From contig JBAXXP010000002.1 of the NCBI GenBank assembly GCA_037127815.1, forward strand, positions 41,490 through 105,489: a stretch of DNA of 64,000 bases, written 5' to 3'. The stretch is from a bacterium. GTDB taxonomy: Bacteria > Patescibacteriota > Minisyncoccia > Phycocordibacterales > CAIZLB01. Within the stretch, counting starts at the first letter, position 1. Each line of letters begins with the position of its first letter. The notes under the pieces were generated by a model, which worked only from the letters and a program-made list of their open reading frames with translations, was not told where the DNA came from and did not search any database. The translations under genes were made by a program, and so were the position numbers. This document shows, in pieces, positions 1 through 64,000 of the stretch.

Positions 1-305
1 GAGTTGCCCAAGAGGTTGCTTCAATTTTGATGGGTAAAAATACTCCTGAATATTCAAAGAACAATGTTCCAGATATTACAGTTGAACTTATTAATACATC
101 AAAAGCAGATATCAATTCTCAAAGAAAGAATGACAAGTACTACAAAAACTATTCTGGATATCCTGGAGGACAAAGAATAAGAACTATGTCAAAGGTAATT
201 GAGGATAAAGGATATTCTGAAGTTTTCAGAATTGCAGTTAACGGAATGCTTCCTGATAACAAGCTTAAAGCAAAAATGATGACTCACTTAATTGTTACAG
301 AATAA
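1..305 (+). CDS. rplM: 50S ribosomal protein L13, C-terminal part (5' end lies outside the window)
   Basis: The translation ends ...YYKNYSGYPGGQRIRT...MLPDNKLKAKMMTHLIVTE, a typical L13 C-terminus, and S9 follows immediately as in the conserved rplM-rpsI operon. Confidence 0.8.
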   Translation, partial: VAQEVASILMGKNTPEYSKNNVPDITVELINTSKADINSQRKNDKYYKNYSGYPGGQRIRTMSKVIEDKGYSEVFRIAVNGMLPDNKLKAKMMTHLIVTE

Positions 306-336
306 TAAGTTAACATCGTTAAATTTAAATAAAAAT

Positions 337-732
337 ATGAGTGAAATTAAAAAATATACAGAAACAATAGGAAGAAGAAAGACTTCATCAGCTAGAGCAA
401 GACTAGTTGAGGCTACAAAGTCTTCTATCACAGTAAACGGCAAGGAACTTGTTGAATACTTCAAGACAGCAACACTTCAAAGAAAAGCTCTTGAAGCACT
501 TGATCTAGCAGAAGTTAAGTTTGCAATCACAGTTAAGGTTGTTGGAGGAGGAATCGCAGGACAAGCAGAAGCTGTAAGACATGCTATTGCCCGCGCTATT
601 GAAAAGCATACTCCAGCACTACGTGGTGTACTTAAGTCAGCTGGATACCTAAGAAGAGACCCTAGAGCTAAGGAAAGAAGAAAGTTCGGTCTGAAGAAAG
701 CTAGAAAGGCTCCACAATGGTCAAAGCGTTAA
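337..732 (+). CDS. rpsI: 30S ribosomal protein S9
   Basis: MSEIKKYTETIGRRKTSSARARL...GGGIAGQAEAVRHAIARAI...RRDPRAKERRKFGLKKARKAPQWSKR is canonical S9. The ATG at 337 is chosen over the ORF-track start at 292 because it sits just past the L13 stop. Confidence 0.9.
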   Translation: MSEIKKYTETIGRRKTSSARARLVEATKSSITVNGKELVEYFKTATLQRKALEALDLAEVKFAITVKVVGGGIAGQAEAVRHAIARAIEKHTPALRGVLKSAGYLRRDPRAKERRKFGLKKARKAPQWSKR

Positions 733-806
733 TACAAGACGGAATCACCAAAACAATATAATAAGAAAGAGACACCAGTTGGCTCATTCAAAATTAAAAA
801 AGATAG

Positions 807-838
807 AAGCTCCCCACAAAGGAGTTTTTATCTTTATT
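807..838 (+). terminator. Intrinsic terminator after rpsI
   Basis: Hairpin AAGCTCC-ccacaaa-GGAGTTT (one G-U wobble) followed by TTTTTATCTTT. Confidence 0.5.
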
Positions 839-873
839 CGGTTCAATAGAGTCAGCCAGAGTTCGCCCGAGTG

Positions 874-882
874 TGGTATAAT
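874..882 (+). promoter_or_regulatory. Extended -10 promoter element (TGgTATAAT) upstream of the ABC exporter
   Basis: TGGTATAAT sits ~70 nt upstream of the ATG at 950. The -35 is weak. Confidence 0.3.
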
Positions 883-949
883 TTCTAAACATTTCAGACT
901 TACGGCCTTATTAACATTTTCTGATTAATATTAATTAAATTTTATTCTT

Positions 950-2755
950 ATGAAAGACTACTTAAAAGTATTTAAATTCAGTGTTAAGCAAGCAATAAAA
1001 TCAGCGCCAGTTTTGACAGTATCACTAGCTGTTATTATTTTTCTTAGTGCTCAAATTCCTTTCCTTGGATATAAAATATCAGCTGATATTATTAACAATT
1101 TGATTGATTATGCTAAAAATCCTGGAGCTGGACTAGCTATGGTTTTTAAACTTGCGTTATTGTGGGCGTTAGTTGAATCAGCAATGAGTTTATTAAGTAG
1201 ATTGAATGGTTATGTGAATGCAATTTGGAGATATAAACTACAAATAAACTCAGAAAAAATGTTTGCTGAACAGGCTACAAATCTTGATCTAGGTAGGCTT
1301 GAAAGTAAGGATTTTCAAAATTTAAAACAACGAGCATTGAGAAGGCAAATGTTCCCATTGGTTGAAGTTTTTTCATATTTCCTCTATATAATTAATCCGG
1401 TTTCCATAATCATAACCTCATCTCTTATTATTGGATTATTGGACTGGAGAATTTATTTAATTACAATAGTTTCGATAATACCTCAGATATTAATTGAAAG
1501 AAAATATGGAAAAAAGAGCTGGGGTATTTGGAGTAGTGGAGGTGGGGAGGATCAAAGAAGGTACTATGAATATAGATCACATATTACAAATACAGACAGA
1601 TTGCCTGAGGTTAAGAGATTTGGATCTTTAAATTATTTTAAAGAAAAAACATTTAACATATTTAAGGAGACAACTGAGAAATTGCAGAAGAATGAAGGTG
1701 AGAGATTCAAGAAATATACTGGAGTTGAGGTAATAAACATAGTCAGTTTTATAGCTGTTATATTTATTTTATTGACACATATTACAGATGGAAAGATATT
1801 AATTGGAGCCTTCCTTTTCTACTCTCAAACTATAGATAAGTTCTCTGGAGCGGTTTCAAACCTATTTGTTGGTATGGCATATCAGGAAGAAAATATCGCT
1901 CTATCAAATGATATTATTGACTTTCTTAATGTTAAACCTTTAATACAAACTCATAAGCCTGTGGAATTTCCTATTAAAACACCAGACGTCGGACCTGAAA
2001 TTATATTCGATAATGTTGTTTTTTCATATCCTGATACCGACAAGATAATACTTGATGGCGTATCGTTTATAATTAAATCAGGCGAGAGAGTTGGTCTTAT
2101 TGGAATAAACGGTGCTGGTAAGTCAACTATTGTTAAGTTGCTACTTAGAATGTATGATCCTACCTCAGGAAAAATCACAGTTGATGGAATTGATTTGAAA
2201 CATATAAGACCAGAAGATTGGTGGGTTCATTTATCTACTTTGATGCAGGACTTTAATAAATACACTGCCTTAACATTACGTGAATCCTTGATGATATGTA
2301 ATCTAGATAGAAGTAATAAAATCGATGAAGAAAGATTCATTGCAAGTCTTAAGAAAAGTAAGGCTGATGAGTTTGTGGAGAAATGGGATAATAAATATGA
2401 TTCAATGTTAGGAAAGGAATTTGCGGGAGAGTCATTATCAAAAGGACAGGCTCAGAAATTAGCACTCGCAAGAGCTTTCTACAAAGAAGCATCTGTTATG
2501 ATACTCGATGAACCAACAGCTTCAATTGATGCGGAATCAGAAATTGGAATATTTGAGGAATTAGAGAATCTACCTAGAACAGTTTCTATTCTTTATATTA
2601 GCCATGATATGGCAACAATCAGAAAGGCTGATAAAATAATGTTAATTGAAGATGGAAAGATTGTAGAAAGTGGTAATCATGATGAGCTTATAGATTTCAA
2701 TCGACATTACGCAAGGATATTTAATAGTCAGCTTAATAACTTAATACAGGAATAA
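950..2755 (+). CDS. ABC transporter, fused permease/ATP-binding exporter (MsbA-like)
   Basis: N-terminal multi-TM region, then Walker A GINGAGKST, ABC signature LSKGQAQKLALARA, Walker B ILDEPTASID and H-loop SHD. Confidence 0.85.
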   Translation: MKDYLKVFKFSVKQAIKSAPVLTVSLAVIIFLSAQIPFLGYKISADIINNLIDYAKNPGAGLAMVFKLALLWALVESAMSLLSRLNGYVNAIWRYKLQINSEKMFAEQATNLDLGRLESKDFQNLKQRALRRQMFPLVEVFSYFLYIINPVSIIITSSLIIGLLDWRIYLITIVSIIPQILIERKYGKKSWGIWSSGGGEDQRRYYEYRSHITNTDRLPEVKRFGSLNYFKEKTFNIFKETTEKLQKNEGERFKKYTGVEVINIVSFIAVIFILLTHITDGKILIGAFLFYSQTIDKFSGAVSNLFVGMAYQEENIALSNDIIDFLNVKPLIQTHKPVEFPIKTPDVGPEIIFDNVVFSYPDTDKIILDGVSFIIKSGERVGLIGINGAGKSTIVKLLLRMYDPTSGKITVDGIDLKHIRPEDWWVHLSTLMQDFNKYTALTLRESLMICNLDRSNKIDEERFIASLKKSKADEFVEKWDNKYDSMLGKEFAGESLSKGQAQKLALARAFYKEASVMILDEPTASIDAESEIGIFEELENLPRTVSILYISHDMATIRKADKIMLIEDGKIVESGNHDELIDFNRHYARIFNSQLNNLIQE

Positions 2756-2849
2756 ACCCTAGTGGTTGATTTTGTAAGATTGATTCAGGGCTATTTGCTC
2801 AAACATCGAAAATAAGTATAATTTTTAACATAACAACCCTTACAAAACC

Positions 2850-3503
2850 ATGAAAGACGACATACAAAAGCAAAACATAGGAGATATCCAATTAGATGAC
2901 GAGGAAACTACAGCACCATATACAGCTAGCGATATAAAGGATTCATTGGATGATGCAGAATCTGAAGACCTTGATGTGGAGGAGTTTGTTGATACTGATG
3001 AGGAAGGTAAGGAGGTTGGATCATCAGAAAAGCTAAAGCAATTAAGAGAAAAACTTAAGATTGCCATTAATGAGAAACAAGAATACCTAACAGGTTGGCA
3101 AAAGGAAAAAGCTGAGTTTGTAAACATAAGAAGAAGAGATGAGGAATCAAAACAAGAATTTCTAAAATTTGCTACTCAAAATCTATTGGAGGAATTTATA
3201 CCAGTTATAGATAGTTTCGATATGGCAATGTCTAATAAAGTAGCCTGGGAGGCGGTATCTTTGGAGTGGAGAAACGGAATGGAGAAAATTTATAATCAAT
3301 TCAAGGCAGTTTTGTCAAAGAATGATGTTACAGAATTTGGAGAAATAGGTGATAAGGCAGATCCTGCAAAATTCCATATGATTGGAGTAGATAGTACAAC
3401 CGATGCTAAACTCGATGAAACTGTTTCTTCGGTTTTACAAAAAGGATACATGGTCAAGGACAAAGTTTTAAGACCTGCGATGGTTAGGGTTTTTCAAAAA
3501 TAA
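2850..3503 (+). CDS. grpE: Nucleotide exchange factor GrpE
   Basis: Acidic N-terminus, coiled-coil (KLKQLREKLKIAINEKQEYLTGWQKEKAEFVNIRRR) and GrpE C-terminal fold motifs (LLEEFIPVIDSFDMAM). It sits just upstream of dnaK. Confidence 0.85.
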   Translation: MKDDIQKQNIGDIQLDDEETTAPYTASDIKDSLDDAESEDLDVEEFVDTDEEGKEVGSSEKLKQLREKLKIAINEKQEYLTGWQKEKAEFVNIRRRDEESKQEFLKFATQNLLEEFIPVIDSFDMAMSNKVAWEAVSLEWRNGMEKIYNQFKAVLSKNDVTEFGEIGDKADPAKFHMIGVDSTTDAKLDETVSSVLQKGYMVKDKVLRPAMVRVFQK

Positions 3504-3561
3504 TAAGCGGAAACGATACTCAAAAACCTTGACAGGTGTGCTATAATATAAAAACAAGAAG

Positions 3562-4077
3562 ATGATAATCGCTCAAAAGACCTATAAACATAAGGTTTTA
3601 CTGCTAATGAAGGTAGGATTAGCGGTTTTTATGGTGGTTGTTTTTTTGGCTCAAAATGCTCAATCTGGGGTATATGAGGCTGGAAATTATGCCTACAAAA
3701 GGCTGAATGCCAATGAGACTCAGTATTTCCTAAATAGCCTAAATACTCTGTCTGACGGAGCTGTAGGTGGCCTAGGAATGGGTCAGCAAGCTATTCAAGG
3801 ATTGAATCTAGAGCTACTTTCTGCTCAAATTTCAGAGCATATTAGAACAGCTGTTGAACCACTACTTCTTCATGAGGCTTCAATAATAAGCAATATTTCT
3901 CCATTATTTACAGCACATCAAAGTTCAAATAATATTCTGATATATTCTTTTGTCTTGGGTGTACTCGCTCTACTATTAATTGATAGACAAAAACTAATGT
4001 TTAAAGATGGTCAATTTATGAGACTCAAAAAATCACTTGTAAGTATTTCACCAAGATCTCCAAACTCAGTTATCTAA
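3562..4077 (+). CDS. Hypothetical membrane-anchored protein between grpE and dnaK
   Basis: N-terminal hydrophobic segment (LLLMKVGLAVFMVVVFLAQ) and a second hydrophobic stretch near the C-terminus. No recognisable domain. An extended -10 (TGCTATAAT) lies at ~3534-3542. Confidence 0.35.
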   Translation: MIIAQKTYKHKVLLLMKVGLAVFMVVVFLAQNAQSGVYEAGNYAYKRLNANETQYFLNSLNTLSDGAVGGLGMGQQAIQGLNLELLSAQISEHIRTAVEPLLLHEASIISNISPLFTAHQSSNNILIYSFVLGVLALLLIDRQKLMFKDGQFMRLKKSLVSISPRSPNSVI

Positions 4078-4210
4078 TTTAGAATTTGTTTGATGTGTTT
4101 GATATATTCAACACATTCAACATATTCCACTTTACAAATTTATTAAATGATATTGGTAAAAACCAATAGAGGAAAATTAAAAGAAAATAATTAAATAACT
4201 AAATAAAACT

Positions 4211-6139
4211 ATGGCTAAAATAATAGGAATAGACTTGGGAACAACTAACTCGGCCGTTGCCGTAATGGAGGCTGGGGCTCCAAAGATTCTAGAGAACGCA
4301 GAAGGTTCAAGAACAACACCTTCAATTGTGGCAATCTCAAAGACAAATGAGAGACTTGTTGGATTATTAGCAAAGCGTCAAGCTGTAACTAATCCAAAGA
4401 ATACCGTTTATGGTATCAAGAGATTTATCGGGCACAGTTTTGATGAGGCCGGAGTTCAAGCTGATCTAAAAACCGTAGCTTACGATCTTTCAAAGGCAGC
4501 AAACGGTGGAGTTAATATAAAGATGGCTGACAAGGATTACTCTGCAGAAGAAGTTTCTGCAATGATTCTTTCAAAAATTAAGGCTGATGTTGAGGCAAAA
4601 CTTGGTGAGAAAATTACACAGGCTGTTATTACAGTTCCTGCATACTTCAATGACTCACAAAGACAAGCGACAAAGGATGCTGGTAAAATTGCAGGACTTG
4701 AAGTAATGAGAATCATTAATGAGCCAACAGCAGCGGCTCTTGCTTATGGATTCAACAAAAAGAAGGATGAGAAATTAGCAGTCTTTGACTTTGGAGGAGG
4801 AACATTTGATATCTCAATTCTAGAAGTTGGTGATGAAGTTGTCGAGGTTAAAGCAACAGACGGAGACCATAGACTTGGAGGACGCGATATTGATTACAAA
4901 CTATTAAATTACATCGCTGATGAATTTAAGAAAGAAAACGGAATTGATCTTAGAAAAGACCCTCTTGCAATGCAAAGGCTTGATGAGTCAGCTGAGAAGG
5001 CAAAGATTGAACTTTCAACAGCGACAGAAACAGAAATAAATATTCCTTTTATTGCTAACGATGATTCAGGACCAAGACACTTGGTACTTAAAATTACTCG
5101 TGCAAAATTGGAAGAAATTGCTGATGAATTCATAGAGCGCGCAATGCAAATTACAAAGCGTGCAATTGAGGCTTCACCATTTAAGGTGGCTGATATTAAT
5201 GAAATTATCCTAGTTGGAGGACAAACAAGAATGCCAAAACTTAGAGAGACTGTTAAAGCTTTCTTTGGAAAGGAACCAAATCTTACAATTAATCCTGATG
5301 AAGTTGTCGCCCTAGGTGCTGCAATTCAAGGTGGAGTTCTTGGAGGAGATGTCACTGGAATTCTACTTCTAGACGTTATTCCACTTTCACTTGGAATTGA
5401 AACTATGGGAAATGTTACAACAAAACTTATTGAAAGAAATACAACTATCCCTACATCACGTTCACAAGTTTTCTCAACTGCGGCGGACAATCAAACATCT
5501 GTAGAGATTCATATTGTTCAAGGTGAGCGTGCTCTTGCGCAAGACAATAAGTCACTAGGTAGATTTATTCTAGATGGTGTTCCACCAGCACCACGTGGTA
5601 TGCCCCAAGTTGAGGTTACTTTTGATGTTGATGCAAACGGAATCCTAAGTGTTAAAGCAAAGGAGAAGGCAACAAACAAAGAACAATCAATTAGAATTGA
5701 AGCAAGCTCAAGTCTTTCAAAAGAGGATATTGAGAAGATGAAGCAAGATGCTGAACTTCACGCAGCTGATGATGTTAAGAAGAAAGAGGAAATTGAAATG
5801 AGAAATACTGCTGATAACATGATTTACACAGCGGAAAAGGCTATCAGAGAGAATAAGGAAAAGATTCCAGCTGAGGTTATAACGGGAGTTGAGGAAAAGG
5901 TTACTGCACTTCGTGCTATTAAGGATACTGGTGAAATTGAAGCTGTTAAAAAAGCATCTGAAGAACTTTCAACTGAAATTTCAAAGATTGGTGAAGCGCT
6001 TTCAAAGGCAGCACCCGCTCCTGAGGCTGGAGCTACTCCAGGGGCTGAATCTGCAACAGAACCCGCAACTGGACCAGAAACTGGATCAACAGAAAAAACA
6101 CCAGAGGGTGACAATGTTAGAGATGCGGAGACAAAATAA
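4211..6139 (+). CDS. dnaK: Chaperone DnaK (Hsp70)
   Basis: [22 protein letters not shown]..., DLGGGTFD, the Hsp70 signatures and an acidic, Gly/Ala/Pro-rich tail. Confidence 0.95.
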
Positions 6140-6373
6140 TCTAATCTAGAATCATCTCAGGCAAGATAGATTACACTAAGCACAAACATAGACCCGCGAA
6201 GTTTGGAGAATCGACAACAAACAAGTAAGTACTTTTTTACAAATCATGCGTTTCTGCATGAGCGAATATTCAATCGATGGACATTTATCCATTATTGAAT
6301 ATTCGTCATATAATTATTAAATCACAAAGTAGGTATGGGCCTAAATTAAAATCGAAAATCAAATTAAATCAAA

Positions 6374-7486
6374 ATGGCTAAAGACTATTACAAAACATTG
6401 GGGGTTGATAAGGGTGCAAGCAAAGATGAAATCAAAAAAGCTTTCAGAAAACTTGCTCATGAGCATCACCCTGATAAAAATCCAAAGAGCGCAGATAAAT
6501 TCAAAGAAATAAGTGAAGCTTATAGTACTTTATCTGATGATTCAAAGCGTGCTCAATATGATCAATTTGGATCAGCTGGTCCTGGTGGTGGAGGACAGTA
6601 TGGTGGTGGACAAGGCCAAGGAGGTTTTGGGGGTTTTGATTTTTCTGGAAGTGGTTTTGGTGGAGGGGACTTTGGACAAGATGGTGTTGAATTTGATTTA
6701 GGCGATATTTTTGGAAGTATGTTTGGTGGTGGAGGAAGAAGTTCTGCTAAAAAACAAAGACGAGGACGTGATATAGAAATTAGTATTGAAATAGATTTTA
6801 AATCGTCCATATTTGGAAAAGAAGAAAAGGTGACAGTTAGCAAGGATAGCACTTGTAGCCATTGCGATGGCACAAGAGGTGAACCTGGTACTAAGTTTGA
6901 TGATTGTGGTACTTGCCAAGGAACTGGAACTGTCTATGAAATAAAACGTACAATCTTTGGTCAGATGCAAAATGAGAAAATTTGCGATAAATGTTTTGGT
7001 ACCGGAAAAATTCCTAAAGAAAAATGTAAAACATGTAGAGGTGAGGGAACAGTACATAGCACAGAGGAGATAAGTGTAATAATTCCACCAGGGATAAATC
7101 CAGGTGACACATTAAGAGTTCAAGGAAAGGGTGAGTCTATAGCAGGTGGTGCCCCAGGGGATTTATTTATTAAGCTACATATCAAAAAACATCCAAAAAT
7201 AATTAAAGATAATTTTGATTTAATATTTCCACTTGAAATTAAATTAACAGACGCACTACTTGGAGCTGACATTAAAGTTGAAACACTTGAAGGTGAGTTA
7301 ATACTAACGGTGCCCGCTGGAATTACACACGGAGAAATGCTCAGAGTTAGAGGAAAAGGAGTACCAATGGATAATAGAGCCACTCGCCGAGGAGATCTGT
7401 TGTTCAAGATCTCAATTAGTATTCCAAAGAAGCTTTCAAAGGATGCAAGAAAGTTACTGGAGGAATTAAAGAAAGAGGGGATATAG
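6374..7486 (+). CDS. dnaJ: Chaperone DnaJ (Hsp40)
   Basis: J-domain with HPD ([31 protein letters not shown]), a G/F-rich linker and four CxxCxGxG zinc-finger repeats. Confidence 0.95.
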
Positions 7487-7550
7487 AATAAACTTCCTAT
7501 TATCCCTAAAATTAGACTCTGGGCGATAAATAGTATATAATGGCTACATT

Positions 7551-7667
7551 ATGGCAAAAAGAGCAACTGGTGTAGGAAAAGGTAAGGCTTCTCGTTCTAA
7601 AAAAACAAAGAAGAGACTTGCAATAAAGCATGAAGCTTTCGCAAAAAGAGATCCAAACAAGAGATAG
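7551..7667 (+). CDS. Small basic protein (38 aa), unannotated ORF with its own promoter and terminator
   Basis: MAKRATGVGKGKASRSKKTKKRLAIKHEAFAKRDPNKR. A TTAGAC-18nt-TATAAT promoter (7512-7541) ends ~9 nt before the ATG (leaderless-like), and a strong terminator follows. Absent from the ORF track because it is under 60 aa. Confidence 0.3.
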   Translation: MAKRATGVGKGKASRSKKTKKRLAIKHEAFAKRDPNKR

Positions 7668-7701
7668 TCTTGAATACTATATTCATGTCTGTTAATAATT
7701 A

Positions 7702-7742
7702 CCCCATCTGAGACTGAAGCAGTCGATGGGGTTTTTATCTTT
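7702..7742 (+). terminator. Intrinsic terminator
   Basis: CCCCATC-tgagactgaagcagtc-GATGGGG followed by TTTTTATCTTT. Confidence 0.6.
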
Positions 7743-7833
7743 GATAGCAAATTTAGCGATTGAATGTTCACGAAGTATTTTATTAACATAAATAATTTCC
7801 ACAATAAGATAAAACAATATATAATAAATACAT

Positions 7834-8301
7834 ATGTTCAACATCGGATTAATTGCAACTCTCGTCGTTCTTATCGGTTTAACTTTTTACAAGGGGAGAG
7901 GAGTAATGTATTCACTAATAATTGCATTTTATCCAACAGCTGTAATTTTCAAATCTTTTCCATATTTGCAAAACGTATTAGTTGCAAAGGATACAGCCTT
8001 TAATATTTACCTTTCACAAGCCGGAGTTTTTATAGTGATGTTTGCTTTACTATTCTTTATCACAAGAAGACTTAGTCATTATGACGGTACAAAAAGTGGT
8101 ATAGCTGGCTTCTTAGACGCTGTACTTCTTTCAGTTTCGTTGATTCTATTAGTTATGACCCTAACATTTCACATACTACCAGCAAGGGATATATATAGCT
8201 TAACAGCAGACCTTAGAGACTTCTTTAAATCTGGACTAGGTGATTTTGTGTGTGTCTTGTCTCCAATGATTGCGCTCATGATAGTTACAAGAAGAGGTTA
8301 G
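7834..8301 (+). CDS. Integral membrane protein (possibly CvpA-like)
   Basis: Four predicted TM helices in 155 aa and no catalytic motif. The family assignment is tentative. Confidence 0.35.
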   Translation: MFNIGLIATLVVLIGLTFYKGRGVMYSLIIAFYPTAVIFKSFPYLQNVLVAKDTAFNIYLSQAGVFIVMFALLFFITRRLSHYDGTKSGIAGFLDAVLLSVSLILLVMTLTFHILPARDIYSLTADLRDFFKSGLGDFVCVLSPMIALMIVTRRG

Positions 8302-8465
8302 AGATAAGGTTGAAGGTAGGCCATGTTCAAGCCATTGTTTTTTTGGTGTTACTGTGTTATAGTAGCATTAATGTTATCGATTCTCCTGTCATTTAGGCAA
8401 AGGGATTAACCCCGACGACGTTAGGCGGTAAGACCTCAAATTGGTACCTTACCCCATACAAATAT

Positions 8466-9704
8466 ATGAAAAATAAAATGGATTTATACTGCGCTACCTT
8501 TGTAAGTGGCGGACAGAGCATAATAGAGAGACAACTTAAGAAAAAGCCAAAGGATAGATTTAGACTTGTAGAAGTAATTGATGGTATGGCGATTTTTGAA
8601 ACTGACTATACTCCGCATGAGTTAAGACAAATGCGTTTTTTTACTAATATATTTGTTATATTAAACGGTCTATATTTCAAGGAAGATATGTCTTTTGAAA
8701 ACTTGTTCAAGAGATTTATAAATGATGGTGTGCACAACAAATCACATGTCAGAACTCTACTAGGACAACACAGAGAAACTTTTAAAATTGTTGTTGCAGA
8801 AAACAATCAGACAATTGGTTTTGATCGTGTATATCTACAAAAAGCAGAAACGGTTGTTGAAAAAGATCTAGGAATGAAGCTTTCTGTTCGTGAACCCCAA
8901 AGAGAACTTTGGTTTATGAGAAGAAATAAGCTTAGGGTTAACAAAGAGAATGTTGAAGAAGTTGACGAAGAGTGGAATGAGGCGGTAGCAAAAGCTACAG
9001 CTGACAAGAACGGAAACACAGTAGGGGATACAGAGGGTGAACTAACACCACTTGGTGAAGTATTGGAACCAAAGAATAAGAACATAAGACTTATTTGTGC
9101 ACTTAGACTAACTCAACTTTCTGAAGACAAAAAACATCATAGAGCTGGCGAGCTTCCTCCAGAAGTTGCCGAGCTTCTAATACTGGAATCTAACCCAACT
9201 CCAAAGGATATTATTCTTGATCCATTTTGTGGTTATGGAGGAATTCTAAAAGAGCGTGTTCACTTTAATGCATATAAAAATGCTATTGGTGTTGATTCAC
9301 ATGAGCGTGCTATTGAAGGAATTCACAAAGAATTAAACAGACAAATCAATACCAGAAAGAATATAAAATTAATTCACGGAGATTTCTTTGAATTAAAAGA
9401 AGAAACTATTCCAAAGGGTTCAATTACAAAAATTATTACTGATCCACCATGGACAAGTTTCCGTGGAAAAAGTGTATTCAAAGATCATGCTTTTGAGAAT
9501 AATAAAATCGATTATAATGAAATGCTTACTAAATTTGAGTATGTTCTAATGAGAGGCGGAAAAGCTATTATATTAATAGTGGGGGATAAGGAGGAGTTTG
9601 AAAATAATCTATTCAATTTTCAAAAGACTATGAAATTAGACAGAACAACTCATATTCTTGTGGCTGGAAAAAAGGCTGCCATTTACAATATCTCAAGACA
9701 ATAA
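8466..9704 (+). CDS. Putative SAM-dependent RNA (N2-guanine/N6-adenine type) methyltransferase with N-terminal THUMP-like region
   Basis: ITDPPW (motif IV D/N-PP-W/Y of amino-MTases), a Rossmann-like segment DPFCGYGGIL, and an N-terminal region resembling the THUMP domain of RlmL/Trm11-type enzymes. Confidence 0.5.
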   Translation: MKNKMDLYCATFVSGGQSIIERQLKKKPKDRFRLVEVIDGMAIFETDYTPHELRQMRFFTNIFVILNGLYFKEDMSFENLFKRFINDGVHNKSHVRTLLGQHRETFKIVVAENNQTIGFDRVYLQKAETVVEKDLGMKLSVREPQRELWFMRRNKLRVNKENVEEVDEEWNEAVAKATADKNGNTVGDTEGELTPLGEVLEPKNKNIRLICALRLTQLSEDKKHHRAGELPPEVAELLILESNPTPKDIILDPFCGYGGILKERVHFNAYKNAIGVDSHERAIEGIHKELNRQINTRKNIKLIHGDFFELKEETIPKGSITKIITDPPWTSFRGKSVFKDHAFENNKIDYNEMLTKFEYVLMRGGKAIILIVGDKEEFENNLFNFQKTMKLDRTTHILVAGKKAAIYNISRQ

Positions 9705-9841
9705 TCTTAAAACAGTCTCGGTTATCCCGCATTATGTTGACATTGGGCGTATAAAACGTATTATTTTATTCGAACATATAGCACTTTGATTTCGCTCCGT
9801 GGTGGAGTATTTCAGTTGCTACAACCCCAAATAAACATCCT

Positions 9842-10426
9842 ATGAATGCAGTGATAATTGATAGTACGATGCTGTCGCTGACTGTAATCGCAGCAATACT
9901 TTCTATTTTTCTTGTGCAATTGATTTTCAAGAAAAACATACAGGACGATGTGCAGGATAACTCTATTTTGACGTTGATGAAGGTTAAGGCTAATTCAAAA
10001 AAACTGAATGAGCTGAGTCGTAATAAAAGTCTTGGTAACAAGGATTTATATTGCGAAGCCAAAATAATACTTCGTGATGCTTTGAACGAAGGCTTACTTT
10101 TTACAGGGAAACAATGCCGCTTTGGAATAGGTAGGGATAAATTCTGTACATCAAACGGTGATAATAATCTATACAAGATACTCGCAAAGGAATACACCAA
10201 ACAAGCTGGCTATTACAATCAAGAGGATTTGAAAGTCTCCGGATGGGTTACTCTTGTTGTACAAACTTATTTGCGGTTAATTGATAAAAAGATCGGCAGC
10301 AAGAATCTTGCAACATCTAGTCTTGAATCTGAATACAAGAGTGGACTTGAGGACATTGTTGAAAGTCTCAAGGTACTGGAGGAACTGTGTCCATATTCCT
10401 TGACCAGTACATTGCGCAATGCCTGA
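9842..10426 (+). CDS. Hypothetical protein with N-terminal TM anchor
   Basis: N-terminal hydrophobic segment and no recognisable domain. Followed by a terminator and a REP. Confidence 0.35.
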   Translation: MNAVIIDSTMLSLTVIAAILSIFLVQLIFKKNIQDDVQDNSILTLMKVKANSKKLNELSRNKSLGNKDLYCEAKIILRDALNEGLLFTGKQCRFGIGRDKFCTSNGDNNLYKILAKEYTKQAGYYNQEDLKVSGWVTLVVQTYLRLIDKKIGSKNLATSSLESEYKSGLEDIVESLKVLEELCPYSLTSTLRNA

Positions 10427-10471
10427 ATACTCAAGTTGTTTCAGCTAAATATCCATCCACAAATCACAAAC

Positions 10472-10526
10472 CCGCTTAATTGCTACAACTCGTCATATAC
10501 GAGAAGTGCAATTGAGCGGTTTTTTT
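10472..10526 (+). terminator. Intrinsic terminator (long-loop hairpin)
   Basis: CCGCTTAATTGC ... GCAATTGAGCGG plus TTTTTTT, with an inner CTCGT/ACGAG hairpin in the loop. Confidence 0.5.
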
Positions 10527-10554
10527 GGGGTCAGGCACCACGGTGCCTGACCCC
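10527..10554. repeat. REP-like 28-bp perfect palindrome (copy 1)
   Basis: GGGGTCAGGCACCACGGTGCCTGACCCC. Member of the family listed in the findings. Confidence 0.85.
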
Positions 10555-10637
10555 AAAAAAAGGTGTGCATATCTATATTGAAAATTTACAGACATGTTAT
10601 AATCAGTAAGTACTAATAATATTATAATACTAGAATT

Positions 10638-11156
10638 ATGAAATTAATAATCTTACCAGGAAACAGCAAATCAAATAGAGAATGGGCGGACAAAGCAGCG
10701 TTGGCATTTTCTAATGAATTCGAAGATATTTACAGACAATATTATTCACATTGGGAGGGCGATGACGCTGATATAAATTTTGAAATAGAACTTGATAAAC
10801 TTGTAGATAATCTGGGTTCTGATGACTATATAATTTTTGCCAAATCTGTTGGAATAATAGTAACACTTTATGGAATCTTCAGAGGTAAAATAAAACCTAA
10901 GAAATGTGTGTTTGTAGGATTTCCAATCAACATGGCATTAAAAGAAGGTTTTAATGTCACTAGTTGGTTGAGAGAATTTAAAATTCCAACAGTACTTATT
11001 CAAAACTCTAATGACCCCATCACTTCTTTTGATGATTTAAAGAACTATCTGGAGCCACTTAATAAAACCAATATTGAACTTATAGAGTTGGAAGGTGACA
11101 ACCATAAATATGATGATTTTGAGCTAATCAAGTCCAAGACATTGACTTTTCTATAA
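10638..11156 (+). CDS. Small alpha/beta-hydrolase-like protein (YdeN/RBBP9-like serine hydrolase?)
   Basis: 172 aa, FAKSVG (GxSxG-like nucleophile elbow) and conserved D/H candidates further on. The family call is tentative. Confidence 0.4.
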   Translation: MKLIILPGNSKSNREWADKAALAFSNEFEDIYRQYYSHWEGDDADINFEIELDKLVDNLGSDDYIIFAKSVGIIVTLYGIFRGKIKPKKCVFVGFPINMALKEGFNVTSWLREFKIPTVLIQNSNDPITSFDDLKNYLEPLNKTNIELIELEGDNHKYDDFELIKSKTLTFL

Positions 11157-11261
11157 AAATGTAGTATAAATACTGTGTTCCTGCTTTTCGTTTGGGCGAA
11201 TGGCATATTAGGAATTTGATCTTTAAAACAACAAAGCCCTAAGGGGCATGGAAAGGTTAGC

Positions 11262-11963
11262 TTGAAAATTGTACTAATTCCCGGACTTTTCAGTTCATTC
11301 TTTATGATGGAAAAATTGAAAGATCGGCTGAAAGGACTTTATCCCACAGCAAATATCGATTCAATTTCTTCGTCTTGGTTTACAAACGTAAGCAACGCAA
11401 AGGAAGAACTTGGAAAGCACATCTCTGACAACTATAGCCCTGATGAAGACTTGGTCATTATCGGGCATTCATTCGGTGGACAGCTTGCTACACACTTCAT
11501 CGATGATTCAAGGGTTAAGGCCGTGGTCACAATTGGTGCCCCCAGTCATAATCCAATGGATTATCCGTTTCGCGTGTGGCCCATCCAAAATCTCTACTTC
11601 TTTCAATCCCTGTTCAACTTCAGGTTCCGCCTGAAGGAAAAACATAGAGCGAAGTTATTTGGAGGAGTCCTGCCGGACTACGTCGAAGCACTGAGTTACG
11701 GATGGCTTGCGTTGCAAGTCTGCATGGGTGCCGTACTCGGTAACTTTGCCCCAAAGGTTAAGTCCGTAGGCAAACTGCTTGCATTTTATTGTGATGGAGA
11801 CCCAACTATTTTGCCGAAAGTTGTCAAGAAATTGGCACGTCGGTATCATGGAAGGGAGATTGGTATTTCATGCCCTCATCACTATCCAATTCTCGAGGAC
11901 AACAAGCTTGATTTGATCGTAAGTGAGACTCAAGCATACCTCACAGAACTCAAGGTTCGTTAA
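11262..11963 (+). CDS. Alpha/beta hydrolase (lipase/esterase-like, GHSFGG)
   Basis: TTG start with a GGAAAGG RBS, and the IIGHSFGG nucleophile elbow. Noticeably GC-richer than its neighbours. Confidence 0.55.
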   Translation: MKIVLIPGLFSSFFMMEKLKDRLKGLYPTANIDSISSSWFTNVSNAKEELGKHISDNYSPDEDLVIIGHSFGGQLATHFIDDSRVKAVVTIGAPSHNPMDYPFRVWPIQNLYFFQSLFNFRFRLKEKHRAKLFGGVLPDYVEALSYGWLALQVCMGAVLGNFAPKVKSVGKLLAFYCDGDPTILPKVVKKLARRYHGREIGISCPHHYPILEDNKLDLIVSETQAYLTELKVR

Positions 11964-12003
11964 TGCCTTCAACTATCCTGCAAGATAGACAAATTAGCAA
12001 CTG

Positions 12004-12030
12004 GCGCCCCCGAAAGGGGGGCGCTTTTTC
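12004..12030 (+). terminator. GC-clamp intrinsic terminator
   Basis: GCGCCCCC-gaaag-GGGGGCGC then TTTTTC. Confidence 0.6.
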
Positions 12031-12150
12031 ATTCCTATAAAATATGCATTAAATACTTGATTATTTATCAAAAATATGATGAAATATGACGCAGAGGTTG
12101 TTTTAAATAATCAGACCTCATTCAAAACAAACAAGTAGAATAATCAAATC

Positions 12151-12549
12151 GTGAAAAGAGAATACGGAGTAAGGGAAGGGCAAGTGAGACCGGCCCTAAT
12201 TGGTCCAATTGCTGAATTGCAAGCGAGGGCTTCAAAACCCGAGCCAAAGAAGGTACGCCGACATGGAGTTGGTGATCCTGATATCGGAGAATTGAAGATT
12301 GTTCGGATTAGCCAAGATTCGGCGAGAAAGTGTCAATTTTGCAATCGCAAGTTGGCAAACTGGAAAGTGCTGCTGTGGCGCAATCAGCAGGACCTGATGC
12401 AGTTTTGTTTTTGTGAATCTGATAGTGCTTGCGAGACTTCTGCTCGCAACACTGCCATGTTTCGTCCGCTTGGCAACCTGCGTTCTGTTCAGACACTCAA
12501 ACAACCTCAGCCAATGTCTCACGACAGACCTTGGCTGCTGAAGGACTGA
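12151..12549 (+). CDS. Hypothetical Cys-containing protein (GTG start) in a GC-rich insert
   Basis: 132-aa ORF with near-even GC, followed by a perfect GC-clamp terminator. No domain recognised, and coding status is uncertain. Confidence 0.25.
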   Translation: MKREYGVREGQVRPALIGPIAELQARASKPEPKKVRRHGVGDPDIGELKIVRISQDSARKCQFCNRKLANWKVLLWRNQQDLMQFCFCESDSACETSARNTAMFRPLGNLRSVQTLKQPQPMSHDRPWLLKD

Positions 12550-12564
12550 GTTTCAATTCATTTA

Positions 12565-12598
12565 GTGCCCCCGCGTTCCGCGGGGGCACTTTTTCTTT
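12565..12598 (+). terminator. GC-clamp intrinsic terminator
   Basis: GTGCCCCCGCG-ttc-CGCGGGGGCAC (11-bp perfect arms) followed by TTTTTCTTT. Confidence 0.65.
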
Positions 12599-12686
12599 AT
12601 GAATGAATAAATTACCCCAACCAGCTTCAATTGCTCCAAACCTATATTTATACTATTATAATCACATGACAAACGAGACTAAAAAA

Positions 12687-14156
12687 ATGGAAGGTGGTTC
12701 CAATAAGGCTGATACAAACAAGTCTAAAGCAAGCAATATTATCACCCCAAGATCAGAGGATTATTCTGCATGGTATTTGGATGTTATTGCAGCTGCGGAC
12801 ATGGCAGAATATAGTCCAGTAAAAGGATGTATGATTATCAAGCCAACAGGATATGCCATATGGGAAAACATGCAAAAATACCTAGACTCTAGGTTCAAAG
12901 AAACAGGGGTAGAAAATGCATACTTTCCACTATTTATTCCTGAACGTTTTTTAAATAAGGAAAAAGATCACGTAGAAGGCTTTGCACCTGAGGTTGCAAT
13001 GGTCACACATGCCGGAGGAAAGAAGTTAGATGAGCCATTGGTTATCAGACCAACATCGGAAACAATTATTTATGATACTTTTTCACGATGGATACAATCG
13101 TACAGAGACCTACCTCTACTTATCAATCAATGGGCAAACGTTGTGAGATGGGAAATGAGACCTCGTCTATTCCTTAGAACTGTAGAATTCCTATGGCAAG
13201 AAGGTCACACTGTACATGAGACTGAAAAAGAGGCTGATGACAAGGCAAGAGAAATGCTTGAAGTTTACAGAGAATTTGCTGAGAACATTTTAGCAATCCC
13301 AGTAATTCTTGGAACAAAATCTGAATCAGAAAAATTTGCTGGTGCATTTAAAACATATTGTGTTGAAGCAATTATGCAGGATGGAAAAGCATTGCAATTT
13401 GGAACATCGCATCACCTTGGCCAAAACTTTGCTAAAGCCTTTGATGTTAAATTCCTAGGCCGCGATAATACTGAGCAATTTGGTTGGCAAACAAGTTGGG
13501 GAGTAAGCACAAGAATGATTGGTGGACTTATAATGACTCATGCAGATGATAAAGGGTTGGTTCTGCCTCCAAAAATCGCCCCTAATCAAGTTGTAATTAC
13601 AACAATTATAAATAACGATGAAGACAGGGAAGCTATCATTGCTAAAGCTGAAGAAGTTTCATCATGGCTAAAAGAAGGAGGTATAAGAGTTAAAATTGAC
13701 ACAAGAGATATTAGACCAGGTGAGAAATTTTACGAATGGGAGAGAAAGGGTGTTCCTGTTAGAATTGAACTTGGTAAAAAAGATCTTGCAAATGATACGC
13801 TATTTATTGCAAGAAGAGATACTGGAGAGAAGGTTTCAATTACTACTGATGATGTTGTAATCACTGTTTCAAACCTACTTGAAGAAATTCAAAATAATCT
13901 ATTTGCAAAAGCTGGTGATTATAGAAAAGAAAAAGAAAGAACAGTTGATACATGGGAAGATTTTGTTAAAGAAATTGAAGCTGGTAATTTTGTTCTTGCG
14001 CACTGGTCAGGTGATGCTGACGTCGAAGCACAAATTAAAGAAGAAACAGCTGCAACAATTAGATGTATTGCGTTTGATCAAGTACAAGATGACGGAGTTT
14101 GTATAAAGTCTGGTAAGCCATCTAAAGGTAGGGTTATCTTTGCAAAGTCGTACTAA
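12687..14156 (+). CDS. proS: Prolyl-tRNA synthetase (archaeal/eukaryotic-type class II, no editing insertion)
   Basis: [66 protein letters not shown] and [10 protein letters not shown]. The start is chosen downstream of the terminator and a TATAAT at ~12655; the ORF-track start at 12603 overlaps the terminator T-run. Confidence 0.85.
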
Positions 14157-14168
14157 TTCAAATTATTA

Positions 14169-14734
14169 ATGACTGATACAACAAAAATAATCTTTCTACG
14201 TCACGCTGATACAGAGAAAGATCCAAATTTGAATGCCTCACAATGGGGTTTATCTGACAAAGGTAAGTCTTAGTCATTATTACTTTTGGATAATCTAGAA
14301 ATAAATAGCGCTGATTTAATATATGTCTACCAAGAACGAAAAACATACCTTACGATTGAACCAATTATAGTAAACTTTAAAAAAAAATTGAGGAATCATC
14401 TTATTTTAATGAAGTGAAAAGAGGAGATATTTTTTTGTCAAAAGAACAATTTGATGAAGAAAAGAAGAGACAATTAACAGACTTGACTTATCATGCATTT
14501 AACAGGGAGTCTTGCGAAGAAGCCTTGAGTAGGTTTAAAGATGGTGTATCAAATATAGTTAAGGATAATGAAGGAAAAATTATTTTAGTTGTCACACATG
14601 GTACTATATTAAATTTATTCTTTGCGTCCTTACTAAATATTGGTATCGATGGGTTAAATGAACTTTGGAAAAAAACAGATTTTTGTGCGTATGGAATTGT
14701 AGAAGGGAATACCGTGAAAAAAGATATTATCTAA
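14169..14734 (+). pseudogene. Histidine phosphatase (phosphoglycerate-mutase family) gene disrupted by an in-frame TAG and a frameshift
   Basis: Frame 0 gives MTDTTKIIFLRHADTEKDPNLNASQWGLSDKGKS-TAG-SLLLLDNLEINSADLIYVYQERKTYLTIEPII... (RHA catalytic motif). The TAG sits where this family has a Gln (GKEQA), consistent with CAG to TAG. Frame 0 then stops at 14415 and the C-terminal half (VVTHG motif) continues in another frame from 14414, the shift mapping to an A9 run at 14379-14387. Confidence 0.5.
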
Positions 14735-14779
14735 TAATTAACGTCCTATCATTATGGCGATATTGATTATAGCAACCTA

Positions 14780-15187
14780 TTGTATTATAATATGAACATT
14801 ATGAAGGAAAAACTAGATAAAAAAATTAAAGAGTTTCTAAACGCCCTTGATCGTTTTGATGAAGTTCTGGAGCCTAAAAACGCCATTGAAAGAGATGCTT
14901 TGATTAAAAGATTTGAGTTTACCTTTGACACAGGATGGAAGTCGCTCAAAAATTTTCTTGAAGTAGAATATTCACAACAAGAAATTCAATCCCCAATACA
15001 AGCCTTTAAGGCTGCGTTCCTAGTTTCAGTATTCAATGAAGATGATGTACAAAAATGGACTAAAATGAGAGACACTCGTAATCAGACGGCACATGAATAT
15101 GAAGTGCAGATTGCAGAAGAAGTGGCTGTATTGGCTAAATCTATGTCAGAAACTTTTCATAATTTATCAAAATTATTTATTAAATAA
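14780..15187 (+). CDS. HEPN-domain protein (HI0074 / nucleotidyltransferase-substrate-binding family), putative toxin
   Basis: Rx4HxY motif (RNQTAHEYE) near the C-terminus in an all-helical ~135-aa protein. Its stop overlaps the MNT start (TAATG). Confidence 0.55.
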   Translation: MYYNMNIMKEKLDKKIKEFLNALDRFDEVLEPKNAIERDALIKRFEFTFDTGWKSLKNFLEVEYSQQEIQSPIQAFKAAFLVSVFNEDDVQKWTKMRDTRNQTAHEYEVQIAEEVAVLAKSMSETFHNLSKLFIK

Positions 15188-15492
15188 TGAAATTAGCAGA
15201 ACAAGATAGAAAAATGATAAAGGCAGGAATTCTAGATATTTTGAAGTCTTATATTAGGTTATCTGAGTATAAAGTATTTTTCTTTGGCTCTCGAGTGAAT
15301 GGTACAGCGGGAGAGCGTTCAGACATAGATGTTGGAATAATTGGAGAAAAAATAGATATATCTAAACTATTAGAGATACAAGAAAAACTTAAAGATTTAA
15401 AAACTCCTTACACTGTAAACTTAATAGACTTTTCAAATGTCAGTGATAGTTTTAAAGAGACTGCAATGAAGAATGTTGAATATTTTGGTTAA
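15187..15492 (+). CDS. Minimal nucleotidyltransferase (MNT, Pol-beta superfamily), putative antitoxin
   Basis: FGSRVNGTAGERSDIDVGI (GS...DxD NTase motif), ~100 aa. Confidence 0.7.
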   Translation: MKLAEQDRKMIKAGILDILKSYIRLSEYKVFFFGSRVNGTAGERSDIDVGIIGEKIDISKLLEIQEKLKDLKTPYTVNLIDFSNVSDSFKETAMKNVEYFG

Positions 15493-15614
15493 AAAATAAT
15501 CGTATACAATCATATATAATCGTATATACACTAAACATACGATTCAATAACACAAAGTAGTCATGATTATCACCTGATCTACTAAAATTATCAACGTGCA
15601 AATCAACACAAAAA

Positions 15615-17237
15615 ATGAGCCTTATAAAAGCTGAAAAAATTAATAAGAGCTACGGTCTAATTGATGTCCTTTCTGATATCTCATTTTCTATTGATAAGGG
15701 TCAGAAAGTGGCACTGGTTGGAAATAACGGAACTGGTAAAACAACTCTGCTTAAAATAATAGCAGGTATTGAAGAGTATGATTCTGGGTCTTTAAATATT
15801 CTCAAAAATACCAGAGTTGGATATTTGCCACAAGACACAAGTTTTGTTGAAGATGAATCTGTAGAGACTTATCTAAAAAGAACAGCTACAAATGATGACA
15901 ACGTACCTGATTATGACTTTGCTCATAAAATGAAGTTAATACTTTCAGGATTTGGACTTAATAATATTGATCTACAACACAATGTTTCAAAATTAAGTAG
16001 TGGTCAGAAAAGTAAAATAATTCTTGCTGGAATATTACTAAAGGGAGTAGATTTGTTACTTCTCGATGAACCCACAAATAATCTAGACCTACCAGCGCTT
16101 ATTTGGCTTGAAAATTATATTAAGGAAACAGAAACCGCTTGTATTTTAATTTCTCACGATAGAAGATTTCTCGATAAAGTAGTCAATAAAATTTTTGAGA
16201 TAGATTGGCTAACTCACAATTTAAATATTACAAATGGAACATATAGTGATTATTTAGAAACTTTGAAGAAGAGATTACATCGTCAAAAAGAGGAATATTC
16301 CAATCAGCAAGAAGAAATAGATAGACTATCTAAACGTGCTCATGAAATGAAAATGGAATCAGCAAGGGGGTCAAAGTGGGTTGGGTCTGATAATGATAAG
16401 TATGTTCAAGGGTACAATAGAGATATGGCTGGCAAAGCGGGACGTAAAGGAAAGGTTATCGATAAAAGGGTTGACCAGATAGATAAAATTGAAAAACCAA
16501 TAGAAAGAAGCTCATTTGAAATATCTCTTAATGCAGAGAAGAATCCTGGTACGATGGATATTAGACTACTGGACGTTATCGCTGGATATTCAAATAGTAA
16601 AAATTTGAGCGATTTAGGTTTGAATGTAAACGTTGATGTAGATGGTAATAATGCAAATTTCAAAATCGGACCTATTTCCTTTGAACTAAATTATGGCCAA
16701 AGGGTTGCAATTATGGGTTTAAATGGAACAGGAAAGTCTACATTACTAAAAACAATTACGGGGCAACTTAAACCACTGGAAGGAAAAGTGGAATTTGGAT
16801 CTGGCCTAAAAATTGGAAACATGATGCAGGAGCACGAAACTCTTCCAAAAGATAAAACTCTTCTAGAATTTCTGACAGAGAGAGCCTACACAGATGAACA
16901 GGATTCATATGTACAGCTTGCCAAGTTTGGTTTTAATGAAAAACAGATGAGAAAACCAATTAATGCGCTGAGTCCTGGTGGACGAGCAAGATTACTTCTA
17001 TCACTTTTTTCTGCACAGTCAGTAAACCTGTTGGTATTAGACGAGCCAACTAACCACCTTGATATTGAGGCTGTTGAGGCATTAGAAGAAACACTTAAAA
17101 CCTACAAAGGTTCAGTTTTAATAGTATCTCACGATAGATATTTTCTGGAACAAGCAGCGCTTGATACTACATATCTTTTGTCAGATGGAAAACTGACAAG
17201 AATTCCAGATTATAAAAGTTATGTGGAGAATCTGTAG
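15615..17237 (+). CDS. ABC-F family ATPase (tandem NBDs, no TMD)
   Basis: Two full ATP-binding cassettes (GNNGTGKTT / LSSGQKSKI / LLLDEPTNNLD and GLNGTGKST / LSPGGRARL / LVLDEPTNHLD) joined by a charged linker. Confidence 0.85.
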   Translation: MSLIKAEKINKSYGLIDVLSDISFSIDKGQKVALVGNNGTGKTTLLKIIAGIEEYDSGSLNILKNTRVGYLPQDTSFVEDESVETYLKRTATNDDNVPDYDFAHKMKLILSGFGLNNIDLQHNVSKLSSGQKSKIILAGILLKGVDLLLLDEPTNNLDLPALIWLENYIKETETACILISHDRRFLDKVVNKIFEIDWLTHNLNITNGTYSDYLETLKKRLHRQKEEYSNQQEEIDRLSKRAHEMKMESARGSKWVGSDNDKYVQGYNRDMAGKAGRKGKVIDKRVDQIDKIEKPIERSSFEISLNAEKNPGTMDIRLLDVIAGYSNSKNLSDLGLNVNVDVDGNNANFKIGPISFELNYGQRVAIMGLNGTGKSTLLKTITGQLKPLEGKVEFGSGLKIGNMMQEHETLPKDKTLLEFLTERAYTDEQDSYVQLAKFGFNEKQMRKPINALSPGGRARLLLSLFSAQSVNLLVLDEPTNHLDIEAVEALEETLKTYKGSVLIVSHDRYFLEQAALDTTYLLSDGKLTRIPDYKSYVENL

Positions 17238-17260
17238 AATATGATAAGATAAGCTACAAC

Positions 17261-18541
17261 ATGAAAACAACAGAATACACACTCGATAATGGACTTCGTG
17301 TAATACACCAAGAAAAAGAAGGTTCTAAAATGGTAGATGTTAAAATAATTCTGGGTGCGGGTAATTTTTATAATAACTATTATGGATACAAGCCAGGTGT
17401 AGCGCATTTTCTTGAACATGTTGTTCATGAAAAAACAGAGAAGTATCAAAATAAAAAGGACTTAACATCAATTCTGACTGATTACGGGGGAGTTAGAAAT
17501 GCAGCAACAAGCTCAATAGAGAGAATGTCATTTTACGCCACAGTGTTAGAGGAATTTGCAGAGAGCGCCTGCGATTATATATCACAGGTAGTATTTCATT
17601 CAAAATTTGACCAGGTGGCAGTTGATAAGCATAGGAAAATTATTACGGAAGAATTATTAGCATCTTTCAAAAAATCTGGAACAAAAGTCTCTAATTTATT
17701 TAATGAGTTAGCACTCGCTGAAACGGATTTTAAATTTCACACTTTAGGAACGGAAGAATCGCTCAAGGAAATCACTCTAGAGGATTTACAAAGATTTTAT
17801 AATGAGAGATTTGTAGCGCAAAACTGCATACTATCTATAAGTGGCGATATTACTATTGAAAAATGTAAGGAGTTGTCCAATAAATACTTTATTAATATAA
17901 GAGAAAGCACAGCTCTAAATTCTCTAACCCATATTGAAAATTTGGATACAAAAAAAATACCTCCAATAACTCTAAAAAAACAGGGTTATGTATCAGTACC
18001 TGAAAAACAAGCTGTTGTTAGTTTTGGAACTATTACCAAAGGACGGGATGATCCTAGATATTTTGCTTTAAAGATATTGCTAGATTTTTTAACAAATTCA
18101 TCTAATTCAATTTTAAACATAAGATTACGAGAAGAAAATAGCTTACTGTATAATATATCCAGTATTTTTTACACAAATCAACTATTTGGTTATGTATATT
18201 TTAGTTTAAATGTCCAGCCTTCAAACATACAACAATGCCTGGATATTATTAAGCATGAGATAAAGGAGGTTTCTGATGGTAAAATAACTGATATTGAATT
18301 GAGTCAGACAAAAAAGAAGTCAGAAGCTTCAGAAATATTTTACAATCAGTCCATTCAAGATGAATCATTTGCATATGCAAATCTTAGATTATTATTTACT
18401 AATGTTACGAATCAAAATGAATTTTTACAAAAAATCTTAGCCGTCACAAAAGAAGAGGTAATAGAAGCTGCAAAATGGCTATCACAGAATCTAAACATCC
18501 TTGCTGTTTGTTCTAATGAGGAGCAAAAATATGATTTCTAG
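17261..18541 (+). CDS. M16-family (pitrilysin/insulinase-like) zinc peptidase
   Basis: Inverted zincin motif HFLEH (HxxEH) near the N-terminus, at ~430 aa. Confidence 0.7.
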   Translation: MKTTEYTLDNGLRVIHQEKEGSKMVDVKIILGAGNFYNNYYGYKPGVAHFLEHVVHEKTEKYQNKKDLTSILTDYGGVRNAATSSIERMSFYATVLEEFAESACDYISQVVFHSKFDQVAVDKHRKIITEELLASFKKSGTKVSNLFNELALAETDFKFHTLGTEESLKEITLEDLQRFYNERFVAQNCILSISGDITIEKCKELSNKYFINIRESTALNSLTHIENLDTKKIPPITLKKQGYVSVPEKQAVVSFGTITKGRDDPRYFALKILLDFLTNSSNSILNIRLREENSLLYNISSIFYTNQLFGYVYFSLNVQPSNIQQCLDIIKHEIKEVSDGKITDIELSQTKKKSEASEIFYNQSIQDESFAYANLRLLFTNVTNQNEFLQKILAVTKEEVIEAAKWLSQNLNILAVCSNEEQKYDF

Positions 18542-18672
18542 CACTATTTTAGCCAAACTTGCGCCTTTTAATAATGTGTGTTAATATTTAATCATTGTGG
18601 ATAAAGATAGTTTAAAACAATTAAATCAGCCAATAAAACAGCCGTTCACGGACAATTTAATTATTTAAAATT

Positions 18673-18700
18673 TGCGACAATTATATGTCGCATTTTTTAT
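18673..18700 (+). terminator. Intrinsic terminator after the M16 peptidase
   Basis: TGCGACA-attata-TGTCGCA followed by TTTTTTATT. Confidence 0.55.
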
Positions 18701-18737
18701 TGCCACAAATACATCATACAATACAAAATATAGAAAA

Positions 18738-19358
18738 ATGAACACTTTTTCAAAAATTACACAATTCATCGCTTGGTTTATAATCATAGGGCTTACAAAG
18801 CCATTTTTCAAAATTGAAATAAAAAACAAACATAATTTAATTGGAGTCAGGCCACCAGCAATTTTAATATCAAATCACATTAGATTCTATGATAGCTTCT
18901 TATACAGAATAGCAGTTGGTCTTTTTTCACCACTTGCACCAATAAGATTTATGGGGGTTAAGAAATTTCATAACCCAATAATGAATTTTATGTATACCGT
19001 AGGTCTTATTCCACTCATATATGCGCTTATGGGAGTTGTTGTTGTTGTAACAGGACAAGGTACAAGTAAAAACCTAGAAGGTGCCAAAAAAGCATTAAAA
19101 GGTGGAGCTGTAATTGCAATGTTTCCAGAAGGTAGAATGTATTACGATGATACCGTTGGTCCATTTAAATGGGGTGCAGCAATTTTAGCTGAAGAAGCTG
19201 ATGTTCCACTAATGCCATTTGCAATTAGAAAGCATGGTAAAAGAGTAATAATCAATGTAGGTAAACCTTTTAATATCGATAAGACAAAGGGCCCAACTGA
19301 GAACACAGAGCTTATGAGAGATGTGGTTGTTGATTTGTTTAATGCAATTAAATTTTAA
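18738..19358 (+). CDS. plsC: 1-acyl-sn-glycerol-3-phosphate acyltransferase (PlsC family)
   Basis: NHIRFYD (HxxxxD) and FPEGRMY (FPEG) motifs. Start placed after the upstream terminator. Confidence 0.7.
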   Translation: MNTFSKITQFIAWFIIIGLTKPFFKIEIKNKHNLIGVRPPAILISNHIRFYDSFLYRIAVGLFSPLAPIRFMGVKKFHNPIMNFMYTVGLIPLIYALMGVVVVVTGQGTSKNLEGAKKALKGGAVIAMFPEGRMYYDDTVGPFKWGAAILAEEADVPLMPFAIRKHGKRVIINVGKPFNIDKTKGPTENTELMRDVVVDLFNAIKF

Positions 19359-19396
19359 GATATCAGCATTTTAGTTTATAATAGAAAATACCAAAT

Positions 19397-20785
19397 ATGA
19401 AAATAGAAACGCATTCAGTTTACGTAAAATTATCTTACGGGCTACTCAGAAGAATAGTAGCCCTTTTTATGAAATCATTCCTTTTGAAGGAAACTTCAGG
19501 GTTTGAAAATATTCCAAAAGAAGGTGGGGCAATTATAGCAATGAATCATCAAAGCTTTTTTGACTTTCTATCTGTTGCCGCTCTTGCACCAAGAAATGTT
19601 CACTTTCTGGCAGCCGAAAAATTCTTTTTAAATAAATACTGGAGGATACTAATGATAGCAACTGGACAAATTAGAGTTGACAGAAAGGCTGAAGATAAGA
19701 CAAAGGCGTTAGAGGGTGTACACAAACACCTTAAGGCAAAAACTCTGGTTGGTATTTTTCCAGAAGGTACCAGATCTCATTTAAAAGATGAGATGCTCAA
19801 GGCCTATACTGGAATTGCTAAATTTGCGCTTGAAAATAAAGTACCGATTGTACCGGTAGGTATTATTGGAACACATGAAATAATGTCCAAAGCTGACAAA
19901 AAGCCAAAGATTAAAAAAGTATTAGAAATTCATGTTGGAATCCCTATGCATTTTGAAAAGTACTACGGAATGCAAGAAGACAAAGAAATATGTACTTACG
20001 TAACAGAAAGAGTGATGATGGAAATAGAGAAATTATCTCAAAAGAAATATCCTCATTATGAATCTCCAATGCATAATGAATTTACAGATAAGAATGTTGC
20101 ATTAATTGACCTTGATGGAACTTTAACAAAGGATCAAACTCAAGGACTTTTTGTAAAATATTTAATGGAGAAGGGTTATATAAGCAAAAAAGACTCATTT
20201 CTTATTTATCTATGGTTCATTTTATACAAAGCAGGCCTTGTTAGTAATCCAAAGAAAGCTCTTGGTTTTGTATTAAAGAAATTTATTGGGGAGGAAGTAT
20301 CTGTTATAGATAAGGTTGTTGATGATTTCTACGAAATATCATTAAAAAACAATATATACGAGCAATCATTTGACTTGGTAAATAAGCTAAGAAATGAATC
20401 TTATTACACAATACTTACATCAGCAGCTGTGCAACCAATTGTTAAGAAGTTTGCAAAGGAACTTGGTTTTGATGATTATATTTCTACAGAGCTCGAGGTA
20501 AACAACGGAATATTAACAGGAGAAATAAAAGGTGAAAGTCATCATGGAATTAATAAAGTTTACGCTTTACATAAATATTTTGACAAACATAAAATAAATC
20601 CTAAGAAAATTATCGCTATAAGCGACCATCACTCTGATTTACCTTTACTAAGGTATGCAGAGTACGCTATATCAGCTAATCCTAATAAAAAATTATTTAA
20701 ATATTCTAAGAAAAATAATATTCCTGTGTTATACTTAAACAACAATGAACTTTTTCAGTATATCAAGTCTAATATTATCAATTAG
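19397..20785 (+). CDS. PlsC-type acyltransferase fused to a C-terminal HAD-superfamily (HAD-IB-like) hydrolase domain
   Basis: N-terminal half has NHQSFFD and FPEGTRS. C-terminal half has LIDLDGTLT (DxDGT HAD motif I) and later SDHHSD. Confidence 0.6.
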   Translation: MKIETHSVYVKLSYGLLRRIVALFMKSFLLKETSGFENIPKEGGAIIAMNHQSFFDFLSVAALAPRNVHFLAAEKFFLNKYWRILMIATGQIRVDRKAEDKTKALEGVHKHLKAKTLVGIFPEGTRSHLKDEMLKAYTGIAKFALENKVPIVPVGIIGTHEIMSKADKKPKIKKVLEIHVGIPMHFEKYYGMQEDKEICTYVTERVMMEIEKLSQKKYPHYESPMHNEFTDKNVALIDLDGTLTKDQTQGLFVKYLMEKGYISKKDSFLIYLWFILYKAGLVSNPKKALGFVLKKFIGEEVSVIDKVVDDFYEISLKNNIYEQSFDLVNKLRNESYYTILTSAAVQPIVKKFAKELGFDDYISTELEVNNGILTGEIKGESHHGINKVYALHKYFDKHKINPKKIIAISDHHSDLPLLRYAEYAISANPNKKLFKYSKKNNIPVLYLNNNELFQYIKSNIIN

Positions 20786-22331
20786 TAGTTTGTGTTTTGG
20801 TCTTATCATATACAGAAGTGATAAGAACAGTAAAATTGCACAATATTGGTTATATACATCTATAATTTTTTCGATTTGGTCATTTAGTTTATATGAAGTT
20901 ACAAAAACTTTATCGATGAATGTGGCATTCTTTTGGCAATTTATTCTAGATATTTCAGCTATAATTTTACCTACTCTTTATTTTGGCTTTACCTCAGAAC
21001 TCTTATTGTTGAAAAATTATCGTACAAGATATATTTTTTATACGATGTCATTCCTTACTGGTCTACTCAGTTTAACACCGTACTTTAAGGATGGAATGAT
21101 TATGCGTTATGGATTCTATTGGATAAACCCAGGTCCATTGTACTTCGTTTTCCCTGTAATGTTCTTTATTGTGGTTAGTACTGCTACTTATAATCTGATC
21201 AGTTCTTATGTTAAAAACAGAGAAAACGCAGTATTAAGAGGGCAAATTAGAAATACGTTAATAAGCTGCATATTTGGTTTTGTGGGAGGTTTTACAAACT
21301 TTTTTCCCCAACTTTTCAATGTGTACCCTTTTGGTAATTATCTTGTAATTTTCTTTGTTGTATTTATGGCCTATGGAGTTATTCGATATAAACTTGTTTC
21401 TAAAAAAGTTGTATCAGCTCAAATATTTTCTGTTGCTCTTTTAATAATATTCATATTTAACATAGTAAGATCACAGGACACTAACGATATAGCAATAAAT
21501 GTTATCATTTTTATAGCTTTCATTGTTTTCGGTATCTTCCTGCTAAAAAGTGTAAATAAGGAAATAGAGGCGAGAGAGAAAATAGAAAAGCTAGCCAAAG
21601 AACTTGAAGACGCAAATGTTAAATTAAAGGAGCTCGACCAGCAGAAATCTGAATTCATTTCCCTAACATCACATCAATTAAGAGGTCCGCTAACTGCAAT
21701 CAAAGGTTATGCTTCCATGATTCTAGAGGGTGACTTTGGTCCTATTACAGATATCGTGAGGGGTGCAAATAATAAAATACTTCAATCAACAAGTGACCTA
21801 GTAATTCTGGTTGGAGACTATTTAGATGTTTCAAGAATCGAGCAGGGAAGAATGCAATATAATTTTGAGCGCTTTGATCTTGCTGAAGAGGTTAGAACGG
21901 TTATAAATGAACTAATACCAACAATAGAAAAAGCTCATTTGTCTATGGCATTTGATATCGATAAAGATGCAAATTATACCGTTGATGCTGATAAGGGAAA
22001 AATTAAACAGGTGATTGGAAATATTATTGATAACTCAATAAAATATACACCACATGGAGGTATTCATGTTTGGTTAACCAGAAAGGCAAATAGTAAAATA
22101 TTAATTACAATTTCAGATACTGGTGTTGGTATAAAATCAGAAGTATTACCTATTCTCTTTAATAAATTCTCAAGAGCACCTGATGCTTCAAAGACAAATA
22201 TTATTGGAACTGGACTTGGTCTATATATTGCCAAAAAGATGATCGAGGTACACAAAGGTAGAATCTGGGTGGAATCTGCGGGAGATAATAAAGGGTCAAG
22301 CTTCTTTATTGAGTTGGAGGGTCTCAACTAA
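20745..22331 (+). CDS. Sensor histidine kinase with ~7-TM N-terminal domain
   Basis: Multiple TM helices, H-box LTSHQLRGPLTAIKGY, and N/G1/G2 boxes (DNSIKYT, ISDTGVGI, GTGLGLYIAKKMIEVHKGRIWVES). No response regulator adjacent. Confidence 0.8.
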   Translation: MNFFSISSLILSISSLCFGLIIYRSDKNSKIAQYWLYTSIIFSIWSFSLYEVTKTLSMNVAFFWQFILDISAIILPTLYFGFTSELLLLKNYRTRYIFYTMSFLTGLLSLTPYFKDGMIMRYGFYWINPGPLYFVFPVMFFIVVSTATYNLISSYVKNRENAVLRGQIRNTLISCIFGFVGGFTNFFPQLFNVYPFGNYLVIFFVVFMAYGVIRYKLVSKKVVSAQIFSVALLIIFIFNIVRSQDTNDIAINVIIFIAFIVFGIFLLKSVNKEIEAREKIEKLAKELEDANVKLKELDQQKSEFISLTSHQLRGPLTAIKGYASMILEGDFGPITDIVRGANNKILQSTSDLVILVGDYLDVSRIEQGRMQYNFERFDLAEEVRTVINELIPTIEKAHLSMAFDIDKDANYTVDADKGKIKQVIGNIIDNSIKYTPHGGIHVWLTRKANSKILITISDTGVGIKSEVLPILFNKFSRAPDASKTNIIGTGLGLYIAKKMIEVHKGRIWVESAGDNKGSSFFIELEGLN

Positions 22332-22403
22332 TCTGTTTCTAATACACCACAAGGCTTTTCTTGCACTATATGGAAGTGCTCAAAAGCACTTCCTCTTACC
22401 AAC

Positions 22404-22432
22404 AAAAAAACAACACTTGCGTGTTGTTTTTT
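22404..22432. terminator. Bidirectional hairpin between the histidine kinase and tRNA-His
   Basis: AAAAAAACAACAC-ttgc-GTGTTGTTTTTTATT, with A/T runs on both sides. Confidence 0.5.
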
Positions 22433-22436
22433 ATTG

Positions 22437-22510
22437 TGGGTAAGATGGGGCTCGAACCCATGACCTCTGGTTCCACAAACCAGCGCTCTAACCAACTGAG
22501 CTACATACCC
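22437..22510 (-). tRNA. tRNA-His (anticodon GTG)
   Basis: Reverse complement folds as a cloverleaf: GGGTATG / TA / GCTC-AGTTGGTTA-GAGC / G / CTGGT-TTGTGGA-ACCAG / AGGTC / ATGGG-TTCGAGC-CCCAT / CTTACCC / A. The anticodon loop is TT-GTG-GA. Discriminator is A73 and the -1 position is T, so no encoded G-1. Confidence 0.85.
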
Positions 22511-22538
22511 AAGATTGTGAGTTACAGAACAAAGATTA

Positions 22539-23888
22539 TCACGCGACAGTACTACTGTCAATAATTGCTTTTATTACCTCTGGAATCTGTTCAAAAGCAA
22601 CCTCTTGTTGTGTTCTTGCTGATAAGTTCTTAATTTGAGCCACCTTTTTGCTCATCTCATTACTTCCAGCAATTACAACAATCTGAATTTCTTGCTTCAA
22701 AGCATAGGTAAGTTGCTCTTTAAGGAAGTCTTCTTTACCCAAATAAATTTCAGTTGGAATACCTATTTTTCTTAAAGATGTGGTGATTTCTTGGCAATAT
22801 CCTTCAGCTTGTTTGTCAAAGTTTAGAATCAAAGCCTTAACTGTTGTTTTCTCTTTTTTAAGTAATGAAAGTTTCTCAAGGGCTGCAAACAGACGATCCA
22901 CACCAATAGATGCACCAACAGCAGGAAGTTTCTGCGCACTGAATCTTGATACCAAATCATCATATCTTCCACCCGAGAATACACTACCTATACTTGGTAA
23001 ATCCAAAAGCGTTGTCTCAAATACAGGTCCTGTATAATATCCAAGACCTCTTGCGACTGAAAGATCAATTTTCCAGAATTCTGATGGGACTTGAAGTGAT
23101 GCAAGATTGTCTACAATTTCCTTAAGCTCAGCAATACCTTCAAGTGCTTCAGGTGAGTCTGACATTAGAACTGAAAGATTTGTTAAAATTTCCTCAGCAG
23201 AATTTCCATCAAGTGTAATAAATTTATTTAATTGAGATATTTGAGACTCAGTTAATCCTTTACCTGTCAATTCTTTGGAAACTCCTGCCCATTCAATTTT
23301 ATCTAATTTATCAATCGATTTTAATACATCCACATTCATCTTCGCGTCATAACCAGCAAAAGAGGGTAGTCCATTTAATACTTTTCTGTTATTGATTTTT
23401 ATAAGAAATCTTTCAATCTTTAATGCAGAAAGTGTCTCATACATTAAGGCAACAACCTCAGCGTCGGCACTCATTCTTTCAGTACCAACAATGTCTGCAT
23501 CAAATTGAACGAATTCTCGGAATCTACCAGCTTGTGGTTTTTCTCCTCTCCAAACTTTACCAGTTTGATATCTCTTAAAAGGTTTTTCAATTTTATCACT
23601 GTAAAATGCCATGACACGTGCTAGAGGAACTGTTAAATCAAATCTTAGAGCAAGGCCTTCATCATCATTGCGAAGTCCGGCTTTAAACATCATCATTTTA
23701 AAATTAGCATCACCACCTGTTAGAATTTCCTCTTTTTCAATTCCAGGAGTATCCAATGGCAAGAAACCAAAAAGCTCAAATGTACTTCTGATAGAATCGA
23801 ACATTTTTTGTCTAGGAATCATGTCTTCTGGAAGATAGTCCTTGAATCCACCGGCTAGATCTGGAGAAATTGGTTTAGATATTTTCAT
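22539..23888 (-). CDS. hisS: Histidyl-tRNA synthetase
   Basis: Class II motifs (FLPLDTPGIE, LRFDLTVPLAR, GGRYDDL, RGLGYYTGPVFE) and a C-terminal anticodon-binding domain. Confidence 0.9.
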   Translation of the reverse strand: MKISKPISPDLAGGFKDYLPEDMIPRQKMFDSIRSTFELFGFLPLDTPGIEKEEILTGGDANFKMMMFKAGLRNDDEGLALRFDLTVPLARVMAFYSDKIEKPFKRYQTGKVWRGEKPQAGRFREFVQFDADIVGTERMSADAEVVALMYETLSALKIERFLIKINNRKVLNGLPSFAGYDAKMNVDVLKSIDKLDKIEWAGVSKELTGKGLTESQISQLNKFITLDGNSAEEILTNLSVLMSDSPEALEGIAELKEIVDNLASLQVPSEFWKIDLSVARGLGYYTGPVFETTLLDLPSIGSVFSGGRYDDLVSRFSAQKLPAVGASIGVDRLFAALEKLSLLKKEKTTVKALILNFDKQAEGYCQEITTSLRKIGIPTEIYLGKEDFLKEQLTYALKQEIQIVVIAGSNEMSKKVAQIKNLSARTQQEVAFEQIPEVIKAIIDSSTVA

Positions 23889-23986
23889 TTATATTGTTTG
23901 TAGCAACTGAATTTTAAATCAGTTAGACCTCATCATATTAACACACCCACATGGATTTTCAATCTAATCTCTGATAAACTACCATC

Positions 23987-24946
23987 ATGACTGAAACATC
24001 TAAAAAAGTATTATTATCTGGTATCAAATCAACAGGTAGACCTCATATTGCTAACTATTTTGGCGCAATGAAACAATATGTTGACCTTCAGGATCAATAT
24101 GATTCTCGTATTTTTATTGCAGACCTTCACTCTCTAACTACGGTTCAAAATAAAGCAGAGCTATCTCAAAATACACTTGATCTTGCCATAGACTATCTTG
24201 CTATCGGTCTTGATCCAAAGAAGGTTGTAATTTACAAACAATCTGACCTACCACAAGTAACTGAGCTTGCTTGGATTTTTAATTGTATTACAACTGTCCC
24301 ATATTTAATGCGTGCACATGCTTTTAAGGACGCTGAGGCAAAGAACAAAGAAATTAATGTTGGACTTTTCGATTATCCGATACTTATGGCGGCTGACATT
24401 CTAATTCACAATGCAGACATTGTTCCTGTAGGAAAGGATCAGCAACAGCATGTTGAAATCACAAGAGACACAGCGCAAAAATTCAATAGAGTTTTTGAAA
24501 CAGACATTTTCAAAATCCCAGATCACCTTATTCTAAAAGAAGTAGAGACAGTTCCTGGAATCGATGGGCAAAAGATGAGTAAGAGTTACAATAATCACAT
24601 TCCGCTTTTTTCAACTGATGAGGAGATTAAAAAATTGGTAATGGCCATTGTTACAGATTCAAATGGAGGAATCCCTGTTAATGTCTACAATATTCACAAA
24701 CTATTCAGAGATGAGGAATATTTGTCCAAGTTATATAAAGAGAATGAGGGCAAGTACAAAGCATTAAAAGAAGCTTTAATTGAGGATTTAATTGCCTTTA
24801 TTTCGCCACTTAGAGCTCGTAGAGAGGAGATTGCTAAAGACCCTGAGATTGTACGCGAAATGCTTAGAAACAACGCAAAAAAGCTTAAAATAGAGATTGA
24901 TGCAATTATGGATAGAGTGAAGGAAGCAGCTGGATTGGTTCTGTAA
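23987..24946 (+). CDS. trpS: Tryptophanyl-tRNA synthetase
   Basis: Class I: TGRPHIANY (HIGH-like), GLFDYPILMAADIL and KMSKS (QKMSKSYNN). Confidence 0.9.
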   Translation: MTETSKKVLLSGIKSTGRPHIANYFGAMKQYVDLQDQYDSRIFIADLHSLTTVQNKAELSQNTLDLAIDYLAIGLDPKKVVIYKQSDLPQVTELAWIFNCITTVPYLMRAHAFKDAEAKNKEINVGLFDYPILMAADILIHNADIVPVGKDQQQHVEITRDTAQKFNRVFETDIFKIPDHLILKEVETVPGIDGQKMSKSYNNHIPLFSTDEEIKKLVMAIVTDSNGGIPVNVYNIHKLFRDEEYLSKLYKENEGKYKALKEALIEDLIAFISPLRARREEIAKDPEIVREMLRNNAKKLKIEIDAIMDRVKEAAGLVL

Positions 24947-25089
24947 TCGACAACAATCAAAGATAGAAAAATATCATCTGTGGATAACTCAGAATATCTT
25001 TTGTTTTTCTCTATATTTTCTTTATGAAAAACTCATGTCTCTTATATACAATATCTTTATTATTAAGTTAGTATATAAACATAAAGTAA

Positions 25090-25698
25090 ATGAACAATAT
25101 GGTAAAAGTATTTAAGAAATCAATATCAGGTGATCAGAATAACAGCAATAATGACGCCAATGTTTTTTCATCTGAACAAAGTTACAGTAATAGCGACAGT
25201 TTTGTTACTCACAAAGAACTTGTCTCCGTATATTATGGTATAAAAGACGACATGCAAAATTCCGACAATGAATTTAGACTTGAGTTTGTGGCTGTAAAAA
25301 ATGACATCGGTAAACTTGATGAAAAATTCACAAAAGAATTTTTGAGTGTAAAAGATGAGATAAGGGTCTCTAGAGAAGAATCTCACAGAGAACTTATAGA
25401 GGTTAGAAATGAATTAATAGCTAGATTTGATAAAAGATTTGATGGTATTACATCTGATGTTGGTACATTAAAGTGCAATATAACCGTATTACAATCTGAT
25501 ATGGAGACATTACAGAATGATGTAGTTATATTGAAGAATGATGTAGTTATATTGAAGAATGATGTAGTTATATTGAAGAATGATGTAGCGGTACTAAAAG
25601 AGGATATGGCTGCGGTAAAAGATTACCTATTTACAAAACTTGTATCAGACATAAGAATGGTTGTCATGGAGTGTTTTACAGAAAAAGGGATTAATTAA
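25090..25698 (+). CDS. Coiled-coil protein with heptad tandem repeats (NDVVILK)n
   Basis: Predicted helical/coiled-coil protein whose C-terminal part is encoded by a 21-bp tandem DNA repeat. Confidence 0.45.
   Translation: MNNMVKVFKKSISGDQNNSNNDANVFSSEQSYSNSDSFVTHKELVSVYYGIKDDMQNSDNEFRLEFVAVKNDIGKLDEKFTKEFLSVKDEIRVSREESHRELIEVRNELIARFDKRFDGITSDVGTLKCNITVLQSDMETLQNDVVILKNDVVILKNDVVILKNDVAVLKEDMAAVKDYLFTKLVSDIRMVVMECFTEKGIN
25516..25591 (+). repeat. 21-bp tandem repeat, about 3.6 copies (AATGATGTAGTTATATTGAAG)
   Basis: Three perfect units plus a partial one, in frame, encoding NDVVILK repeats. Confidence 0.9.
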
Positions 25699-25768
25699 AA
25701 CACAACATACGGCAATAACAAGCATATACGATATATTAGTATTGATGCAATGTTTTGATTTACTCAAT

Positions 25769-25796
25769 TTGATTCTTTATCATTGTTTGCTATACT
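25769..25796 (+). promoter_or_regulatory. Sigma70-like promoter (TTGATT-16-TATACT) driving the aspS leader
   Basis: Good -35/-10 pair with 16-nt spacing. The predicted TSS is ~25803, giving a ~240-nt leader. Confidence 0.45.
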
Positions 25797-25803
25797 TTGA
25801 ATA

Positions 25804-26040
25804 AGCCGTTGAATCGATTAACACCGATGAGGCGAGGAAAGAAAATTTGCTAAATTACACCTAGAAATAGGCAGGATTTGAGCAAACCAGTAGAATCCTC
25901 CGTTCCATGCTACGCAAGCATAATGAGATAAAAAACAGGGTGGCACCGCGATAAAATCGCCCCTGCAAATTTATTATTAAACGTAATGAGTTTGTAGGGG
26001 TTATTTTGTTGGAAAATTTCAAAAAATAACTCTTGCAATA
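25804..26040 (+). promoter_or_regulatory. T-box riboswitch leader of aspS (antiterminator/terminator at 25937-26010)
   Basis: Conserved T-box core AGGG-UGGCACC-GCG-auaaaau-CGC-CCCU (25937-25964) has the canonical antiterminator shape, helix A1/A2 with a 7-nt UGGNACC bulge. It overlaps the terminator CGCCCCTGCAAA...TTTGTAGGGG plus a U-run (25958-26010). UGGC would pair with a G73-CCA acceptor end (tRNA-Asp/Asn). Upstream hairpins are candidate Stem I-III. Confidence 0.6.
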
Positions 26041-26050
26041 ATTAAAAAAC

Positions 26051-27457
26051 ATGAAAAATAGAATATATATAAAAGACCTAAAGGAGCACGCTGGAGAGGA
26101 AGTAACTATCGCAGGGTGGATAGATGTTAGAAGAGATCAAGGAAAATTAATTTTTCTAGATTTTAGAGATAAAACTGGAAAGGTACAAGGAGTAATCTTA
26201 CCAGGTGCAGACGCTGCAAAAGCTGTTGGAGAAACTTTGAGAACAGAATGGGTAGTTGAAGTTTTTGGAAAAGTTAATAATCGTCCAGAAAAAAATGTTC
26301 AGGCTGATAAGCAGAATGGTGATATTGAATTGGAAATTTTAGGAATCACAGTTTTGAATGAAGCAGAAACTCCCGCTTTTGAATTAACAAAAGACACAAT
26401 TGATGTAAGTGAGGAAATAAGATTAAAGTATAGATATTTAGACCTTAGAACTGATCGTCTTCAGAAAAATATCAGAAATAGACATAAGATGGCAAAGTTA
26501 ATCAGAGATATTTTTGATGAACAAGGTTATATAGAAGTTGAGACTCCACTTCTTACAAAGTCTACTCCAGAGGGTGCAAGAGACTTCCTTGTCCCTTCAA
26601 GACTAGAAAAGGGTGCTTTTTATGCTCTTCCACAAAGTCCCCAACAATACAAGCAGTTATTAATGGCAGGAGGGGTTGAAAACTATTTCCAAATTGCAAA
26701 ATGTATGCGCGATGAGGACAGTCGTGGGGATCGCCAGCCTGAATTTACTCAAATGGACGTAGAGGCAAGCTTCGTTACTGAAGAAGATATAATGTCATTA
26801 AATGAAAAAATGTTAATTGATATTGTTACAAAACTTTATCCTGAAAAAAGAATTCAAGAAATTCCTTTCCCAAGAATTCCATATGCTGTTGCGATGGAGA
26901 AATATGGAGTAGATAGACCTGATATTAGAACAGACAAAGAAGATGCAAATCTTTTAGCATTCTGTTGGATTGTTGATTTCCCATTCTTTGAGCGCGATAC
27001 TAAAGGTGGATGGACTTTTACCCACAACCCATTTTCAGCTCCAAAGAAGGAATTTGCAGAGCAATTGATGAATGCAAAAAGAAGTGACACTGGACTTGAG
27101 ACAATTCTTGCTGCTCAATACGATATTGTACTGAACGGTTCAGAAATAGGCGGGGGTAGTATCAGAAATCACAAGGCAGAAGCACTATTTAAGGTGTTTG
27201 AAATTCTTGGCTATGAAAAGGAAAAGGTGGAAAGTGACTTTGAGCATATGATTAAAGCTCTTAAATCAGGAACACCCCCACACGGTGGTATTGCCTGGGG
27301 ACTAGATAGACTTTTGATGCTTCTTGAAAACGAACCAAACATCAGAGAAGTTATGGCTTTCCCAAAGACAGGAGAAGGACGAGACCCAATGATGCAATCA
27401 CCATCTGGAGTTTCTGCTGAGCAACTTAGAGAATTGAATTTGATTATCAAGCAGTAA
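26051..27457 (+). CDS. aspS: Aspartyl-tRNA synthetase, short bacterial-type lacking the GAD insertion (possibly non-discriminating)
   Basis: OB-fold N-terminus, QSPQQYKQLLMAGGVENYFQIAKCMRDEDSRGDRQPEFTQMDVE, GGGSIRNH and GTPPHGGIAWGLDRLLMLL. At 468 aa versus ~590 for GAD-containing enzymes. Confidence 0.9.
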   Translation: MKNRIYIKDLKEHAGEEVTIAGWIDVRRDQGKLIFLDFRDKTGKVQGVILPGADAAKAVGETLRTEWVVEVFGKVNNRPEKNVQADKQNGDIELEILGITVLNEAETPAFELTKDTIDVSEEIRLKYRYLDLRTDRLQKNIRNRHKMAKLIRDIFDEQGYIEVETPLLTKSTPEGARDFLVPSRLEKGAFYALPQSPQQYKQLLMAGGVENYFQIAKCMRDEDSRGDRQPEFTQMDVEASFVTEEDIMSLNEKMLIDIVTKLYPEKRIQEIPFPRIPYAVAMEKYGVDRPDIRTDKEDANLLAFCWIVDFPFFERDTKGGWTFTHNPFSAPKKEFAEQLMNAKRSDTGLETILAAQYDIVLNGSEIGGGSIRNHKAEALFKVFEILGYEKEKVESDFEHMIKALKSGTPPHGGIAWGLDRLLMLLENEPNIREVMAFPKTGEGRDPMMQSPSGVSAEQLRELNLIIKQ

Positions 27458-27484
27458 ATTTGACTGTTGAGTCACACTATATTT

Positions 27485-27512
27485 GGGGTCAGGCACCGTG
27501 GTGCCTGACCCC
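27485..27512. repeat. REP-like palindrome (copy 2)
   Basis: GGGGTCAGGCACCGTGGTGCCTGACCCC. Confidence 0.85.
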
Positions 27513-27538
27513 AAACTGTATGCTATAATAAAGTCTAA

Positions 27539-28285
27539 ATGACAGAAGTATTTACGATTAAAACATCGGCATTTGAAGGTCCACTGGATCTTCTATTGTC
27601 ATTGGTTGAAAAACGTAAGTTATTTGTTAATGATGTCTCTCTAGCGCAAGTTACCGATGATTATATTAGTCACGTAAATAGACTAGGGGATTACTCGCTA
27701 AATAACAGGGCAGATTTTATTACTATTGCCTCAACTCTTATTCTAATCAAAGCAAAATCTCTTTTGCCAACAATTAGTTTAACTGAAGAAGAAAAGGGGG
27801 ATATAGATGATCTCGAGAGTAGATTAAAGCAACTGGAGATAATTAGAAAAGCGTCCGCTGAGCTTGGTAAAATATTTGGAAAGAATATTCTTTATGAAAG
27901 AGGGGATCTTAAGCAGGAGATAAAAGTTTTTGTTCCAAGTAAAGAAGTTGAGCAAGGAGAAATTGGTAATGCAATTTTAAGGCTTTTGAATTCATTGCCA
28001 AAAAAACAAGCTGCAGCGCCTAAGATAATCGTTAAAAAAATAATTAGCATTGAAGAGATGATTGACAAGCTAACTACGAGAATTCAATCTGCAATCAGAA
28101 TGACGTTCAGAGAGTTTAGTGGAACAAAGGGCAAAATGGATAGGGCTCAAAGAGTTGATGTTATTGTCAGTTTTTTGGCAATGCTTGAATTGGTAAAGCA
28201 AGGTATAATAAATGCAAAGCAAGAGAACTTGTTTGAGGACATAGAGATGGAGAGCGATAAAATTGGGGTTCCAAAATATATGTAG
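27539..28285 (+). CDS. scpA: Segregation and condensation protein A
   Basis: FEGPLDLLLSLVEKRKLFVNDVSLAQVTDDYI and a C-terminal winged helix. Confidence 0.8.
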   Translation: MTEVFTIKTSAFEGPLDLLLSLVEKRKLFVNDVSLAQVTDDYISHVNRLGDYSLNNRADFITIASTLILIKAKSLLPTISLTEEEKGDIDDLESRLKQLEIIRKASAELGKIFGKNILYERGDLKQEIKVFVPSKEVEQGEIGNAILRLLNSLPKKQAAAPKIIVKKIISIEEMIDKLTTRIQSAIRMTFREFSGTKGKMDRAQRVDVIVSFLAMLELVKQGIINAKQENLFEDIEMESDKIGVPKYM

Positions 28286-28317
28286 ATAATGGACAAGTAC
28301 CGATAACCAAACAAAAT

Positions 28318-28968
28318 ATGCAAGAAGAAGATCAACAAATTAATACAATGGCAGACTTAAGCTTAGATCCCGAATTAGAAATTTCAAAAAGAATTGAGGC
28401 TATTTTATTTTGGAAAGGCGAGTCTTTGAGTAAAAAAGATATTCTTAAGTTTATAGAAATGGATGAAGAGTCAAAAGAGTTATTGTCTAAAGTAAACTCT
28501 GACAAAGAGATAGCTTTTGATATTTCTATTGAGAAATTAAAAAAAGAAATGAGTGGACGAGGTGTTTGTCTGCTTCAAATTGATGACAGCTACGCACTTA
28601 GAACTTCACCGTCAATCGCTGGTTTAATTGAAAAGCTTCAAATAGAAGAGCTAAATAAAGACCTAGGAAAAGCAACAACAGAAACACTATCGCTTATTAT
28701 CTACAGAGGTCCAATCAGAAGAAGCGATATTGATAATATTAGAGGTGTAAATTCTTCATATATCCTTAGAAACCTAATGATTAGAGGACTTATCGATAAA
28801 GATGTTGATCCAAAGAACTCTAGAACTAATATTTACAAGCCATCATTTGAGCTACTATCATATCTTGGTGTGACAAATATTGAGAACTTGCCAAATTATA
28901 AAGAAGTAATAAATGAATTAAATAAATTCGATGAAGATTTCAACACAAAACAAGAATCAGCAGAATAA
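28318..28968 (+). CDS. scpB: Segregation and condensation protein B
   Basis: EAILFWKGESLSKKDI ... LIIYRGPIRRSDIDNIRGVNSSYILRNLMIRGLI (tandem winged-helix ScpB). Confidence 0.8.
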   Translation: MQEEDQQINTMADLSLDPELEISKRIEAILFWKGESLSKKDILKFIEMDEESKELLSKVNSDKEIAFDISIEKLKKEMSGRGVCLLQIDDSYALRTSPSIAGLIEKLQIEELNKDLGKATTETLSLIIYRGPIRRSDIDNIRGVNSSYILRNLMIRGLIDKDVDPKNSRTNIYKPSFELLSYLGVTNIENLPNYKEVINELNKFDEDFNTKQESAE

Positions 28969-30052
28969 AAGAAGACGTAAGACTTTTTTTTACACAGAAA
29001 CATTTACTAACCCCGGTGTGCTTTTTTTAACAGCTTTGCTGTGCATGATTTCATTAGGTGGTACTAGTAAAATGGAGGCTCAAGTTTTTACTAATACAGC
29101 AATACCAGTTTTTTCACAATTAACAGCAACATCGACAAACACTTTCAATTTATTGGCGATTCCGCAAACAGCAACATCTTCCATCGCTCATTTAGGAACA
29201 TCCACTATTTTGGATTTATTAAATATAAACAAAATAAAAGCTCCAGAAATTGTCGCAAAAGGTGCAGCAGTATATGATATTTCAGATAAAGAATTCATAT
29301 ACTCAAAAGACGCAGAGGAGTCTTTGCCGATGGCATCTCTTGTAAAAATTTTAACAGCGACAGTATTTCTAGATATTAACAAGCTAAGAGAAAAGCAGGG
29401 TAATTCTATTGGTAATATAAGTATAATCAAAAAAAATATTGGTTATAATGCTGGAGATAGAAGTCTAATAAATAAAGAGGTTTGGAGATCGGATAATCTT
29501 ATTAAATATATGCTGATCACATCTTCAAATATTGCAGCTGAATCATTGGCAAGCAGTATCGTTGATGATGAATTTTCTTTCTCTCTATTAATGAATAAGA
29601 CAGTGAAGGATTTAGGGTATAAAAGTTTTAGTTTCAAAAATAGCAGCGGTTTACCAATCGCTAATCCTGATTATGACGCCAAGGATGCAAGTTCATCCAA
29701 GCTAATATCTTCTAGTTTTGGAAATGCAAAAGAAATTGCTGTACTTTATAATACACTTTTTTTAAATTATCCATTTCTTGGATCAGCAAGTATCATACCT
29801 GAAGCGACGTTTCTAAACTGGTCTGGAAATACGCATGACACAAAAAATGTTAATGCCTCACTTTCTCAAATTCCTAATATTATTGCAGGTAAAACTGGTA
29901 CAACAGATGAAGCTGGTGGAAACTTGATCATAATCATAGAAGCAAATAAGAAGAAATATGTAATAGTTATTCTTGGATCAACAATTGAAGATAGGTACTC
30001 TGATACATTGAAATTAGCCTCGTCCACAGAGGCATTTGCGGCATTAAAGTAG
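28931..30052 (+). CDS. Serine-type D-Ala-D-Ala carboxypeptidase (PBP5/DacA-like, class A fold)
   Basis: Signal/TM segment, then SxxK (MASLVKIL), SxN (ITSSN) and KTG (KTGTT) motifs. The 5' end overlaps scpB by ~38 nt, so the true start may be a later ATG. Confidence 0.65.
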   Translation: MKISTQNKNQQNKRRRKTFFYTETFTNPGVLFLTALLCMISLGGTSKMEAQVFTNTAIPVFSQLTATSTNTFNLLAIPQTATSSIAHLGTSTILDLLNINKIKAPEIVAKGAAVYDISDKEFIYSKDAEESLPMASLVKILTATVFLDINKLREKQGNSIGNISIIKKNIGYNAGDRSLINKEVWRSDNLIKYMLITSSNIAAESLASSIVDDEFSFSLLMNKTVKDLGYKSFSFKNSSGLPIANPDYDAKDASSSKLISSSFGNAKEIAVLYNTLFLNYPFLGSASIIPEATFLNWSGNTHDTKNVNASLSQIPNIIAGKTGTTDEAGGNLIIIIEANKKKYVIVILGSTIEDRYSDTLKLASSTEAFAALK

Positions 30053-30072
30053 AAATGTCATAATCTAATAAT

Positions 30073-31128
30073 ATGACAACTGATTTAATTAAGGTATTGT
30101 TTTCCGCCGTTGTTTCTTTTATGATTGGAATCGCCATAACACCATACTTATCTGGTTTTATGTATAAACATAAAATGTGGCGTAAAAAATCAAGGAGCCA
30201 AGAGAATGTTGATGCTATGTCTGATACATTTAAAAAAATCCATAATGAAAAAGGGGAGACCGGTACACCAAGAGTAGGTGGCGTCATTATTTGGATTTCA
30301 GTTTTGGCCGTAATTGTGATTTTATATATTATTTCATTCTTTGTACTAGGAGATGTATCGGCAAAATTAAACTTTTTAAGTAGAAATCAAACGCTATTGC
30401 CCCTAGGGATGTTCTTGTTCGCCTCTATTTTTGGACTTGCGGATGACTTACTTCAAATTTACGGGAAAGGCTTAAATTTATCTGAGGGGATATCAAGAAA
30501 GGTCAGGGTCCTGACAGTACTAATGATTGGTGCAGTTGGTGCAGCTTGGTTTTATTTTAAACTTCAAAATTTATCCGTTCATATTCCTTTTTACGGAGAT
30601 ATGTGGATAGGACTTTTGTTTATACCATTCTTTATAGCTGTTGTTTTTGTAATTTTTAGTGGTTCTGTTATAGATGGAATCGATGGTCTTGCTGGAGGTG
30701 TACTATCTGCTGCATTTGGTGCTTATACAATAATCGCTATTGCACAACATCAAGTTGATATAGCAGCCTTTTGTGCAGCTATAATTGGAGGACTTCTTGC
30801 TTTTTTGTGGTTCAATATTCCACCAGCTAGATTCTATTTAGGAGAAACTGGGATAATGGGACTAACGATTACGCTTGCTGTTGTTGCGTTCTTAACAAAT
30901 CAAGTTGTAGTACTTCCTATTATTGCTCTGCCTTTGATTGTTACCTCTTTGTCATCTAGCTTACAAATGTTTTCAAAGAAATACTTTGGTAAGAAACTTT
31001 TCAAAATTGCCCCCCTTCATCATCATTTTGAGGCATTGGGTTGGCCACCTTATAAGGTAACAATGAGATATTGGATTATTTCTATTATCTGCGCCATAAT
31101 TGGTACTGTAATCGCACTTATCGGTTAA
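30073..31128 (+). CDS. mraY: Phospho-N-acetylmuramoyl-pentapeptide transferase
   Basis: Polytopic membrane protein with DDLLQIYG, VIDGIDGLAGG and the C-terminal PLHHHFE motif. Confidence 0.9.
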   Translation: MTTDLIKVLFSAVVSFMIGIAITPYLSGFMYKHKMWRKKSRSQENVDAMSDTFKKIHNEKGETGTPRVGGVIIWISVLAVIVILYIISFFVLGDVSAKLNFLSRNQTLLPLGMFLFASIFGLADDLLQIYGKGLNLSEGISRKVRVLTVLMIGAVGAAWFYFKLQNLSVHIPFYGDMWIGLLFIPFFIAVVFVIFSGSVIDGIDGLAGGVLSAAFGAYTIIAIAQHQVDIAAFCAAIIGGLLAFLWFNIPPARFYLGETGIMGLTITLAVVAFLTNQVVVLPIIALPLIVTSLSSSLQMFSKKYFGKKLFKIAPLHHHFEALGWPPYKVTMRYWIISIICAIIGTVIALIG

Positions 31129-31156
31129 TGTTAACTAGAAGTAGTTTTAAAATATA

Positions 31157-32275
31157 ATGTCATCAAAATCAATAGCTAAAAAAAGTGGTGGAGTAGATAA
31201 GATATTTCTATTCCTAACTATTATATTAGTTATTGTTGGTTTCTTTATTTTTTATTCTGCATCACTCGGACTTCTTGCTGGAGGAACTGTCAAATTCATG
31301 TCAGTTACATTTAATCAGATTGTTTTTGGTATTTTAGGAGGGGGAATAGCAGCAACTATCACCGCCTTCATTCCATATACTTTTTGGAGAAAATGGGGTT
31401 TTCTATTTTTTGGAGGATCAGTGGTATTAATGCTTCTTGTTTTTGTACCACATGTTGGAATCTTTCATGGAGGAGCAAGAAGGTGGATTGGCTTTGGGGG
31501 AGCATCTATGCAACCAGCAGAATTTTATAAAATTGGATTTGTTCTCTATACAGCAGCATGGTTTGCTTCTGTAAAACAGAAGGCCTCCACACTAAAGTTT
31601 GGTACAATTCCACTAATTATATTGATTGCATTATCAGCTGGTCTTATTTTAATGCAACCAGATACAGAAACATTCTTAGTTGTTGCAGCATCAGCTGTTG
31701 CAATTTATTTAGTATCAGGAGGGCAATGGAAACATCTATTTCTTATTGCGGGCGTTGGCGCAATAGGATTAGCAGTCTTAGTATCGCAAAGACCATATTT
31801 ACAGCAAAGAATTAGTACTTTTATGGATCCATCAAAGGATGCAACAGGGAGTGGTTATCAAATTCAACAATCATTAATTGCGATTGGTTCAGGTGGTTTA
31901 ACTGGAAGAGGTTTTGGACAAAGCACCCAAAAGTTTGCCTTCTTACCAGAACCAATTGGAGACTCTATTTTTGCTGTAGCATCTGAGGAGTTTGGTTTTG
32001 TTGGATCAGTTGCAATTATTCTTCTTTATATAATGTTTGCTTTTCAAGCACTTAGAATTGCAACAAGAGTACCTGACCCATTTGGCGCATATGTCATAGT
32101 TGGTATTATAGTTTTGATTGTCTTGCAGTCCTTTATGAATATTGCTGCTATGCTTGCCATCGTTCCACTCTCTGGAACACCTCTATTGTTTATTTCACAC
32201 GGGGGAACAGCCCTATTCTTTACCATGGCTTCAGCTGGTATTATTTTGAATATATCTAGGTATCAGAAGCGTTAA
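31157..32275 (+). CDS. ftsW: SEDS-family peptidoglycan glycosyltransferase FtsW/RodA
   Basis: About 10 TM helices, IGSGGLTGRGFGQSTQKF, PEPIGDSIFAVASEEFGF. Confidence 0.85.
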   Translation: MSSKSIAKKSGGVDKIFLFLTIILVIVGFFIFYSASLGLLAGGTVKFMSVTFNQIVFGILGGGIAATITAFIPYTFWRKWGFLFFGGSVVLMLLVFVPHVGIFHGGARRWIGFGGASMQPAEFYKIGFVLYTAAWFASVKQKASTLKFGTIPLIILIALSAGLILMQPDTETFLVVAASAVAIYLVSGGQWKHLFLIAGVGAIGLAVLVSQRPYLQQRISTFMDPSKDATGSGYQIQQSLIAIGSGGLTGRGFGQSTQKFAFLPEPIGDSIFAVASEEFGFVGSVAIILLYIMFAFQALRIATRVPDPFGAYVIVGIIVLIVLQSFMNIAAMLAIVPLSGTPLLFISHGGTALFFTMASAGIILNISRYQKR

Positions 32276-32375
32276 AAATAAAACGCACTTCTATACAAAA
32301 TCTATTAATCAAGAACAAGGAAAAATACAAAAAATCGACGTTTTCTATAATTCTAATTCATGGTAATATCTACCT

Positions 32376-33842
32376 ATGACATCAATTGAAGAAATACGCG
32401 AACAACGCATACAAAAAATTAAAGACCTGCAAGAAAAGGGAATTGAAGCTTTCCCTGTAGTTTCATATATTGATCAAACTAATAAGCAGTTCACAGAAGA
32501 TTTTAAGGAACTACTTGAATCACAAAAAGAAGTCACATTAGGTGGACGTATTTTGTCTGTGAGAGGACAGGGAAAAGTAGGTTTTGCAGACATCATGGAC
32601 GGAACATCAGATAAGGTTCAATGTTTTCTTTCTATAGATAATCTTAGCGAGGAATCACTTGGTGATTTCTTTGCATTAATTGACACTAGCGACTTCATAG
32701 AATTTAAAGGTGTTGCATATATTACAAAAAGAGGTACTGAGGCTCTACTTGTAAAGGAATGGAGACTTCTTGCGAAAAGTTTAAGACCTATGCCTGACTC
32801 ATGGTTTGGTTTAACTGATGAGGATGAAAGATATAGAAAGCGATACGTGGATATGGTATTAAATCCAGAACTAAGAGACATGATGAAAAGAAGAAGCGCT
32901 TTCTGGAATGTTATGAGAAATTTTCTTATTGAAAGAGATTATATTGAGGTTGAAACTCCAGTACTTGAAAATACAACAGGGGGAGCTGATGCAAAGCCTT
33001 TTGTTACACACCACAACGCACTGGACATTGATGTTTACCTTAGAATATCAGCTGGTGAACTATGGCAAAAAAGGCTACTTGTTGCAGGATTACCAAAGAC
33101 TTTTGAAATTGGAAGGATTTTTAGAAATGAAGGAATGTCACCAGAACACGGCCAAGATTATACTCAAATTGAATTCTATGAAGCCTACAGTGACTTTGAT
33201 AAAGGAATGAAAATGGTTAAAGAATTGTATGTTCAAATTGCAGAAAAAGTTTATGGAAAGACTGTTTTTGAAAACAAAGGTCACACTTTTGATCTAGCTA
33301 GTGAATGGGCAATTTATGATTTCTCTAAAATAATTAAAGAAAAATTTAATATTGATGTTCATAATAATAGTACAGAAGAAGTAGAGAGAGAACTCGTTAA
33401 AAATAAAATTGATTTTGATAAAAAAACAATTAGTAGTGAGCGTGGAATAGACTTACTTTGGAAATCAATAAGGAAGGATCTTTCTGGTCCTGGTTTTCTA
33501 GTTGGTATACCAGTTTATCTTGAGACATTGGCTAAAAAATCTAGAGTTGACAACAGAGTAGTTGAGAGATTCCAAATCATTCTTGCTGGAAGTGAATTAG
33601 GAAAAGGTTTCAGTGAACTTAATGATCCACTTGATCAAGAAGCTAGATTTAAGGCACAACAAGCACTGAGGGATGCAGGTGATGAAGAGGCTCAAATGGC
33701 AGACGAGGATTATGTTGAGGCAATGGAATACGGAATGCCCCCAGCATTTGGTTTTGGAGTATCAGAAAGACTATTCAGTTTTCTAGAAGGTAAAACTCTT
33801 AGAGAATGTCAGGCTTTTCCATTGATGAAGAAGAGGGAGTAG
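32376..33842 (+). CDS. lysS: Lysyl-tRNA synthetase (class II)
   Basis: RYVDMVLNPE, FIEVETPVL, FEIGRIFRNEG, and ILAGSELGKGFSELNDP with the motif-3 region. Confidence 0.9.
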   Translation: MTSIEEIREQRIQKIKDLQEKGIEAFPVVSYIDQTNKQFTEDFKELLESQKEVTLGGRILSVRGQGKVGFADIMDGTSDKVQCFLSIDNLSEESLGDFFALIDTSDFIEFKGVAYITKRGTEALLVKEWRLLAKSLRPMPDSWFGLTDEDERYRKRYVDMVLNPELRDMMKRRSAFWNVMRNFLIERDYIEVETPVLENTTGGADAKPFVTHHNALDIDVYLRISAGELWQKRLLVAGLPKTFEIGRIFRNEGMSPEHGQDYTQIEFYEAYSDFDKGMKMVKELYVQIAEKVYGKTVFENKGHTFDLASEWAIYDFSKIIKEKFNIDVHNNSTEEVERELVKNKIDFDKKTISSERGIDLLWKSIRKDLSGPGFLVGIPVYLETLAKKSRVDNRVVERFQIILAGSELGKGFSELNDPLDQEARFKAQQALRDAGDEEAQMADEDYVEAMEYGMPPAFGFGVSERLFSFLEGKTLRECQAFPLMKKRE

Positions 33843-33917
33843 TCTCATTTTTTTATACAATTTTATATACAATATTGGACTTTCTGAATAATTCCATAGA
33901 TGCTATAATTGGTACAT

Positions 33918-35060
33918 ATGAAGATATTGCTTACAGGAGGTGGTACAGGAGGCCATTTTTATCCTCTTATTGCCGTTGCAGAAGAAATTCGAGAGTTAAC
34001 TCGTAAGGAAAAAATTCTAGCTCCAAAAATTTATTATATGGCAAATACGCCATATAACTCAAAGGTACTTTTTGATCAAGAGATAGAATTCATTCACGTC
34101 ACAGCGGGAAAAAGACGAATTAACCCTGAGGGTATTTCAAAGTTACTAAATTTTATCGATCTATTCAAAATGGGTTTTGGGGTATTTTCTGCCATTATTA
34201 AAATGTTCTTTTTAATGCCAGATGTAATTTTTGCAAAAGGGGGGTATGTTAGTTACCCAGCTCTAGTTGCTGGTAGATTTTTTAGAATTCCAATTATCAT
34301 ACATGAATCAGATAGCGTCCCAGGAAGAGTAAGTAAATGGGCAGGAGGTTTTGCAGAAAAAGTCGCCGTTTCTTATAAGGAAGCTTCCGAGTTTTTTGAT
34401 GAAACAAAAGTTGCATATACTGGCAATCCAGTTAGAAAAGATATTAGCCAAATCCTTACAACGGGAGCAACAGAATACCTAGGGCTTGAAGAAGGTATTC
34501 CTGTAATTTTTGTGATGGGAGGATCACTTGGTGCTAAAATTATTAATAATATTATTTTGGAATCTCTACCTAGGCTTGTAGAAAAATACCAAGTAATTCA
34601 CCAAACTGGAAAGGCTAATTTTGAAGAAGTAAGTAGAACGGCTAATGTAATTCTAGAAAATAATCCACACAAGGGTAGATACACTCCTTTTGATTACTTA
34701 AACTCGCTTTCAATGCGAATGTCAGCTGGTGCATCTAGTCTTATAATCTCAAGAGGGGGCTCAACAATTTTTGAAATAGCCCTGTGGGGTGTTCCAAGTA
34801 TTATAATTCCAATTACAGATTCAAACGGTGATCATCAAAGGCAAAACGCATATAATTTTGCAAGAAGTGGCGGTTGCGTTGTCATTGAAGAAGCTAATCT
34901 AAATACTGGAATTATTTTAAATGAAGTTGAGAGAATTATTGGAAATGAGCACATTAAAGAAAATATGAAAAAAGGATTGAAGAACTTTGCTAGGCCAGAT
35001 GCAGCGGAATTGATAGCAATAGAAATTTTAAAGATAGCTCTTAAGCACGAGGTAGAATAG
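33918..35060 (+). CDS. murG: UDP-GlcNAc:lipid I N-acetylglucosaminyltransferase
   Basis: MKILLTGGGTGGHFYPLIAVAEE is the canonical MurG N-terminus, with a GT-B C-terminal half. Internal ATG chosen over the ORF-track start. Confidence 0.85.
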   Translation: MKILLTGGGTGGHFYPLIAVAEEIRELTRKEKILAPKIYYMANTPYNSKVLFDQEIEFIHVTAGKRRINPEGISKLLNFIDLFKMGFGVFSAIIKMFFLMPDVIFAKGGYVSYPALVAGRFFRIPIIIHESDSVPGRVSKWAGGFAEKVAVSYKEASEFFDETKVAYTGNPVRKDISQILTTGATEYLGLEEGIPVIFVMGGSLGAKIINNIILESLPRLVEKYQVIHQTGKANFEEVSRTANVILENNPHKGRYTPFDYLNSLSMRMSAGASSLIISRGGSTIFEIALWGVPSIIIPITDSNGDHQRQNAYNFARSGGCVVIEEANLNTGIILNEVERIIGNEHIKENMKKGLKNFARPDAAELIAIEILKIALKHEVE

Positions 35061-35138
35061 CCGATTTTTAAACGTAGAAATCGCATCAAAATTAACAGTT
35101 TTGTGAAGGTGCATAAAACAAGAATTACAATAAAAAAT

Positions 35139-36569
35139 ATGAATAATACAGACAACAACAAAATAAAGTCAGAGTTAGAAAAAATTAATGAAGGTGAGAT
35201 AGTGACAAGATTTGCACCATCGCCAACTGGACTATTGCATGCTGGTAATTATAGAACAGCTCTTTTTGCATATTTTGTTGCAAAGAAAAATAAAGGTAAG
35301 TTTCTACTTCGAATAGAGGACACAGACAGAGAAAGAAGTAAAAAAGAATATGAGGAAAATATCTTTGAAACATTGGAATGGTTAGGGCTTGATTATGATG
35401 GACTAGAGAGACAATCCGACAGAGTATCAAATCATAAAATGTACTTAGAGAAATTAATCAAGGAAGACAAAGCTTATATCTCAAAAGAAACTCCAGTAAA
35501 AGAAGGGGATAGGGAGGAAGTTATTAGATTTAGAAATCCTAATAAAGTTGTTACTTTTACTGATTCTGTACGTGGAGAAATCTCAGTAGATACAACAGAC
35601 CTTGGTGATTTTGTTATAGCAAAAAGTATCGATGAACCGGTATTTCATTTAGCAGTTGTTGTTGATGATTTTGAGATGGGTGTAAATTATATAATAAGAG
35701 GGGAGGATCATATTCCAAATACACCAAGACATATATTAATAATGGAAGCGATTGGGGCACCAATTCCTAGGTTCGCCCACTTACCAATTGTACTTGCTCC
35801 TGATAGAACAAAACTTTCAAAGAGAAAAGGGGCTCTTCCTTTAACTGACTACAGAGATAGGGGTTTTCTACCTGATACAATGATTAATTACATGGCAATG
35901 ATTGGCTGGAACCCAGGAGGAGAGAAAGAAATATTTACAAAGGAGGAAATAATTGATCTTTTTGATATTACAAAGGTACAAAAAGGTGGAGCTATTTTTG
36001 ATGAAGTAAAACTACGATGGGTTAATAAGGAACACATGTTAAAATTATCACACGATGATTATACAAAAAAGTTAGTAGAATTTATTCCTGAACACCTATC
36101 AACACTTACAACTTTTGCATCAAGAATAGATTCTGTAAGTGACATAATGCGAGACAGATTAGAATACTTCAAACAAATTCAGGAAGTTTATGAGGATGGA
36201 GATTTGGAGTATTTCTTTATCGATCCACTTTATGATGCAGACATACTTATTTGTGCAGAAAAAATGAGAAAAGGCAAAGAAGTTACACACGACAGTCTCG
36301 CCAAAATACTAAAAACCTGTAAACAAGAACTGGAGAAATTATCAAAGGAACAGGGCGAAGGTGGCTGGAATAAAGAGACAGTAAAAGAAGTATTATGGCC
36401 TATAGCAGAACTAGAAGGACGAGGAATAGTACTATGGGCAGTACGTGTGGCCTTGTCAGGTAAAGAGAAATCACCAGATCCGTTCATAATGGCAGAAACA
36501 ATTGGAAAAGACGAGACATTAGCTAGGATTCAAAAAGCAGAAGGTTTCCTGAAAGAGAAGATGGTGTAA
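35139..36569 (+). CDS. gltX: Glutamyl-tRNA synthetase
   Basis: RFAPSPTGLLHAGNYRTALF (HIGH region), LRIEDTDRERS and KLSKRKG (KMSKS). Start chosen at MNNTD; the ORF-track start at 35103 is also possible. Confidence 0.85.
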   Translation: MNNTDNNKIKSELEKINEGEIVTRFAPSPTGLLHAGNYRTALFAYFVAKKNKGKFLLRIEDTDRERSKKEYEENIFETLEWLGLDYDGLERQSDRVSNHKMYLEKLIKEDKAYISKETPVKEGDREEVIRFRNPNKVVTFTDSVRGEISVDTTDLGDFVIAKSIDEPVFHLAVVVDDFEMGVNYIIRGEDHIPNTPRHILIMEAIGAPIPRFAHLPIVLAPDRTKLSKRKGALPLTDYRDRGFLPDTMINYMAMIGWNPGGEKEIFTKEEIIDLFDITKVQKGGAIFDEVKLRWVNKEHMLKLSHDDYTKKLVEFIPEHLSTLTTFASRIDSVSDIMRDRLEYFKQIQEVYEDGDLEYFFIDPLYDADILICAEKMRKGKEVTHDSLAKILKTCKQELEKLSKEQGEGGWNKETVKEVLWPIAELEGRGIVLWAVRVALSGKEKSPDPFIMAETIGKDETLARIQKAEGFLKEKMV

Positions 36570-36626
36570 TAGTATTAAAAAAGGGTGCACAGAAATGATG
36601 TGGAAATAAACAAAAAACTAGACTAA

Positions 36627-37949
36627 ATGAACATTAAAAATTATAAAACAAACAAATATTCAGTACTTACTATATTTTTTACCATAACTCTTTTGTTTAT
36701 ATTTTCTATATTATTTACTCCAACAAAAACCACATTTGCAGCAAGCACTGTTGCTGAGCTACAGGCAATGATAGATGAGAAAAGTAGAAACATCGATGCA
36801 TTAAATAAGGAAATAGAATTGTATTCAAATCTATCAGATAAGACATCCGCAGAAGGAGTCACTTTACAGAAGAAAATAAAGTCATTAACTCAAAATGGAA
36901 AAATGCTTGATGCAGATATCAAGAAAACCAAGACTCAAATAGATGTTGCCAATCTGGCAATCAAAAAGCTGGGTATAAATATACAAGCTTCAACTGATAA
37001 AGTATCGCATTATCAATCGATAATATCTGAGGAGCTTAAAAATATTCAATACAGCGAAGACTCATCATTAATTGTTAATCTATTAAGTCAGAGAAATATA
37101 TCTGATGTACTGATGGAAATCGACAATCTTAGAACACTAAACGAAGAACTTAAGAAACAGATAGACACGCTTGGAACTGAAAAGAAGGTCTTGGTTCAAA
37201 ACAAAACACAGAAGGAGGAGACAAAAAAAGAACTTACAACTCTTCAAATTGAATTGACGGGTAAAAAGAAAGTTGTGGAAGCAAACACTCAGGAGCAATC
37301 TCAAATATTAAAGGAAACAAAGAGTCAAGAAAAAATATATCAAGATTTAGTAAAACAGAGACAAGCTCAAAAACTAGCCTTGGAGAAGGAACTTTTTGAT
37401 TATGAATCAACACTTAAGTACACACTTAATCCCGCATTAATACCAAAGCCATCACTTGCAGCAATGCTGAGTTGGCCACTTGATAAAGTAACTATTACTC
37501 AGCTTTTTGGAAAGACATCGGCGTCAGCGAGACTTTATGTTTCCGGGACACATAATGGTGTAGACTTTGGTGCAAAACTTGGAACTCCAGCCAAAGCAAC
37601 AGCGTCAGGTGTTATTATTGGCGCTGGAGATACTGACTTAACATGTAAAGGTGCATCCTTTGGACGATGGGTGCTTATAAAACATGATAATGGCCTAGCA
37701 ACAATTTATGGTCACTTGTCAGTCATTGGGGTTAAAGAAGGACAAAAAGTGGCAGTAGGAGACATTATAGGTTACACTGGAAATACAGGATATAGTACAG
37801 GTCCACACCTTCATATTAGTGTCTACGATGGCAACGCTGTGCATGTTGAAAATAGACCAAGTGTGTCATGTGGAGGTAAAATTTACAGAATGCCAATCGC
37901 GCCGATTGCAGCGTACCTTGATCCAATGGTTTATTTTCCAAAGAAATAA
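36627..37949 (+). CDS. M23-family (LytM domain) peptidoglycan endopeptidase with N-terminal coiled-coil (EnvC-like)
   Basis: Signal/TM, a long coiled-coil, then a C-terminal LytM domain (HNGVDFGA ... GYTGNTGYSTGPHLHISV). Confidence 0.75.
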   Translation: MNIKNYKTNKYSVLTIFFTITLLFIFSILFTPTKTTFAASTVAELQAMIDEKSRNIDALNKEIELYSNLSDKTSAEGVTLQKKIKSLTQNGKMLDADIKKTKTQIDVANLAIKKLGINIQASTDKVSHYQSIISEELKNIQYSEDSSLIVNLLSQRNISDVLMEIDNLRTLNEELKKQIDTLGTEKKVLVQNKTQKEETKKELTTLQIELTGKKKVVEANTQEQSQILKETKSQEKIYQDLVKQRQAQKLALEKELFDYESTLKYTLNPALIPKPSLAAMLSWPLDKVTITQLFGKTSASARLYVSGTHNGVDFGAKLGTPAKATASGVIIGAGDTDLTCKGASFGRWVLIKHDNGLATIYGHLSVIGVKEGQKVAVGDIIGYTGNTGYSTGPHLHISVYDGNAVHVENRPSVSCGGKIYRMPIAPIAAYLDPMVYFPKK

Positions 37950-37986
37950 AAATTTACAAATAAATTAAAATAAATAGAAATATAAT

Positions 37987-39924
37987 ATGTGTGGAATAGC
38001 AGGAATAATTGGAAATAAAGAAATATCATCTACATCAATTGACAAGATGGTTGATATTATTAGTCATAGAGGCCCAGATGACAGAGGTATTTTGAATGAT
38101 GATAAATTCTCTTTTGGAATGAGAAGATTGTCTATCATAGACCTAGAAGGAGGACATCAACCAATGTCTAATGAGGATGGAAGTATTACTGTTGTATTCA
38201 ACGGTGAAATTTATAATTACAAAGAACTAAGACCCAGCCTGCTTGCGCTTGGCCACACATTTAAAACAGAAAGTGATACCGAGGGTTTGGTTCACCTGTA
38301 TGAGGAGTATGGTAAGGATATGGTTAAATATTTAAGAGGTATGTTTGCTTTTGCAATTTACGATTCTAATAAGAATCAGATTTTTATTGCACGTGATCAT
38401 TTTGGAATTAAGCCATTATACTTTTCAACTGATAAGGATTCTACAATCGATAATAATCCAAACGGAGGTAATCTACTTTCATTTGGATCAGAAATAAAAA
38501 GCATACTACTGGATCCTCGAATCAAAAAAGAAATAAACCATGAGGGGGTTTATCAATATTTATCTTTTCAATATAATCCTTTATCTGAAACTCTATTTAA
38601 AAGAATATTCAAGTTAACTCCTGGACATCATCTAACAATAGATTTGAGTAAGGAAAATGAATCGCCTTTTGTAATAGAAAAATATTGGAATTATGAATTT
38701 GATGGGGCAAAAAACACAAAGAAATCTAATATATCTGAAGCCTTAATTGAGAAACAATTAGCTGACAAGACAAGAGAAATTGTAACAGATTCTGTTGCAC
38801 ATCATATGATAAGTGATGTGCCTGTTGGTACGTTTCTATCAGGAGGAATTGATAGCGGTATAATTGCAACACTAGTTCAGGAAGAGAGAAATAAAGCTAA
38901 TATGGGGCCTGTATCCACCTTTACCATCGGCTTTAAAGAAGTTAGCGAACAGGCAGCAGCTAAGGAAGTAGCAGACAGAATTGGATCAGAGCATAATGAA
39001 ATCCTAATTACATTTGAGGAATATTTAAAAGAGCTACCTAAAATTGTTTGGTATTTTGACGAACCAGTAGCTGACCCGTCAGCGGTTTCATTATTTTTCC
39101 TTGCGAGAGAAGCTAGAAAGAAAGTGAAGGTAGTGCTCTCAGGAGAAGGAGCTGATGAGTTTTTTGGTGGATATAATATTTACAGAGAACCCCTAGATAT
39201 AAAAATTATTGAATCATTGCCAGAATGGATAAAATATTTTTTCTTAAGACCTTTTCTTCTTTTGCCATTTAATTTCTTAGGTAAAAATTTTATAAGAAGG
39301 GGAGTAACAAAATTGGAGGATAGGTATATTGGTAATGCAAATATTTTCAATAAAAAAGACCGTGATTTAATTTGGAAAAAAGAAAAATATTTACCAAAGT
39401 TTTTACCAAAAGATATTCTTAGTAAATTATATGTAGAGATGAGAGGGGAGAATGACTCTAGAAAAATGCAATACGTAGATATTAATACTTGGCTGCAAGG
39501 GGACATATTAGCAAAGGCAGACAAGATGACTATGGCAAATTCATTAGAGCTTCGAGTTCCCTTCCTCGATAAAAATGTAGCTGAGTTCTCAGAAACTATT
39601 CCTGATAAGTTTAAATATAAGGATAAGAAAACTAAATATATTTTAAGAAAGGCCTTTGAAGATATACTTCCTAGGACGACAGCAGAACGCAGAAAATTAG
39701 GTTTTCCAACCCCTTTTGGAGCTTGGCTTAAAAATAGTCCAGATGAAGTTATGAACATAATTCTTAATAATGAATACATCAAGGAGTATATGAATATGGA
39801 CTTTATAAAGGATTTAGTAGAAAAACATGTAAACGGTAAGATGATTGGAAAAGTAGATATATCAAGAAAGATTTATGCATTATTAATGCTCGCCTTGTGG
39901 TATAATGAATTTATAAAAGAATAA
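37987..39924 (+). CDS. asnB: Asparagine synthetase B (glutamine-hydrolysing)
   Basis: Ntn-amidotransferase start MCGIAGIIG and the PP-loop SGGIDSG in the synthetase domain. Confidence 0.9.
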   Translation: MCGIAGIIGNKEISSTSIDKMVDIISHRGPDDRGILNDDKFSFGMRRLSIIDLEGGHQPMSNEDGSITVVFNGEIYNYKELRPSLLALGHTFKTESDTEGLVHLYEEYGKDMVKYLRGMFAFAIYDSNKNQIFIARDHFGIKPLYFSTDKDSTIDNNPNGGNLLSFGSEIKSILLDPRIKKEINHEGVYQYLSFQYNPLSETLFKRIFKLTPGHHLTIDLSKENESPFVIEKYWNYEFDGAKNTKKSNISEALIEKQLADKTREIVTDSVAHHMISDVPVGTFLSGGIDSGIIATLVQEERNKANMGPVSTFTIGFKEVSEQAAAKEVADRIGSEHNEILITFEEYLKELPKIVWYFDEPVADPSAVSLFFLAREARKKVKVVLSGEGADEFFGGYNIYREPLDIKIIESLPEWIKYFFLRPFLLLPFNFLGKNFIRRGVTKLEDRYIGNANIFNKKDRDLIWKKEKYLPKFLPKDILSKLYVEMRGENDSRKMQYVDINTWLQGDILAKADKMTMANSLELRVPFLDKNVAEFSETIPDKFKYKDKKTKYILRKAFEDILPRTTAERRKLGFPTPFGAWLKNSPDEVMNIILNNEYIKEYMNMDFIKDLVEKHVNGKMIGKVDISRKIYALLMLALWYNEFIKE

Positions 39925-39931
39925 TTTATTT

Positions 39932-40171
39932 ATGAAAAAAATATCAAATCAAAAAGGTTTTATTGAGATAATTGTTGTACTAATTATTGCACTCGTTCTA
40001 CTAAATGTACTTGGTATTGATCTTAAGGCAGTGCTTGCAAAAGACTCCGTAAAACAATTTATAACATATGCAAAGGACTTGATTGTATTAGTTTGGAATG
40101 ACTTGAAGATGCTTGTTGATGCTATTAAAAATTCAAATGTAGCTCCATCTAGCTATCCAACGGTAAACTAG
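39932..40171 (+). CDS. Small protein with prepilin-like N-terminus (pseudopilin/ComGC-like?)
   Basis: MKKISNQKGFIEIIVVLIIALVL resembles the class III signal (KGF-x-x-IE plus hydrophobic helix), but the Glu sits at +3 rather than the canonical +5. 79 aa. Confidence 0.3.
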   Translation: MKKISNQKGFIEIIVVLIIALVLLNVLGIDLKAVLAKDSVKQFITYAKDLIVLVWNDLKMLVDAIKNSNVAPSSYPTVN

Positions 40172-40215
40172 AAAGATCTACTGATTACGTTTCAATAAAA
40201 TAAACTAATTTAAAG

Positions 40216-40254
40216 CCCCCGCCAAGATTTGAAAATCTACTTGCGGGGGTTTTT
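40216..40254. terminator. Bidirectional GC-clamp terminator
   Basis: CCCCCGCAAGATT-tgaaa-ATCTACTTGCGGGGG followed by TTTTT. Serves the converging genes 39932(+) and 40258..40590(-). Confidence 0.6.
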
Positions 40255-40257
40255 AGT

Positions 40258-40590
40258 TCATATCCTAAGGTAGCCAAGACGGACTCTTAGAATACAACAG
40301 ACTCTTTCAAAATCACCTTGCTTCTTTTCGCTCCCTGTATGGTCGTGGTATAGATCCCTGATGCATTTTCTAAAATCCAGTAATCCTCTAGTCTCAGATT
40401 CATTCTTCGGTGATTCATTGGTTATGTACTCAATAAATCTAAGAGCGTCATCAACTCGAGCTTCACAGAAGCCCCCAAGGCGTTGTGGTAGTCCAGCTTG
40501 GTAAAGTGTTGAGATAATTGTCAATTGTATTGGATTCAAAGAATCCCAGAATTTGTCAAATGTGGAAAATATCATATACGTGTTCTCCAA
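40258..40590 (-). CDS. Hypothetical protein
   Basis: 110-aa ORF, moderately GC-richer than the core, no recognisable motif. Confidence 0.3.
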   Translation of the reverse strand: MENTYMIFSTFDKFWDSLNPIQLTIISTLYQAGLPQRLGGFCEARVDDALRFIEYITNESPKNESETRGLLDFRKCIRDLYHDHTGSEKKQGDFERVCCILRVRLGYLRI

Positions 40591-41209
40591 TCTATTTTTA
40601 TGTGTTTATACTTCTCTTAATGAATATCAGTATTTAAATTTTTATAATTCATCATTTTACTTAAAATTATTTAACAAAATAAAAATAAATATTTGTGCTT
40701 TTTTATAAGTAAACCACAAAAGCTTTTTTTGTCAACAATAGGGGAGAAGGGGGCATTTTTAGGCCAAATGACATATCTGGCAAAATTAGCAAAAATGCCA
40801 AAATTATGAGGGCACAGGTTGACGCTACAGGCCAGCGAATAAAATAAGACGAGCAAACATACCTCTCAAATTATTATGTAAAAGGCAATTAAAACCCATA
40901 CAATAAGCCGGCGGTTAAAATAGCCTTATTCAGAAGGGGTTTATATGTATGTCGCAAAAGATATATTGTGCGACACCTATATACTTTGTATTATGGCTCC
41001 CCTCAGCAACCAATAAGGCCTTAACGTCAGCAGATACAATTGCGATTCAATTTGCGCAGTCCTCTCCTTCTCTACAACAAAATTCCGCAGGCTACCTAAT
41101 CTTTAGCGCGCGGAATTTTATTTATTTTTTATTTTTTTTGAAAATTTTGAATTTCCAGATTATCCTAGATTTGTGCTAAAATTAACATAATCAATTTTAT
41201 TTTAAATTT

Positions 41210-41881
41210 ATGGAAAATTTCACAGATATACCAAAAGAAGAAAAAATGCCCATTCAGGCAGAATCACAATTCCCCATCCAGAATCTAGGCCTGGAGTCTG
41301 AGGCACATACGGAGACACCTAAAGAAAAAAATACATCAAGGAGAAGTTTCCTGGCCGGCATATTTGGAGCTGGAGCTGCACTTGCTACCGGAGGCTTTTC
41401 TTCAGAATCACTAGCTGGGGTACCTGAGGTAAAGAGCCAAGAAGCGGAAAATAAGCTACTTCAAAAAATCGGTCTAGAGAGAAGCCAGATTAAGCCAGAA
41501 TATCTAAAGAAGTACTTTGAGGGTGCTTACAAAGCAATTGTCATAGTGGACGTAAGCCCTGATAAGCAATCATTATCCGCATACGACAAGGATGGTAATA
41601 TTCTAATTAAAGACGCTGAAATTTCAAGTGGAAGAGCTCATATGGAGACTCCAACTGGAAGTCATGAATCTGGAAAGAGAGAACTTATCCATGTTAATCG
41701 CGAAGGTATCGATATGCCATACTCAGTTGCTATTGATGCCGAACGTGGATTGTATGTACATAAAGGATCTCTGCCTGGCTTCCCTGCTTCTCATGGTTGT
41801 ATAAGGGTTGGTGATGATGATGCTAAAAAAATATATAATCTGGCTGAACATAGTAAGGATTTGGTGATTGTAACCAGATAA
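41210..41881 (+). CDS. L,D-transpeptidase (YkuD domain) with twin-arginine signal peptide
   Basis: TSRRSFLAGIFGAGAALA (Tat motif S/T-R-R-x-F-L) and a C-terminal YkuD fold with catalytic SHGCIRV. Confidence 0.7.
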   Translation: MENFTDIPKEEKMPIQAESQFPIQNLGLESEAHTETPKEKNTSRRSFLAGIFGAGAALATGGFSSESLAGVPEVKSQEAENKLLQKIGLERSQIKPEYLKKYFEGAYKAIVIVDVSPDKQSLSAYDKDGNILIKDAEISSGRAHMETPTGSHESGKRELIHVNREGIDMPYSVAIDAERGLYVHKGSLPGFPASHGCIRVGDDDAKKIYNLAEHSKDLVIVTR

Positions 41882-42087
41882 ACTTTAGACCTAGGTACTT
41901 TTTTTGAGTTGTCTGCTGAACACTGTACCTAACCCCAAGACATGGCTTTCCGAATAACTTATATTAAAGACAATACTATAATGAACTCGAATGCACTATA
42001 AATAATAGTAACAAAAACTCAATTAAAAAAATATTGACAAATTAAATATTAGTTATAACATTACATCAGGACTAGCACAATGCTCGT

Positions 42088-42297
42088 TTGCAACCGCATA
42101 TACATATGAGTGACGAATCCGACAGAATACAAGAGGCTCATGATGATGGAGAAAAATTCGAAGCGTCAAACACCTATGACCCATTAAAGATTATAGCTGA
42201 GGCGATCGATAAACACGTACGCTATGACCAAGAAGAATTGGATGCGTACGAAAAAGGAGCCGACAACGTCCGCAAGCAAAAGAGTGGATGGTGGTAA
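42088..42297 (+). CDS. Small acidic hypothetical protein
   Basis: 69-aa ORF followed by a clean terminator. Coding status is uncertain. Confidence 0.3.
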   Translation: MQPHIHMSDESDRIQEAHDDGEKFEASNTYDPLKIIAEAIDKHVRYDQEELDAYEKGADNVRKQKSGWW

Positions 42298-42410
42298 AAC
42301 GTAATAATTGAGGATCATCAGCCTACATATCCCAGGCTAACATCACCCGTTCATAACATCTCACAAGGTGTTACATCCAGCAGATCCTAACATGATCTAG
42401 CTTCTAATAT

Positions 42411-42434
42411 AGCCCACTTCGGTGGGCTTTTTTC
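42411..42434 (+). terminator. Intrinsic terminator
   Basis: AGCCCAC-ttcg-GTGGGCT followed by TTTTTT. A second hairpin, CACCACC...GGTGGTG plus a T-run, lies at ~42478-42510. Confidence 0.6.
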
Positions 42435-42571
42435 CTGTTTTAAATATTGGACAAATAACGACCCCAAATAACAAAACACCACCGCAATTACTTGGGTGGT
42501 GTTTTGTTATATAGGTTTTTGATTTTGTGCAATGAGCTGGGCTTCCCCACTATCTCATGTTCAAACTGATA

Positions 42572-43198
42572 TTACTTTATTATATTGTCCGCTAAGATCT
42601 TCTTAGAAACAGCCATGGCTTTTGCAACCTCTGACTTTTTCCAACAAGGAGCTGACGATATCCAAGGTGCAGTACCTTCCTCTTGATAAAGTAACTTGGC
42701 ATATGCCATGTTACCCTCAACGGAGTAAATATCATAACCTAGCTTTTTAGCACGCTTTGCGTGGTAATACTCATTAACCTGAGCAATTCCCACATCCTGA
42801 TTGTTAGCTATTCCTCTGAATGCGCTACCATCAGCATTAAATTGTCTAAAACGTGACTCACACTTAACGATTTCTGCCATTATAGGCGTATCCGCGAAGT
42901 ATAATCTAACCTTACTCTCTACTTCTGAATTAATATCAACCTTCTTTGTCTTAACTGGAGTATCATTTGTTGTATCTATTGATGCAGCATCTGCTACCTT
43001 AACTAAACTGATTGAAGTTGATGTTGTGGCTAGCGCGTCTTGTGTTTGAATAACTGCTGTTGTGTCTGTTCCTACTATTCCTGAAACAAGCATTGCTAAG
43101 CCGATTGTAAGTTGTAAAATAAAGAATCTATTATGTTTGTAATGCGTATGTCTAAGTCTGAATAGTCTATACGCTTGCACGGAAATCAAAAAGCACAT
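42572..43198 (-). CDS. Secreted lysozyme-like / lytic-transglycosylase-domain protein (Rpf/SLT-like)
   Basis: N-terminal TM/signal and Thr/Ser-rich linker, then a C-terminal region CESRFRQFNADGS...GIAQVNEYYH resembling the catalytic-Glu CES...G(L/I)xQ core of the lysozyme-like superfamily. Confidence 0.4.
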   Translation of the reverse strand: MCFLISVQAYRLFRLRHTHYKHNRFFILQLTIGLAMLVSGIVGTDTTAVIQTQDALATTSTSISLVKVADAASIDTTNDTPVKTKKVDINSEVESKVRLYFADTPIMAEIVKCESRFRQFNADGSAFRGIANNQDVGIAQVNEYYHAKRAKKLGYDIYSVEGNMAYAKLLYQEEGTAPWISSAPCWKKSEVAKAMAVSKKILADNIIK

Positions 43199-43504
43199 CC
43201 TTATGTGCTATGCCAATATACTAGCATGCCAGCAAGGATAAGTCAACCATTTTAGGGGTATATTTACCCTGTAAAAACACCATTCTAAGGCTAATAATAA
43301 AGGTATAATTGATATAACATAGTTGACTATGTGTCAATCTTTGTGTTATAGCTTAGAACTATATTTATAGCCCTATAATGGCAAAATGGCCAAAATAGAC
43401 ATTTTTGATTTATTCACACTTCCCTGCCCAAACCCCTTGCTTTTTTTTGCCCCATACCCATGACATGAAGCTAGCTAAAAGCTGATAAATGTGGTCTTAA
43501 ATCT

Positions 43505-43532
43505 GGAGTCAGTTACCATAGAGCCTGACCCT
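43505..43532. repeat. Degenerate REP-like palindrome
   Basis: GGAGTCAGTTACCATAGAGCCTGACCCT, with diverged centre and arms. Confidence 0.5.
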
Positions 43533-43543
43533 AAACCTACCCT

Positions 43544-43780
43544 CTATTTAGCTTTCTTAACAGGCTTCTTCTTGCTTTGCAATAAGATATCGTTTTGAGC
43601 CTGTAGTTCCCTCTTAAACGTCTCAGAAGCCTTATTTAAGGTATTCTGATCACAGTTTAGAGTTATAGGCGCAGGCTCTTTATAGGCATTCAGTAGGTAC
43701 AGCAAAAAGTACAGGTTTACCACCCCAAGCACGATAGCTGTTATAAACAACCAGAAATGTATTGATATTTTACTCATCAT
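43544..43780 (-). CDS. Small single-TM hypothetical protein
   Basis: 78 aa with an N-terminal TM helix and a Lys-rich C-terminus. Confidence 0.3.
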   Translation of the reverse strand: MMSKISIHFWLFITAIVLGVVNLYFLLYLLNAYKEPAPITLNCDQNTLNKASETFKRELQAQNDILLQSKKKPVKKAK

Positions 43781-43946
43781 AGGTTATACTGATGCCACTT
43801 CTGATACGGCTTCAGTGGGATTATCATCTCATGGTCACCCCAAAGAAGTCATAAAGATTTGTTAAAGATTCCAAGGAGACTTAATAAAGTTTCAAAAGGA
43901 ATATTTAAAAGTCCCGAATAATACATAAAATAATTAAGATAACAAT

Positions 43947-44273
43947 ATGGCAACAAAAAAAGCTGGAGGTTCAGCGAAAAACCTAACTGATTCAAATCCA
44001 CAATACCTAGGTATAAAACTATACGCAGGTGAGCGTGCTCAAACTGGATCAATCATCGTAAGACAAAGAGGAACAAAGATCATGGCTGGTAAGAACGTTG
44101 GTGTTGGTAAAGACCATACACTTTACGCTACTGCTCCTGGTGTTGTTGCATACACAGAAAAGAGAAAAGTTGATTTTGATAATAAGGTTAGCAAGAGAAA
44201 GGTTGCTAATGTTGTTGGAGAAGTTGCTAAGGTTGCAAGCAAGAAAGCTGCAACTAAGGTTGTTGCTGCTTAA
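43947..44273 (+). CDS. rpmA: 50S ribosomal protein L27 with Lys/Ala-rich C-terminal extension
   Basis: [12 protein letters not shown]...[28 protein letters not shown] is canonical L27, with a ~25-aa KA-rich tail. Confidence 0.9.
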
Positions 44274-44283
44274 TGAGTAGTTT

Positions 44284-44311
44284 GGGGTCAGACACCATGG
44301 TGCCTGACCCC
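44284..44311. repeat. REP-like palindrome (copy 3)
   Basis: GGGGTCAGACACCATGGTGCCTGACCCC, with one arm mismatch. Confidence 0.8.
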
Positions 44312-44324
44312 AAAAACAAATAAA

Positions 44325-44358
44325 AACACCCGCTGTAAAAAGTGGGTGTTTTTATTTG
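44325..44358 (+). terminator. Intrinsic terminator after rpmA
   Basis: AACACCCGCT-gtaaaa-AGTGGGTGTT followed by TTTTATTT. Confidence 0.5.
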
Positions 44359-44410
44359 TGAAGTTATAATACATCGATCTCGACTTTAGAAAGGCTAAAG
44401 TTTAGCATCC

Positions 44411-44614
44411 CTACGCATTCCTCGCTCTTTCCGCTAGGATTCTGTCTGCTTCCTCTATTACTTTTCTTTGATCTGCATTTGAACCTCTTATAACTTCCTT
44501 ATAAAAGTCCATAAGTTCCTTTTTTGAAGCATTCCTAAAAAAACCAGAGAAGCTGTCTCTTATATTTGGTTTTGTTTTCATTAATCCTACTTTTTGTAAT
44601 AGTCTTTTAATCAT
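44411..44614 (-). CDS. Small hypothetical protein
   Basis: 67-aa basic ORF with no motif. Confidence 0.25.
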   Translation of the reverse strand: MIKRLLQKVGLMKTKPNIRDSFSGFFRNASKKELMDFYKEVIRGSNADQRKVIEEADRILAERARNA

Positions 44615-44767
44615 GTTATTACTTGATTTAATTCATCGTAAGTATATATCTTGTTCAAATACGCGTCAATTTCTTCTATATTCAAATATGTATGTTCTAC
44701 TTTGTCGTTTTTAATGTTTTTAATTTAGTAAAGAAAAAGTAAAGGTTGGTATTTTTGTAATCAAAAA

Positions 44768-44792
44768 GGGCGCCGGCATTCTGCCGGCGCCC
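44768..44792. terminator. GC-clamp terminator after the SPFH gene (bidirectional)
   Basis: GGGCGCCGGCA-ttc-TGCCGGCGCCC, with T-runs on both strands. Confidence 0.6.
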
Positions 44793-44827
44793 TTTTAATC
44801 ATCCGTATCTCTCACCTATTCATTTCC

Positions 44828-45592
44828 CTACTTAACTGCCTTATCAGCACGAATCATAGAAACAGCCTCATTTACAGTTGTCATAAACTGAGCTGGGAAG
44901 ATTATTGTAGAGTTCTTTTCTACTGAAATCTCAGCCATAGTTTGAAGCGTACGTAATTGTAATGCTACAGGGTGAGCAGAGATAAGATCTGCCGCCTCAC
45001 ATAATTTAACAGCAGCCTGGAACTCTCCTTCTGCCGCAACAATCTTTGCACGTCTCTCTCTTTCAGCCTCAGCTTCTTTTGCCATAGCACGTTGCATGTT
45101 ATCAGGAAGTGTAATGTCCTTGATCTCAACAGCAGTAACTTGAATTCCCCATGGTTCTGTATGAACATCGATAACTTCTTTAATTTGAATATTAATCTGA
45201 CTAGTTTTGGATAATAGTTGATCCAATTCAAATTGACCAACAATATTTCTAACTGTAGTCTGACTAATTTGGTTTACAGCATTATAAACATCTTCAATTG
45301 CAACAACAGACTTTTGAGGGTCTAAAATATGATAGTACGCAACAGCTGCGATATCAATTGAAACGTTATCTTTTGTAATAATCTTTTGCGATGGAATACT
45401 CATTGTTATCGTTCTTAGAGAAACCTTTGTCATTTGCTCTAAAATTGGAACGAGTATAATAAGCCCAGGACCACGAACGCCGGTACACTTTCCAAGGAAA
45501 AATATGACACCTCTGTCATATTCCTTGACCACCTTCAGTGACAGAAACAACAATACAACAAGAAGGACTATCCCGAATGTTATCAATTCCAT
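44828..45592 (-). CDS. SPFH/band-7 (stomatin/prohibitin-like) membrane protein
   Basis: N-terminal TM, the SPFH core, and a C-terminal charged coiled-coil (MAKEAEAERERRAKIVAAEGE). Confidence 0.8.
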   Translation of the reverse strand: MELITFGIVLLVVLLFLSLKVVKEYDRGVIFFLGKCTGVRGPGLIILVPILEQMTKVSLRTITMSIPSQKIITKDNVSIDIAAVAYYHILDPQKSVVAIEDVYNAVNQISQTTVRNIVGQFELDQLLSKTSQINIQIKEVIDVHTEPWGIQVTAVEIKDITLPDNMQRAMAKEAEAERERRAKIVAAEGEFQAAVKLCEAADLISAHPVALQLRTLQTMAEISVEKNSTIIFPAQFMTTVNEAVSMIRADKAVK

Positions 45593-45642
45593 AAATATTA
45601 ATTAAATTTGCTAATACTGTAAGTTTAGCATACTTGTTGTTT

Positions 45643-45670
45643 GGGGTCAGGCACTATGGTGCCTGACCCC
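45643..45670. repeat. REP-like palindrome (copy 4)
   Basis: GGGGTCAGGCACTATGGTGCCTGACCCC. Confidence 0.8.
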
Positions 45671-45681
45671 AAGTATGCTTT

Positions 45682-45709
45682 CTAATGTTACGTAATTCCG
45701 TAACATTAG
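45682..45709. repeat. Second, unrelated perfect palindrome adjacent to REP copy 4
   Basis: CTAATGTTACG-taattc-CGTAACATTAG. Confidence 0.7.
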
Positions 45710-45718
45710 AGTACAGCA

Positions 45719-46555
45719 TTAATCACCACTCAATTGCTTCACACTTGAATTACCTAAAAGTGCTGTCATTTGCCATATAGCAACTTCATTCAATTTAAGA
45801 AGCCTGTCTTTTTGAAGTAATCCTGATTTTATATATTCAGAATTTAAATTCTCAAGATTAACTAAACAAACTAATTGAGAAACATCTGCGTAATCTCTAA
45901 TATTACCTTCAAGCTTTGGATTTTTGTTTCCCCACTCTTTTGCCGTCATACCAAACAGTGCCATATTCAAGACATCAGCTTCATTAGCATAAACTAACAC
46001 AGAATCCTTACTTGATAACTTTTGGGGTAATATGATATTTTCTTTTATTGAATCAGTGTGTATTTTATAGTTTATCTTAGTTAGTAATCTTTTGACATTC
46101 CAATCTGAGGAAAGTTTTTCTTGTTCATTTGACTTAAGTCTTTGAAACTCCTTGATTAAGTAAAGTTTAAACTCTGGCGAAAGCCATGTGGCAAATTCAA
46201 AAGCAATGTCCTTGTGAGCAAAAGTACCGCCACCATACCGTCCAGGGGAGGATTTTATGCCAATTGCAGCAGTCTTTTCTATCCATCTCTTTGAAGAAAG
46301 TATAAATCCATTAGAACCCACCTGTTTTTTAATGTTATCGAATTCGATAACATTAAAATTTGGGTTATACATTTGCTCCCAAAAACCCATAAAATCAACT
46401 GTATACCCGGTTCTTAGCCAGTTTGCAATAATGATACCTGTTAATTGAGGGTCTTTAAACTTGGCCATGTCCGTCAACGATATATAATCATCACCTTTAC
46501 TAGATAAGTTAATTGTAATTTCTTGGTTCTTTATTTGTATTTTTACCATCCCCAC
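45719..46555 (-). CDS. KilA-N domain protein (phage/plasmid-associated DNA-binding family)
   Basis: N-terminal region ...GDDYISLTDMAKFKD...ANWLRTGYTVDFMGFWEQ matches the KilA-N/APSES-like pattern. The C-terminal half is unassigned. Confidence 0.45.
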   Translation of the reverse strand: MGMVKIQIKNQEITINLSSKGDDYISLTDMAKFKDPQLTGIIIANWLRTGYTVDFMGFWEQMYNPNFNVIEFDNIKKQVGSNGFILSSKRWIEKTAAIGIKSSPGRYGGGTFAHKDIAFEFATWLSPEFKLYLIKEFQRLKSNEQEKLSSDWNVKRLLTKINYKIHTDSIKENIILPQKLSSKDSVLVYANEADVLNMALFGMTAKEWGNKNPKLEGNIRDYADVSQLVCLVNLENLNSEYIKSGLLQKDRLLKLNEVAIWQMTALLGNSSVKQLSGD

Positions 46556-46760
46556 AATCTAGCAAAACAATATGAGTTTTCTATAAATATTTTGCAATAT
46601 TTTAATTGAGGAGTTAGATGCTGGGACCTGACCACAGACAAATTTTAGTTTGCTGTTAATCATATTATTTATCTTATTTAAAGATATTCCATACTCAGGC
46701 TTTATAATAAGGCTCGTTTTAGATTCTGCTAATTTGGTGCTAATTCTGGCAAAATTAGCA

Positions 46761-46791
46761 ACCGGAAAATCGGAATTTCCGATTTTCCGGT
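46761..46791. promoter_or_regulatory. Perfect 15-bp-arm palindrome in a divergent promoter region (candidate operator)
   Basis: ACCGGAAAATCGGAA-T-TTCCGATTTTCCGGT between the KilA-N start (46555, minus) and the cdaA start. It is preceded by GCTAATT...AATTAGC repeats. Confidence 0.4.
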
Positions 46792-46809
46792 GGAATAAGG
46801 GCTATTTGT

Positions 46810-46828
46810 GGGGTCAGGCACCACAGTG
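46810..46828. repeat. Half REP (left arm and centre only)
   Basis: GGGGTCAGGCACCACAGTG, then divergent sequence. Confidence 0.5.
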
Positions 46829-46890
46829 TATACAGTTCACCTGCGCGAACCCCTTGACCCCACCCCACTACATATGTTATAAAAAAGTAT

Positions 46891-48102
46891 ATGTTCAACA
46901 ACTTACCAAGCATGACTGCAGGGCTATGGGCCTTGCCAAATCAGGTTACTACGGCACTTCTTTCAATATCTGCGAAGGATCTTTTTGATATTGCCATTGT
47001 CGCAATCTGTATATACCTCGTTCTGATCTTCATTAGACAAACTCGTTCAAACTTCATTTTCAGTGCCATTGTTATACTTTTTGGGATTAACTTCATTTCT
47101 CAGGAATTTGATCTTGCACTCACTAGAACAATTTTTGCACCCCTTCTAACATTCTTTATCGCAATCTTCGTTGTGGTCTTTCAGCCTGAAATCAGAAAAT
47201 TTTTCAAATGGTTCAGTTCCGGAAGAAAGACAACCTTTGCTAAAGCGCTTTCTCTTCCTGAGGAAAATGCACAGACAATTGTTAACTCGGTTTTTGATAT
47301 GGCAAAGAAAAGGATTGGTGCAATTATTGTGCTTCCTGGACAATATCCATTAGACGATTTAATTGAAGGCGGCTTTCCACTGGATGGTCAGATTTCTAAG
47401 CCACTTATTTTAAGTATTTTTGATCCTACTTCCCCAGGACATGATGGTGCAATTTTAATTGAAGGCTCTCGAGTTAAAATGTTTGGCCTACACCTTCCTC
47501 TTGCTCGTGAGTTTGATGAGTATAGTAGAGTTGGAACAAGACACAGAGCAACGGCTGGAATCACTGAAAATACAGACGCACTTGCTATTGTTGTTTCTGA
47601 AGAGCGAGGTGAGGTTTCTGTTTCTCAAGGTGGTAAATTGAAAAAGGTTGCAACCCCTGAAGAATTGGCAAATATTATTCAGGGATTCACTAAAGTAGGA
47701 AGTAATGCATCAGAAATAGATAAGGGTCTTGCTCACTACTTCTTGGTTAAGAATAGTTACAGTAAAATATTTGCGATTGCTCTTGCTGTCATCTTCTGGT
47801 TCTTTGTTGTTTATACTGCTGGTGTTGTAAAGAGCACATATTCTGTACCTGTTGAATTTAAATATTTAAAAAGTGATATGGCAATTACTGCGGACTCATT
47901 GAGTACTATAAAAATTACAGTAACTGGAAGCAACAAAGATGTTGCGAGTTTAAAACCAGAAGATATTCACGCTATTGTTGATGCAAAAGATTTTAAGATT
48001 GGTACTAATGAGGTTACTCTAAAAGAAACTGATATTAAAATGCCGAGCTATATTCAATTGGATTCATTTACTCCAAAGAATTTGAATATTAAGACGAAGT
48101 AG
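46891..48102 (+). CDS. cdaA: Diadenylate cyclase CdaA (3 TM + DAC domain) fused to a CdaR/YbbR-like C-terminal module
   Basis: DAC motifs GAIIVLPG, PLDD, SPGHDGAILIEG, RVGTRHRATAGITE, DALAIVVSEERGEVS. Then an extra TM (IFAIALAVIFWFFVVYTAGVV) and a YbbR-like beta repeat. A TATAAA ~7 nt upstream of the ATG suggests a leaderless start; an alternative start is 46912. Confidence 0.7.
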   Translation: MFNNLPSMTAGLWALPNQVTTALLSISAKDLFDIAIVAICIYLVLIFIRQTRSNFIFSAIVILFGINFISQEFDLALTRTIFAPLLTFFIAIFVVVFQPEIRKFFKWFSSGRKTTFAKALSLPEENAQTIVNSVFDMAKKRIGAIIVLPGQYPLDDLIEGGFPLDGQISKPLILSIFDPTSPGHDGAILIEGSRVKMFGLHLPLAREFDEYSRVGTRHRATAGITENTDALAIVVSEERGEVSVSQGGKLKKVATPEELANIIQGFTKVGSNASEIDKGLAHYFLVKNSYSKIFAIALAVIFWFFVVYTAGVVKSTYSVPVEFKYLKSDMAITADSLSTIKITVTGSNKDVASLKPEDIHAIVDAKDFKIGTNEVTLKETDIKMPSYIQLDSFTPKNLNIKTK

Positions 48103-48109
48103 AGTAGTT

Positions 48110-48205
48110 GGGGTCAGGCGATTCAGCAGAATCGCCTACTGGGCCATTCAGCAGGATCGCCTACTGGGCGAGTTTGGTCTAAGATCTGAATCGTGTGCCT
48201 CACCC
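48110..48205. repeat. Composite long REP variant A
   Basis: GGGGTCAGGCGATTC-[two copies of a ~25-nt unit ATTCAGCAG(A/G)ATCGCCTACTGGGC]-...TGAATCGTGTGCCTCACCC. Confidence 0.7.
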
Positions 48206-48341
48206 TAAACTTATCCACATCGGTATTGTAAGACAGATTGACATTTCGTATAATATGGTGTAGGGTATAGATGTGTCTGTGGGCGTAAGCCTTGTTCGGC
48301 AAAAGGATTTCCTAAGTCGAAGACAGACACGATTAAAAAAG

Positions 48342-48368
48342 CACCTCGCAAGAGGTGTTTTTTTAATG
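48342..48368. terminator. Bidirectional terminator at the 3' end of the minus gene 48363..48839
   Basis: AAAAAAGCACCTC-gcaa-GAGGTGTTTTTTT. Confidence 0.55.
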
Positions 48369-48839
48369 CTTCATAATACTCCAAAAGATTGGATTTTGAC
48401 TATTCTCCACCTCAAGGATAATCACCCTGACTTCTACCGGTGTTTTTCTTCCAATAGTTGCAACTAGCGCATATTGTTTGGCTTTGACTTTTTTAGCATT
48501 CTTTTTACTATTTTGTGGCATGATTATATTTCTTTCTTCGTGAATTCCGATAGAGTTTTTAATTACAGGTACAGCCAATGGTACAAGGGTTAGTTTGTGT
48601 ATTTTCTCCGCAACTTTTCTAGGAGTTCCATCAGGTTTGTAATGGAGATGGTGAAAACCTTTTGCATTGAAAACAACATCTTTATTTAGTATAGGACAAA
48701 AAACTTTTCCTATAGACGTATAGGAAATTTTAGTTGCTGTACTTAATAGTTCACAGTGTTCAATTTGGTTTAAAATCACATCAAAAAAAATACCATAATT
48801 TACTATATTTTTCAATACCTTTTGGCAATGTGTACACAT
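48363..48839 (-). CDS. Hypothetical protein in a cassette bounded by long REP variants
   Basis: 158-aa ORF with N-terminal CxxC and no recognised domain, flanked by repeats at 48110-48205 and 48901-48980. Confidence 0.4.
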   Translation of the reverse strand: MCTHCQKVLKNIVNYGIFFDVILNQIEHCELLSTATKISYTSIGKVFCPILNKDVVFNAKGFHHLHYKPDGTPRKVAEKIHKLTLVPLAVPVIKNSIGIHEERNIIMPQNSKKNAKKVKAKQYALVATIGRKTPVEVRVIILEVENSQNPIFWSIMKH

Positions 48840-48900
48840 ATATGGCCCCTTTGATAGTATTAATATTAATGACTATACACATGCCACAAAACATCAAAGA

Positions 48901-48980
48901 GGATCGCCTACTGGGCCATTCAGCAGGATCGCCTACTGGGCCATTCTGGTCGAAGACCTGAATCATGAGTACCTAACCCC
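48901..48980. repeat. Composite long REP variant B (lacks the left GGGGTCAGGC arm)
   Basis: GGATCGCCTACTGGGCCATTCAGCAGGATCGCCTACTGGGCCATTC-TGGTCGAAGACC-TGAATCATGAGTACCTAACCCC. Confidence 0.7.
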
Positions 48981-48999
48981 AAATTAATGCAAGAAAAAT

Positions 49000-49027
49000 C
49001 CCCCGCGGCGCCATGGCGCCGCGGGGG
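49000..49027 (-). terminator. Perfect 28-bp GC palindrome terminator for the minus gene 49078..49776
   Basis: CCCCCGCGGCGCCATGGCGCCGCGGGGG, followed on the minus strand by ATTTTTCTT. Confidence 0.6.
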
Positions 49028-49077
49028 AAACTTGTTATCATTCACTTCATTTCAGATTGATTGGCTACGGCGGCACA

Positions 49078-49776
49078 TTATCGAATCGCGAAAGGTTGCC
49101 CCACAGCAATCCCCTCTGGTGATTCAATTTCAATGCTAAACCCGTAAGGATTTGTTGCGCCCCACCCACTTGCTTTCTGCACAACAAATTTATAAATTTC
49201 AGTTGGAGTTTCATTCTTCGGAAACTTTTTAGGCCCAGAATTATTAATACCAACTTTTAAACATGAATAGAAGTCATTTTGAACTGATTCTTTAATACCA
49301 CTAAAAGGATCACTGAATATCCAACTCATTACCCCGTAAGAAAACACGCCATTAGATAAAATGTACGCTGTTGGATAATCCTTGCACTTGATCTTATATT
49401 TAATCGTCACATTACTCCAATCAACGCCCGAAGTCCTGTATGTGATGACGTTACCATAAGAAGGGATATCATTCGGAATGCAAACAAACCTACTACCTGA
49501 GCAAAGTGGCCAATGGAATCCTGTTCCATTTTTCACCAGATTGGTAATCTTCCCACTACTATTCCTAACAATCCTATACTGAGGACTACTCAGATAAGGA
49601 ATAGAATTGAATTCATAAATAAAAGGGGAAATAAAAACTATCGCCACAGAAACAAAAAGATACTTTGGAATATATAAATCTTGCTGCACCTTTGTTTTCC
49701 AAAGGTAGGTATAGAGAAGCCAAAGCACAGCAAAATACACAATGCATGCGAGCATAACAAATACTGGATAGTACAT
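49078..49776 (-). CDS. Hypothetical membrane-anchored protein
   Basis: Two N-terminal TM helices and a Cys-containing soluble domain with no known motif. Lies downstream of the giant surface-protein gene on the same strand. Confidence 0.4.
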   Translation of the reverse strand: MYYPVFVMLACIVYFAVLWLLYTYLWKTKVQQDLYIPKYLFVSVAIVFISPFIYEFNSIPYLSSPQYRIVRNSSGKITNLVKNGTGFHWPLCSGSRFVCIPNDIPSYGNVITYRTSGVDWSNVTIKYKIKCKDYPTAYILSNGVFSYGVMSWIFSDPFSGIKESVQNDFYSCLKVGINNSGPKKFPKNETPTEIYKFVVQKASGWGATNPYGFSIEIESPEGIAVGQPFAIR

Positions 49777-49962
49777 GATTTTATTTAGTTGGAGTTGAAA
49801 TAGCTCAAATCACTGGCTGGGAATCAGCCGAGTCAAAGAGCAGTACATCGGACATAGTGCATCATTTATTGATGTTTTACAAGCCCGCACTCTTTGACAT
49901 TAGTTGTTTACTGATTTTAATAAAACCTAGATCATATACTAATCCAAAAAAACATGTTCACT

Positions 49963-52900
49963 TTATTTCTCTACAGTATTTGCCAAACTTGTGCACTTAG
50001 ACTCTAGAACAGCGGTTGCATTAGACTTAATAATTGCTCCGGTAGAAGATGTACCACTATTGTAATCCACACTACATGATAACGTATGTTTACCTACATT
50101 TTTTTGAACATCCTTAAACATTTTTCCACCGGTTGAGCTAGGTAGAAGACTTACACTTACCCCATCAATTGAACACGCTATTACATTAATACCTCTATAA
50201 GTTTTACCATCTGACATAACAATAGTAGGATCTATTTGACCAAGATATGCGCATTTTTTTGTTGTCTGATTTGCCCATGGTGGATTTGCTTTAAAACTCA
50301 TTCCACTCTCTATAGTTAGACCAGCACTTGTGCCAGTGCCAGTAGCACCATCTTCACCCAACTTAGGACATGCTGGGGTAATATTATCTACCCAAGTCTG
50401 GTCCCCCATTGGCTTCCCAGAGTATATTGCCCTAATACCAAATGAGACATTTGTATTATTTAGATATTGAGAAATATCTACAGTTGTACCTGTTATAATT
50501 TTGTGTACGGAGGTTAAATCAGTTTTATTTTTAACTTCAAAATCATAGCTTGTAGCATCTGGAACAGTATTCCAAGATAGGTTTGGGGATACACAATAGA
50601 ATAATGCTTGGACTTTAGGTTTATCAGAGACAGTTATAGCAAAAGATTTCCAAGCCGATGAAATACCGCTAACAGTTTCCGTAGCTTTGACTCTAAAAGT
50701 AAAATTTCCTTTTGCGTTCCATGTATTGGATGATGAAACCTCTACACCAGGTAGTACGGGCGTGCTTGTAGATACTTTAGTACCATCATTATTCCAATCA
50801 AATGTATATACGAATTTAGGCCCTGTATCAGCCTGTGCAAAAACTTTTTTGAAAGCAAAAATTATTGATGCAAGAAATGAAGTATTTTCTTTTTTTGCGA
50901 CAGGATTCAAATGAGACACAGCTGTATATGTTGTTGATAATCCGAGTGAAACAGCTGTTGGGCCGGTGACAGTTGGAGGTGAGATAGATAACGCTGCTGT
51001 GGGAGGAACAGTAATGGCGTAGGTGATTGGAGCGAAGGAGAAAGCATAGCCTGCTATCGTACTTTGGTCTCTGCTGAGCTGAGATTCGCATATATCATAG
51101 TAATCACATACGGTAGTGATAACATTAACATTGACTACACCGAAACCATTACTATGACCTCCAAAATAATCTTGATACAAAGTATACAAGTACGTAGCTT
51201 CTGACACATAACCATATGGAGTAATCCAGGAAAACATATTATATGCAAAATTGTAAGCAGCGATGTTAGTTTTTGCAAATCTACCAGGAATACACCCTAT
51301 ATTTTGTCCTGCCCAAGGATCAAAATGCTTATACCAAACAAATGTCCAATGAAACATATCACAAGTATTGATAGTATTACTTGTCTCATGTTGTACATCT
51401 GAAAAAGAAACCGTAATATTAGCACTACCAGGGCCGACTGCTGTACATTTATTTGACTCACAAGATACAACATTTGAATCATTCGACGTTAAAGTGGTAG
51501 TACCTGATTCTAAGGGAACTCCCACATTAAAACTTCCATACTCAAGATGTGAATACCACCCACTTTCAAAAGTCATCTCCCACGTTTGATAATCACTCTT
51601 ATAATAATTATTCCCATCCATCGGAGAAACTCCTCCATACGACGGATCATAAAGATACCAATATCCCTGTGATGGTAACGATGTGGCATTAATTACTTCT
51701 CCTACTGTTAGTAAACTTGTAGTTGCGTCATCTAGATTAACCCCAGATTTAATTAAGTTAAAATACTTAGATATTTTTCCACCCAAAGAAAAACTCCACG
51801 GGTCAGCAGGTGCATTATATCCAGTCCAAGATCCCCCTTGAGGCAGGTCAACACTAAAATCTGCGGTCCTTGTTGCTGCCTCCGTCTTATGAGAAAACGT
51901 AGGTGCGTAAAACGAAATGGAAAACAAAACAAACATCAACATTACTACACCACCCAAACTTCTCTTATTCCCCTTTACATTTATTTTATTTTTAATACTC
52001 ATCCACACTATCACTCCAAAAAATACTAATACAATTATTCCACCCAAGGCATACAAAATCCACGTCCAATAATCGACTTTGTAAACTGGGCATAATTTAG
52101 GATCAATATCCTTACATTTATAATTATCCTCGATCTTGTCTATCACATTACCATTGCTGTCTGTTATGGTTGTGATAGTTTTAAAGTTCACTAAATCTTT
52201 CTTAGGTGTAAACTTGCCAGCAATAGTCTCTATGATTCTACCAATTTTTCCGTTGTATTGCGTTTCTGAAATAACATTATTTTGATCATCAAATAAAACA
52301 GTATCGATATTTACAGGGTTTAATGCGTTTTGATTTGATCCATTTTGAAAACAAGTAAACAGTACTGCTTCTTGGCCGACTTTAATTGGGTACGTATTCA
52401 CGCCAAAATTATTTATTCTTGGATAATCAAAACCAGAAACAGTGAACCTTATATTAGATTCCGTTTTAACACTATAGATGCTTCTATCATTTTTCAAATT
52501 AGTATTATCAGCTTTTATATTCAAAAAATAAACCGGCGCGTCTATCTTCTTTGTCGTATATACCAAATTAACCTTACTATTTTCTGGAACTATTACCTCC
52601 TCTGTTTTTGTATCCACTTTATTTTTTTCCAATAATCCATCCCATTTATATAGAGAATATACCACTGTCATTTTTTCAGCAGTATTTGAAGGGTTAACTA
52701 ATAATATAGAAACATCTACTTTTTTACTATTGTCCTGATTAGACGCAAAAGACGACGTGTCATAAGGTTTATTATTCAGCGTGATTTTAGTTTGATCCAA
52801 ATAAATTTGTTGAGTATTATCTCCTTCAACTCTAAAACCTAGGTTTGAAGCTGTTGCATTATTTGTAAAAGATAGTCCAGATTGATTAAATCTATCGTCA

Positions 52901-53535
52901 TTATATACATAAAATAATATCTTATAATTACCCTTTGGCGAATTTAATGGCAGTACATGAGAGTAATTAACTGCAAGACTTTTACCAGCACCTAACGTTA
53001 TATTTTCTACTATATTAAAATCTTCCAACGTAATAATTTCTGATCTTAAATATTCTGGATTTGGAATATCCTTTACCAGCCTAGCTCTAACGGTTAGATT
53101 TGTGATTGGATATTTATTATTATTTTTTATTACACCACGAATAATCATAACATCTCCAGGATTGTATGTGTTCATATCATTAGTAAGATCTACATCAACA
53201 CTACCAAAAGTTGAGTAATCGGTACACTGAGCTGGTTGACCTTGCTTGTATGCTGTTAAATCTACCGTTGTAGTCGCCTTTTGATTTCTAAAAATAAATG
53301 AAGAGCTTGCATTTAGAAGCAATTGCTTGTAAGTAGATGATGAGACTAAAGCCCTGTCTGGTAAGTATAAAATAGGACGAGTAGTTGTTGCAAAATTATA
53401 TGTATGAGCATTTTTTTGATCTAACCTGAACCCATTCTTGTCATAGATTTTTGGATCAAGTTTAGTTTGAGCAAAAACAGAGGTAGATACACTTAACAAA
53501 ATCAATGCAAATAGCAGCAAAAAAATCTTTTTCAT
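49963..53535 (-). CDS. Giant (1190 aa) secreted/surface protein with signal peptide, internal TM segments and beta-rich Ser/Thr/Asn-rich domains
   Basis: Signal peptide MKKIFLLLFALILLSVSTSVFA, two hydrophobic segments near residues ~490-545, and a C-terminal region with an FN3-like signature (SWNTVPDATSYDFEV). Confidence 0.7.
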   Translation of the reverse strand: MKKIFLLLFALILLSVSTSVFAQTKLDPKIYDKNGFRLDQKNAHTYNFATTTRPILYLPDRALVSSSTYKQLLLNASSSFIFRNQKATTTVDLTAYKQGQPAQCTDYSTFGSVDVDLTNDMNTYNPGDVMIIRGVIKNNNKYPITNLTVRARLVKDIPNPEYLRSEIITLEDFNIVENITLGAGKSLAVNYSHVLPLNSPKGNYKILFYVYNDDRFNQSGLSFTNNATASNLGFRVEGDNTQQIYLDQTKITLNNKPYDTSSFASNQDNSKKVDVSILLVNPSNTAEKMTVVYSLYKWDGLLEKNKVDTKTEEVIVPENSKVNLVYTTKKIDAPVYFLNIKADNTNLKNDRSIYSVKTESNIRFTVSGFDYPRINNFGVNTYPIKVGQEAVLFTCFQNGSNQNALNPVNIDTVLFDDQNNVISETQYNGKIGRIIETIAGKFTPKKDLVNFKTITTITDSNGNVIDKIEDNYKCKDIDPKLCPVYKVDYWTWILYALGGIIVLVFFGVIVWMSIKNKINVKGNKRSLGGVVMLMFVLFSISFYAPTFSHKTEAATRTADFSVDLPQGGSWTGYNAPADPWSFSLGGKISKYFNLIKSGVNLDDATTSLLTVGEVINATSLPSQGYWYLYDPSYGGVSPMDGNNYYKSDYQTWEMTFESGWYSHLEYGSFNVGVPLESGTTTLTSNDSNVVSCESNKCTAVGPGSANITVSFSDVQHETSNTINTCDMFHWTFVWYKHFDPWAGQNIGCIPGRFAKTNIAAYNFAYNMFSWITPYGYVSEATYLYTLYQDYFGGHSNGFGVVNVNVITTVCDYYDICESQLSRDQSTIAGYAFSFAPITYAITVPPTAALSISPPTVTGPTAVSLGLSTTYTAVSHLNPVAKKENTSFLASIIFAFKKVFAQADTGPKFVYTFDWNNDGTKVSTSTPVLPGVEVSSSNTWNAKGNFTFRVKATETVSGISSAWKSFAITVSDKPKVQALFYCVSPNLSWNTVPDATSYDFEVKNKTDLTSVHKIITGTTVDISQYLNNTNVSFGIRAIYSGKPMGDQTWVDNITPACPKLGEDGATGTGTSAGLTIESGMSFKANPPWANQTTKKCAYLGQIDPTIVMSDGKTYRGINVIACSIDGVSVSLLPSSTGGKMFKDVQKNVGKHTLSCSVDYNSGTSSTGAIIKSNATAVLESKCTSLANTVEK

Positions 53536-53596
53536 GGTGAAAATTATATCATAAACAAATAAATAATTTAACTATTATATAGTGTATAATAGTTAG

Positions 53597-54451
53597 ATGA
53601 AACTAATTACAAAAGTTTTAATATCACTGATTCCAATATTTGTAGTTTTTTTATATGGCATAATTGGCATCAAACTCTCCCCTACGTATGCAGAAGCAAG
53701 CGTTGCTCCAAAAATTAAAATACTAATCGTAGCGGGTCATGAACCAGATTACGGTGGTGCAATTTATAAGACATTGAAGGAGAGAGAATTGAATTTGCAG
53801 CTGGCTGAGAAAATCGTAAAGAATCTTGAGAAAAACCCAAGATATGATGTTGTGGTTTCAAGAGATGATAAAGGCTGGAATCCTGAACTACAGTCATATG
53901 TCACAGACAACAAAGAAACAATCTTGTCATGGTCTGCAGACAAAAAACACGTAAGGAATTTTTTAACGGCAATAGGTGGGGCCTCTGTTATAAATTCCAA
54001 AATGGGTCATGTAACAGCAAATGCAACATCTTCGCTTTATCTATTTGGAATAAACAAATGGGCCAACGATACAAAGGTTGATATGGCAATCAATATTCAC
54101 TTTAATGATAATTTAAAGTATAAAGGCAAGCCAAATTTTGAAGGATTCTCAATTTATATACCAGAAAGACAATATTCAAATTTTGCACCTAGTAAGAAGT
54201 TTGCATGGGGTCTACTTGATGAAATGTTGAAAATAAACAGAATTAGTTCCATGAAGGAAGAAAGCGATGGTATTATCGAGGATCAAGAGCTAATTGCATT
54301 AGGAGTTAATAATACCGCTAATGAACCGTCGGTCATTGTTGAATATGCATATATATACGAGAAATTTATGCAGAAAAAGAAAACAAGAGATGCCTACATT
54401 AATAAAGCAGCATCATCAACAGTGCTTGCGATAAATAAATATTTTAAATAG
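53597..54451 (+). CDS. N-acetylmuramoyl-L-alanine amidase (Amidase_3-like)
   Basis: N-terminal TM, KILIVAGHEPDYGGA, ...VDMAINIHFND and a conserved E, consistent with the zinc amidase family 3 pattern. Divergent from the giant protein gene. Confidence 0.5.
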   Translation: MKLITKVLISLIPIFVVFLYGIIGIKLSPTYAEASVAPKIKILIVAGHEPDYGGAIYKTLKERELNLQLAEKIVKNLEKNPRYDVVVSRDDKGWNPELQSYVTDNKETILSWSADKKHVRNFLTAIGGASVINSKMGHVTANATSSLYLFGINKWANDTKVDMAINIHFNDNLKYKGKPNFEGFSIYIPERQYSNFAPSKKFAWGLLDEMLKINRISSMKEESDGIIEDQELIALGVNNTANEPSVIVEYAYIYEKFMQKKKTRDAYINKAASSTVLAINKYFK

Positions 54452-54461
54452 CTTTGAATTT

Positions 54462-54489
54462 GGGGTCAGACACCATGGTGCCTGACCCC
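54462..54489. repeat. REP-like palindrome (copy)
   Basis: GGGGTCAGACACCATGGTGCCTGACCCC. Confidence 0.8.
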
Positions 54490-54497
54490 AAATTCAT

Positions 54498-54845
54498 CTA
54501 TAGACCTAACTCTTTCTGTCGAGGATCATACCCATGAGAATGTCTTTCATGATCATGATGTTCTGGGTGTGATAATATATCAAATTTACCATCAGCCTCT
54601 GTAACATACTCTCTAACAGTTTTACCATCTATATCGTTGTACTCAACATAAAACTCGCCAACTCCCCCTTTCAAATCTTTTTTTGGAATAAATATATGAG
54701 TTCCATCAGGATATGTTACGTAAATATTTGGACTCAATTCCTCCTCTGGCGCAGCTGCAATTAGTGGATCTATTGATTCTGCGATGTGACGCATTTCTGG
54801 ATCAAAAGTTTCCCTATTATCAAAATTTGGTATTCCATTTGGCAT
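54498..54845 (-). CDS. Hypothetical protein with His-rich C-terminus, bracketed by two REPs
   Basis: 115 aa, ending ...HPEHHDHERHSHGYDP. Confidence 0.35.
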   Translation of the reverse strand: MPNGIPNFDNRETFDPEMRHIAESIDPLIAAAPEEELSPNIYVTYPDGTHIFIPKKDLKGGVGEFYVEYNDIDGKTVREYVTEADGKFDILSHPEHHDHERHSHGYDPRQKELGL

Positions 54846-54866
54846 ATTTTATATTATACCTTATTT

Positions 54867-54894
54867 GGGGTCAGGCACCATGGTGCCTGACCCC
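54867..54894. repeat. REP palindrome immediately upstream of the RAYT gene
   Basis: GGGGTCAGGCACCATGGTGCCTGACCCC. Confidence 0.85.
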
Positions 54895-54962
54895 AAAAGT
54901 TATCCACAACCATAGTATAAAATCTTTGGCTTTTCTTTTATTTCAATTCTTATGATTTACTC

Positions 54963-55559
54963 ATGCCAAGACAACCAAGAGTTGATATTGCTAATAATTA
55001 TTATCACTGCATTAATCGTGCAAGCGCTAGATTAAAGATTAATTTTAATGATGATGATTTTAGATTAATAATAAAAGTGCTTTTTGAAGCACAAAAAAAA
55101 TTTAATATTGATATATTAGCATTTGCTATAATGAATAATCACTTTCATTTAGTCATAAAAACAAATCAAGATAAACAAATGTCTCAATTCATGAAATGGT
55201 TTACCTTTGTTCATACTAAAAGATGGCATTTTATAAACAAGACAGCCGGAACCGGACATCTATATCAAGGCAGATACAAGTCATTTATAATTTTAGATCA
55301 GAGACATCTGGAAACCGTCATCAGATATGTTGAAAGAAACCCTTTAACGGCAAATATTGTCAAGAATATACTAGACTGGAAATACTCAAGTTTATATCAG
55401 AGATATGTTTCAAATAAAGTGAATTCTATAGCACAGACTCAAATGCAAATAAAATTAGCTGATTGGCCCTATAATGAATCAATAGATTATTTGAAAAATC
55501 TTATTGAACCATACACAAATAAGGAAATAGAGAAAGCTCTTGAGTCAGAAATGGAGTAA
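54963..55559 (+). CDS. REP-associated tyrosine transposase (RAYT; HUH/Y1 transposase, COG1943 / IS200-like family)
   Basis: NYYHCINRASAR..., HUH motif NHFHLVIKT, and the hallmark GHLYQGRYKSFIILDQRHLETVIRYVERNPLTANIV...YSSLYQRY. Confidence 0.8.
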   Translation: MPRQPRVDIANNYYHCINRASARLKINFNDDDFRLIIKVLFEAQKKFNIDILAFAIMNNHFHLVIKTNQDKQMSQFMKWFTFVHTKRWHFINKTAGTGHLYQGRYKSFIILDQRHLETVIRYVERNPLTANIVKNILDWKYSSLYQRYVSNKVNSIAQTQMQIKLADWPYNESIDYLKNLIEPYTNKEIEKALESEME

Positions 55560-55563
55560 TTTT

Positions 55564-55591
55564 AGGGTCAGGCACCGTGGTGCCTGACCCT
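55564..55591. repeat. REP palindrome immediately downstream of the RAYT gene
   Basis: AGGGTCAGGCACCGTGGTGCCTGACCCT. Confidence 0.8.
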
Positions 55592-55648
55592 AAAAAACAA
55601 TCAAAAACCCCTCCGCGGTTGCGGAAGGGGTGTAATACATTTTACAGT

Positions 55649-56128
55649 CTAACGAGTCTGTCGACCCCCTGAAATTGAAAAATGTTTTGAAATAATATCA
55701 CAGTTCTTTGGCTCATGTTTGTCGCCAAGAAATTGTTCAATCTCCAACATGTGACTGATGAATATAAAGAATGCGGTAGGTGCTGGTGTAATTAACGTAG
55801 TCACATTATTATTATTCAAACTATGCTTACTACAATCCAGCCAATCAACTTCTTCAAGCTCCTTAGGTCTGACCCTAAGTAAATTAAATAATGAATCATA
55901 GACAACTCCAGCCGTCATCAAAGCCCTTGGGGTTGGCGAATGAAAAATCCTAATGTCATTCTTGTGCGGTTTGATCAGATTACCAAGGACCTGAACGTTC
56001 CTTTGGCAGATCTCCACAGAATTCCACTTAAGCCTAGCGCCGTCCGCTGTGACGTATTGAGCAGCATGGCGCATAACAGCGTATCTGGAATTCAAAAAAC
56101 GATTCACGTAACTCTTACTACTTCTCAT
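55649..56128 (-). CDS. SixA-like histidine phosphatase (phosphohistidine phosphatase family), paralog 1
   Basis: AVMRHA (RH[GA] catalytic motif), HSPTPRALMTAGVV (SPxxRAxxTA) and FIFISHMLEIEQF (catalytic His), matching the SixA pattern IMRHGDA / SPFLRAEQT / VISHLPLV. Confidence 0.45.
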   Translation of the reverse strand: MRSSKSYVNRFLNSRYAVMRHAAQYVTADGARLKWNSVEICQRNVQVLGNLIKPHKNDIRIFHSPTPRALMTAGVVYDSLFNLLRVRPKELEEVDWLDCSKHSLNNNNVTTLITPAPTAFFIFISHMLEIEQFLGDKHEPKNCDIISKHFSISGGRQTR

Positions 56129-56235
56129 GTTTTATTGGGGTTGGGGTTCTATTCTCTTTCTTGAAATGAGCGGCTTTTCTATCAAAGCTCTGGCCAAACA
56201 CTACCATAGATTTTTAACCTTGTAAATATAAGAAA

Positions 56236-56262
56236 AGGGTCAGGCTATGAAAGCCTAACCCT
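56236..56262. repeat. Degenerate REP-like palindrome between the two SixA-like genes
   Basis: AGGGTCAGGCTATGAAAGCCTAACCCT. Confidence 0.5.
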
Positions 56263-56291
56263 TTTTAAAACTGCATGGTGTGCAAGGCAAT

Positions 56292-56831
56292 TTAAAAATC
56301 AGTCAGCAATCTGCCATTCACGATGACATGTTGTCTTGTGATAATCGAACAACTGCACGGCTCCCAAGCAGCAGAACCGATAAAATTGCACATATTTGGC
56401 ATATGAGTAATAAAGAATGAAAAATGAAGATCTCCCTCTGAACAAACTGTGTTCATATTTGCATTAATACTCCCCTCTTTTCCGTCTTCGCAACCCAACC
56501 ATTGAACTGGCTGAATATTAGAAACGGGAATGTTATGACAAGCAAACTCAGACCTAACCATCTGGGCGGTGAGCTCAGCCCGCCTCAACGGAGAGTAAAA
56601 AATACTGACCACAACATTGGGATTATCGGTGAAGTCCTCAAGTTCATGAGTTACAAGAACCTGAATATTTCTTCTGCCGATTTTGACTGAATTACGGCAA
56701 AGCTCAATTCCACTTTGTCCTTCAAAATAATGTGCATGCCGCATCACAGCATAACCATCACGTGTAAACCTACCACTGTAACTGTTCATATTATTGAATA
56801 TTTGAATTGTTTTGATAGAACGAGTAGACAA
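56292..56831 (-). CDS. SixA-like histidine phosphatase, paralog 2 (TTG start)
   Basis: YAVMRHAHYF, YSPLRRAELTAQMV, FFITHMPNMCNF. Confidence 0.45.
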   Translation of the reverse strand: MSTRSIKTIQIFNNMNSYSGRFTRDGYAVMRHAHYFEGQSGIELCRNSVKIGRRNIQVLVTHELEDFTDNPNVVVSIFYSPLRRAELTAQMVRSEFACHNIPVSNIQPVQWLGCEDGKEGSINANMNTVCSEGDLHFSFFITHMPNMCNFIGSAAWEPCSCSIITRQHVIVNGRLLTDF

Positions 56832-56888
56832 GAGCGCCTACTTCCGATTGTAATATTACATCTATTTTATTCTTTGTACAGTCAATTT

Positions 56889-56935
56889 GGGGTCAGGCGA
56901 TTCTGGTCGCAGACCTGAATCGTGTGCCTGACCCC
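56889..56935. repeat. Long REP variant C (extended-stem palindrome)
   Basis: GGGGTCAGGCGATTC-TGGTCGCAGACC-TGAATCGTGTGCCTGACCCC. Confidence 0.75.
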
Positions 56936-56940
56936 AAATA

Positions 56941-58458
56941 TTAGAAAGCTAGATGATCCTCATCCCCCATGAATATGGTTCCACTATCATCCGACATTCT
57001 TTTCATGAAGTTTGTAATTCTTTCATCAATCATAATATGACGTCTAACTAATGGAGTTTTTAGAATCATTCCATCTAAACTTCTACACCTACTTAAAGCA
57101 ACATAAGCTTGTCCATGGGTAAATGTTCCTCTACCAAAGTCTACAACAACATTACTATAAGTTTTTCCCTGTCCTTTGTGAATTGTAATTGCCCAAGCGA
57201 GTCTAATTGGAAACTGAGTAAATGTTCCAACTACGTCGGTGTCTACTGAGTCAAAATCTTTATCATAAGAAAATTTCACCATTTCCCAAGTGTACTTTGG
57301 TACCAAATAATTTTCACCGTTTTCTAATCGAACAAAAATTTCCTGCTTGTTTTCATTTATACTTGTTATGGTTCCAAGGTCACCATTTACCCATCTTGCT
57401 TCCTTGTCATTATTCAACATCATAATCCTTGCGCCTTCTTTTAATGCAAGACATTCATTGGTTGGAAAATTTCTTTCAAATGATCCAGATTTTTTACCCT
57501 TAAATATTATTTTATTTGTTTCGAGTTCATTCAGCTTCCCAAGATTAAGTGCATCAGCCATCGCATTTGTTGTGACAAGAAAAATATAATCACTATATTG
57601 CATTGGGTCAATATTATCCTCCATTGGATTTAGATATCTCTTATTTAAAAGTGTTAAATGTGAATCTTTAAGATTTCCAGACCTCACACCTTCTAGTATA
57701 TCTATGAATTTATCATCGTCCTGTCTGTAGATTTTACTTAGCTCTATAAGTTCAAAATCTGCTTTCAGAAATACTTTTGAATCAAAAAAGTATGGACTCT
57801 TATAGTACGATGAAAACATTTCTTCCTCATAGCTAGTTACAACTGGTGGAAGCTGAAACATATCCCCTACTACAATTATTTGAGTACCGCCAAATGGAGT
57901 ATTTTTATCTTTTCCATTTAATCGCATAAACGTGTCTACACAATCAAAAAGATCAGCGCGAACCATAGAAATTTCATCAATAATTATTGTATCTATGTTT
58001 TTATAAATCGCAGTGCTTCCTGTTGCTTTCTTTATGGACATAGGACTTACATTTATTCCAAATTTAAAGAACGAGTGAATAGTTTGTCCACTAATGTTTA
58101 CTGCGGAAACCCCAGTTGGTGCGAGTATGACAATTTTCTTTTTTGTTGTAGCTTTGAAATACCTAACAAGAGTTGTTTTTCCAGTTCCCGCTTTTCCAGT
58201 AAGAAAAATATTTGTTGAAGTACTTTCCATTTTGTTAAGTGCAACGAGCGTCTCATCATTCAATTCCATATTTGCAAATTCTTTGGAAAGTTTTTCCGCT
58301 AGAGCTTTATCTCCAGATCCTGGATTTTGTTTTTCCGATTTTTCAGCTGCAACTTTTGCAAGGGTTTTTTTAAAAATTTCTGTCTTAGATGGGCCAGTTT
58401 TGCTGGCTTTGGATTTCTTGTTGAATTTGGAATATGAAGAGAATGTGGAAAATGGCAT
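56941..58458 (-). CDS. Pif1/RecD-like SF1B DNA helicase
   Basis: Walker A LTGKAGTGKTTL, Walker B IIIDEISMV, GDMFQLPPV and motif V AITIHKGQGKTY. The start is set at MPFSTF because the upstream 21 codons of the track ORF are just the GC terminator hairpin at 58482-58505. A TATAAT sits 7 nt before the ATG (leaderless-like). Confidence 0.75.
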   Translation of the reverse strand: MPFSTFSSYSKFNKKSKASKTGPSKTEIFKKTLAKVAAEKSEKQNPGSGDKALAEKLSKEFANMELNDETLVALNKMESTSTNIFLTGKAGTGKTTLVRYFKATTKKKIVILAPTGVSAVNISGQTIHSFFKFGINVSPMSIKKATGSTAIYKNIDTIIIDEISMVRADLFDCVDTFMRLNGKDKNTPFGGTQIIVVGDMFQLPPVVTSYEEEMFSSYYKSPYFFDSKVFLKADFELIELSKIYRQDDDKFIDILEGVRSGNLKDSHLTLLNKRYLNPMEDNIDPMQYSDYIFLVTTNAMADALNLGKLNELETNKIIFKGKKSGSFERNFPTNECLALKEGARIMMLNNDKEARWVNGDLGTITSINENKQEIFVRLENGENYLVPKYTWEMVKFSYDKDFDSVDTDVVGTFTQFPIRLAWAITIHKGQGKTYSNVVVDFGRGTFTHGQAYVALSRCRSLDGMILKTPLVRRHIMIDERITNFMKRMSDDSGTIFMGDEDHLAF

Positions 58459-58481
58459 GGGTTTGATTATATCATAAAAAT

Positions 58482-58505
58482 GGCGCGGGGCTTTCGCCCC
58501 GCGCC
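58482..58505 (-). terminator. GC-clamp terminator for gene 58548..58880
   Basis: GGCGCGGGGC-tttc-GCCCCGCGCC, followed on the minus strand by TTTTTAT. Confidence 0.6.
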
Positions 58506-58547
58506 ATGCTGAATGCCACAAAATGTGAACACTCAGACTTGCCTAAC

Positions 58548-58880
58548 CTAGAAACTGACATACCAAATACCGTCGGTATGGAGATATGCATCACCATCTT
58601 GACCAACAGAATCAGGTCTGACAATTCTGGTGATTTTTGACTTTGGCAGAAGTGATGCCCTGTAAAGTGAGACTCCAGCAACGCAGTGAATCGCAAGGAC
58701 TACCCAAAGGTCATCCTCGTCTTTTCCAGCGGAACTTTGTCCCCCTCCAGGATCTTCATATCTTCCAACGATCAAAGAATAATTACCGGCCTGAAAAGAA
58801 CCAACTTTGTCCGCAACTAGAGCTGATGCACCAGTTGGGCTCTTGTCACTCAAGAATGTCATTGCCTGTTGTCTGTTCAT
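58548..58880 (-). CDS. Hypothetical protein (110 aa)
   Basis: ORF with ~50% GC and no recognisable motif. Confidence 0.35.
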   Translation of the reverse strand: MNRQQAMTFLSDKSPTGASALVADKVGSFQAGNYSLIVGRYEDPGGGQSSAGKDEDDLWVVLAIHCVAGVSLYRASLLPKSKITRIVRPDSVGQDGDAYLHTDGIWYVSF

Positions 58881-58946
58881 TTTGTTTGTTCTACTTTTTG
58901 GTTGATGCTGTTTAGAAACAAAATTTATTATACTGAATCAAGTATT

Positions 58947-59270
58947 TTAACCCTCGACACAGATAACTCCACTACGATCTCGACTACAGTAATACGCCTT
59001 GTAAGGAACAGTACCATTTGGAGATGTACGAAACACCCGACCTTCAATATTCCAATGTTCACCTGACCCATCTTCACGGGTCATTCCATCAATAGTGGCA
59101 TAAAAAGATGCTTTGCCAGGCCGAGTGTCGGTGGTGGTGAAATACACGGCCGTCTCTTGACTCATGTTTCCCCCAAAAGAGCCAGCGTGAGGTCTGTGAA
59201 GAGAATCCCACATCTGCCCCGCACTTGGGCCACCTGTAACATTTAATCCAATATTTTTTTCTTGTGCCAT
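58947..59270 (-). CDS. Hypothetical protein (107 aa)
   Basis: ORF with ~50% GC, Gly/Thr-rich, no motif. Confidence 0.35.
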   Translation of the reverse strand: MAQEKNIGLNVTGGPSAGQMWDSLHRPHAGSFGGNMSQETAVYFTTTDTRPGKASFYATIDGMTREDGSGEHWNIEGRVFRTSPNGTVPYKAYYCSRDRSGVICVEG

Positions 59271-59511
59271 AACGGCTGTTTTCTATTTGTACAAAGGGTT
59301 AGATATGGAACCCTAACAACCATCTTATTCCCCACCATACGGCGTCAGGAACGGCTTATCCATAACGAATAAGAACTCGCTTACTATATTGACTAAAATG
59401 GATGGTGTCAATAAATATGAAAATAAAAAAAAATGCCCCGCCGACTCCCTAAGGAGCGGCGGGGCGGACAACAAGCTAGCCTGAGCCAACAAAATTGTCC
59501 ATCAAATCAAG

Positions 59512-60627
59512 TCAAACTATCAAATGCCTGAGCAAGACAGGTTCCTTTCCGCGTCCGCCCCCACCCAACAATGAAGCATTAGCCTTCACTTTGGATCCCG
59601 GATTGGTTTTTTCTACAGGTTTTCCTTCAGGTAACACCTTTAGACATTTTGGTGCCCTTACAGCAAACTGAACCTTGCGTGGCTCAGTATGGACAAACCT
59701 GCTTAGTGCAACGTCATTCTTCTCAACTTCGTTAGAATCTCCGCCTGTCACAGTATCAGTTCCCTGTTCCTGCGTAGGTGTTACAACATCATCCTTGGGC
59801 TTTTCAGCCTTTTGGACAAAATCGCAAATATTCTTTCCGAAGAAAACATACAAGGCCTTTTGAGCCAACTGTTGAACTTGAGGACACGACATAAGGGAGA
59901 GCGTATCGATGAGTACAGCTTTTTCAAGAATATGATTCTGCTTTGTAGCACTGACAGCTGTAGCTAAATCCAGCACATTTTGCGAGGTCATATTCCGAAA
60001 ATCGTTTTGATACCTAAGAATTGCATCCTTCTGTCCGATTTGCCAATCCTTCTTGGGGATTTCTTGGAATCGAACCACTTCACGACACTCTAATCCAAAG
60101 GCTTCGAGATGCTCCGCTTCAAGCTGCATTTCTCTTTCAAAACGAATCCGGCGATACTCCTTCGTGTTATCATTTTCACCATCGACGGTTGCAAACAACT
60201 CCTTCTCATGCCAGCGAGATAACCCATTGGGTCCATCACTCCTTGCACATATTAGTTTGATAACTTTGAAGTCACCTTGCACAATCACATCAATACCTTC
60301 ACCCAGAAGATGAACACCATCAATATCAATGCGCCTAGACTCCAAGGTATGAGCCCATTCAGGTGCATTGCCAGGAAGCCCTTTAGCGTGACGCATTTCC
60401 AAAATTTCTTCCGACAGACGACTGCGTCCATGACGGATGCCGTCAATAGGTTCTGTGATGTAAACATCCTTCATAAAATCTTCGTCAAAGGGAATTATTA
60501 TCCAGAAATATCCAAACTCGCCTTCTACGCTATCTGTTGGAATAAATCCTGATTCATAAATGCAATTGCATGATGCCATCAGAATTGACGATGGATTGAT
60601 AAGTCTAACAGTTTTCTTGTTTTTCAT
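59512..60627 (-). CDS. Hypothetical protein (371 aa), first gene of the GC-rich helicase cluster
   Basis: Long GC-richer ORF with no recognisable domain and a Gly/Lys-rich C-terminus. Confidence 0.4.
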   Translation of the reverse strand: MKNKKTVRLINPSSILMASCNCIYESGFIPTDSVEGEFGYFWIIIPFDEDFMKDVYITEPIDGIRHGRSRLSEEILEMRHAKGLPGNAPEWAHTLESRRIDIDGVHLLGEGIDVIVQGDFKVIKLICARSDGPNGLSRWHEKELFATVDGENDNTKEYRRIRFEREMQLEAEHLEAFGLECREVVRFQEIPKKDWQIGQKDAILRYQNDFRNMTSQNVLDLATAVSATKQNHILEKAVLIDTLSLMSCPQVQQLAQKALYVFFGKNICDFVQKAEKPKDDVVTPTQEQGTDTVTGGDSNEVEKNDVALSRFVHTEPRKVQFAVRAPKCLKVLPEGKPVEKTNPGSKVKANASLLGGGGRGKEPVLLRHLIV

Positions 60628-61029
60628 ACTAACTTGGTGTGCACTTTTTCGGAGTACAACTAAACCGTCTGTTTAAATAACGAGTACCCCATTTTAGTTG
60701 GTACGAACGTTCAGTTTCCTAAAAAGGAAGCCAACAGACTGACTTACTGCACTCATTCGAGCACAGCTTTCTAGATATTTTCATTCACCACCTAACACTT
60801 GAGTATTCTGCCAAGTTAAAAATATACAGGAAGCTGTGCTCGTACAACACTTTTTTCAAAAAACTTTCAATACAAATTATAGCAGTAAATCCCTTTTTGT
60901 CAATGGTTACCCAGTACCCTTTGTTGACAAAAACGCTCCTTTGTATTAATTTCATTACTGGTATGTATATTGACCACACGGGCCAATCTGTTCCTTACCA
61001 ATCAAACTACATCAAGCAAATATAGCATT

Positions 61030-61635
61030 ATGAAAGCATTCGGTATCGTATTCGCTACACTAACAGCAATCGTCCTTGTGATTCTTGGTATCACAGGCAT
61101 CTATTTCATTACAACCTACAACGGTCTAGTGGCAAAACAGGAGGCACTCAGTAAAAGCTGGGGACAAGTGGAGGTGGTGTGTCAGCGAAGAGCTGATCTC
61201 ATCCCCAATCTCGTTGCTACAGTCAAGGGTTACGCAGCGCATGAAAAGGGCGTCTTTGAAAATGTTGCTGAAGCCCGTGCAAAAGCGGGTTCAATCAGAT
61301 TGGACGCCGGTGAAATGGCCAACAATCCTGAGCAGCTTCAGAAATTCTTAGCCGCTCAAAAAGAGCTCTCTGGAGCACTGACAAAACTGCTCGCAGTGAG
61401 TGAAAACTATCCGACTCTCAAGGCGGATCAAGGTTTCCTTACACTGCAGGGGCAGATCGAAGGTTCCGAGAATCGCATTGCGGTTGAACGTGGAAATGCG
61501 CAGAAAGCAACCAATGAATACAATGTACTCGTCAAAGGGTTCTTCTCTTCAATGGTTGCCGGAAGCAAATTCCAGCCAGTCAAATATTTTGAAGCTGATG
61601 CTGGTGCCAAGGTGGCACCCAAGGTCAACTTCTGA
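61030..61635 (+). CDS. lemA: LemA family membrane protein
   Basis: N-terminal TM, then YNGLVAKQEALSKSWGQVEVVCQRRADLIPNLVATVKGYAAHE, the LemA signature. Confidence 0.8.
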   Translation: MKAFGIVFATLTAIVLVILGITGIYFITTYNGLVAKQEALSKSWGQVEVVCQRRADLIPNLVATVKGYAAHEKGVFENVAEARAKAGSIRLDAGEMANNPEQLQKFLAAQKELSGALTKLLAVSENYPTLKADQGFLTLQGQIEGSENRIAVERGNAQKATNEYNVLVKGFFSSMVAGSKFQPVKYFEADAGAKVAPKVNF

Positions 61636-61700
61636 TACCAACTCGGAAGCAAGCAGAATTCTAAATCGAAAATAAAAATTCAAAATAGAAAGGTTAGCTG

Positions 61701-62552
61701 ATGAAAATAATTTATAAGATTTTTCTAACCCTGTTATTCTCCACTTTTGTTAGTCTGGCTGAGGAATACCCCGCGCTAGTCTCTCACGTGAATGATTACA
61801 GCGGTGTACTGAAGCCGGAGGAAAAAGAAAAGCTGGAAGCAAAGCTTGTAGCTTTTGAAAAAGAAACCGGCAATCAGATCGTCATACTCACTGTCAAAAG
61901 TTTGAATGGCGACACAAAGGAAGGCTATGCAAATAAAGTCTTCAAGTTTTGGAAGCTTGGCGAAAAAAATCGCAATAACGGAGTTCTACTCCTGAATGCG
62001 ACCGATGAAAAGAAAGCGCGTATTGAAGTCGGCTACGGTCTCGAAGGAGCCCTACCTGATGCAACATGCCTGAGTATTTTCAGAAACGATATGTCTCCAA
62101 ACTTGAAGAAGCAGGACTTCTTTACAGCCTATGATTTAGCAACAACAAACATCATTAGTGCCACCAAGGGTGAATATAAATCTGACATTGAGTCAGCCGA
62201 GGATTCTAAAAAAGGTGGAATGCTTATGACATGTGTATTCTTTGCGGTCATTTTGTTTTTGATTACAGCTTTTCTCGGAGAATTCCATTGGTTACTTGGT
62301 GGAATTGTTGGAGCTCTTGGAGCTGTTTTGATCGCATACTTTTTAGGTACGTGGATTGTAGCACTTGGTATCATTGGATTTCTAGCAGGATCTGCATCAA
62401 ATGCAATTCTAACAGGAATGTCCAATGGTTCGTCTGGTGGATACTACGGTGGAGGCGGAGGTTCCAGCTTTGGAGACTCAAGTGGTAGTGATTCATCCTT
62501 CAGTGGTGGAGGAGGAGACTCCGGTGGTGGAGGTGGTGGTGGAGACTATTAA
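61701..62552 (+). CDS. TPM-domain (TLP18.3/YgcG-like) phosphatase-fold protein with C-terminal TM and Gly-rich tail
   Basis: Signal peptide, TPM domain (LVSHVNDYSGVLKPEEKEKLEAKL...NQIVILTVKSL...NGVLLLNATDEKKARIEVGYGLEG), TM helices, and a GGGGSS/GGGDSGGGGGGG tail. LemA-TPM is a classic gene pair. Confidence 0.75.
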   Translation: MKIIYKIFLTLLFSTFVSLAEEYPALVSHVNDYSGVLKPEEKEKLEAKLVAFEKETGNQIVILTVKSLNGDTKEGYANKVFKFWKLGEKNRNNGVLLLNATDEKKARIEVGYGLEGALPDATCLSIFRNDMSPNLKKQDFFTAYDLATTNIISATKGEYKSDIESAEDSKKGGMLMTCVFFAVILFLITAFLGEFHWLLGGIVGALGAVLIAYFLGTWIVALGIIGFLAGSASNAILTGMSNGSSGGYYGGGGGSSFGDSSGSDSSFSGGGGDSGGGGGGGDY

Positions 62553-62739
62553 TCCCCTTCTTTCTCATCATGTACAATGTGACAAACGTCCCCGGCAGCG
62601 CGAGCTGCCGGGGATTTTACTATTGAACATTTAGGCTAGACACCACATTATGCTACTACAAAAAAACCACCTCTCAGGACAATGCCTGAGTCAGGTGGTC
62701 TATCTTCAGTTATGCGTTACTGAAACCGGACATTAAGTC

Positions 62740-63207
62740 TTAGCCGTAAGGCTGATGATTACCAACCCTGATGCAAATGAGTACGTAGTCATCCTCAGGC
62801 ATCGCTGTGCGTTCCTCAAAAAAGAAAAATCGGATTAGACGTTCATCTTCCTTATCTTCAAATTGGTTATGAGCAAAACCGTAGGAATGGAATACAAACC
62901 ACTTGTCTTCATCCTCATCATTGCAAATGAGCTTTCTTTTCTCACCTCGCTCACGCAGCAAGCCAACGATAAGACCTGCTTCAACCCGAGATGCCAGGCG
63001 ATAACCTGAATCCCTAAGAGTTTCCACGATTTCATCATGAGTGATTGGAATTTCTTCCAAGCCGAGCGCCTCGAATGGATCTACAACAACCTTTGAATCC
63101 CCTTCTTGTTCCTTGTCAGTGACGTAAAGAAGATTAATTACCTCAACCTTCCTGCCCAAACGTGATGCAATCATCATGTTAAATCTGCCATCTTTAACCA
63201 GTTTCAT
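62740..63207 (-). CDS. Hypothetical acidic protein
   Basis: 155-aa ORF, no motif. Confidence 0.3.
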   Translation of the reverse strand: MKLVKDGRFNMMIASRLGRKVEVINLLYVTDKEQEGDSKVVVDPFEALGLEEIPITHDEIVETLRDSGYRLASRVEAGLIVGLLRERGEKRKLICNDEDEDKWFVFHSYGFAHNQFEDKEDERLIRFFFFEERTAMPEDDYVLICIRVGNHQPYG

Positions 63208-63668
63208 GTCTATGTGTTTTCTATTGTTTAGCTATAATTTCACTTCGCTCACCGGAGCGAATTTTGTTCTTAACCATTTTTAGACTAACACACAATATAT
63301 CCTTGGTCAAATTATCTAAGTATGAAATATGATCCAACAGCGCAGGCAATGACGAAGAATATCATTATTATGTCAGCTCCAGATCTATTCTTTACTATAC
63401 CTTTATTTATTAGAAAGTTTGCTAAAGCTGAATCTGTTTGTCCTTGATTGTTGTTTGGATACATTTAATTTTGATTAAAATTACTATGTATCTATTATAT
63501 CACAATTAATTTTGTCGAATAGATAGAAATCAAGGACACTAATTAATAGAAACATTACCGAAGAGTAGTACTTGTATGTATATTACCTACAGCTATTGAC
63601 AGTATTATAATATTGTGTGAATATATCACTGGATTGAATTTTTTCCTTGTTCTCCACAACAATACTCA

Positions 63669-64000
63669 ATGGCTAATTCAAAGCCAGAACAAGGTTCTCA
63701 TCACCTAGAAAATATGATAATTAGAACACTGAAACCCGGAACTGTTTGTCGTGATAGCGCTACCCAATTGGAAGGGACAATCACCCATTGGCTCTGTGAC
63801 ATGGGCCGTCGAATTGACTACATCTTCCAACCGAAAGGTCTCAATGATGAAGGTGAACCTCTGTCTTACATCAAAATGGAGGTTGAACGTTTGGTAGTCA
63901 CTGACGATATGTTCGAGGAAGTCGATGTGCCCATCGAAATTCTCGGCACACTGGTCACCGACAAGCCTAGTGGTTTTACCGGCATGGCTGTTGGGTTCAT
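63669..64000 (+). CDS. Hypothetical protein, N-terminal fragment (3' end beyond the window)
   Basis: Open frame from the ATG at 63669 to the window end (110 codons without a stop), GC-richer. Not in the ORF track because it is unterminated. Confidence 0.3.
   Translation, partial: MANSKPEQGSHHLENMIIRTLKPGTVCRDSATQLEGTITHWLCDMGRRIDYIFQPKGLNDEGEPLSYIKMEVERLVVTDDMFEEVDVPIEILGTLVTDKPSGFTGMAVGF

What the first reader, a model, noticed from the sequence alone, without database searches (positions are those of the whole stretch)
54867..55591. REP/RAYT system: a HUH tyrosine transposase flanked by the window's dominant palindromic repeat family
A 28-bp perfect palindrome (consensus GGGGTCAGGCACC-N-GGTGCCTGACCCC, often with TTT/AAA flanks) occurs in at least 13 intergenic copies. 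Full copies sit at 10527, 27485, 44284, 45643, 54462, 54867 and 55564; long variants at 48110, 48901 and 56889; degenerate or half copies at 43505, 46810 and 56236. Two of the best copies bracket a 198-aa gene whose product carries the COG1943 / IS200-like Y1 transposase hallmarks (HUH = NHFHLVI, and GHLYQGRYKS...RYVERNP). That is the architecture of a REPtron, with REPs as the cognate substrate of a REP-associated tyrosine transposase. Eleven of the 13 copies lie in the last 21 kb, so this region looks like a REP proliferation zone. REP/RAYT systems are best studied in gamma-proteobacteria. Finding one in an AT-rich, small-genome (possibly CPR-like) organism, with REPs that have a GC-rich stem and so stand out against the host's composition, would be unusual.
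Basis: partly seen in the sequence, partly recalled or inferred. Interest (0 to 1): 0.8.

Follow-up and report, generated by a model that had tools for sequence, protein, structure and literature searches.

The report
Tyrosine transposase gene with palindromic repeats
A candidate-phyla-radiation bacterium carries one conserved copy of a RAYT-like tyrosine (HUH) transposase gene, and the short inverted repeats at its ends have fused into a 28-bp hairpin-forming palindrome copied to about a dozen nearby intergenic sites; this is a real but already described kind of system (a "TIRtron"), here in an unstudied lineage.

Summary
GGGGTCAGGCACC-NN-GGTGCCTGACCCC occurs as 7 full, 1 disrupted, 3 long and 2 degenerate copies, all intergenic (17 half-sites against 0.18 expected). 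Two copies bracket ORF 54963-55559, a 198-aa Y1/HUH protein whose best sequence and fold match is E. coli TnpAREP (4er8).

The interpretation needs refining. In about 85 homologous loci from many phyla (GC 31-71%), the gene is bracketed by a single inverted-repeat pair. Its motif fits the published GGGGWSAS consensus of TIRYT/TIRtron elements (Di Nocera 2013), not GTAG REPs. The repeat type tracks protein clades. The window's 28-bp palindrome equals left end plus right end joined by 2 nt. Relatives show single ends (L107, L024, L025) or a doublet with a 32-nt spacer (L108).

The gene is single-copy in about 82 kb. It is syntenic with an 82%-identical ortholog (L023) and under strong purifying selection (dN/dS 0.065, dS 1.4), yet its flanking palindromes stayed identical or nearly so.

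The palindromes are not terminators: an A-run follows the stem on both strands, and some sit between divergent genes.

The host is a Patescibacteria (Paceibacteria-like) bacterium, where this family is common, so the "unusual host" claim is overstated. Verdict: new member of a known, little-studied kind; moderate interest.

The parts
54963..55559 (+). Y1/HUH tyrosine transposase-like gene (TIRYT class, RAYT relative), 198 aa. HUH = His60/His62; catalytic Tyr122 (RYVERNP).
   Evidence: Pfam PF01797 58.2 bits. NCBIfam RAYT model 66.8 bits against IS200 model 21.7. A family profile hits only 4er8 TnpAREP in the PDB, E 2.4e-7. AF2 model pLDDT 86.6 has top Foldseek hit 4er8_A, E 2.5e-8. dN/dS 0.065 against the L023 ortholog.
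54864..54897 (.). Left flanking palindrome: TTT-GGGGTCAGGCACC-AT-GGTGCCTGACCCC-AAA. It sits between the divergent 115-aa gene and the Y1 gene.
   Evidence: ssDNA hairpin dG -18.6, z -7.4. Identical copy at the orthologous place in L023.
55560..55597 (.). Right flanking palindrome (AGGGTCAGGCACC-GT-GGTGCCTGACCCT), starting 5 nt after the Y1 stop codon.
   Evidence: dG -18.2, z -9.2. Orthologous copy in L023 at 3430-3457.
54462..54489 (.). Full copy between the convergent amidase gene and 115-aa gene. It is the right boundary of the 6.3-kb block that is absent from L023.
10527..10554 (.). Dispersed full copy with T7/A7 flanks, between co-directional genes.
   Evidence: dG -22.3.
27485..27512 (.). 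Dispersed full copy, 28 nt after the stop of a class II aminoacyl-tRNA synthetase gene (Pfam tRNA-synt_2).
44284..44311 (.). Full copy (one arm mismatch), 11 nt after the 108-aa ORF 43947-44273, between convergent genes.
45643..45670 (.). Full copy (one arm mismatch) between two minus-strand genes.
46810..46861 (.). Disrupted copy upstream of cdaA: intact left arm, 31 unrelated nt, then GACCCC. It is orthologous to the intact copy at L023:1013-1040.
48110..48206 (.). Long variant: same termini (GGGGTCAGGC...TGCCTCACCCT) enclosing a 25-nt tandem repeat. It is the left boundary of the 6.3-kb block absent from L023.
48901..48980 (.). 5'-truncated long variant with the same internal 25-nt repeat and right terminus (GAGTACCTAACCCC).
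56889..56935 (.). 47-bp long variant (GGGGTCAGGCGATTC...GAATCGTGTGCCTGACCCC). It is the right boundary of the 1.3-kb block absent from L023.
   Evidence: dG -23.0, z -9.5..
43505..43532 (.). Degenerate copy (3 mismatches per arm) between divergent genes.
56233..56265 (.). Degenerate copy with the opposite flank polarity (AAAA-stem-TTTT). It is the only family member that looks like a terminator.

Best explanation
This is a TIRtron-type RAYT system. It consists of a single-copy, vertically inherited Y1/HUH tyrosine nuclease-ligase gene and its cognate terminal inverted repeats, whose core GGGGTCAG fits the GGGGWSAS family.

In this Paceibacteria-like lineage the 13-nt left and right ends have been joined head-to-head with a 2-nt spacer. 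That gives a 28-bp perfect palindrome (34 bp with its TTT/AAA flanks), in effect an 'empty' element or minimal REPIN. Longer versions of 47-97 bp share the same termini.

As single-stranded DNA, each palindrome folds on either strand into a GC-rich hairpin of 13-16 bp.

Inferred steps, by analogy with E. coli TnpAREP and IS608/ISDra2 TnpA:
- The enzyme recognises this hairpin or end motif on ssDNA exposed at replication forks.
- It cuts via a 5'-phosphotyrosine on Tyr122, with metal held by His60/His62.
- It rejoins the DNA elsewhere, mostly nearby. This would explain the roughly 13 intergenic copies, 11 of them within 13.5 kb of the gene.

Shown here: enzyme family and fold, conserved catalytic residues, family-wide end architecture, co-variation of ends with protein clade, synteny, purifying selection, hairpin potential and intergenic clustering.

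Inferred, not shown: binding, cleavage, and copying of the palindromes by this enzyme.
For: Enzyme:
- Pfam Y1_Tnp.
- The RAYT model scores far above the IS200 model.
- The only PDB sequence hit of the family profile is TnpAREP.
- The top fold hit is TnpAREP bound to a REP hairpin, followed by ISDra2 and IS608 TnpA.
- HUH and Tyr are invariant.

Cognate ends:
- 56 of 71 evaluable homolog loci have an exact inverted repeat of >=12 bp (median 20) bracketing the gene, against 2 of 355 shuffles.
- Positions are conserved: -35 to -120 from the ATG on the left, and overlapping or just after the stop codon on the right.
- The repeat sequence type follows protein clades.
- The window's half-site is the family motif, and it fits the published GGGGWSAS consensus.

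Origin of the palindrome:
- L107 (65% identical protein), L024 (59%) and L025 (54%) have single ends.
- L108 (63%) has a left-right doublet with a 32-nt spacer.
- L023 (82%) and the window have the 2-nt spacer.
- Left-right doublets also occur dispersed in GC-rich relatives.

Domesticated character:
- One copy in about 82 kb.
- The order cdaA, small ORF, Y1, PIF1-type helicase is conserved with L023.
- dN/dS is 0.065 at dS 1.38, while the left flanking palindrome is 28/28 identical and the right one 25/28 identical.

Hairpins.
Against: - No activity data exist for any member of this clade.
- The copy number seen is low: 13 in about 82 kb.
- Ten contigs of the same population, from NCBI, JGI, ENA and Logan assemblies, are 99.97-100% identical with no insertion polymorphism. 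There is therefore no direct sign of ongoing movement.
- No empty or filled site pair was found, so the target and footprint are unknown.
- E. coli TnpAREP needs an imperfect hairpin plus a 5' GTAG (PMC3479197). Here the hairpin is perfect and GTAG is absent, so the recognition details must differ.
- The protein scores below NCBI's RAYT cutoff.
- Single family ends fold only weakly (dG -4 to -6). Evidence for their stem-loop is only suggestive.
Confidence: 0.72

Rival explanations
1. An autonomous, selfish insertion sequence: an IS200-superfamily element that, unusually, has terminal inverted repeats. The 28-97-bp palindromes would be its MITE-like non-autonomous derivatives. On this reading the gene unit itself still transposes and spreads horizontally, and is not a domesticated host gene.
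For: - The unit looks like a classical IS: inverted repeat, promoter, ORF, inverted repeat.
- The right repeat often encodes the C-terminus and stop codon (AAA GGT ACC TGA = K-G-T-stop).
- The left repeat abuts a TTGAC -35 box.
- The family is spread over genomes of 31-71% GC, with 20,435 cluster representatives.
- L020 carries a partial duplicate of the 5' end plus repeat, and L017 a tandem duplicate of the right repeat.
- Quentin 2018 infers horizontal transfer and loss for these classes.
Against: - The gene is single-copy in about 82 kb.
- It occupies the same genomic neighbourhood in a lineage diverged to dS 1.4, under strong purifying selection.
- No second copy was found in any 20-kb homolog locus.
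- The population shows no polymorphism.
Confidence: 0.18
2. The palindromes are primarily host RNA or DNA structural signals, such as transcription terminators, mRNA 3'-end stabilisers or attenuators. On this reading they are selected for that role, and their adjacency to the Y1 gene is incidental.
For: - Many copies lie 5-30 nt after stop codons, several between convergent genes (44284, 48110, 54462, 55564).
- E. coli REPs are known to stabilise upstream mRNA (background in PMC3733652).
- One degenerate copy (56233-56265) has A-run/T-run polarity and is flagged as terminator-like.
Against: - On both strands the stem is preceded by T's and followed by A's, so no U-tract follows the hairpin.
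- The terminator scan flags none of the 28-bp copies in 54300-57000.
- Recognisable terminators in the same region use other sequences with T-runs: 55608-55629 (flagged by the scan) and 48999-49027 (read by eye).
- Copies 54867, 43505 and 46810 lie between divergent gene starts.
- The same motif brackets the gene in about 85 loci from unrelated phyla and co-varies with the protein.
- A secondary RNA-hairpin effect of transcribed copies is not excluded.
Confidence: 0.05
3. The motif is a double-stranded operator for a dimeric DNA-binding protein, possibly the Y1 protein acting as its own repressor. The dispersed palindromes would then be a regulon of binding sites rather than mobile copies.
For: - The 13-2-13 inverted half-site geometry resembles an operator.
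- In many homologs the left repeat directly abuts a TTGAC -35 box, as expected for autoregulation.
Against: - Several copies sit between convergent 3' ends where there is nothing to regulate.
- The long variants keep only the termini.
- The right repeat lies at the 3' end of the gene in the whole family.
- Y1 enzymes studied so far act on ssDNA (PMC6006769, PMC3479197).
- Autoregulation through the left repeat may well coexist with the main explanation.
Confidence: 0.05

Closest known systems
TIRtron / TIRYT (TIR-associated tyrosine transposase), Di Nocera, De Gregorio & Rocco 2013, BMC Genomics 14:522 (PMC3733652)
   Same: - A RAYT-like Y1 gene bracketed by terminal inverted repeats rather than GTAG REPs.
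- The repeats sit at fixed distances from the gene, and the 3' repeat may overlap the ORF.
- The shared motif is GGGGWSAS; the window has GGGGTCAG.
- Some repeats are self-complementary, and some form moderately abundant dispersed families arranged as dimers or clusters.
   Different: - The described examples came from cultured Proteobacteria, Acidobacteria and similar groups. No CPR examples were found in the two papers that use the term.
- Here the dispersed unit is a perfect left-plus-right fusion with only a 2-nt spacer.
- This clade's protein (189-198 aa) has lost the C-terminal tail (about 26 aa) present in the other homologs aligned here.
Subclass 2.1 of the TnpAY1 family (Quentin, Siguier, Chandler & Fichant 2018, PMC6006769)
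   Same: - Stated to correspond to most TIRYTs.
- No typical REPs are found next to the gene.
- The HuH-to-Tyr spacing is about 58-67 aa; here it is 60-62.
- A conserved Trp/Ser extension follows the core; here W139 and S143.
   Different: - Subclass 2.1 proteins are among the longest and carry a C-terminal HTH or Bac_DnaA_C domain.
- The window protein is 198 aa with no such Pfam hit.
- Subclass assignment could not be tested without their profiles.
REPtron: E. coli TnpAREP/RAYT with REP/BIME (Nunvar 2010; Ton-Hoang 2012; structure 4er8, PMC3479197)
   Same: - Closest solved structure and closest curated sequence model.
- A single-copy gene flanked on both sides by its cognate hairpin-forming repeats, which are dispersed in intergenic DNA.
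   Different: - There is no 5' GTAG guide tetranucleotide.
- The hairpin is perfect, not bulged.
- There are no BIME pairs.
- Copies number about a dozen rather than hundreds.
- The score is below the NCBIfam RAYT cutoff.
REPINs (Bertels & Rainey 2011, PMC3116915; Bertels 2017, PMC5581495)
   Same: - Two inverted copies of the enzyme's recognition repeat form one hairpin unit that is the replicating entity.
- The associated transposase is single-copy, vertically inherited and under purifying selection.
   Different: - REPINs are about 60-110 bp, made of two imperfect palindromes plus a spacer, and occur tens to hundreds of times.
- Here the arms are non-palindromic 13-mers with a 2-nt spacer.
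- The RAYT groups that carry REPINs (groups 2 and 3) were described from Pseudomonas, Escherichia and similar genera.
IS200/IS605 TnpA (IS608, ISDra2)
   Same: The HUH/Y1 fold and presumed ssDNA chemistry.
   Different: - IS200/IS605 elements lack terminal inverted repeats, are multi-copy, often carry tnpB, and have a Y-x3-Q motif.
- Here the motif is Y-V-E-R-N, the IS200 model scores 21.7 bits against a cutoff of 55, and the gene is single-copy with inverted ends.

Membership tests
Y1/HUH transposase superfamily (Pfam PF01797) | Significant match to the family profile | tested here: met
   58.2 bits against cutoff 23, E 1.2e-15, covering profile positions 4-121 of 121.
Y1/HUH transposase superfamily (Pfam PF01797) | HUH metal-binding motif and a single catalytic Tyr on the following helix | tested here: met
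   N59-H60-F61-H62 and Y122 are invariant in 28 homologs. Y122 aligns with the Tyr of DYIYINP (residue 115) in 4er8. Y122 lies in predicted helix 113-129.
Y1/HUH transposase superfamily (Pfam PF01797) | HUH fold | tested here: met
   The AF2 model has pLDDT 86.6 and pTM 0.84. Foldseek PDB hits are 4er8_A (E 2.5e-8), then ISDra2, IS200 and IS608 TnpA.
RAYT / TnpAREP (NCBIfam NF047646 equivalog) | Score at or above the curated cutoff | tested here: not met
   66.8 bits against cutoff 80. All 28 family members match the model; the best E-value among them is 6.5e-23.
RAYT / TnpAREP | Closer to RAYT than to IS200 transposases | tested here: met
   RAYT model 66.8 bits against IS200 model 21.7. The family profile finds only TnpAREP in the PDB at E <= 0.01.
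RAYT / TnpAREP (REPtron) | Gene flanked on both sides by repeats that also occur dispersed in intergenic DNA | tested here: met
   Copies at 54867 and 55564 bracket the gene, and 11 more copies are all intergenic.
RAYT / TnpAREP (REPtron) | Conserved 5' GTAG (GT[AG]G) foot next to an imperfect hairpin | tested here: not met
   The flanks are TTT/AAA. GTAG appears near only 2 copies, at variable distance. The stems are perfect.
RAYT / TnpAREP (REPtron) | Single copy per genome, vertically inherited | tested here: inconclusive
   One copy in about 82 kb. Synteny with L023 and dN/dS 0.065. The whole genome was not available.
TIRtron / TIRYT (Di Nocera 2013) | RAYT-like Y1 gene bracketed by terminal inverted repeats unrelated to GTAG REPs | tested here: met
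   56 of 71 homolog loci have an exact inverted repeat of >=12 bp, against 2 of 355 shuffles. The window and L023 have the palindromised form.
TIRtron / TIRYT (Di Nocera 2013) | Repeat carries the GGGGWSAS motif at a roughly fixed distance from the gene | tested here: met
   The window has GGGGTCAG. 14 of 56 loci fit the strict motif and 42 of 56 a relaxed motif. Positions are conserved. The consensus is quoted.
TnpAY1 subclass 2.1 (Quentin 2018) | C-terminal HTH / Bac_DnaA_C domain; long protein | tested here: not met
   The protein is 198 aa and has no HTH or DnaA_C Pfam hit at E <= 0.1. The subclass profiles themselves were not available.
IS200/IS605 insertion sequence | Match to the IS200 transposase model; Y-x3-Q motif; multiple identical copies; no terminal inverted repeats | tested here: not met
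   21.7 bits against cutoff 55. The motif is Y-VER-N. One copy only. Inverted ends are present.
REPIN | Two inverted copies of the recognition repeat forming one hairpin, present as a replicating population | tested here: inconclusive
   The geometry is met: left end plus right end, and a hairpin of dG -18 to -23. Population size is small in the sequence seen. There is no polymorphism among 10 contigs of the same population.
Rho-independent terminator | GC-rich hairpin followed by a U-run on the transcribed strand | tested here: not met
   An A-run follows the stem on both strands. The scan flags none of the 28-bp copies it covered.

The most novel reading that the evidence does not exclude
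The fused-end palindromes may be more than passive copies. They may delimit DNA segments that the Y1 enzyme, or recombination between copies, moves in and out of the chromosome.

Relative to the ortholog-bearing contig L023, the window has exactly two extra blocks. One is 6.3 kb (48207-54461, encoding a 1190-aa secreted protein, an amidase and others). The other is 1.3 kb (55592-56888, two paralogous genes). Each block is bounded on both sides by members of this repeat family, abutting the neighbouring stop codons.

If so, a 'domesticated' TIRYT would be a driver of local gene-content variation in the small genomes of CPR bacteria. The 28-bp unit would also be about the smallest mobilisable element conceivable.
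Probability: 0.15. Interest if true: 0.65.

Novelty: new member of a known kind. Interest (0 to 1): 0.42.

Why it matters
RAYT/REP biology has been worked out almost entirely in gamma-proteobacteria. The TIR-flanked branch (TIRYT/TIRtron) was named in 2013 and, in the library searched here, appears in only two works.

This locus and its roughly 85 relatives give a clean comparative series:
- single ends bracketing the gene;
- a spaced left-right doublet;
- a 2-nt-spaced perfect palindrome that has been dispersed.

The series supports the idea that REP/REPIN-like repeats are born from the ends of a Y1 element. It also shows the family is widespread in Patescibacteria. Finally, it yields a simple, testable substrate, a 34-nt hairpin, for biochemistry of an uncharacterised Y1 clade.

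Tried and rejected
- Terminator reading: rejected on flank polarity, on locations between divergent genes, and on the scan result.
- GTAG foot and BIME-like pairing: looked for and absent.
- Rfam: nothing in the window except one tRNA.
- Exact-palindrome scan of one genome per species: only 6 singletons in unrelated MAGs, with no Y1 gene within +-4 kb. The source species is apparently not in that collection.
- Exact-palindrome scan of viral contigs: no match.
- Strain-level presence/absence: 10 contigs of the same population from NCBI, JGI, ENA and Logan assemblies are 99.97-100% identical, so this was uninformative.
- Palindromes flanking more distant homologs (L017, L020, L021): my first perfect-palindrome scan found none. 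The single inverted ends appeared only when I searched for the half-site.
- Promoter scan around the gene: not above background, 15 found against 10.7 expected.
- P0006 contig: no DNA available.
- Stem-loop within single family ends: 83% of cells paired against 76% in shuffles, with some compensatory changes. This largely reflects A-run/T-run flanks, so I treat it as suggestive only.
Full report
**1. Observation**

The half-site GGGGTCAGGCACC with at most 2 mismatches occurs 17 times on both strands, against 0.18 expected.

- Full 13-2-13 palindromes lie at 10527, 27485, 44284, 45643, 54462, 54867 and 55564.
- A disrupted copy lies at 46810-46861.
- Longer elements with the same termini lie at 48110-48206, 48901-48980 (5'-truncated) and 56889-56935. 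The first two contain a 25-nt tandem repeat.
- Degenerate copies lie at 43505 and 56233-56265.
- All copies lie between genes.
- Nearly all are flanked by TTT on the 5' side and AAA on the 3' side.
- As ssDNA they fold into 15-19-bp hairpins, dG -18 to -23 kcal/mol, z -6.7 to -9.5.
- Eleven of 13 copies lie within 13.5 kb around the gene (post-hoc binomial P = 1.9e-6).
- About 9 kb fetched beyond each end of the window adds no further copy.

**2. The gene**

ORF 54963-55559 encodes a 198-aa protein.

- It matches Pfam Y1_Tnp at 58.2 bits, cutoff 23.
- It scores 66.8 bits on NCBI's REP-associated tyrosine transposase model, which is below that model's 80-bit equivalog cutoff. It scores only 21.7 bits on the IS200 model.
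- A profile of 28 homologs finds a single PDB sequence, E. coli TnpAREP (4er8), at E 2.4e-7.
- An AlphaFold model (pLDDT 86.6) has 4er8_A as its best Foldseek hit (E 2.5e-8), followed by ISDra2, IS200 and IS608 transposases.
- His60, His62 (HUH) and Tyr122 (RYVERNP) are invariant across the alignment. Tyr122 aligns with the tyrosine of DYIYINP in TnpAREP.

**3. Host**

The window has 35.8% GC. Its DnaK is 73-79% identical to proteins named Candidatus Pacebacteria, Paceibacterota, Parcubacteria or Patescibacteria. The CPR guess is therefore right.

The Y1 family, however, is common there. The word-indexed search found 617 homologs, and the few that carry a source name are labelled Kaiserbacteria, Parcubacteria or Patescibacteria. 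The exhaustive search found 20,435 cluster representatives at E <= 1e-3 and 5,767 at E <= 1e-10.

**4. What the repeat is**

The decisive evidence came from relatives.

*Close and intermediate relatives*
- In L023 (82% identical protein) the gene is again bracketed by the same 28-bp palindrome, with a third copy upstream of cdaA.
- In more distant homologs (L017, L020, L021, L024) there is no palindrome. Instead one copy of the half-site lies about 50-160 nt upstream of the ATG, and its reverse complement lies at or just after the stop codon. The central bases co-vary between the two ends: GCA/TGC, ACT/AGT, GTA/TAC, ACA/TGT.

*Metagenome scan of 80 more loci (36-54% identity, GC 31-71%)*
- 56 of 71 evaluable loci have an exact bracketing inverted repeat of >=12 bp (median 20), against 2 of 355 shuffled controls.
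- Variants include AAAGGGGTCAGGTACCTTT, AAAGGTGTCAGGAACCTTT, AAAGGGGTCGGGAGTCTTT and AAAGGGGACGCAGCTCTTT.
- The repeat type follows the protein tree, as expected for an enzyme and its cognate site.
- The right repeat frequently encodes the end of the protein: AAA GGT ACC TGA gives K-G-T-stop, as in the family C-terminus ...GRPKKGT.
- The left repeat often abuts a TTGAC box.

*Match to the literature*
- This is the architecture that Di Nocera et al. (2013) named TIRtron/TIRYT. They describe RAYT-like genes flanked by terminal inverted repeats rather than GTAG REPs. Many of these repeats share GGGGWSAS at a fixed distance, some overlap the 3' end of the ORF, and some form moderately abundant families as dimers or clusters.
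- GGGGTCAG fits that consensus exactly.
- Quentin et al. (2018) equate most TIRYTs with their subclass 2.1. Their text does not mention Parcubacteria or candidate phyla.

**5. Origin of the 28-bp palindrome**

In the family the GGGG end faces away from the gene on both sides. The window's palindrome, GGGGTCAGGCACC-NN-GGTGCCTGACCCC, is therefore left end plus right end with the interior reduced to 2 nt.

- The window's clade is (L025, (L024, (L023, window))). Its proteins are 189-198 aa and lack the roughly 26-aa C-terminal tail.
- L107 (65%) has single long ends with the same 13-mer.
- L108 (63%) has an upstream doublet, GGGGTCAGGCCCC-32 nt-GGGGCCTGACCCC, whose arms carry a compensatory change.
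- L023 and the window have the 2-nt spacer.
- The window's 47- and 97-bp variants keep the termini and differ inside.
- Dispersed left-right doublets with 20-60-nt spacers also occur in GC-rich relatives such as L048, L094, L076 and L100.

**6. Domesticated or selfish?**

- The gene is single-copy in the sequence available.
- The window and L023 share the order cdaA, small ORF, Y1, PIF1-type helicase.
- Between them the gene has dN/dS 0.065 at dS 1.38.
- The left flanking palindrome is nevertheless 28/28 identical and the right one 25/28 identical. An orthologous copy persists upstream of cdaA, intact in L023 and disrupted in the window.
- This resembles vertically inherited RAYT/REPIN systems (PMC5581495) more than an active IS. 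The IS-like layout of the unit and its spread across phyla keep the selfish-element reading alive (confidence 0.18).

**7. Rivals**

*Terminators.* On either strand the stem is followed by A's. The terminator scan, which covered 54300-57000, flags none of the 28-bp copies there. Recognisable terminators nearby use other sequences followed by T-runs: 55608-55629, flagged by the scan, and 48999-49027, which I read by eye. Three copies sit between divergent gene starts. A secondary RNA-hairpin effect cannot be excluded.

*Operator regulon.* This does not fit the copies that lie between convergent 3' ends. Autoregulation through the left repeat remains plausible.

**8. Mechanism**

This part is inferred. 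HUH/Tyr chemistry would act on ssDNA, as shown for TnpAREP and IS608/ISDra2 (PMC3479197, PMC6006769). Recognition would be of the end motif presented in a hairpin. Copying would be mainly to nearby AT-rich intergenic sites.

Recognition must differ from E. coli, which needs a bulged hairpin plus GTAG. Single family ends can form a short A/T-clamped stem-loop with the conserved G(T/A)C(A/G)GG in the loop. That pairing is seen in 83% of cells against 76% in shuffles, with some compensatory pairs. This is only suggestive.

**9. Limits**

- No activity data exist.
- No insertion polymorphism was found among 10 near-identical population contigs.
- No empty site was found.
- No whole genome was available.
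- Subclass placement was not tested.

**10. Verdict**

This is a genuine, well-supported RAYT-type system of the TIRtron variety, in a Patescibacteria host. It is ordinary in kind, but it offers an unusually clear view of how a dispersed palindrome arises from the two ends of a Y1 element.

Noticed in passing
window 48110-54489 and 55564-56935, compared with L023:2284-2434 and L023:3400-3465: Relative to the contig carrying the 82%-identical ortholog, the window has two extra blocks. One is 6.3 kb and encodes 158-aa, 232-aa and 1190-aa proteins plus an amidase. The other is 1.3 kb and holds two paralogous genes of 159 and 179 aa (36% identical). Each block is bounded on both sides by members of the palindrome family that abut the neighbouring stop codons.
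   Followed up: partly
L001-L006 (Solirubrobacteraceae, Bacillota, two Omnitrophota and two Planctomycetia MAGs): The exact 28-bp palindrome occurs once in each of six unrelated genomes, with no Y1 gene within +-4 kb. A rough chance expectation is about 0.2, so these may be relics of related TIRYT systems.
   Followed up: partly
alignment A1 C-termini; L021:10661-10673: In most family members the right inverted repeat encodes the last residues and the stop codon (AAA GGT ACC TGA = K-G-T-stop). It follows an RGRPKK stretch that resembles an AT-hook (from memory). The window's clade has lost this tail of about 26 aa, and its repeats lack the AAAA...TTTT clamp.
   Followed up: partly
left ends in L036, L068, L073, L076, L088, L092, L098-L101: The left inverted repeat is immediately followed by cTTGAC, a -35-like box. 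This suggests that binding of the ends by the protein could repress its own promoter.
   Followed up: no
window 54456-54495 and 10520-10561; L023:2698-2737 and 1009-1044: Several copies are self-complementary beyond TTT/AAA, but with different sequences: GAATTT/AAATTC, T7/A7, TGTTTT/AAAACA and ATTT/AAAT. This is not a direct-repeat target duplication. It hints at insertion into AT-rich palindromic targets, or at fold-back duplication.
   Followed up: no
L020:9813-10000; L017:10696-10736: L020 has a duplicated left end plus a fragment of the gene's 5' coding region upstream of the intact gene. L017 (Kaiserbacteria, complete genome CP060229.1) has a tandem duplicate of the right end.
   Followed up: no
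L048:365-475, 1573-1683 and 5070-5180; L094; L076; L100; L063: Dispersed left-right doublets in GC-rich relatives keep the ends but have unrelated 20-60-nt spacers, so they are not simple copies of one miniature element.
   Followed up: no
window 48117-48169 and 48901-48950: A 25-nt unit (GGCCATTCAGCAGRATCGCCTACTG) is tandemly repeated inside two long variants, which flank the 158-aa gene 48363-48839 in direct orientation.
   Followed up: no
window 50066-50983 compared with L007:19459-20346 (just beyond the window's end): A segment of the 1190-aa secreted-protein gene is 77-84% identical at nucleotide level to part of a 1056-aa gene with faint TPR hits, located about 10 kb away. These are paralogous large surface proteins.
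   Followed up: no
window 8443-8455: A solitary half-site, GGTACCTTACCCC (2 mismatches), lies in an intergenic spacer. Its GGTACC resembles the repeat type commonest among the AT-rich homolog loci more than the window's own GGTGCC arm.
   Followed up: no
window 55608-55629 and 48999-49027: Two unrelated GC-rich hairpins followed by T-runs on the minus strand look like the real terminators of genes 55649-56128 and 49078-49776. The first was flagged by the terminator scan and the second was read by eye.
   Followed up: partly

Follow-up and report, generated by a model that had tools for sequence, protein, structure and literature searches.

Do the four genes that run along the minus strand between positions 56941 and 60627 of this DNA form a single mobile or anti-phage module? 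The original prediction proposed that they do, with a helicase as the motor and three proteins of no recognised family as its partners. Our analysis of the window (the whole 64-kb stretch of DNA studied here, from a freshwater Patescibacteria, or candidate-phyla-radiation, genome) finds all four ORFs at the predicted coordinates, those for p371 (371 aa, 59512..60627), p107 (107 aa, 58947..59270), p110 (110 aa, 58548..58880) and the helicase (505 aa, 56941..58458), but they are three separate transcription units rather than one helicase-centred module, and they lie within a hypervariable stretch. The reading that we favour, to which we would give a probability of about one half, is that the three units of this hypervariable stretch are independent of one another and that the leader RNA of p371 is a cis-acting control of p371 synthesis.

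The division into three units follows from the promoters and terminators, all of them on the minus strand. Promoter scan and sequence place a 12/12 promoter (TTGACA, 16 nt, TG-extended TATAAT) at 60903-60876 upstream of p371, and the start of transcription probably lies near 60869. After the p371 gene the sequence reads as an intrinsic terminator at 59425..59467 (CCGCCCCGCCGCTCC...GGAGTCGGCGGGG and then T9), and the scan finds a fresh promoter at 59411-59383 (TTGACA, 17 nt, TATAGT; 11/12) upstream of p107. Genes p107 and p110 share this one promoter-terminator unit and appear from the sequence to be co-transcribed, with a leader of about 105 nt after the promoter that folds only modestly (z -2.3). 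Their terminator (58474..58507; a 12-bp stem with 10 GC pairs, and a T tail) is G+C-rich over 58507-58480, and the helicase promoter, read from the sequence as an extended -10 element (TGaTATAAT, 58466..58474), comes immediately after it; a promoter of the helicase's own behind a GC-clamp terminator was thus correctly predicted. Since that promoter stops 7 nt short of the ATG (58458), the helicase mRNA is probably leaderless or nearly so. Start codons in the window often have a TATAAT-like hexamer within 25 nt and no Shine-Dalgarno sequence.

Nor is the composition that of a single block. The four genes had been described as about half GC; the three upstream genes are indeed raised above the window background of 35.8%, with more modest values (p371 43.4%, p107 46.9%, p110 45.6%), while the helicase gene, with 33.8% GC (0.338) and a GC3 of 0.25, equals the background. 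Because of this the GC-rich zone is not the four-gene block; it spans p110, p107, p371, LemA, TPM and p155 (58.5-63.3 kb), and p159 and p179 on the far side of the helicase have moderately raised GC (0.40-0.41).

The helicase is a Pif1-like SF1B enzyme, as predicted. It matches PF05970 with an E-value of 1.9e-33 and 116.4 bits (cut-off 25.9), covers the PIF1 N-terminal profile over nearly its full length, and has Walker A (GKAGTGKTT) and Walker B (IIDEISM) motifs in its sequence; matches to SH3_13 and Pif1_2B fall below their Pfam cut-offs. Its orthologues in close relatives are 78-84% identical (69% in locus L012), and in six loci (L008, L009, L011, L012, L022 and L024) the gene adjoins cdaA, directly or via a p115 homologue. 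Because of its background GC3 and the conserved helicase-(p115)-cdaA arrangement, we regard it as an ordinary, vertically inherited core gene of native composition and not as island cargo. Set beside the Pif1 SF1B helicases of PF05970 it has nothing unusual; it is of the stand-alone, housekeeping type, with synteny kept among relatives. Synteny and typical composition are what the original prediction itself had named as speaking against it, and they are what this gene has.

Conserved genes bound the hypervariable stretch: on one side ddl and a gene of 181 aa, on the other helicase-p115-cdaA. Both ddl in L016 (82% identical) and the 181-aa gene in L009 (74%) again lie upstream of the helicase, and what lies in between is in both loci unrelated to the genes of the window. 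The interval from ddl to the helicase differs in every species compared, with no clean empty site. In the DNA of the relatives that was fetched (10 kb upstream of the helicase in four loci; the L011 contig begins inside the helicase gene), the helicase flanks of five related species, whose helicases are 79-83% identical, contain none of p371, p107 and p110. These three are compositionally atypical accessory genes of a variable region.

The two proposed borders of the block have other explanations. A palindrome search finds the long REP variant (GGGGTCAGGC...GCCTGACCCC) at 56889..56935, at the 3' end of the helicase gene, where it had been taken as a delimiter. It shares its outer stem with a REP family of which the window holds at least 9 more copies, with two related long copies at 48167 and 48939; unlike a block border, REP is a genome-wide intergenic element. 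As in REP/RAYT systems, a 34-nt palindrome (TTTGGGGTCAGGCACCATGGTGCCTGACCCCAAA) is present in at least 9 copies, and copies at 54864 and 55561 stand on either side of a Y1_Tnp gene (54963-55559); this RAYT, 1.4 kb beyond the helicase, is the mobile gene nearest to the block. At the other end, the supposed 400-bp intergenic region is a 342-bp gap upstream of p371 (60628-60969) that contains the p371 promoter and a conserved structured RNA. Pfam finds no recombinase domain in the four block proteins, and no integrase was found; the search for att-like direct repeats around the block gave only chance matches of 12-13 nt, and there is no tRNA at its borders, the window's sole tRNA lying at 22437-22510. 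The three upstream proteins have no hit in PADLOC-DB 2.0, and the helicase matches only through stretches of 150-400 residues of helicase core within models of 700-1270 residues (PDC-S68, 1.5e-23; type IV RecD, 3.8e-20).

A single mobile or anti-phage module, with the helicase as motor, is therefore largely refuted, and we consider it most improbable. The tight packing of the four genes on one strand speaks for it, but terminator-promoter pairs set the units apart; the matches to candidate-system helicases in PADLOC speak for it too, but they are confined to the generic core and the would-be partners have none. A p371-family gene does recur 0.7-1.6 kb upstream of the orthologous helicase in L022 and L024, although common descent of this part of the chromosome accounts for it: p371-family genes are near the helicase only in the clade that shares its synteny (the window, L022 and L024), no helicase is near them in at least five other contexts, and the majority of p371-family loci lack one nearby. 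In addition, neither p107 nor p110 turns up in any other genome, the borders lack att repeats, integrase and tRNA, and the helicase has native GC and stays with cdaA where the sampled upstream DNA has none of the three partners. A functional link between the helicase and the genes upstream of it is not supported.

That p107, p110 and p371 belong to no recognised family was correctly foreseen: none of them has a match in Pfam, PADLOC, PHROGs, NCBIfam or PDB sequences. Proteins p107 and p110 have no similarity to each other, and among 5.8 billion protein clusters p110 finds only its own and p107 only its own plus one chimeric 621-bp contig. We take the p107-p110 unit to be species-specific cargo. 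The two, and possibly other small GC-rich ORFs, might instead have arisen by chance in non-coding DNA that is transcribed, and the lack of homologues among so many clusters fits this, as do antisense ORFs of 92 and 65 aa that overlap them; nor is a chance reading frame of about 108 codons a great rarity at 45% GC (by our estimate about 0.2 would be expected in such a region). Neither gene has a Shine-Dalgarno sequence, but such sequences are missing from this genome in general. Against chance, the two ORFs fill in tandem the unit between an 11/12 promoter and a strong terminator, and GC1 exceeds GC3 in both, a coding-like pattern that other coding regions of the genome have as well; we consider their being chance ORFs unlikely. 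All seven contigs of this species have the identical sequence, which is uninformative either way.

The p371 protein has remote relatives. An exhaustive phmmer (HMMER) search gave 12 hits beyond its own cluster (E 3e-46 to 1e-6), of which the weakest, an ankyrin-repeat protein, was set aside, leaving 11 credible remote homologues with 28-39% identity. On this sequence evidence p371 is not an orphan but belongs to a small, unclassified protein family in Patescibacteria, whose ORFs encode 220-410 aa. The conserved core comprises residues ~5-275, and the alignment (A1) has the motifs GLPxNAPxWA and FATxDGxxDxT. An AlphaFold model (AF2 with A1; pLDDT 73) is confident for residues 1-274, and the basic C-terminal tail (275-371) is predicted to be disordered. 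Structure prediction, which had been suggested as a check, thus yields a confident core, but that core matches nothing in the fold libraries searched, the RuvC-like fold included. The family as a whole has no match in Pfam, NCBIfam, PHROG, PADLOC or PDB sequences, none of 12 members has a Pfam hit, and the family showed no motif or domain of a nuclease, recombinase, reverse transcriptase or NTPase. An IS110-type element was considered and rejected, with PF01548/PF02371 in 0/12 family members, no acidic tetrad in the invariant columns and no RuvC-like fold.

Between the p371 promoter and its start codon lies an undescribed, strongly conserved folded RNA, which the original prediction missed. 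This leader (~215 nt, 60640..60853, minus strand) was delimited in an alignment of 11 loci, in which RNAalifold finds 41 consensus pairs, 18 of them with compensatory changes on both sides, in five helices: P1 (60841-60820 with 60780-60759), P2 (60738-60733 with 60673-60668), P3 (60728-60726 with 60719-60717), P4 (60704-60700 with 60688-60684) and P5 (60658-60653 with 60645-60640), the long-range helix P2 enclosing P3 and P4 as a junction. The pairing is realised in 95.5% of cells, compared with 32-58% when the partners are slid, and 0/500 shuffles reach the observed values; the minimum free energy is -72 kcal/mol (z -5.6). The RNA is better conserved than the protein, with identities averaging 65% (nt) and 33% (aa), respectively. 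In an alternative pairing, segment Y (60659-60652) joins X (60754-60747), with an X:Y duplex of -9.5 to -15.6 kcal/mol in 10/11 loci. P5, which pairs Y with Z, is 88% paired; in a model-based alignment X:Y is only 74% paired and an outer helix P0 only 61%. The leader matches none of the 4227 families of Rfam 15; at gathering thresholds the whole window holds one tRNA only, and a permissive scan of 60560-60960 gives only chance hairpin matches (the best, mir-85, has 24 bits against a threshold of 68). A type III toxin-antitoxin system was also rejected, since no repeat pair is found within 60628-60969 (scan 56500-61300) and no terminator separates RNA from ORF.

Covariation alone cannot separate RNA from single-stranded DNA, and both a RAYT (Y1 transposase) and numerous REP hairpins are present in this genome, so the hairpins might be thought to act as DNA, as single-strand signals for an HUH/REP-type transposase or as a recombination site. 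We find this highly unlikely, because in every locus the element lies precisely in the interval from a consensus promoter to the start codon, and one invariant G-U pair and many G-U variants are compatible with the transcribed (sense) strand only. The covariance-model score collapses from 181 bits for the sense strand to 37 bits for the antisense, the leader is unrelated in sequence to the REP family, and the junction of P3 and P4 within P2 is typical of folded RNA.

The leader and the p371 family travel together, and their distribution is patchy. The RNA precedes the p371-family gene in 11/13 family loci, in at least eight different neighbourhoods, and all 11 distinct loci that carry it have a family ORF directly downstream. 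Each copy of the RNA that was found has a family ORF after it, both the pattern matches in the loci already collected and two new metagenome loci, and three further family members likewise carry the leader. In the most divergent members, L030 and L037, the leader keeps at most a P1-like hairpin; in L009 and L016 such hairpins are found ahead of unrelated ORFs as well, so the leader may in part be a module of wider occurrence. Every p371-family locus examined has a near-consensus promoter 160-250 nt upstream of the start codon, and a G+C-rich hairpin with a T-run follows the stop codon in 11/12 loci printed, the exception being L030. The p371 unit is therefore a self-contained cassette of strong promoter, ~215-nt leader RNA, ORF and strong terminator, present once in the 64-kb window. 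Its surroundings elsewhere include type IV pilus genes with LemA, TIM/PGK with RecJ, rpsT, HAD with PDT, and an IS30-like gene with the helicase; one copy is found between rplB and rpsS, where its neighbours include toxin-antitoxin genes of YafQ-like and HicA/HicB-like type, and one lies beside an IS30-like transposase. In every host examined the ORF is richer in GC than its neighbours, a feature that control by the leader does not account for.

What does this RNA do? We infer its cis action, its binding partner and its switch as follows. The leader would control p371 synthesis in cis, and its link to a single protein family makes p371 itself the most likely effector, through feedback binding, with a small ligand as the alternative. 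A riboswitch is generally found ahead of several gene families that belong to the same pathway, and a leader that precedes one family only argues against a metabolite sensor. Segment Y (GUACUC) could pair either with X, closing a three-way junction, or with Z, forming hairpin P5, which ends 12 nt before the AUG; since the genome has no Shine-Dalgarno sequences, a structural change so near the start codon could itself set translation initiation. The proposed switch between X:Y and P5 could also be an echo of X and Z both complementing Y.

A functional ribonucleoprotein, in which the RNA is a partner, scaffold or guide of p371 within a genome-hopping accessory cassette, is a possibility that we hold only tentatively. 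The RNA is strictly tied to one protein family and is the better conserved of the two, and with ~200 nt and five helices it is closer to the guide and scaffold RNAs of IS110, IscB and TnpB than to simple leaders, but apart from its loops it has no obviously variable, guide-like segment flanked by constant structure, and with no terminator between RNA and ORF it is made within the mRNA. The basic, disordered tail of p371 would suit such a role, although neither motifs nor domains of a nuclease, recombinase, reverse transcriptase or NTPase turned up in the family. The self-contained cassette with its own strong promoter and terminator, its at least eight unrelated neighbourhoods (toxin-antitoxin and IS30-like transposase neighbours among them), its absence from the DNA fetched around equally close helicases of other species and the raised GC of its ORF in every host examined all speak for an accessory system of this kind, but no flanking repeats or target duplications are seen, and the family has no hits in the IMG/VR, phage or plasmid collections. 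That RNA and p371 constitute an unrecognised Patescibacteria ribonucleoprotein system, be it RNA-scaffolded or RNA-guided defence, counter-defence or a selfish mobile promoter-RNA-ORF-terminator cassette, we think doubtful.

Compared with known systems, the p371 cassette resembles those of IS110 bridge RNA and IscB/TnpB omega RNA in its order of strong promoter, ~200-nt structured RNA and ORF, and in the strict coupling of RNA and protein and their patchy occurrence across unrelated chromosomal contexts. Unlike theirs, its protein has no catalytic domain or motif, whether DEDD/RuvC, Tnp, HNH or another, and no fold match, and the cassette has no element ends, target duplications or evident programmable loop. 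The leader also resembles ribosomal-protein-type autoregulatory leaders and translational riboswitches, with differences of its own. Its ~200 nt and multi-helix junction make it larger than most protein-binding leaders, which counts against control; unlike riboswitches it is not common to different genes of a pathway; it is in no Rfam 15 family and precedes a protein with no family or fold match; and sequestration of a ribosome-binding site is not directly applicable to host mRNAs that have no Shine-Dalgarno sequence. Yet, like riboswitches as a kind, it is a conserved, covarying element of a 5' UTR, its helices lying between promoter and start codon, with conserved unpaired nucleotides and possible mutually exclusive pairings next to the start codon, and, like ribosomal-protein leaders, it is tied to a single protein family, being found at 11 distinct loci directly upstream of a gene of that family.

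Upstream of the minus-strand gene p371 (59512-60627) lies a structured leader RNA (60640-60853), headed by a perfect, TG-extended promoter (60903-60876, minus strand; consensus scan and sequence), and a strong terminator is present in the sequence after the gene (59467-59425, minus strand). A word-index search with the p371 protein returned only itself; an exhaustive HMMER search gave 12 matches beyond its own cluster, with 28–39% identity and E-values of 3e-46 to 1e-6. The weakest of these, an ankyrin-repeat protein (P0031), was set aside as likely spurious, which leaves 11 credible relatives, and as judged from these alignments p371 is not an orphan. The family has a conserved core (approximately residues 5-275; motifs GLPxNAPxWA, FATxDGxxDxT, GLTxEEAERLF and P...FAxKALWVFxG) and a basic, variable C-terminus; the first 80 or so residues are missing in two members. 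Given the family alignment, AlphaFold modelled residues 1-274 of p371 confidently, as an alpha/beta domain at the N-terminus, then a beta-meander of three strands, then a domain of eight helices, after which comes a disordered tail (the single sequence gave no usable model, with a pLDDT of 29). No family member has a match in Pfam or PHROGs, and the family profile finds none among PDB sequences. In every host examined the GC content of the family ORF exceeds that of its neighbours.

The upstream regions of these homologues can be aligned with far greater likeness than the proteins themselves (mean pairwise identity 65% for the RNA versus 33% for the protein). Every family locus has a near-consensus promoter 160–250 nt upstream of the start codon, and a leader of about 200 nt is common to 11 distinct loci (alignment A3), in which RNAalifold predicts 41 pairs in five helices. 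Standard pairs fill 95.5% of the cells, versus 32–58% when the partners are slid by 1–3 columns; both sides have changed in 18 pairs (34 cells), versus 2–9 pairs in the slid controls, and none of 500 shuffles attained the observed pairing and double-change values. Four helices are the best supported: P1, in which 10 pairs covary; P2, a long-range helix that is 100% paired and has 2 covarying pairs; the short and well paired P3; and P4, with covariation in four of its five pairs. An alternative GGGGUAC:GUACUCC pairing is, by inspection, not conserved between loci, and in an all-against-all scan for covariation the 11 sequences gave too much noise. Only the sense strand fits an invariant G-U pair and the many G-U variants, and the covariance model scores 181 bits in sense versus 37 bits in antisense orientation. 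The window's copy has a folding energy of -72 kcal/mol (z -5.6). The leader matches no family in Rfam 15, and our literature searches found no description of such an RNA motif for Patescibacteria.

RNA and protein travel together. A degenerate pattern describing the 3' portion of the RNA has a single match in the window and a single one in every family locus, with none elsewhere in the loci compared, and its two matches in the JGI metagenome collection both lie directly 5' of a family ORF. Searches of the IMG/VR, phage and plasmid collections gave no match to protein, RNA or RNA pattern. Of 12 inspected cassettes, 11 have a strong, G+C-rich terminator after the stop codon, L030 being the exception; L030 and L037, the two most divergent members, retain at most a P1-like hairpin in their leaders. 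Promoter, structured RNA, ORF and terminator form a self-contained unit, whose RNA and protein co-occur in divergent hosts. A consensus promoter and a long P1-like hairpin, without the P2-P4 core, also precede unrelated ORFs in two related loci, L009 (6440-6600, covariance model 32 bits), at a site syntenic with the cassette of L024, and L016 (8830-8990, 26.5 bits), so the P1 module may be more general than the P2-P4 core; these two hairpins could be either remnants or examples of such a leader module. The L009 site was considered as a decayed p371 gene, and it carries no protein signal; only the promoter and the P1-like hairpin remain there.

The neighbours of the family gene differ from locus to locus. 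In L022 the order is an IS30-like transposase gene, the family gene, a 127-aa ORF, an orthologue of the window's helicase, p115 and cdaA; in L024 a p155 homologue is followed by the family gene, DUF6159, an HhH-like ORF and the helicase. In L023 the neighbourhood is HAD and then PDT/PDH. Elsewhere the family gene stands between Type IV pilus genes on one side and DUF5670, LemA and M48 peptidase genes on the other (loci of the protein match P0025), is accompanied by rpsT and a TrmB-like gene (L027/L028), or lies between TIM and PGK on one side and HIT and RecJ on the other (L034). In L030 (called 2103-2861, true start probably 1998) and L031 (2665-3423) it is inserted in the ribosomal-protein gene cluster, between rplB and rpsS, and is adjoined by YafQ-like and HicA/HicB-like toxin-antitoxin genes and a 289-aa ORF of no known type. 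Only in the clade with the common helicase-cdaA region is the family gene near the helicase, and within that clade L008-L010 and L016 have none in the sampled upstream DNA, profile search included (for L011 and L012 there is scant upstream DNA to sample, or none). The window's p155 (62740-63207) matches no family, and its 55% identical homologue in L024 (455-907) is directly upstream of the family gene; in the window a LemA-TPM pair on the opposite strand stands between p155 and p371, and the P0025 member likewise has a LemA gene nearby.

The original prediction had joined p371 with p107 (58947-59270), p110 (58548-58880) and a helicase gene (56941-58458) in a GC-rich, four-gene block, as a candidate mobile or defence module. 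All four minus-strand ORFs are exactly where it placed them, and its view that the first three belong to no recognised family agrees with the absence of matches in Pfam, PADLOC, PHROGs, NCBIfam and PDB sequences. The composition bears it out only in part: p371, p107 and p110 (43.4%, 46.9% and 45.6% GC) are above the window's 35.8%, while the helicase gene (33.8%, GC3 0.25) is typical of the genome. The actual GC-rich zone, 58.5-63.3 kb, comprises p110, p107, p371, LemA, TPM and p155, and GC is moderately raised (0.40–0.41) in p159 and p179 beyond the other side of the helicase. A separate GC-rich pocket at 11.3-12.5 kb (11262-12549) has two ORFs of 44–49% GC (GC3 0.46) in surroundings of about 35%. 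After the p371 terminator, consensus scans find a second promoter (59411-59383, 11/12 match) and a terminator after p107 and p110 (58507-58480), right after which a TGaTATAAT element (58466-58474), ending 7 nt before the helicase ATG, supplies the helicase promoter (all minus strand). The helicase does therefore have its own promoter downstream of a GC-clamp terminator, as had been proposed, which argues against one operon; the four genes are three transcription units. No Shine-Dalgarno sequences were seen upstream of genes in the window, and several start codons have a TATAAT-like hexamer within 25 nt (7 nt at the helicase; others upstream of 49963-53535, 53597 and 54845), a pattern suggesting that mRNAs with no leader, or a very short one, may be frequent in this organism.

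The helicase is, as predicted, of the Pif1-like SF1B type, and is an ordinary member of that family (PF05970, E 1.9e-33; Walker A GKAGTGKTT, Walker B IIDEISM), and it turns out to be a syntenic core gene rather than part of a module. Its orthologues are 78–84% identical in L008-L011, L016, L022 and L024 and 69% in L012, and in L008, L009, L011, L012, L022 and L024 a convergent cdaA follows, directly or past a p115 homologue. In the window about 8.8 kb now separates the two, occupied by p179, p159, RAYT, p115, an amidase gene, a gene for a 1190-aa protein and two small ORFs, several of which are adjoined by REP copies. Upstream, two genes are conserved as anchors, ddl (82% identity in L016) and one of 181 aa (74% in L009), and the content of the stretch from these to the helicase changes with each species, so the supposed block straddles a core helicase and a species-variable stretch. 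Of the four-gene module, then, the accessory character of the three upstream genes stands and the rest is largely wrong; finding unknown genes around a helicase predicts a defence module poorly if that helicase belongs to the syntenic core. The NCBI entries for the proteins are hypothetical proteins of a MAG labelled "bacterium" (MEI60423xx); the identical sequence is on seven more contigs, all from lake metagenomes, and the nearest genomes by helicase are uncultured lake bacteria, one Saccharibacteria-labelled MAG and Patescibacteria MAGs.

The long REP proposed as an island border (56889-56935) is a real palindromic element, and it is a variant of a REP family (TTTGGGGTCAGGCACCATGGTGCCTGACCCCAAA) rather than a border; a search for att-like direct repeats at the block borders found none. 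The family has at least nine further copies scattered in intergenic sites of the window (10524, 27482, 43500, 44281, 45640, 46800, 54459, 54864 and 55561), with long variants at 48167, 48939 and 56896. A RAYT-type Y1 transposase gene (54963-55559) has a REP copy on either side, and an orthologue (63% identity) immediately follows the helicase in L016. REP copies also flank a KilA-N domain protein gene (45719-46555, E 1.6e-17) between an SPFH/Band 7 gene and cdaA. The paralogues p159 and p179 (55649-56128 and 56292-56831, 36% identity, raised GC) weakly resemble SixA-type histidine phosphatases (E about 0.04), and both have YAVMRHA. Their place is between the helicase and p115; relatives, in which p115 directly follows the helicase, lack them. 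The 1190-aa protein (49963-53535) has a paralogue just beyond the window, a 1056-aa TPR protein (L001 3140-6310) whose final 347 residues are 71% identical to it.

The proteins p107 and p110 each match only their own 90% cluster among 5.8 billion clusters (word-index search), apart from a chimera. This last, P0019, was considered as a second p107 homologue and is an ORF on a 621-bp ENA contig in which a glycosyltransferase family 2 N-terminus is fused to p107 residues 4-56 at a common QEKNIGL word; misassembly is its most likely origin. On comparison p107 and p110 are not paralogues, and the similarity of p110 to an 81-aa ORF near the L023 homologue (both begin MNRxQA) is not significant. That the two are non-coding we consider unlikely: they fill a promoter-terminator unit and their GC1 is greater than GC3, which suggests real genes.

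We infer that the leader RNA acts in cis on p371 synthesis. In one state, its 3' segment Y (60659-60652) would pair with X (60754-60747) and close the junction; in the other, Y would pair with segment Z to give P5, whose end lies 12 nt short of the AUG. The X:Y duplex has -9.5 to -15.6 kcal/mol in 10 of 11 loci, P5 is 88% paired, both pairings show some compensatory change, and in the model-based alignment X:Y is just 74% paired; a switch between them is our hypothesis. Since the RNA is exclusive to one protein family, binding by p371 itself is favoured over binding of a metabolite. One could instead imagine RNA and protein as a ribonucleoprotein accessory system, in keeping with how large and complex the RNA is, with the patchy occurrence and with the toxin-antitoxin or IS genes nearby; we regard this as a tentative second choice to cis-regulation, and a type III toxin-antitoxin system is ruled out, as RNA repeats and an internal terminator are absent.

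Patescibacteria have tiny genomes with many unclassified genes and are mostly uncultured and probably symbiotic, and as far as we know, descriptions of regulatory or non-coding RNA elements from them are few. A strongly covarying RNA of about 200 nt, conserved beyond its protein, is a concrete entry to an unclassified protein family, and tests in vitro for its binding of a ligand or protein need no culture of the host. If it is a regulator, it would represent a new class of leader or riboswitch-like RNA in a genome without Shine-Dalgarno-based initiation; if a partner RNA, part of a new RNA-protein system. The cassette resembles those of IS110 with its bridge RNA and of IscB/TnpB with their omega-RNAs in layout only, as their defining catalytic domains are missing from it. 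The leader is of the same kind as known structured 5' leaders but matches no described family, and it is an undescribed structured RNA class tied to an undescribed Patescibacteria protein family, a new and testable association.
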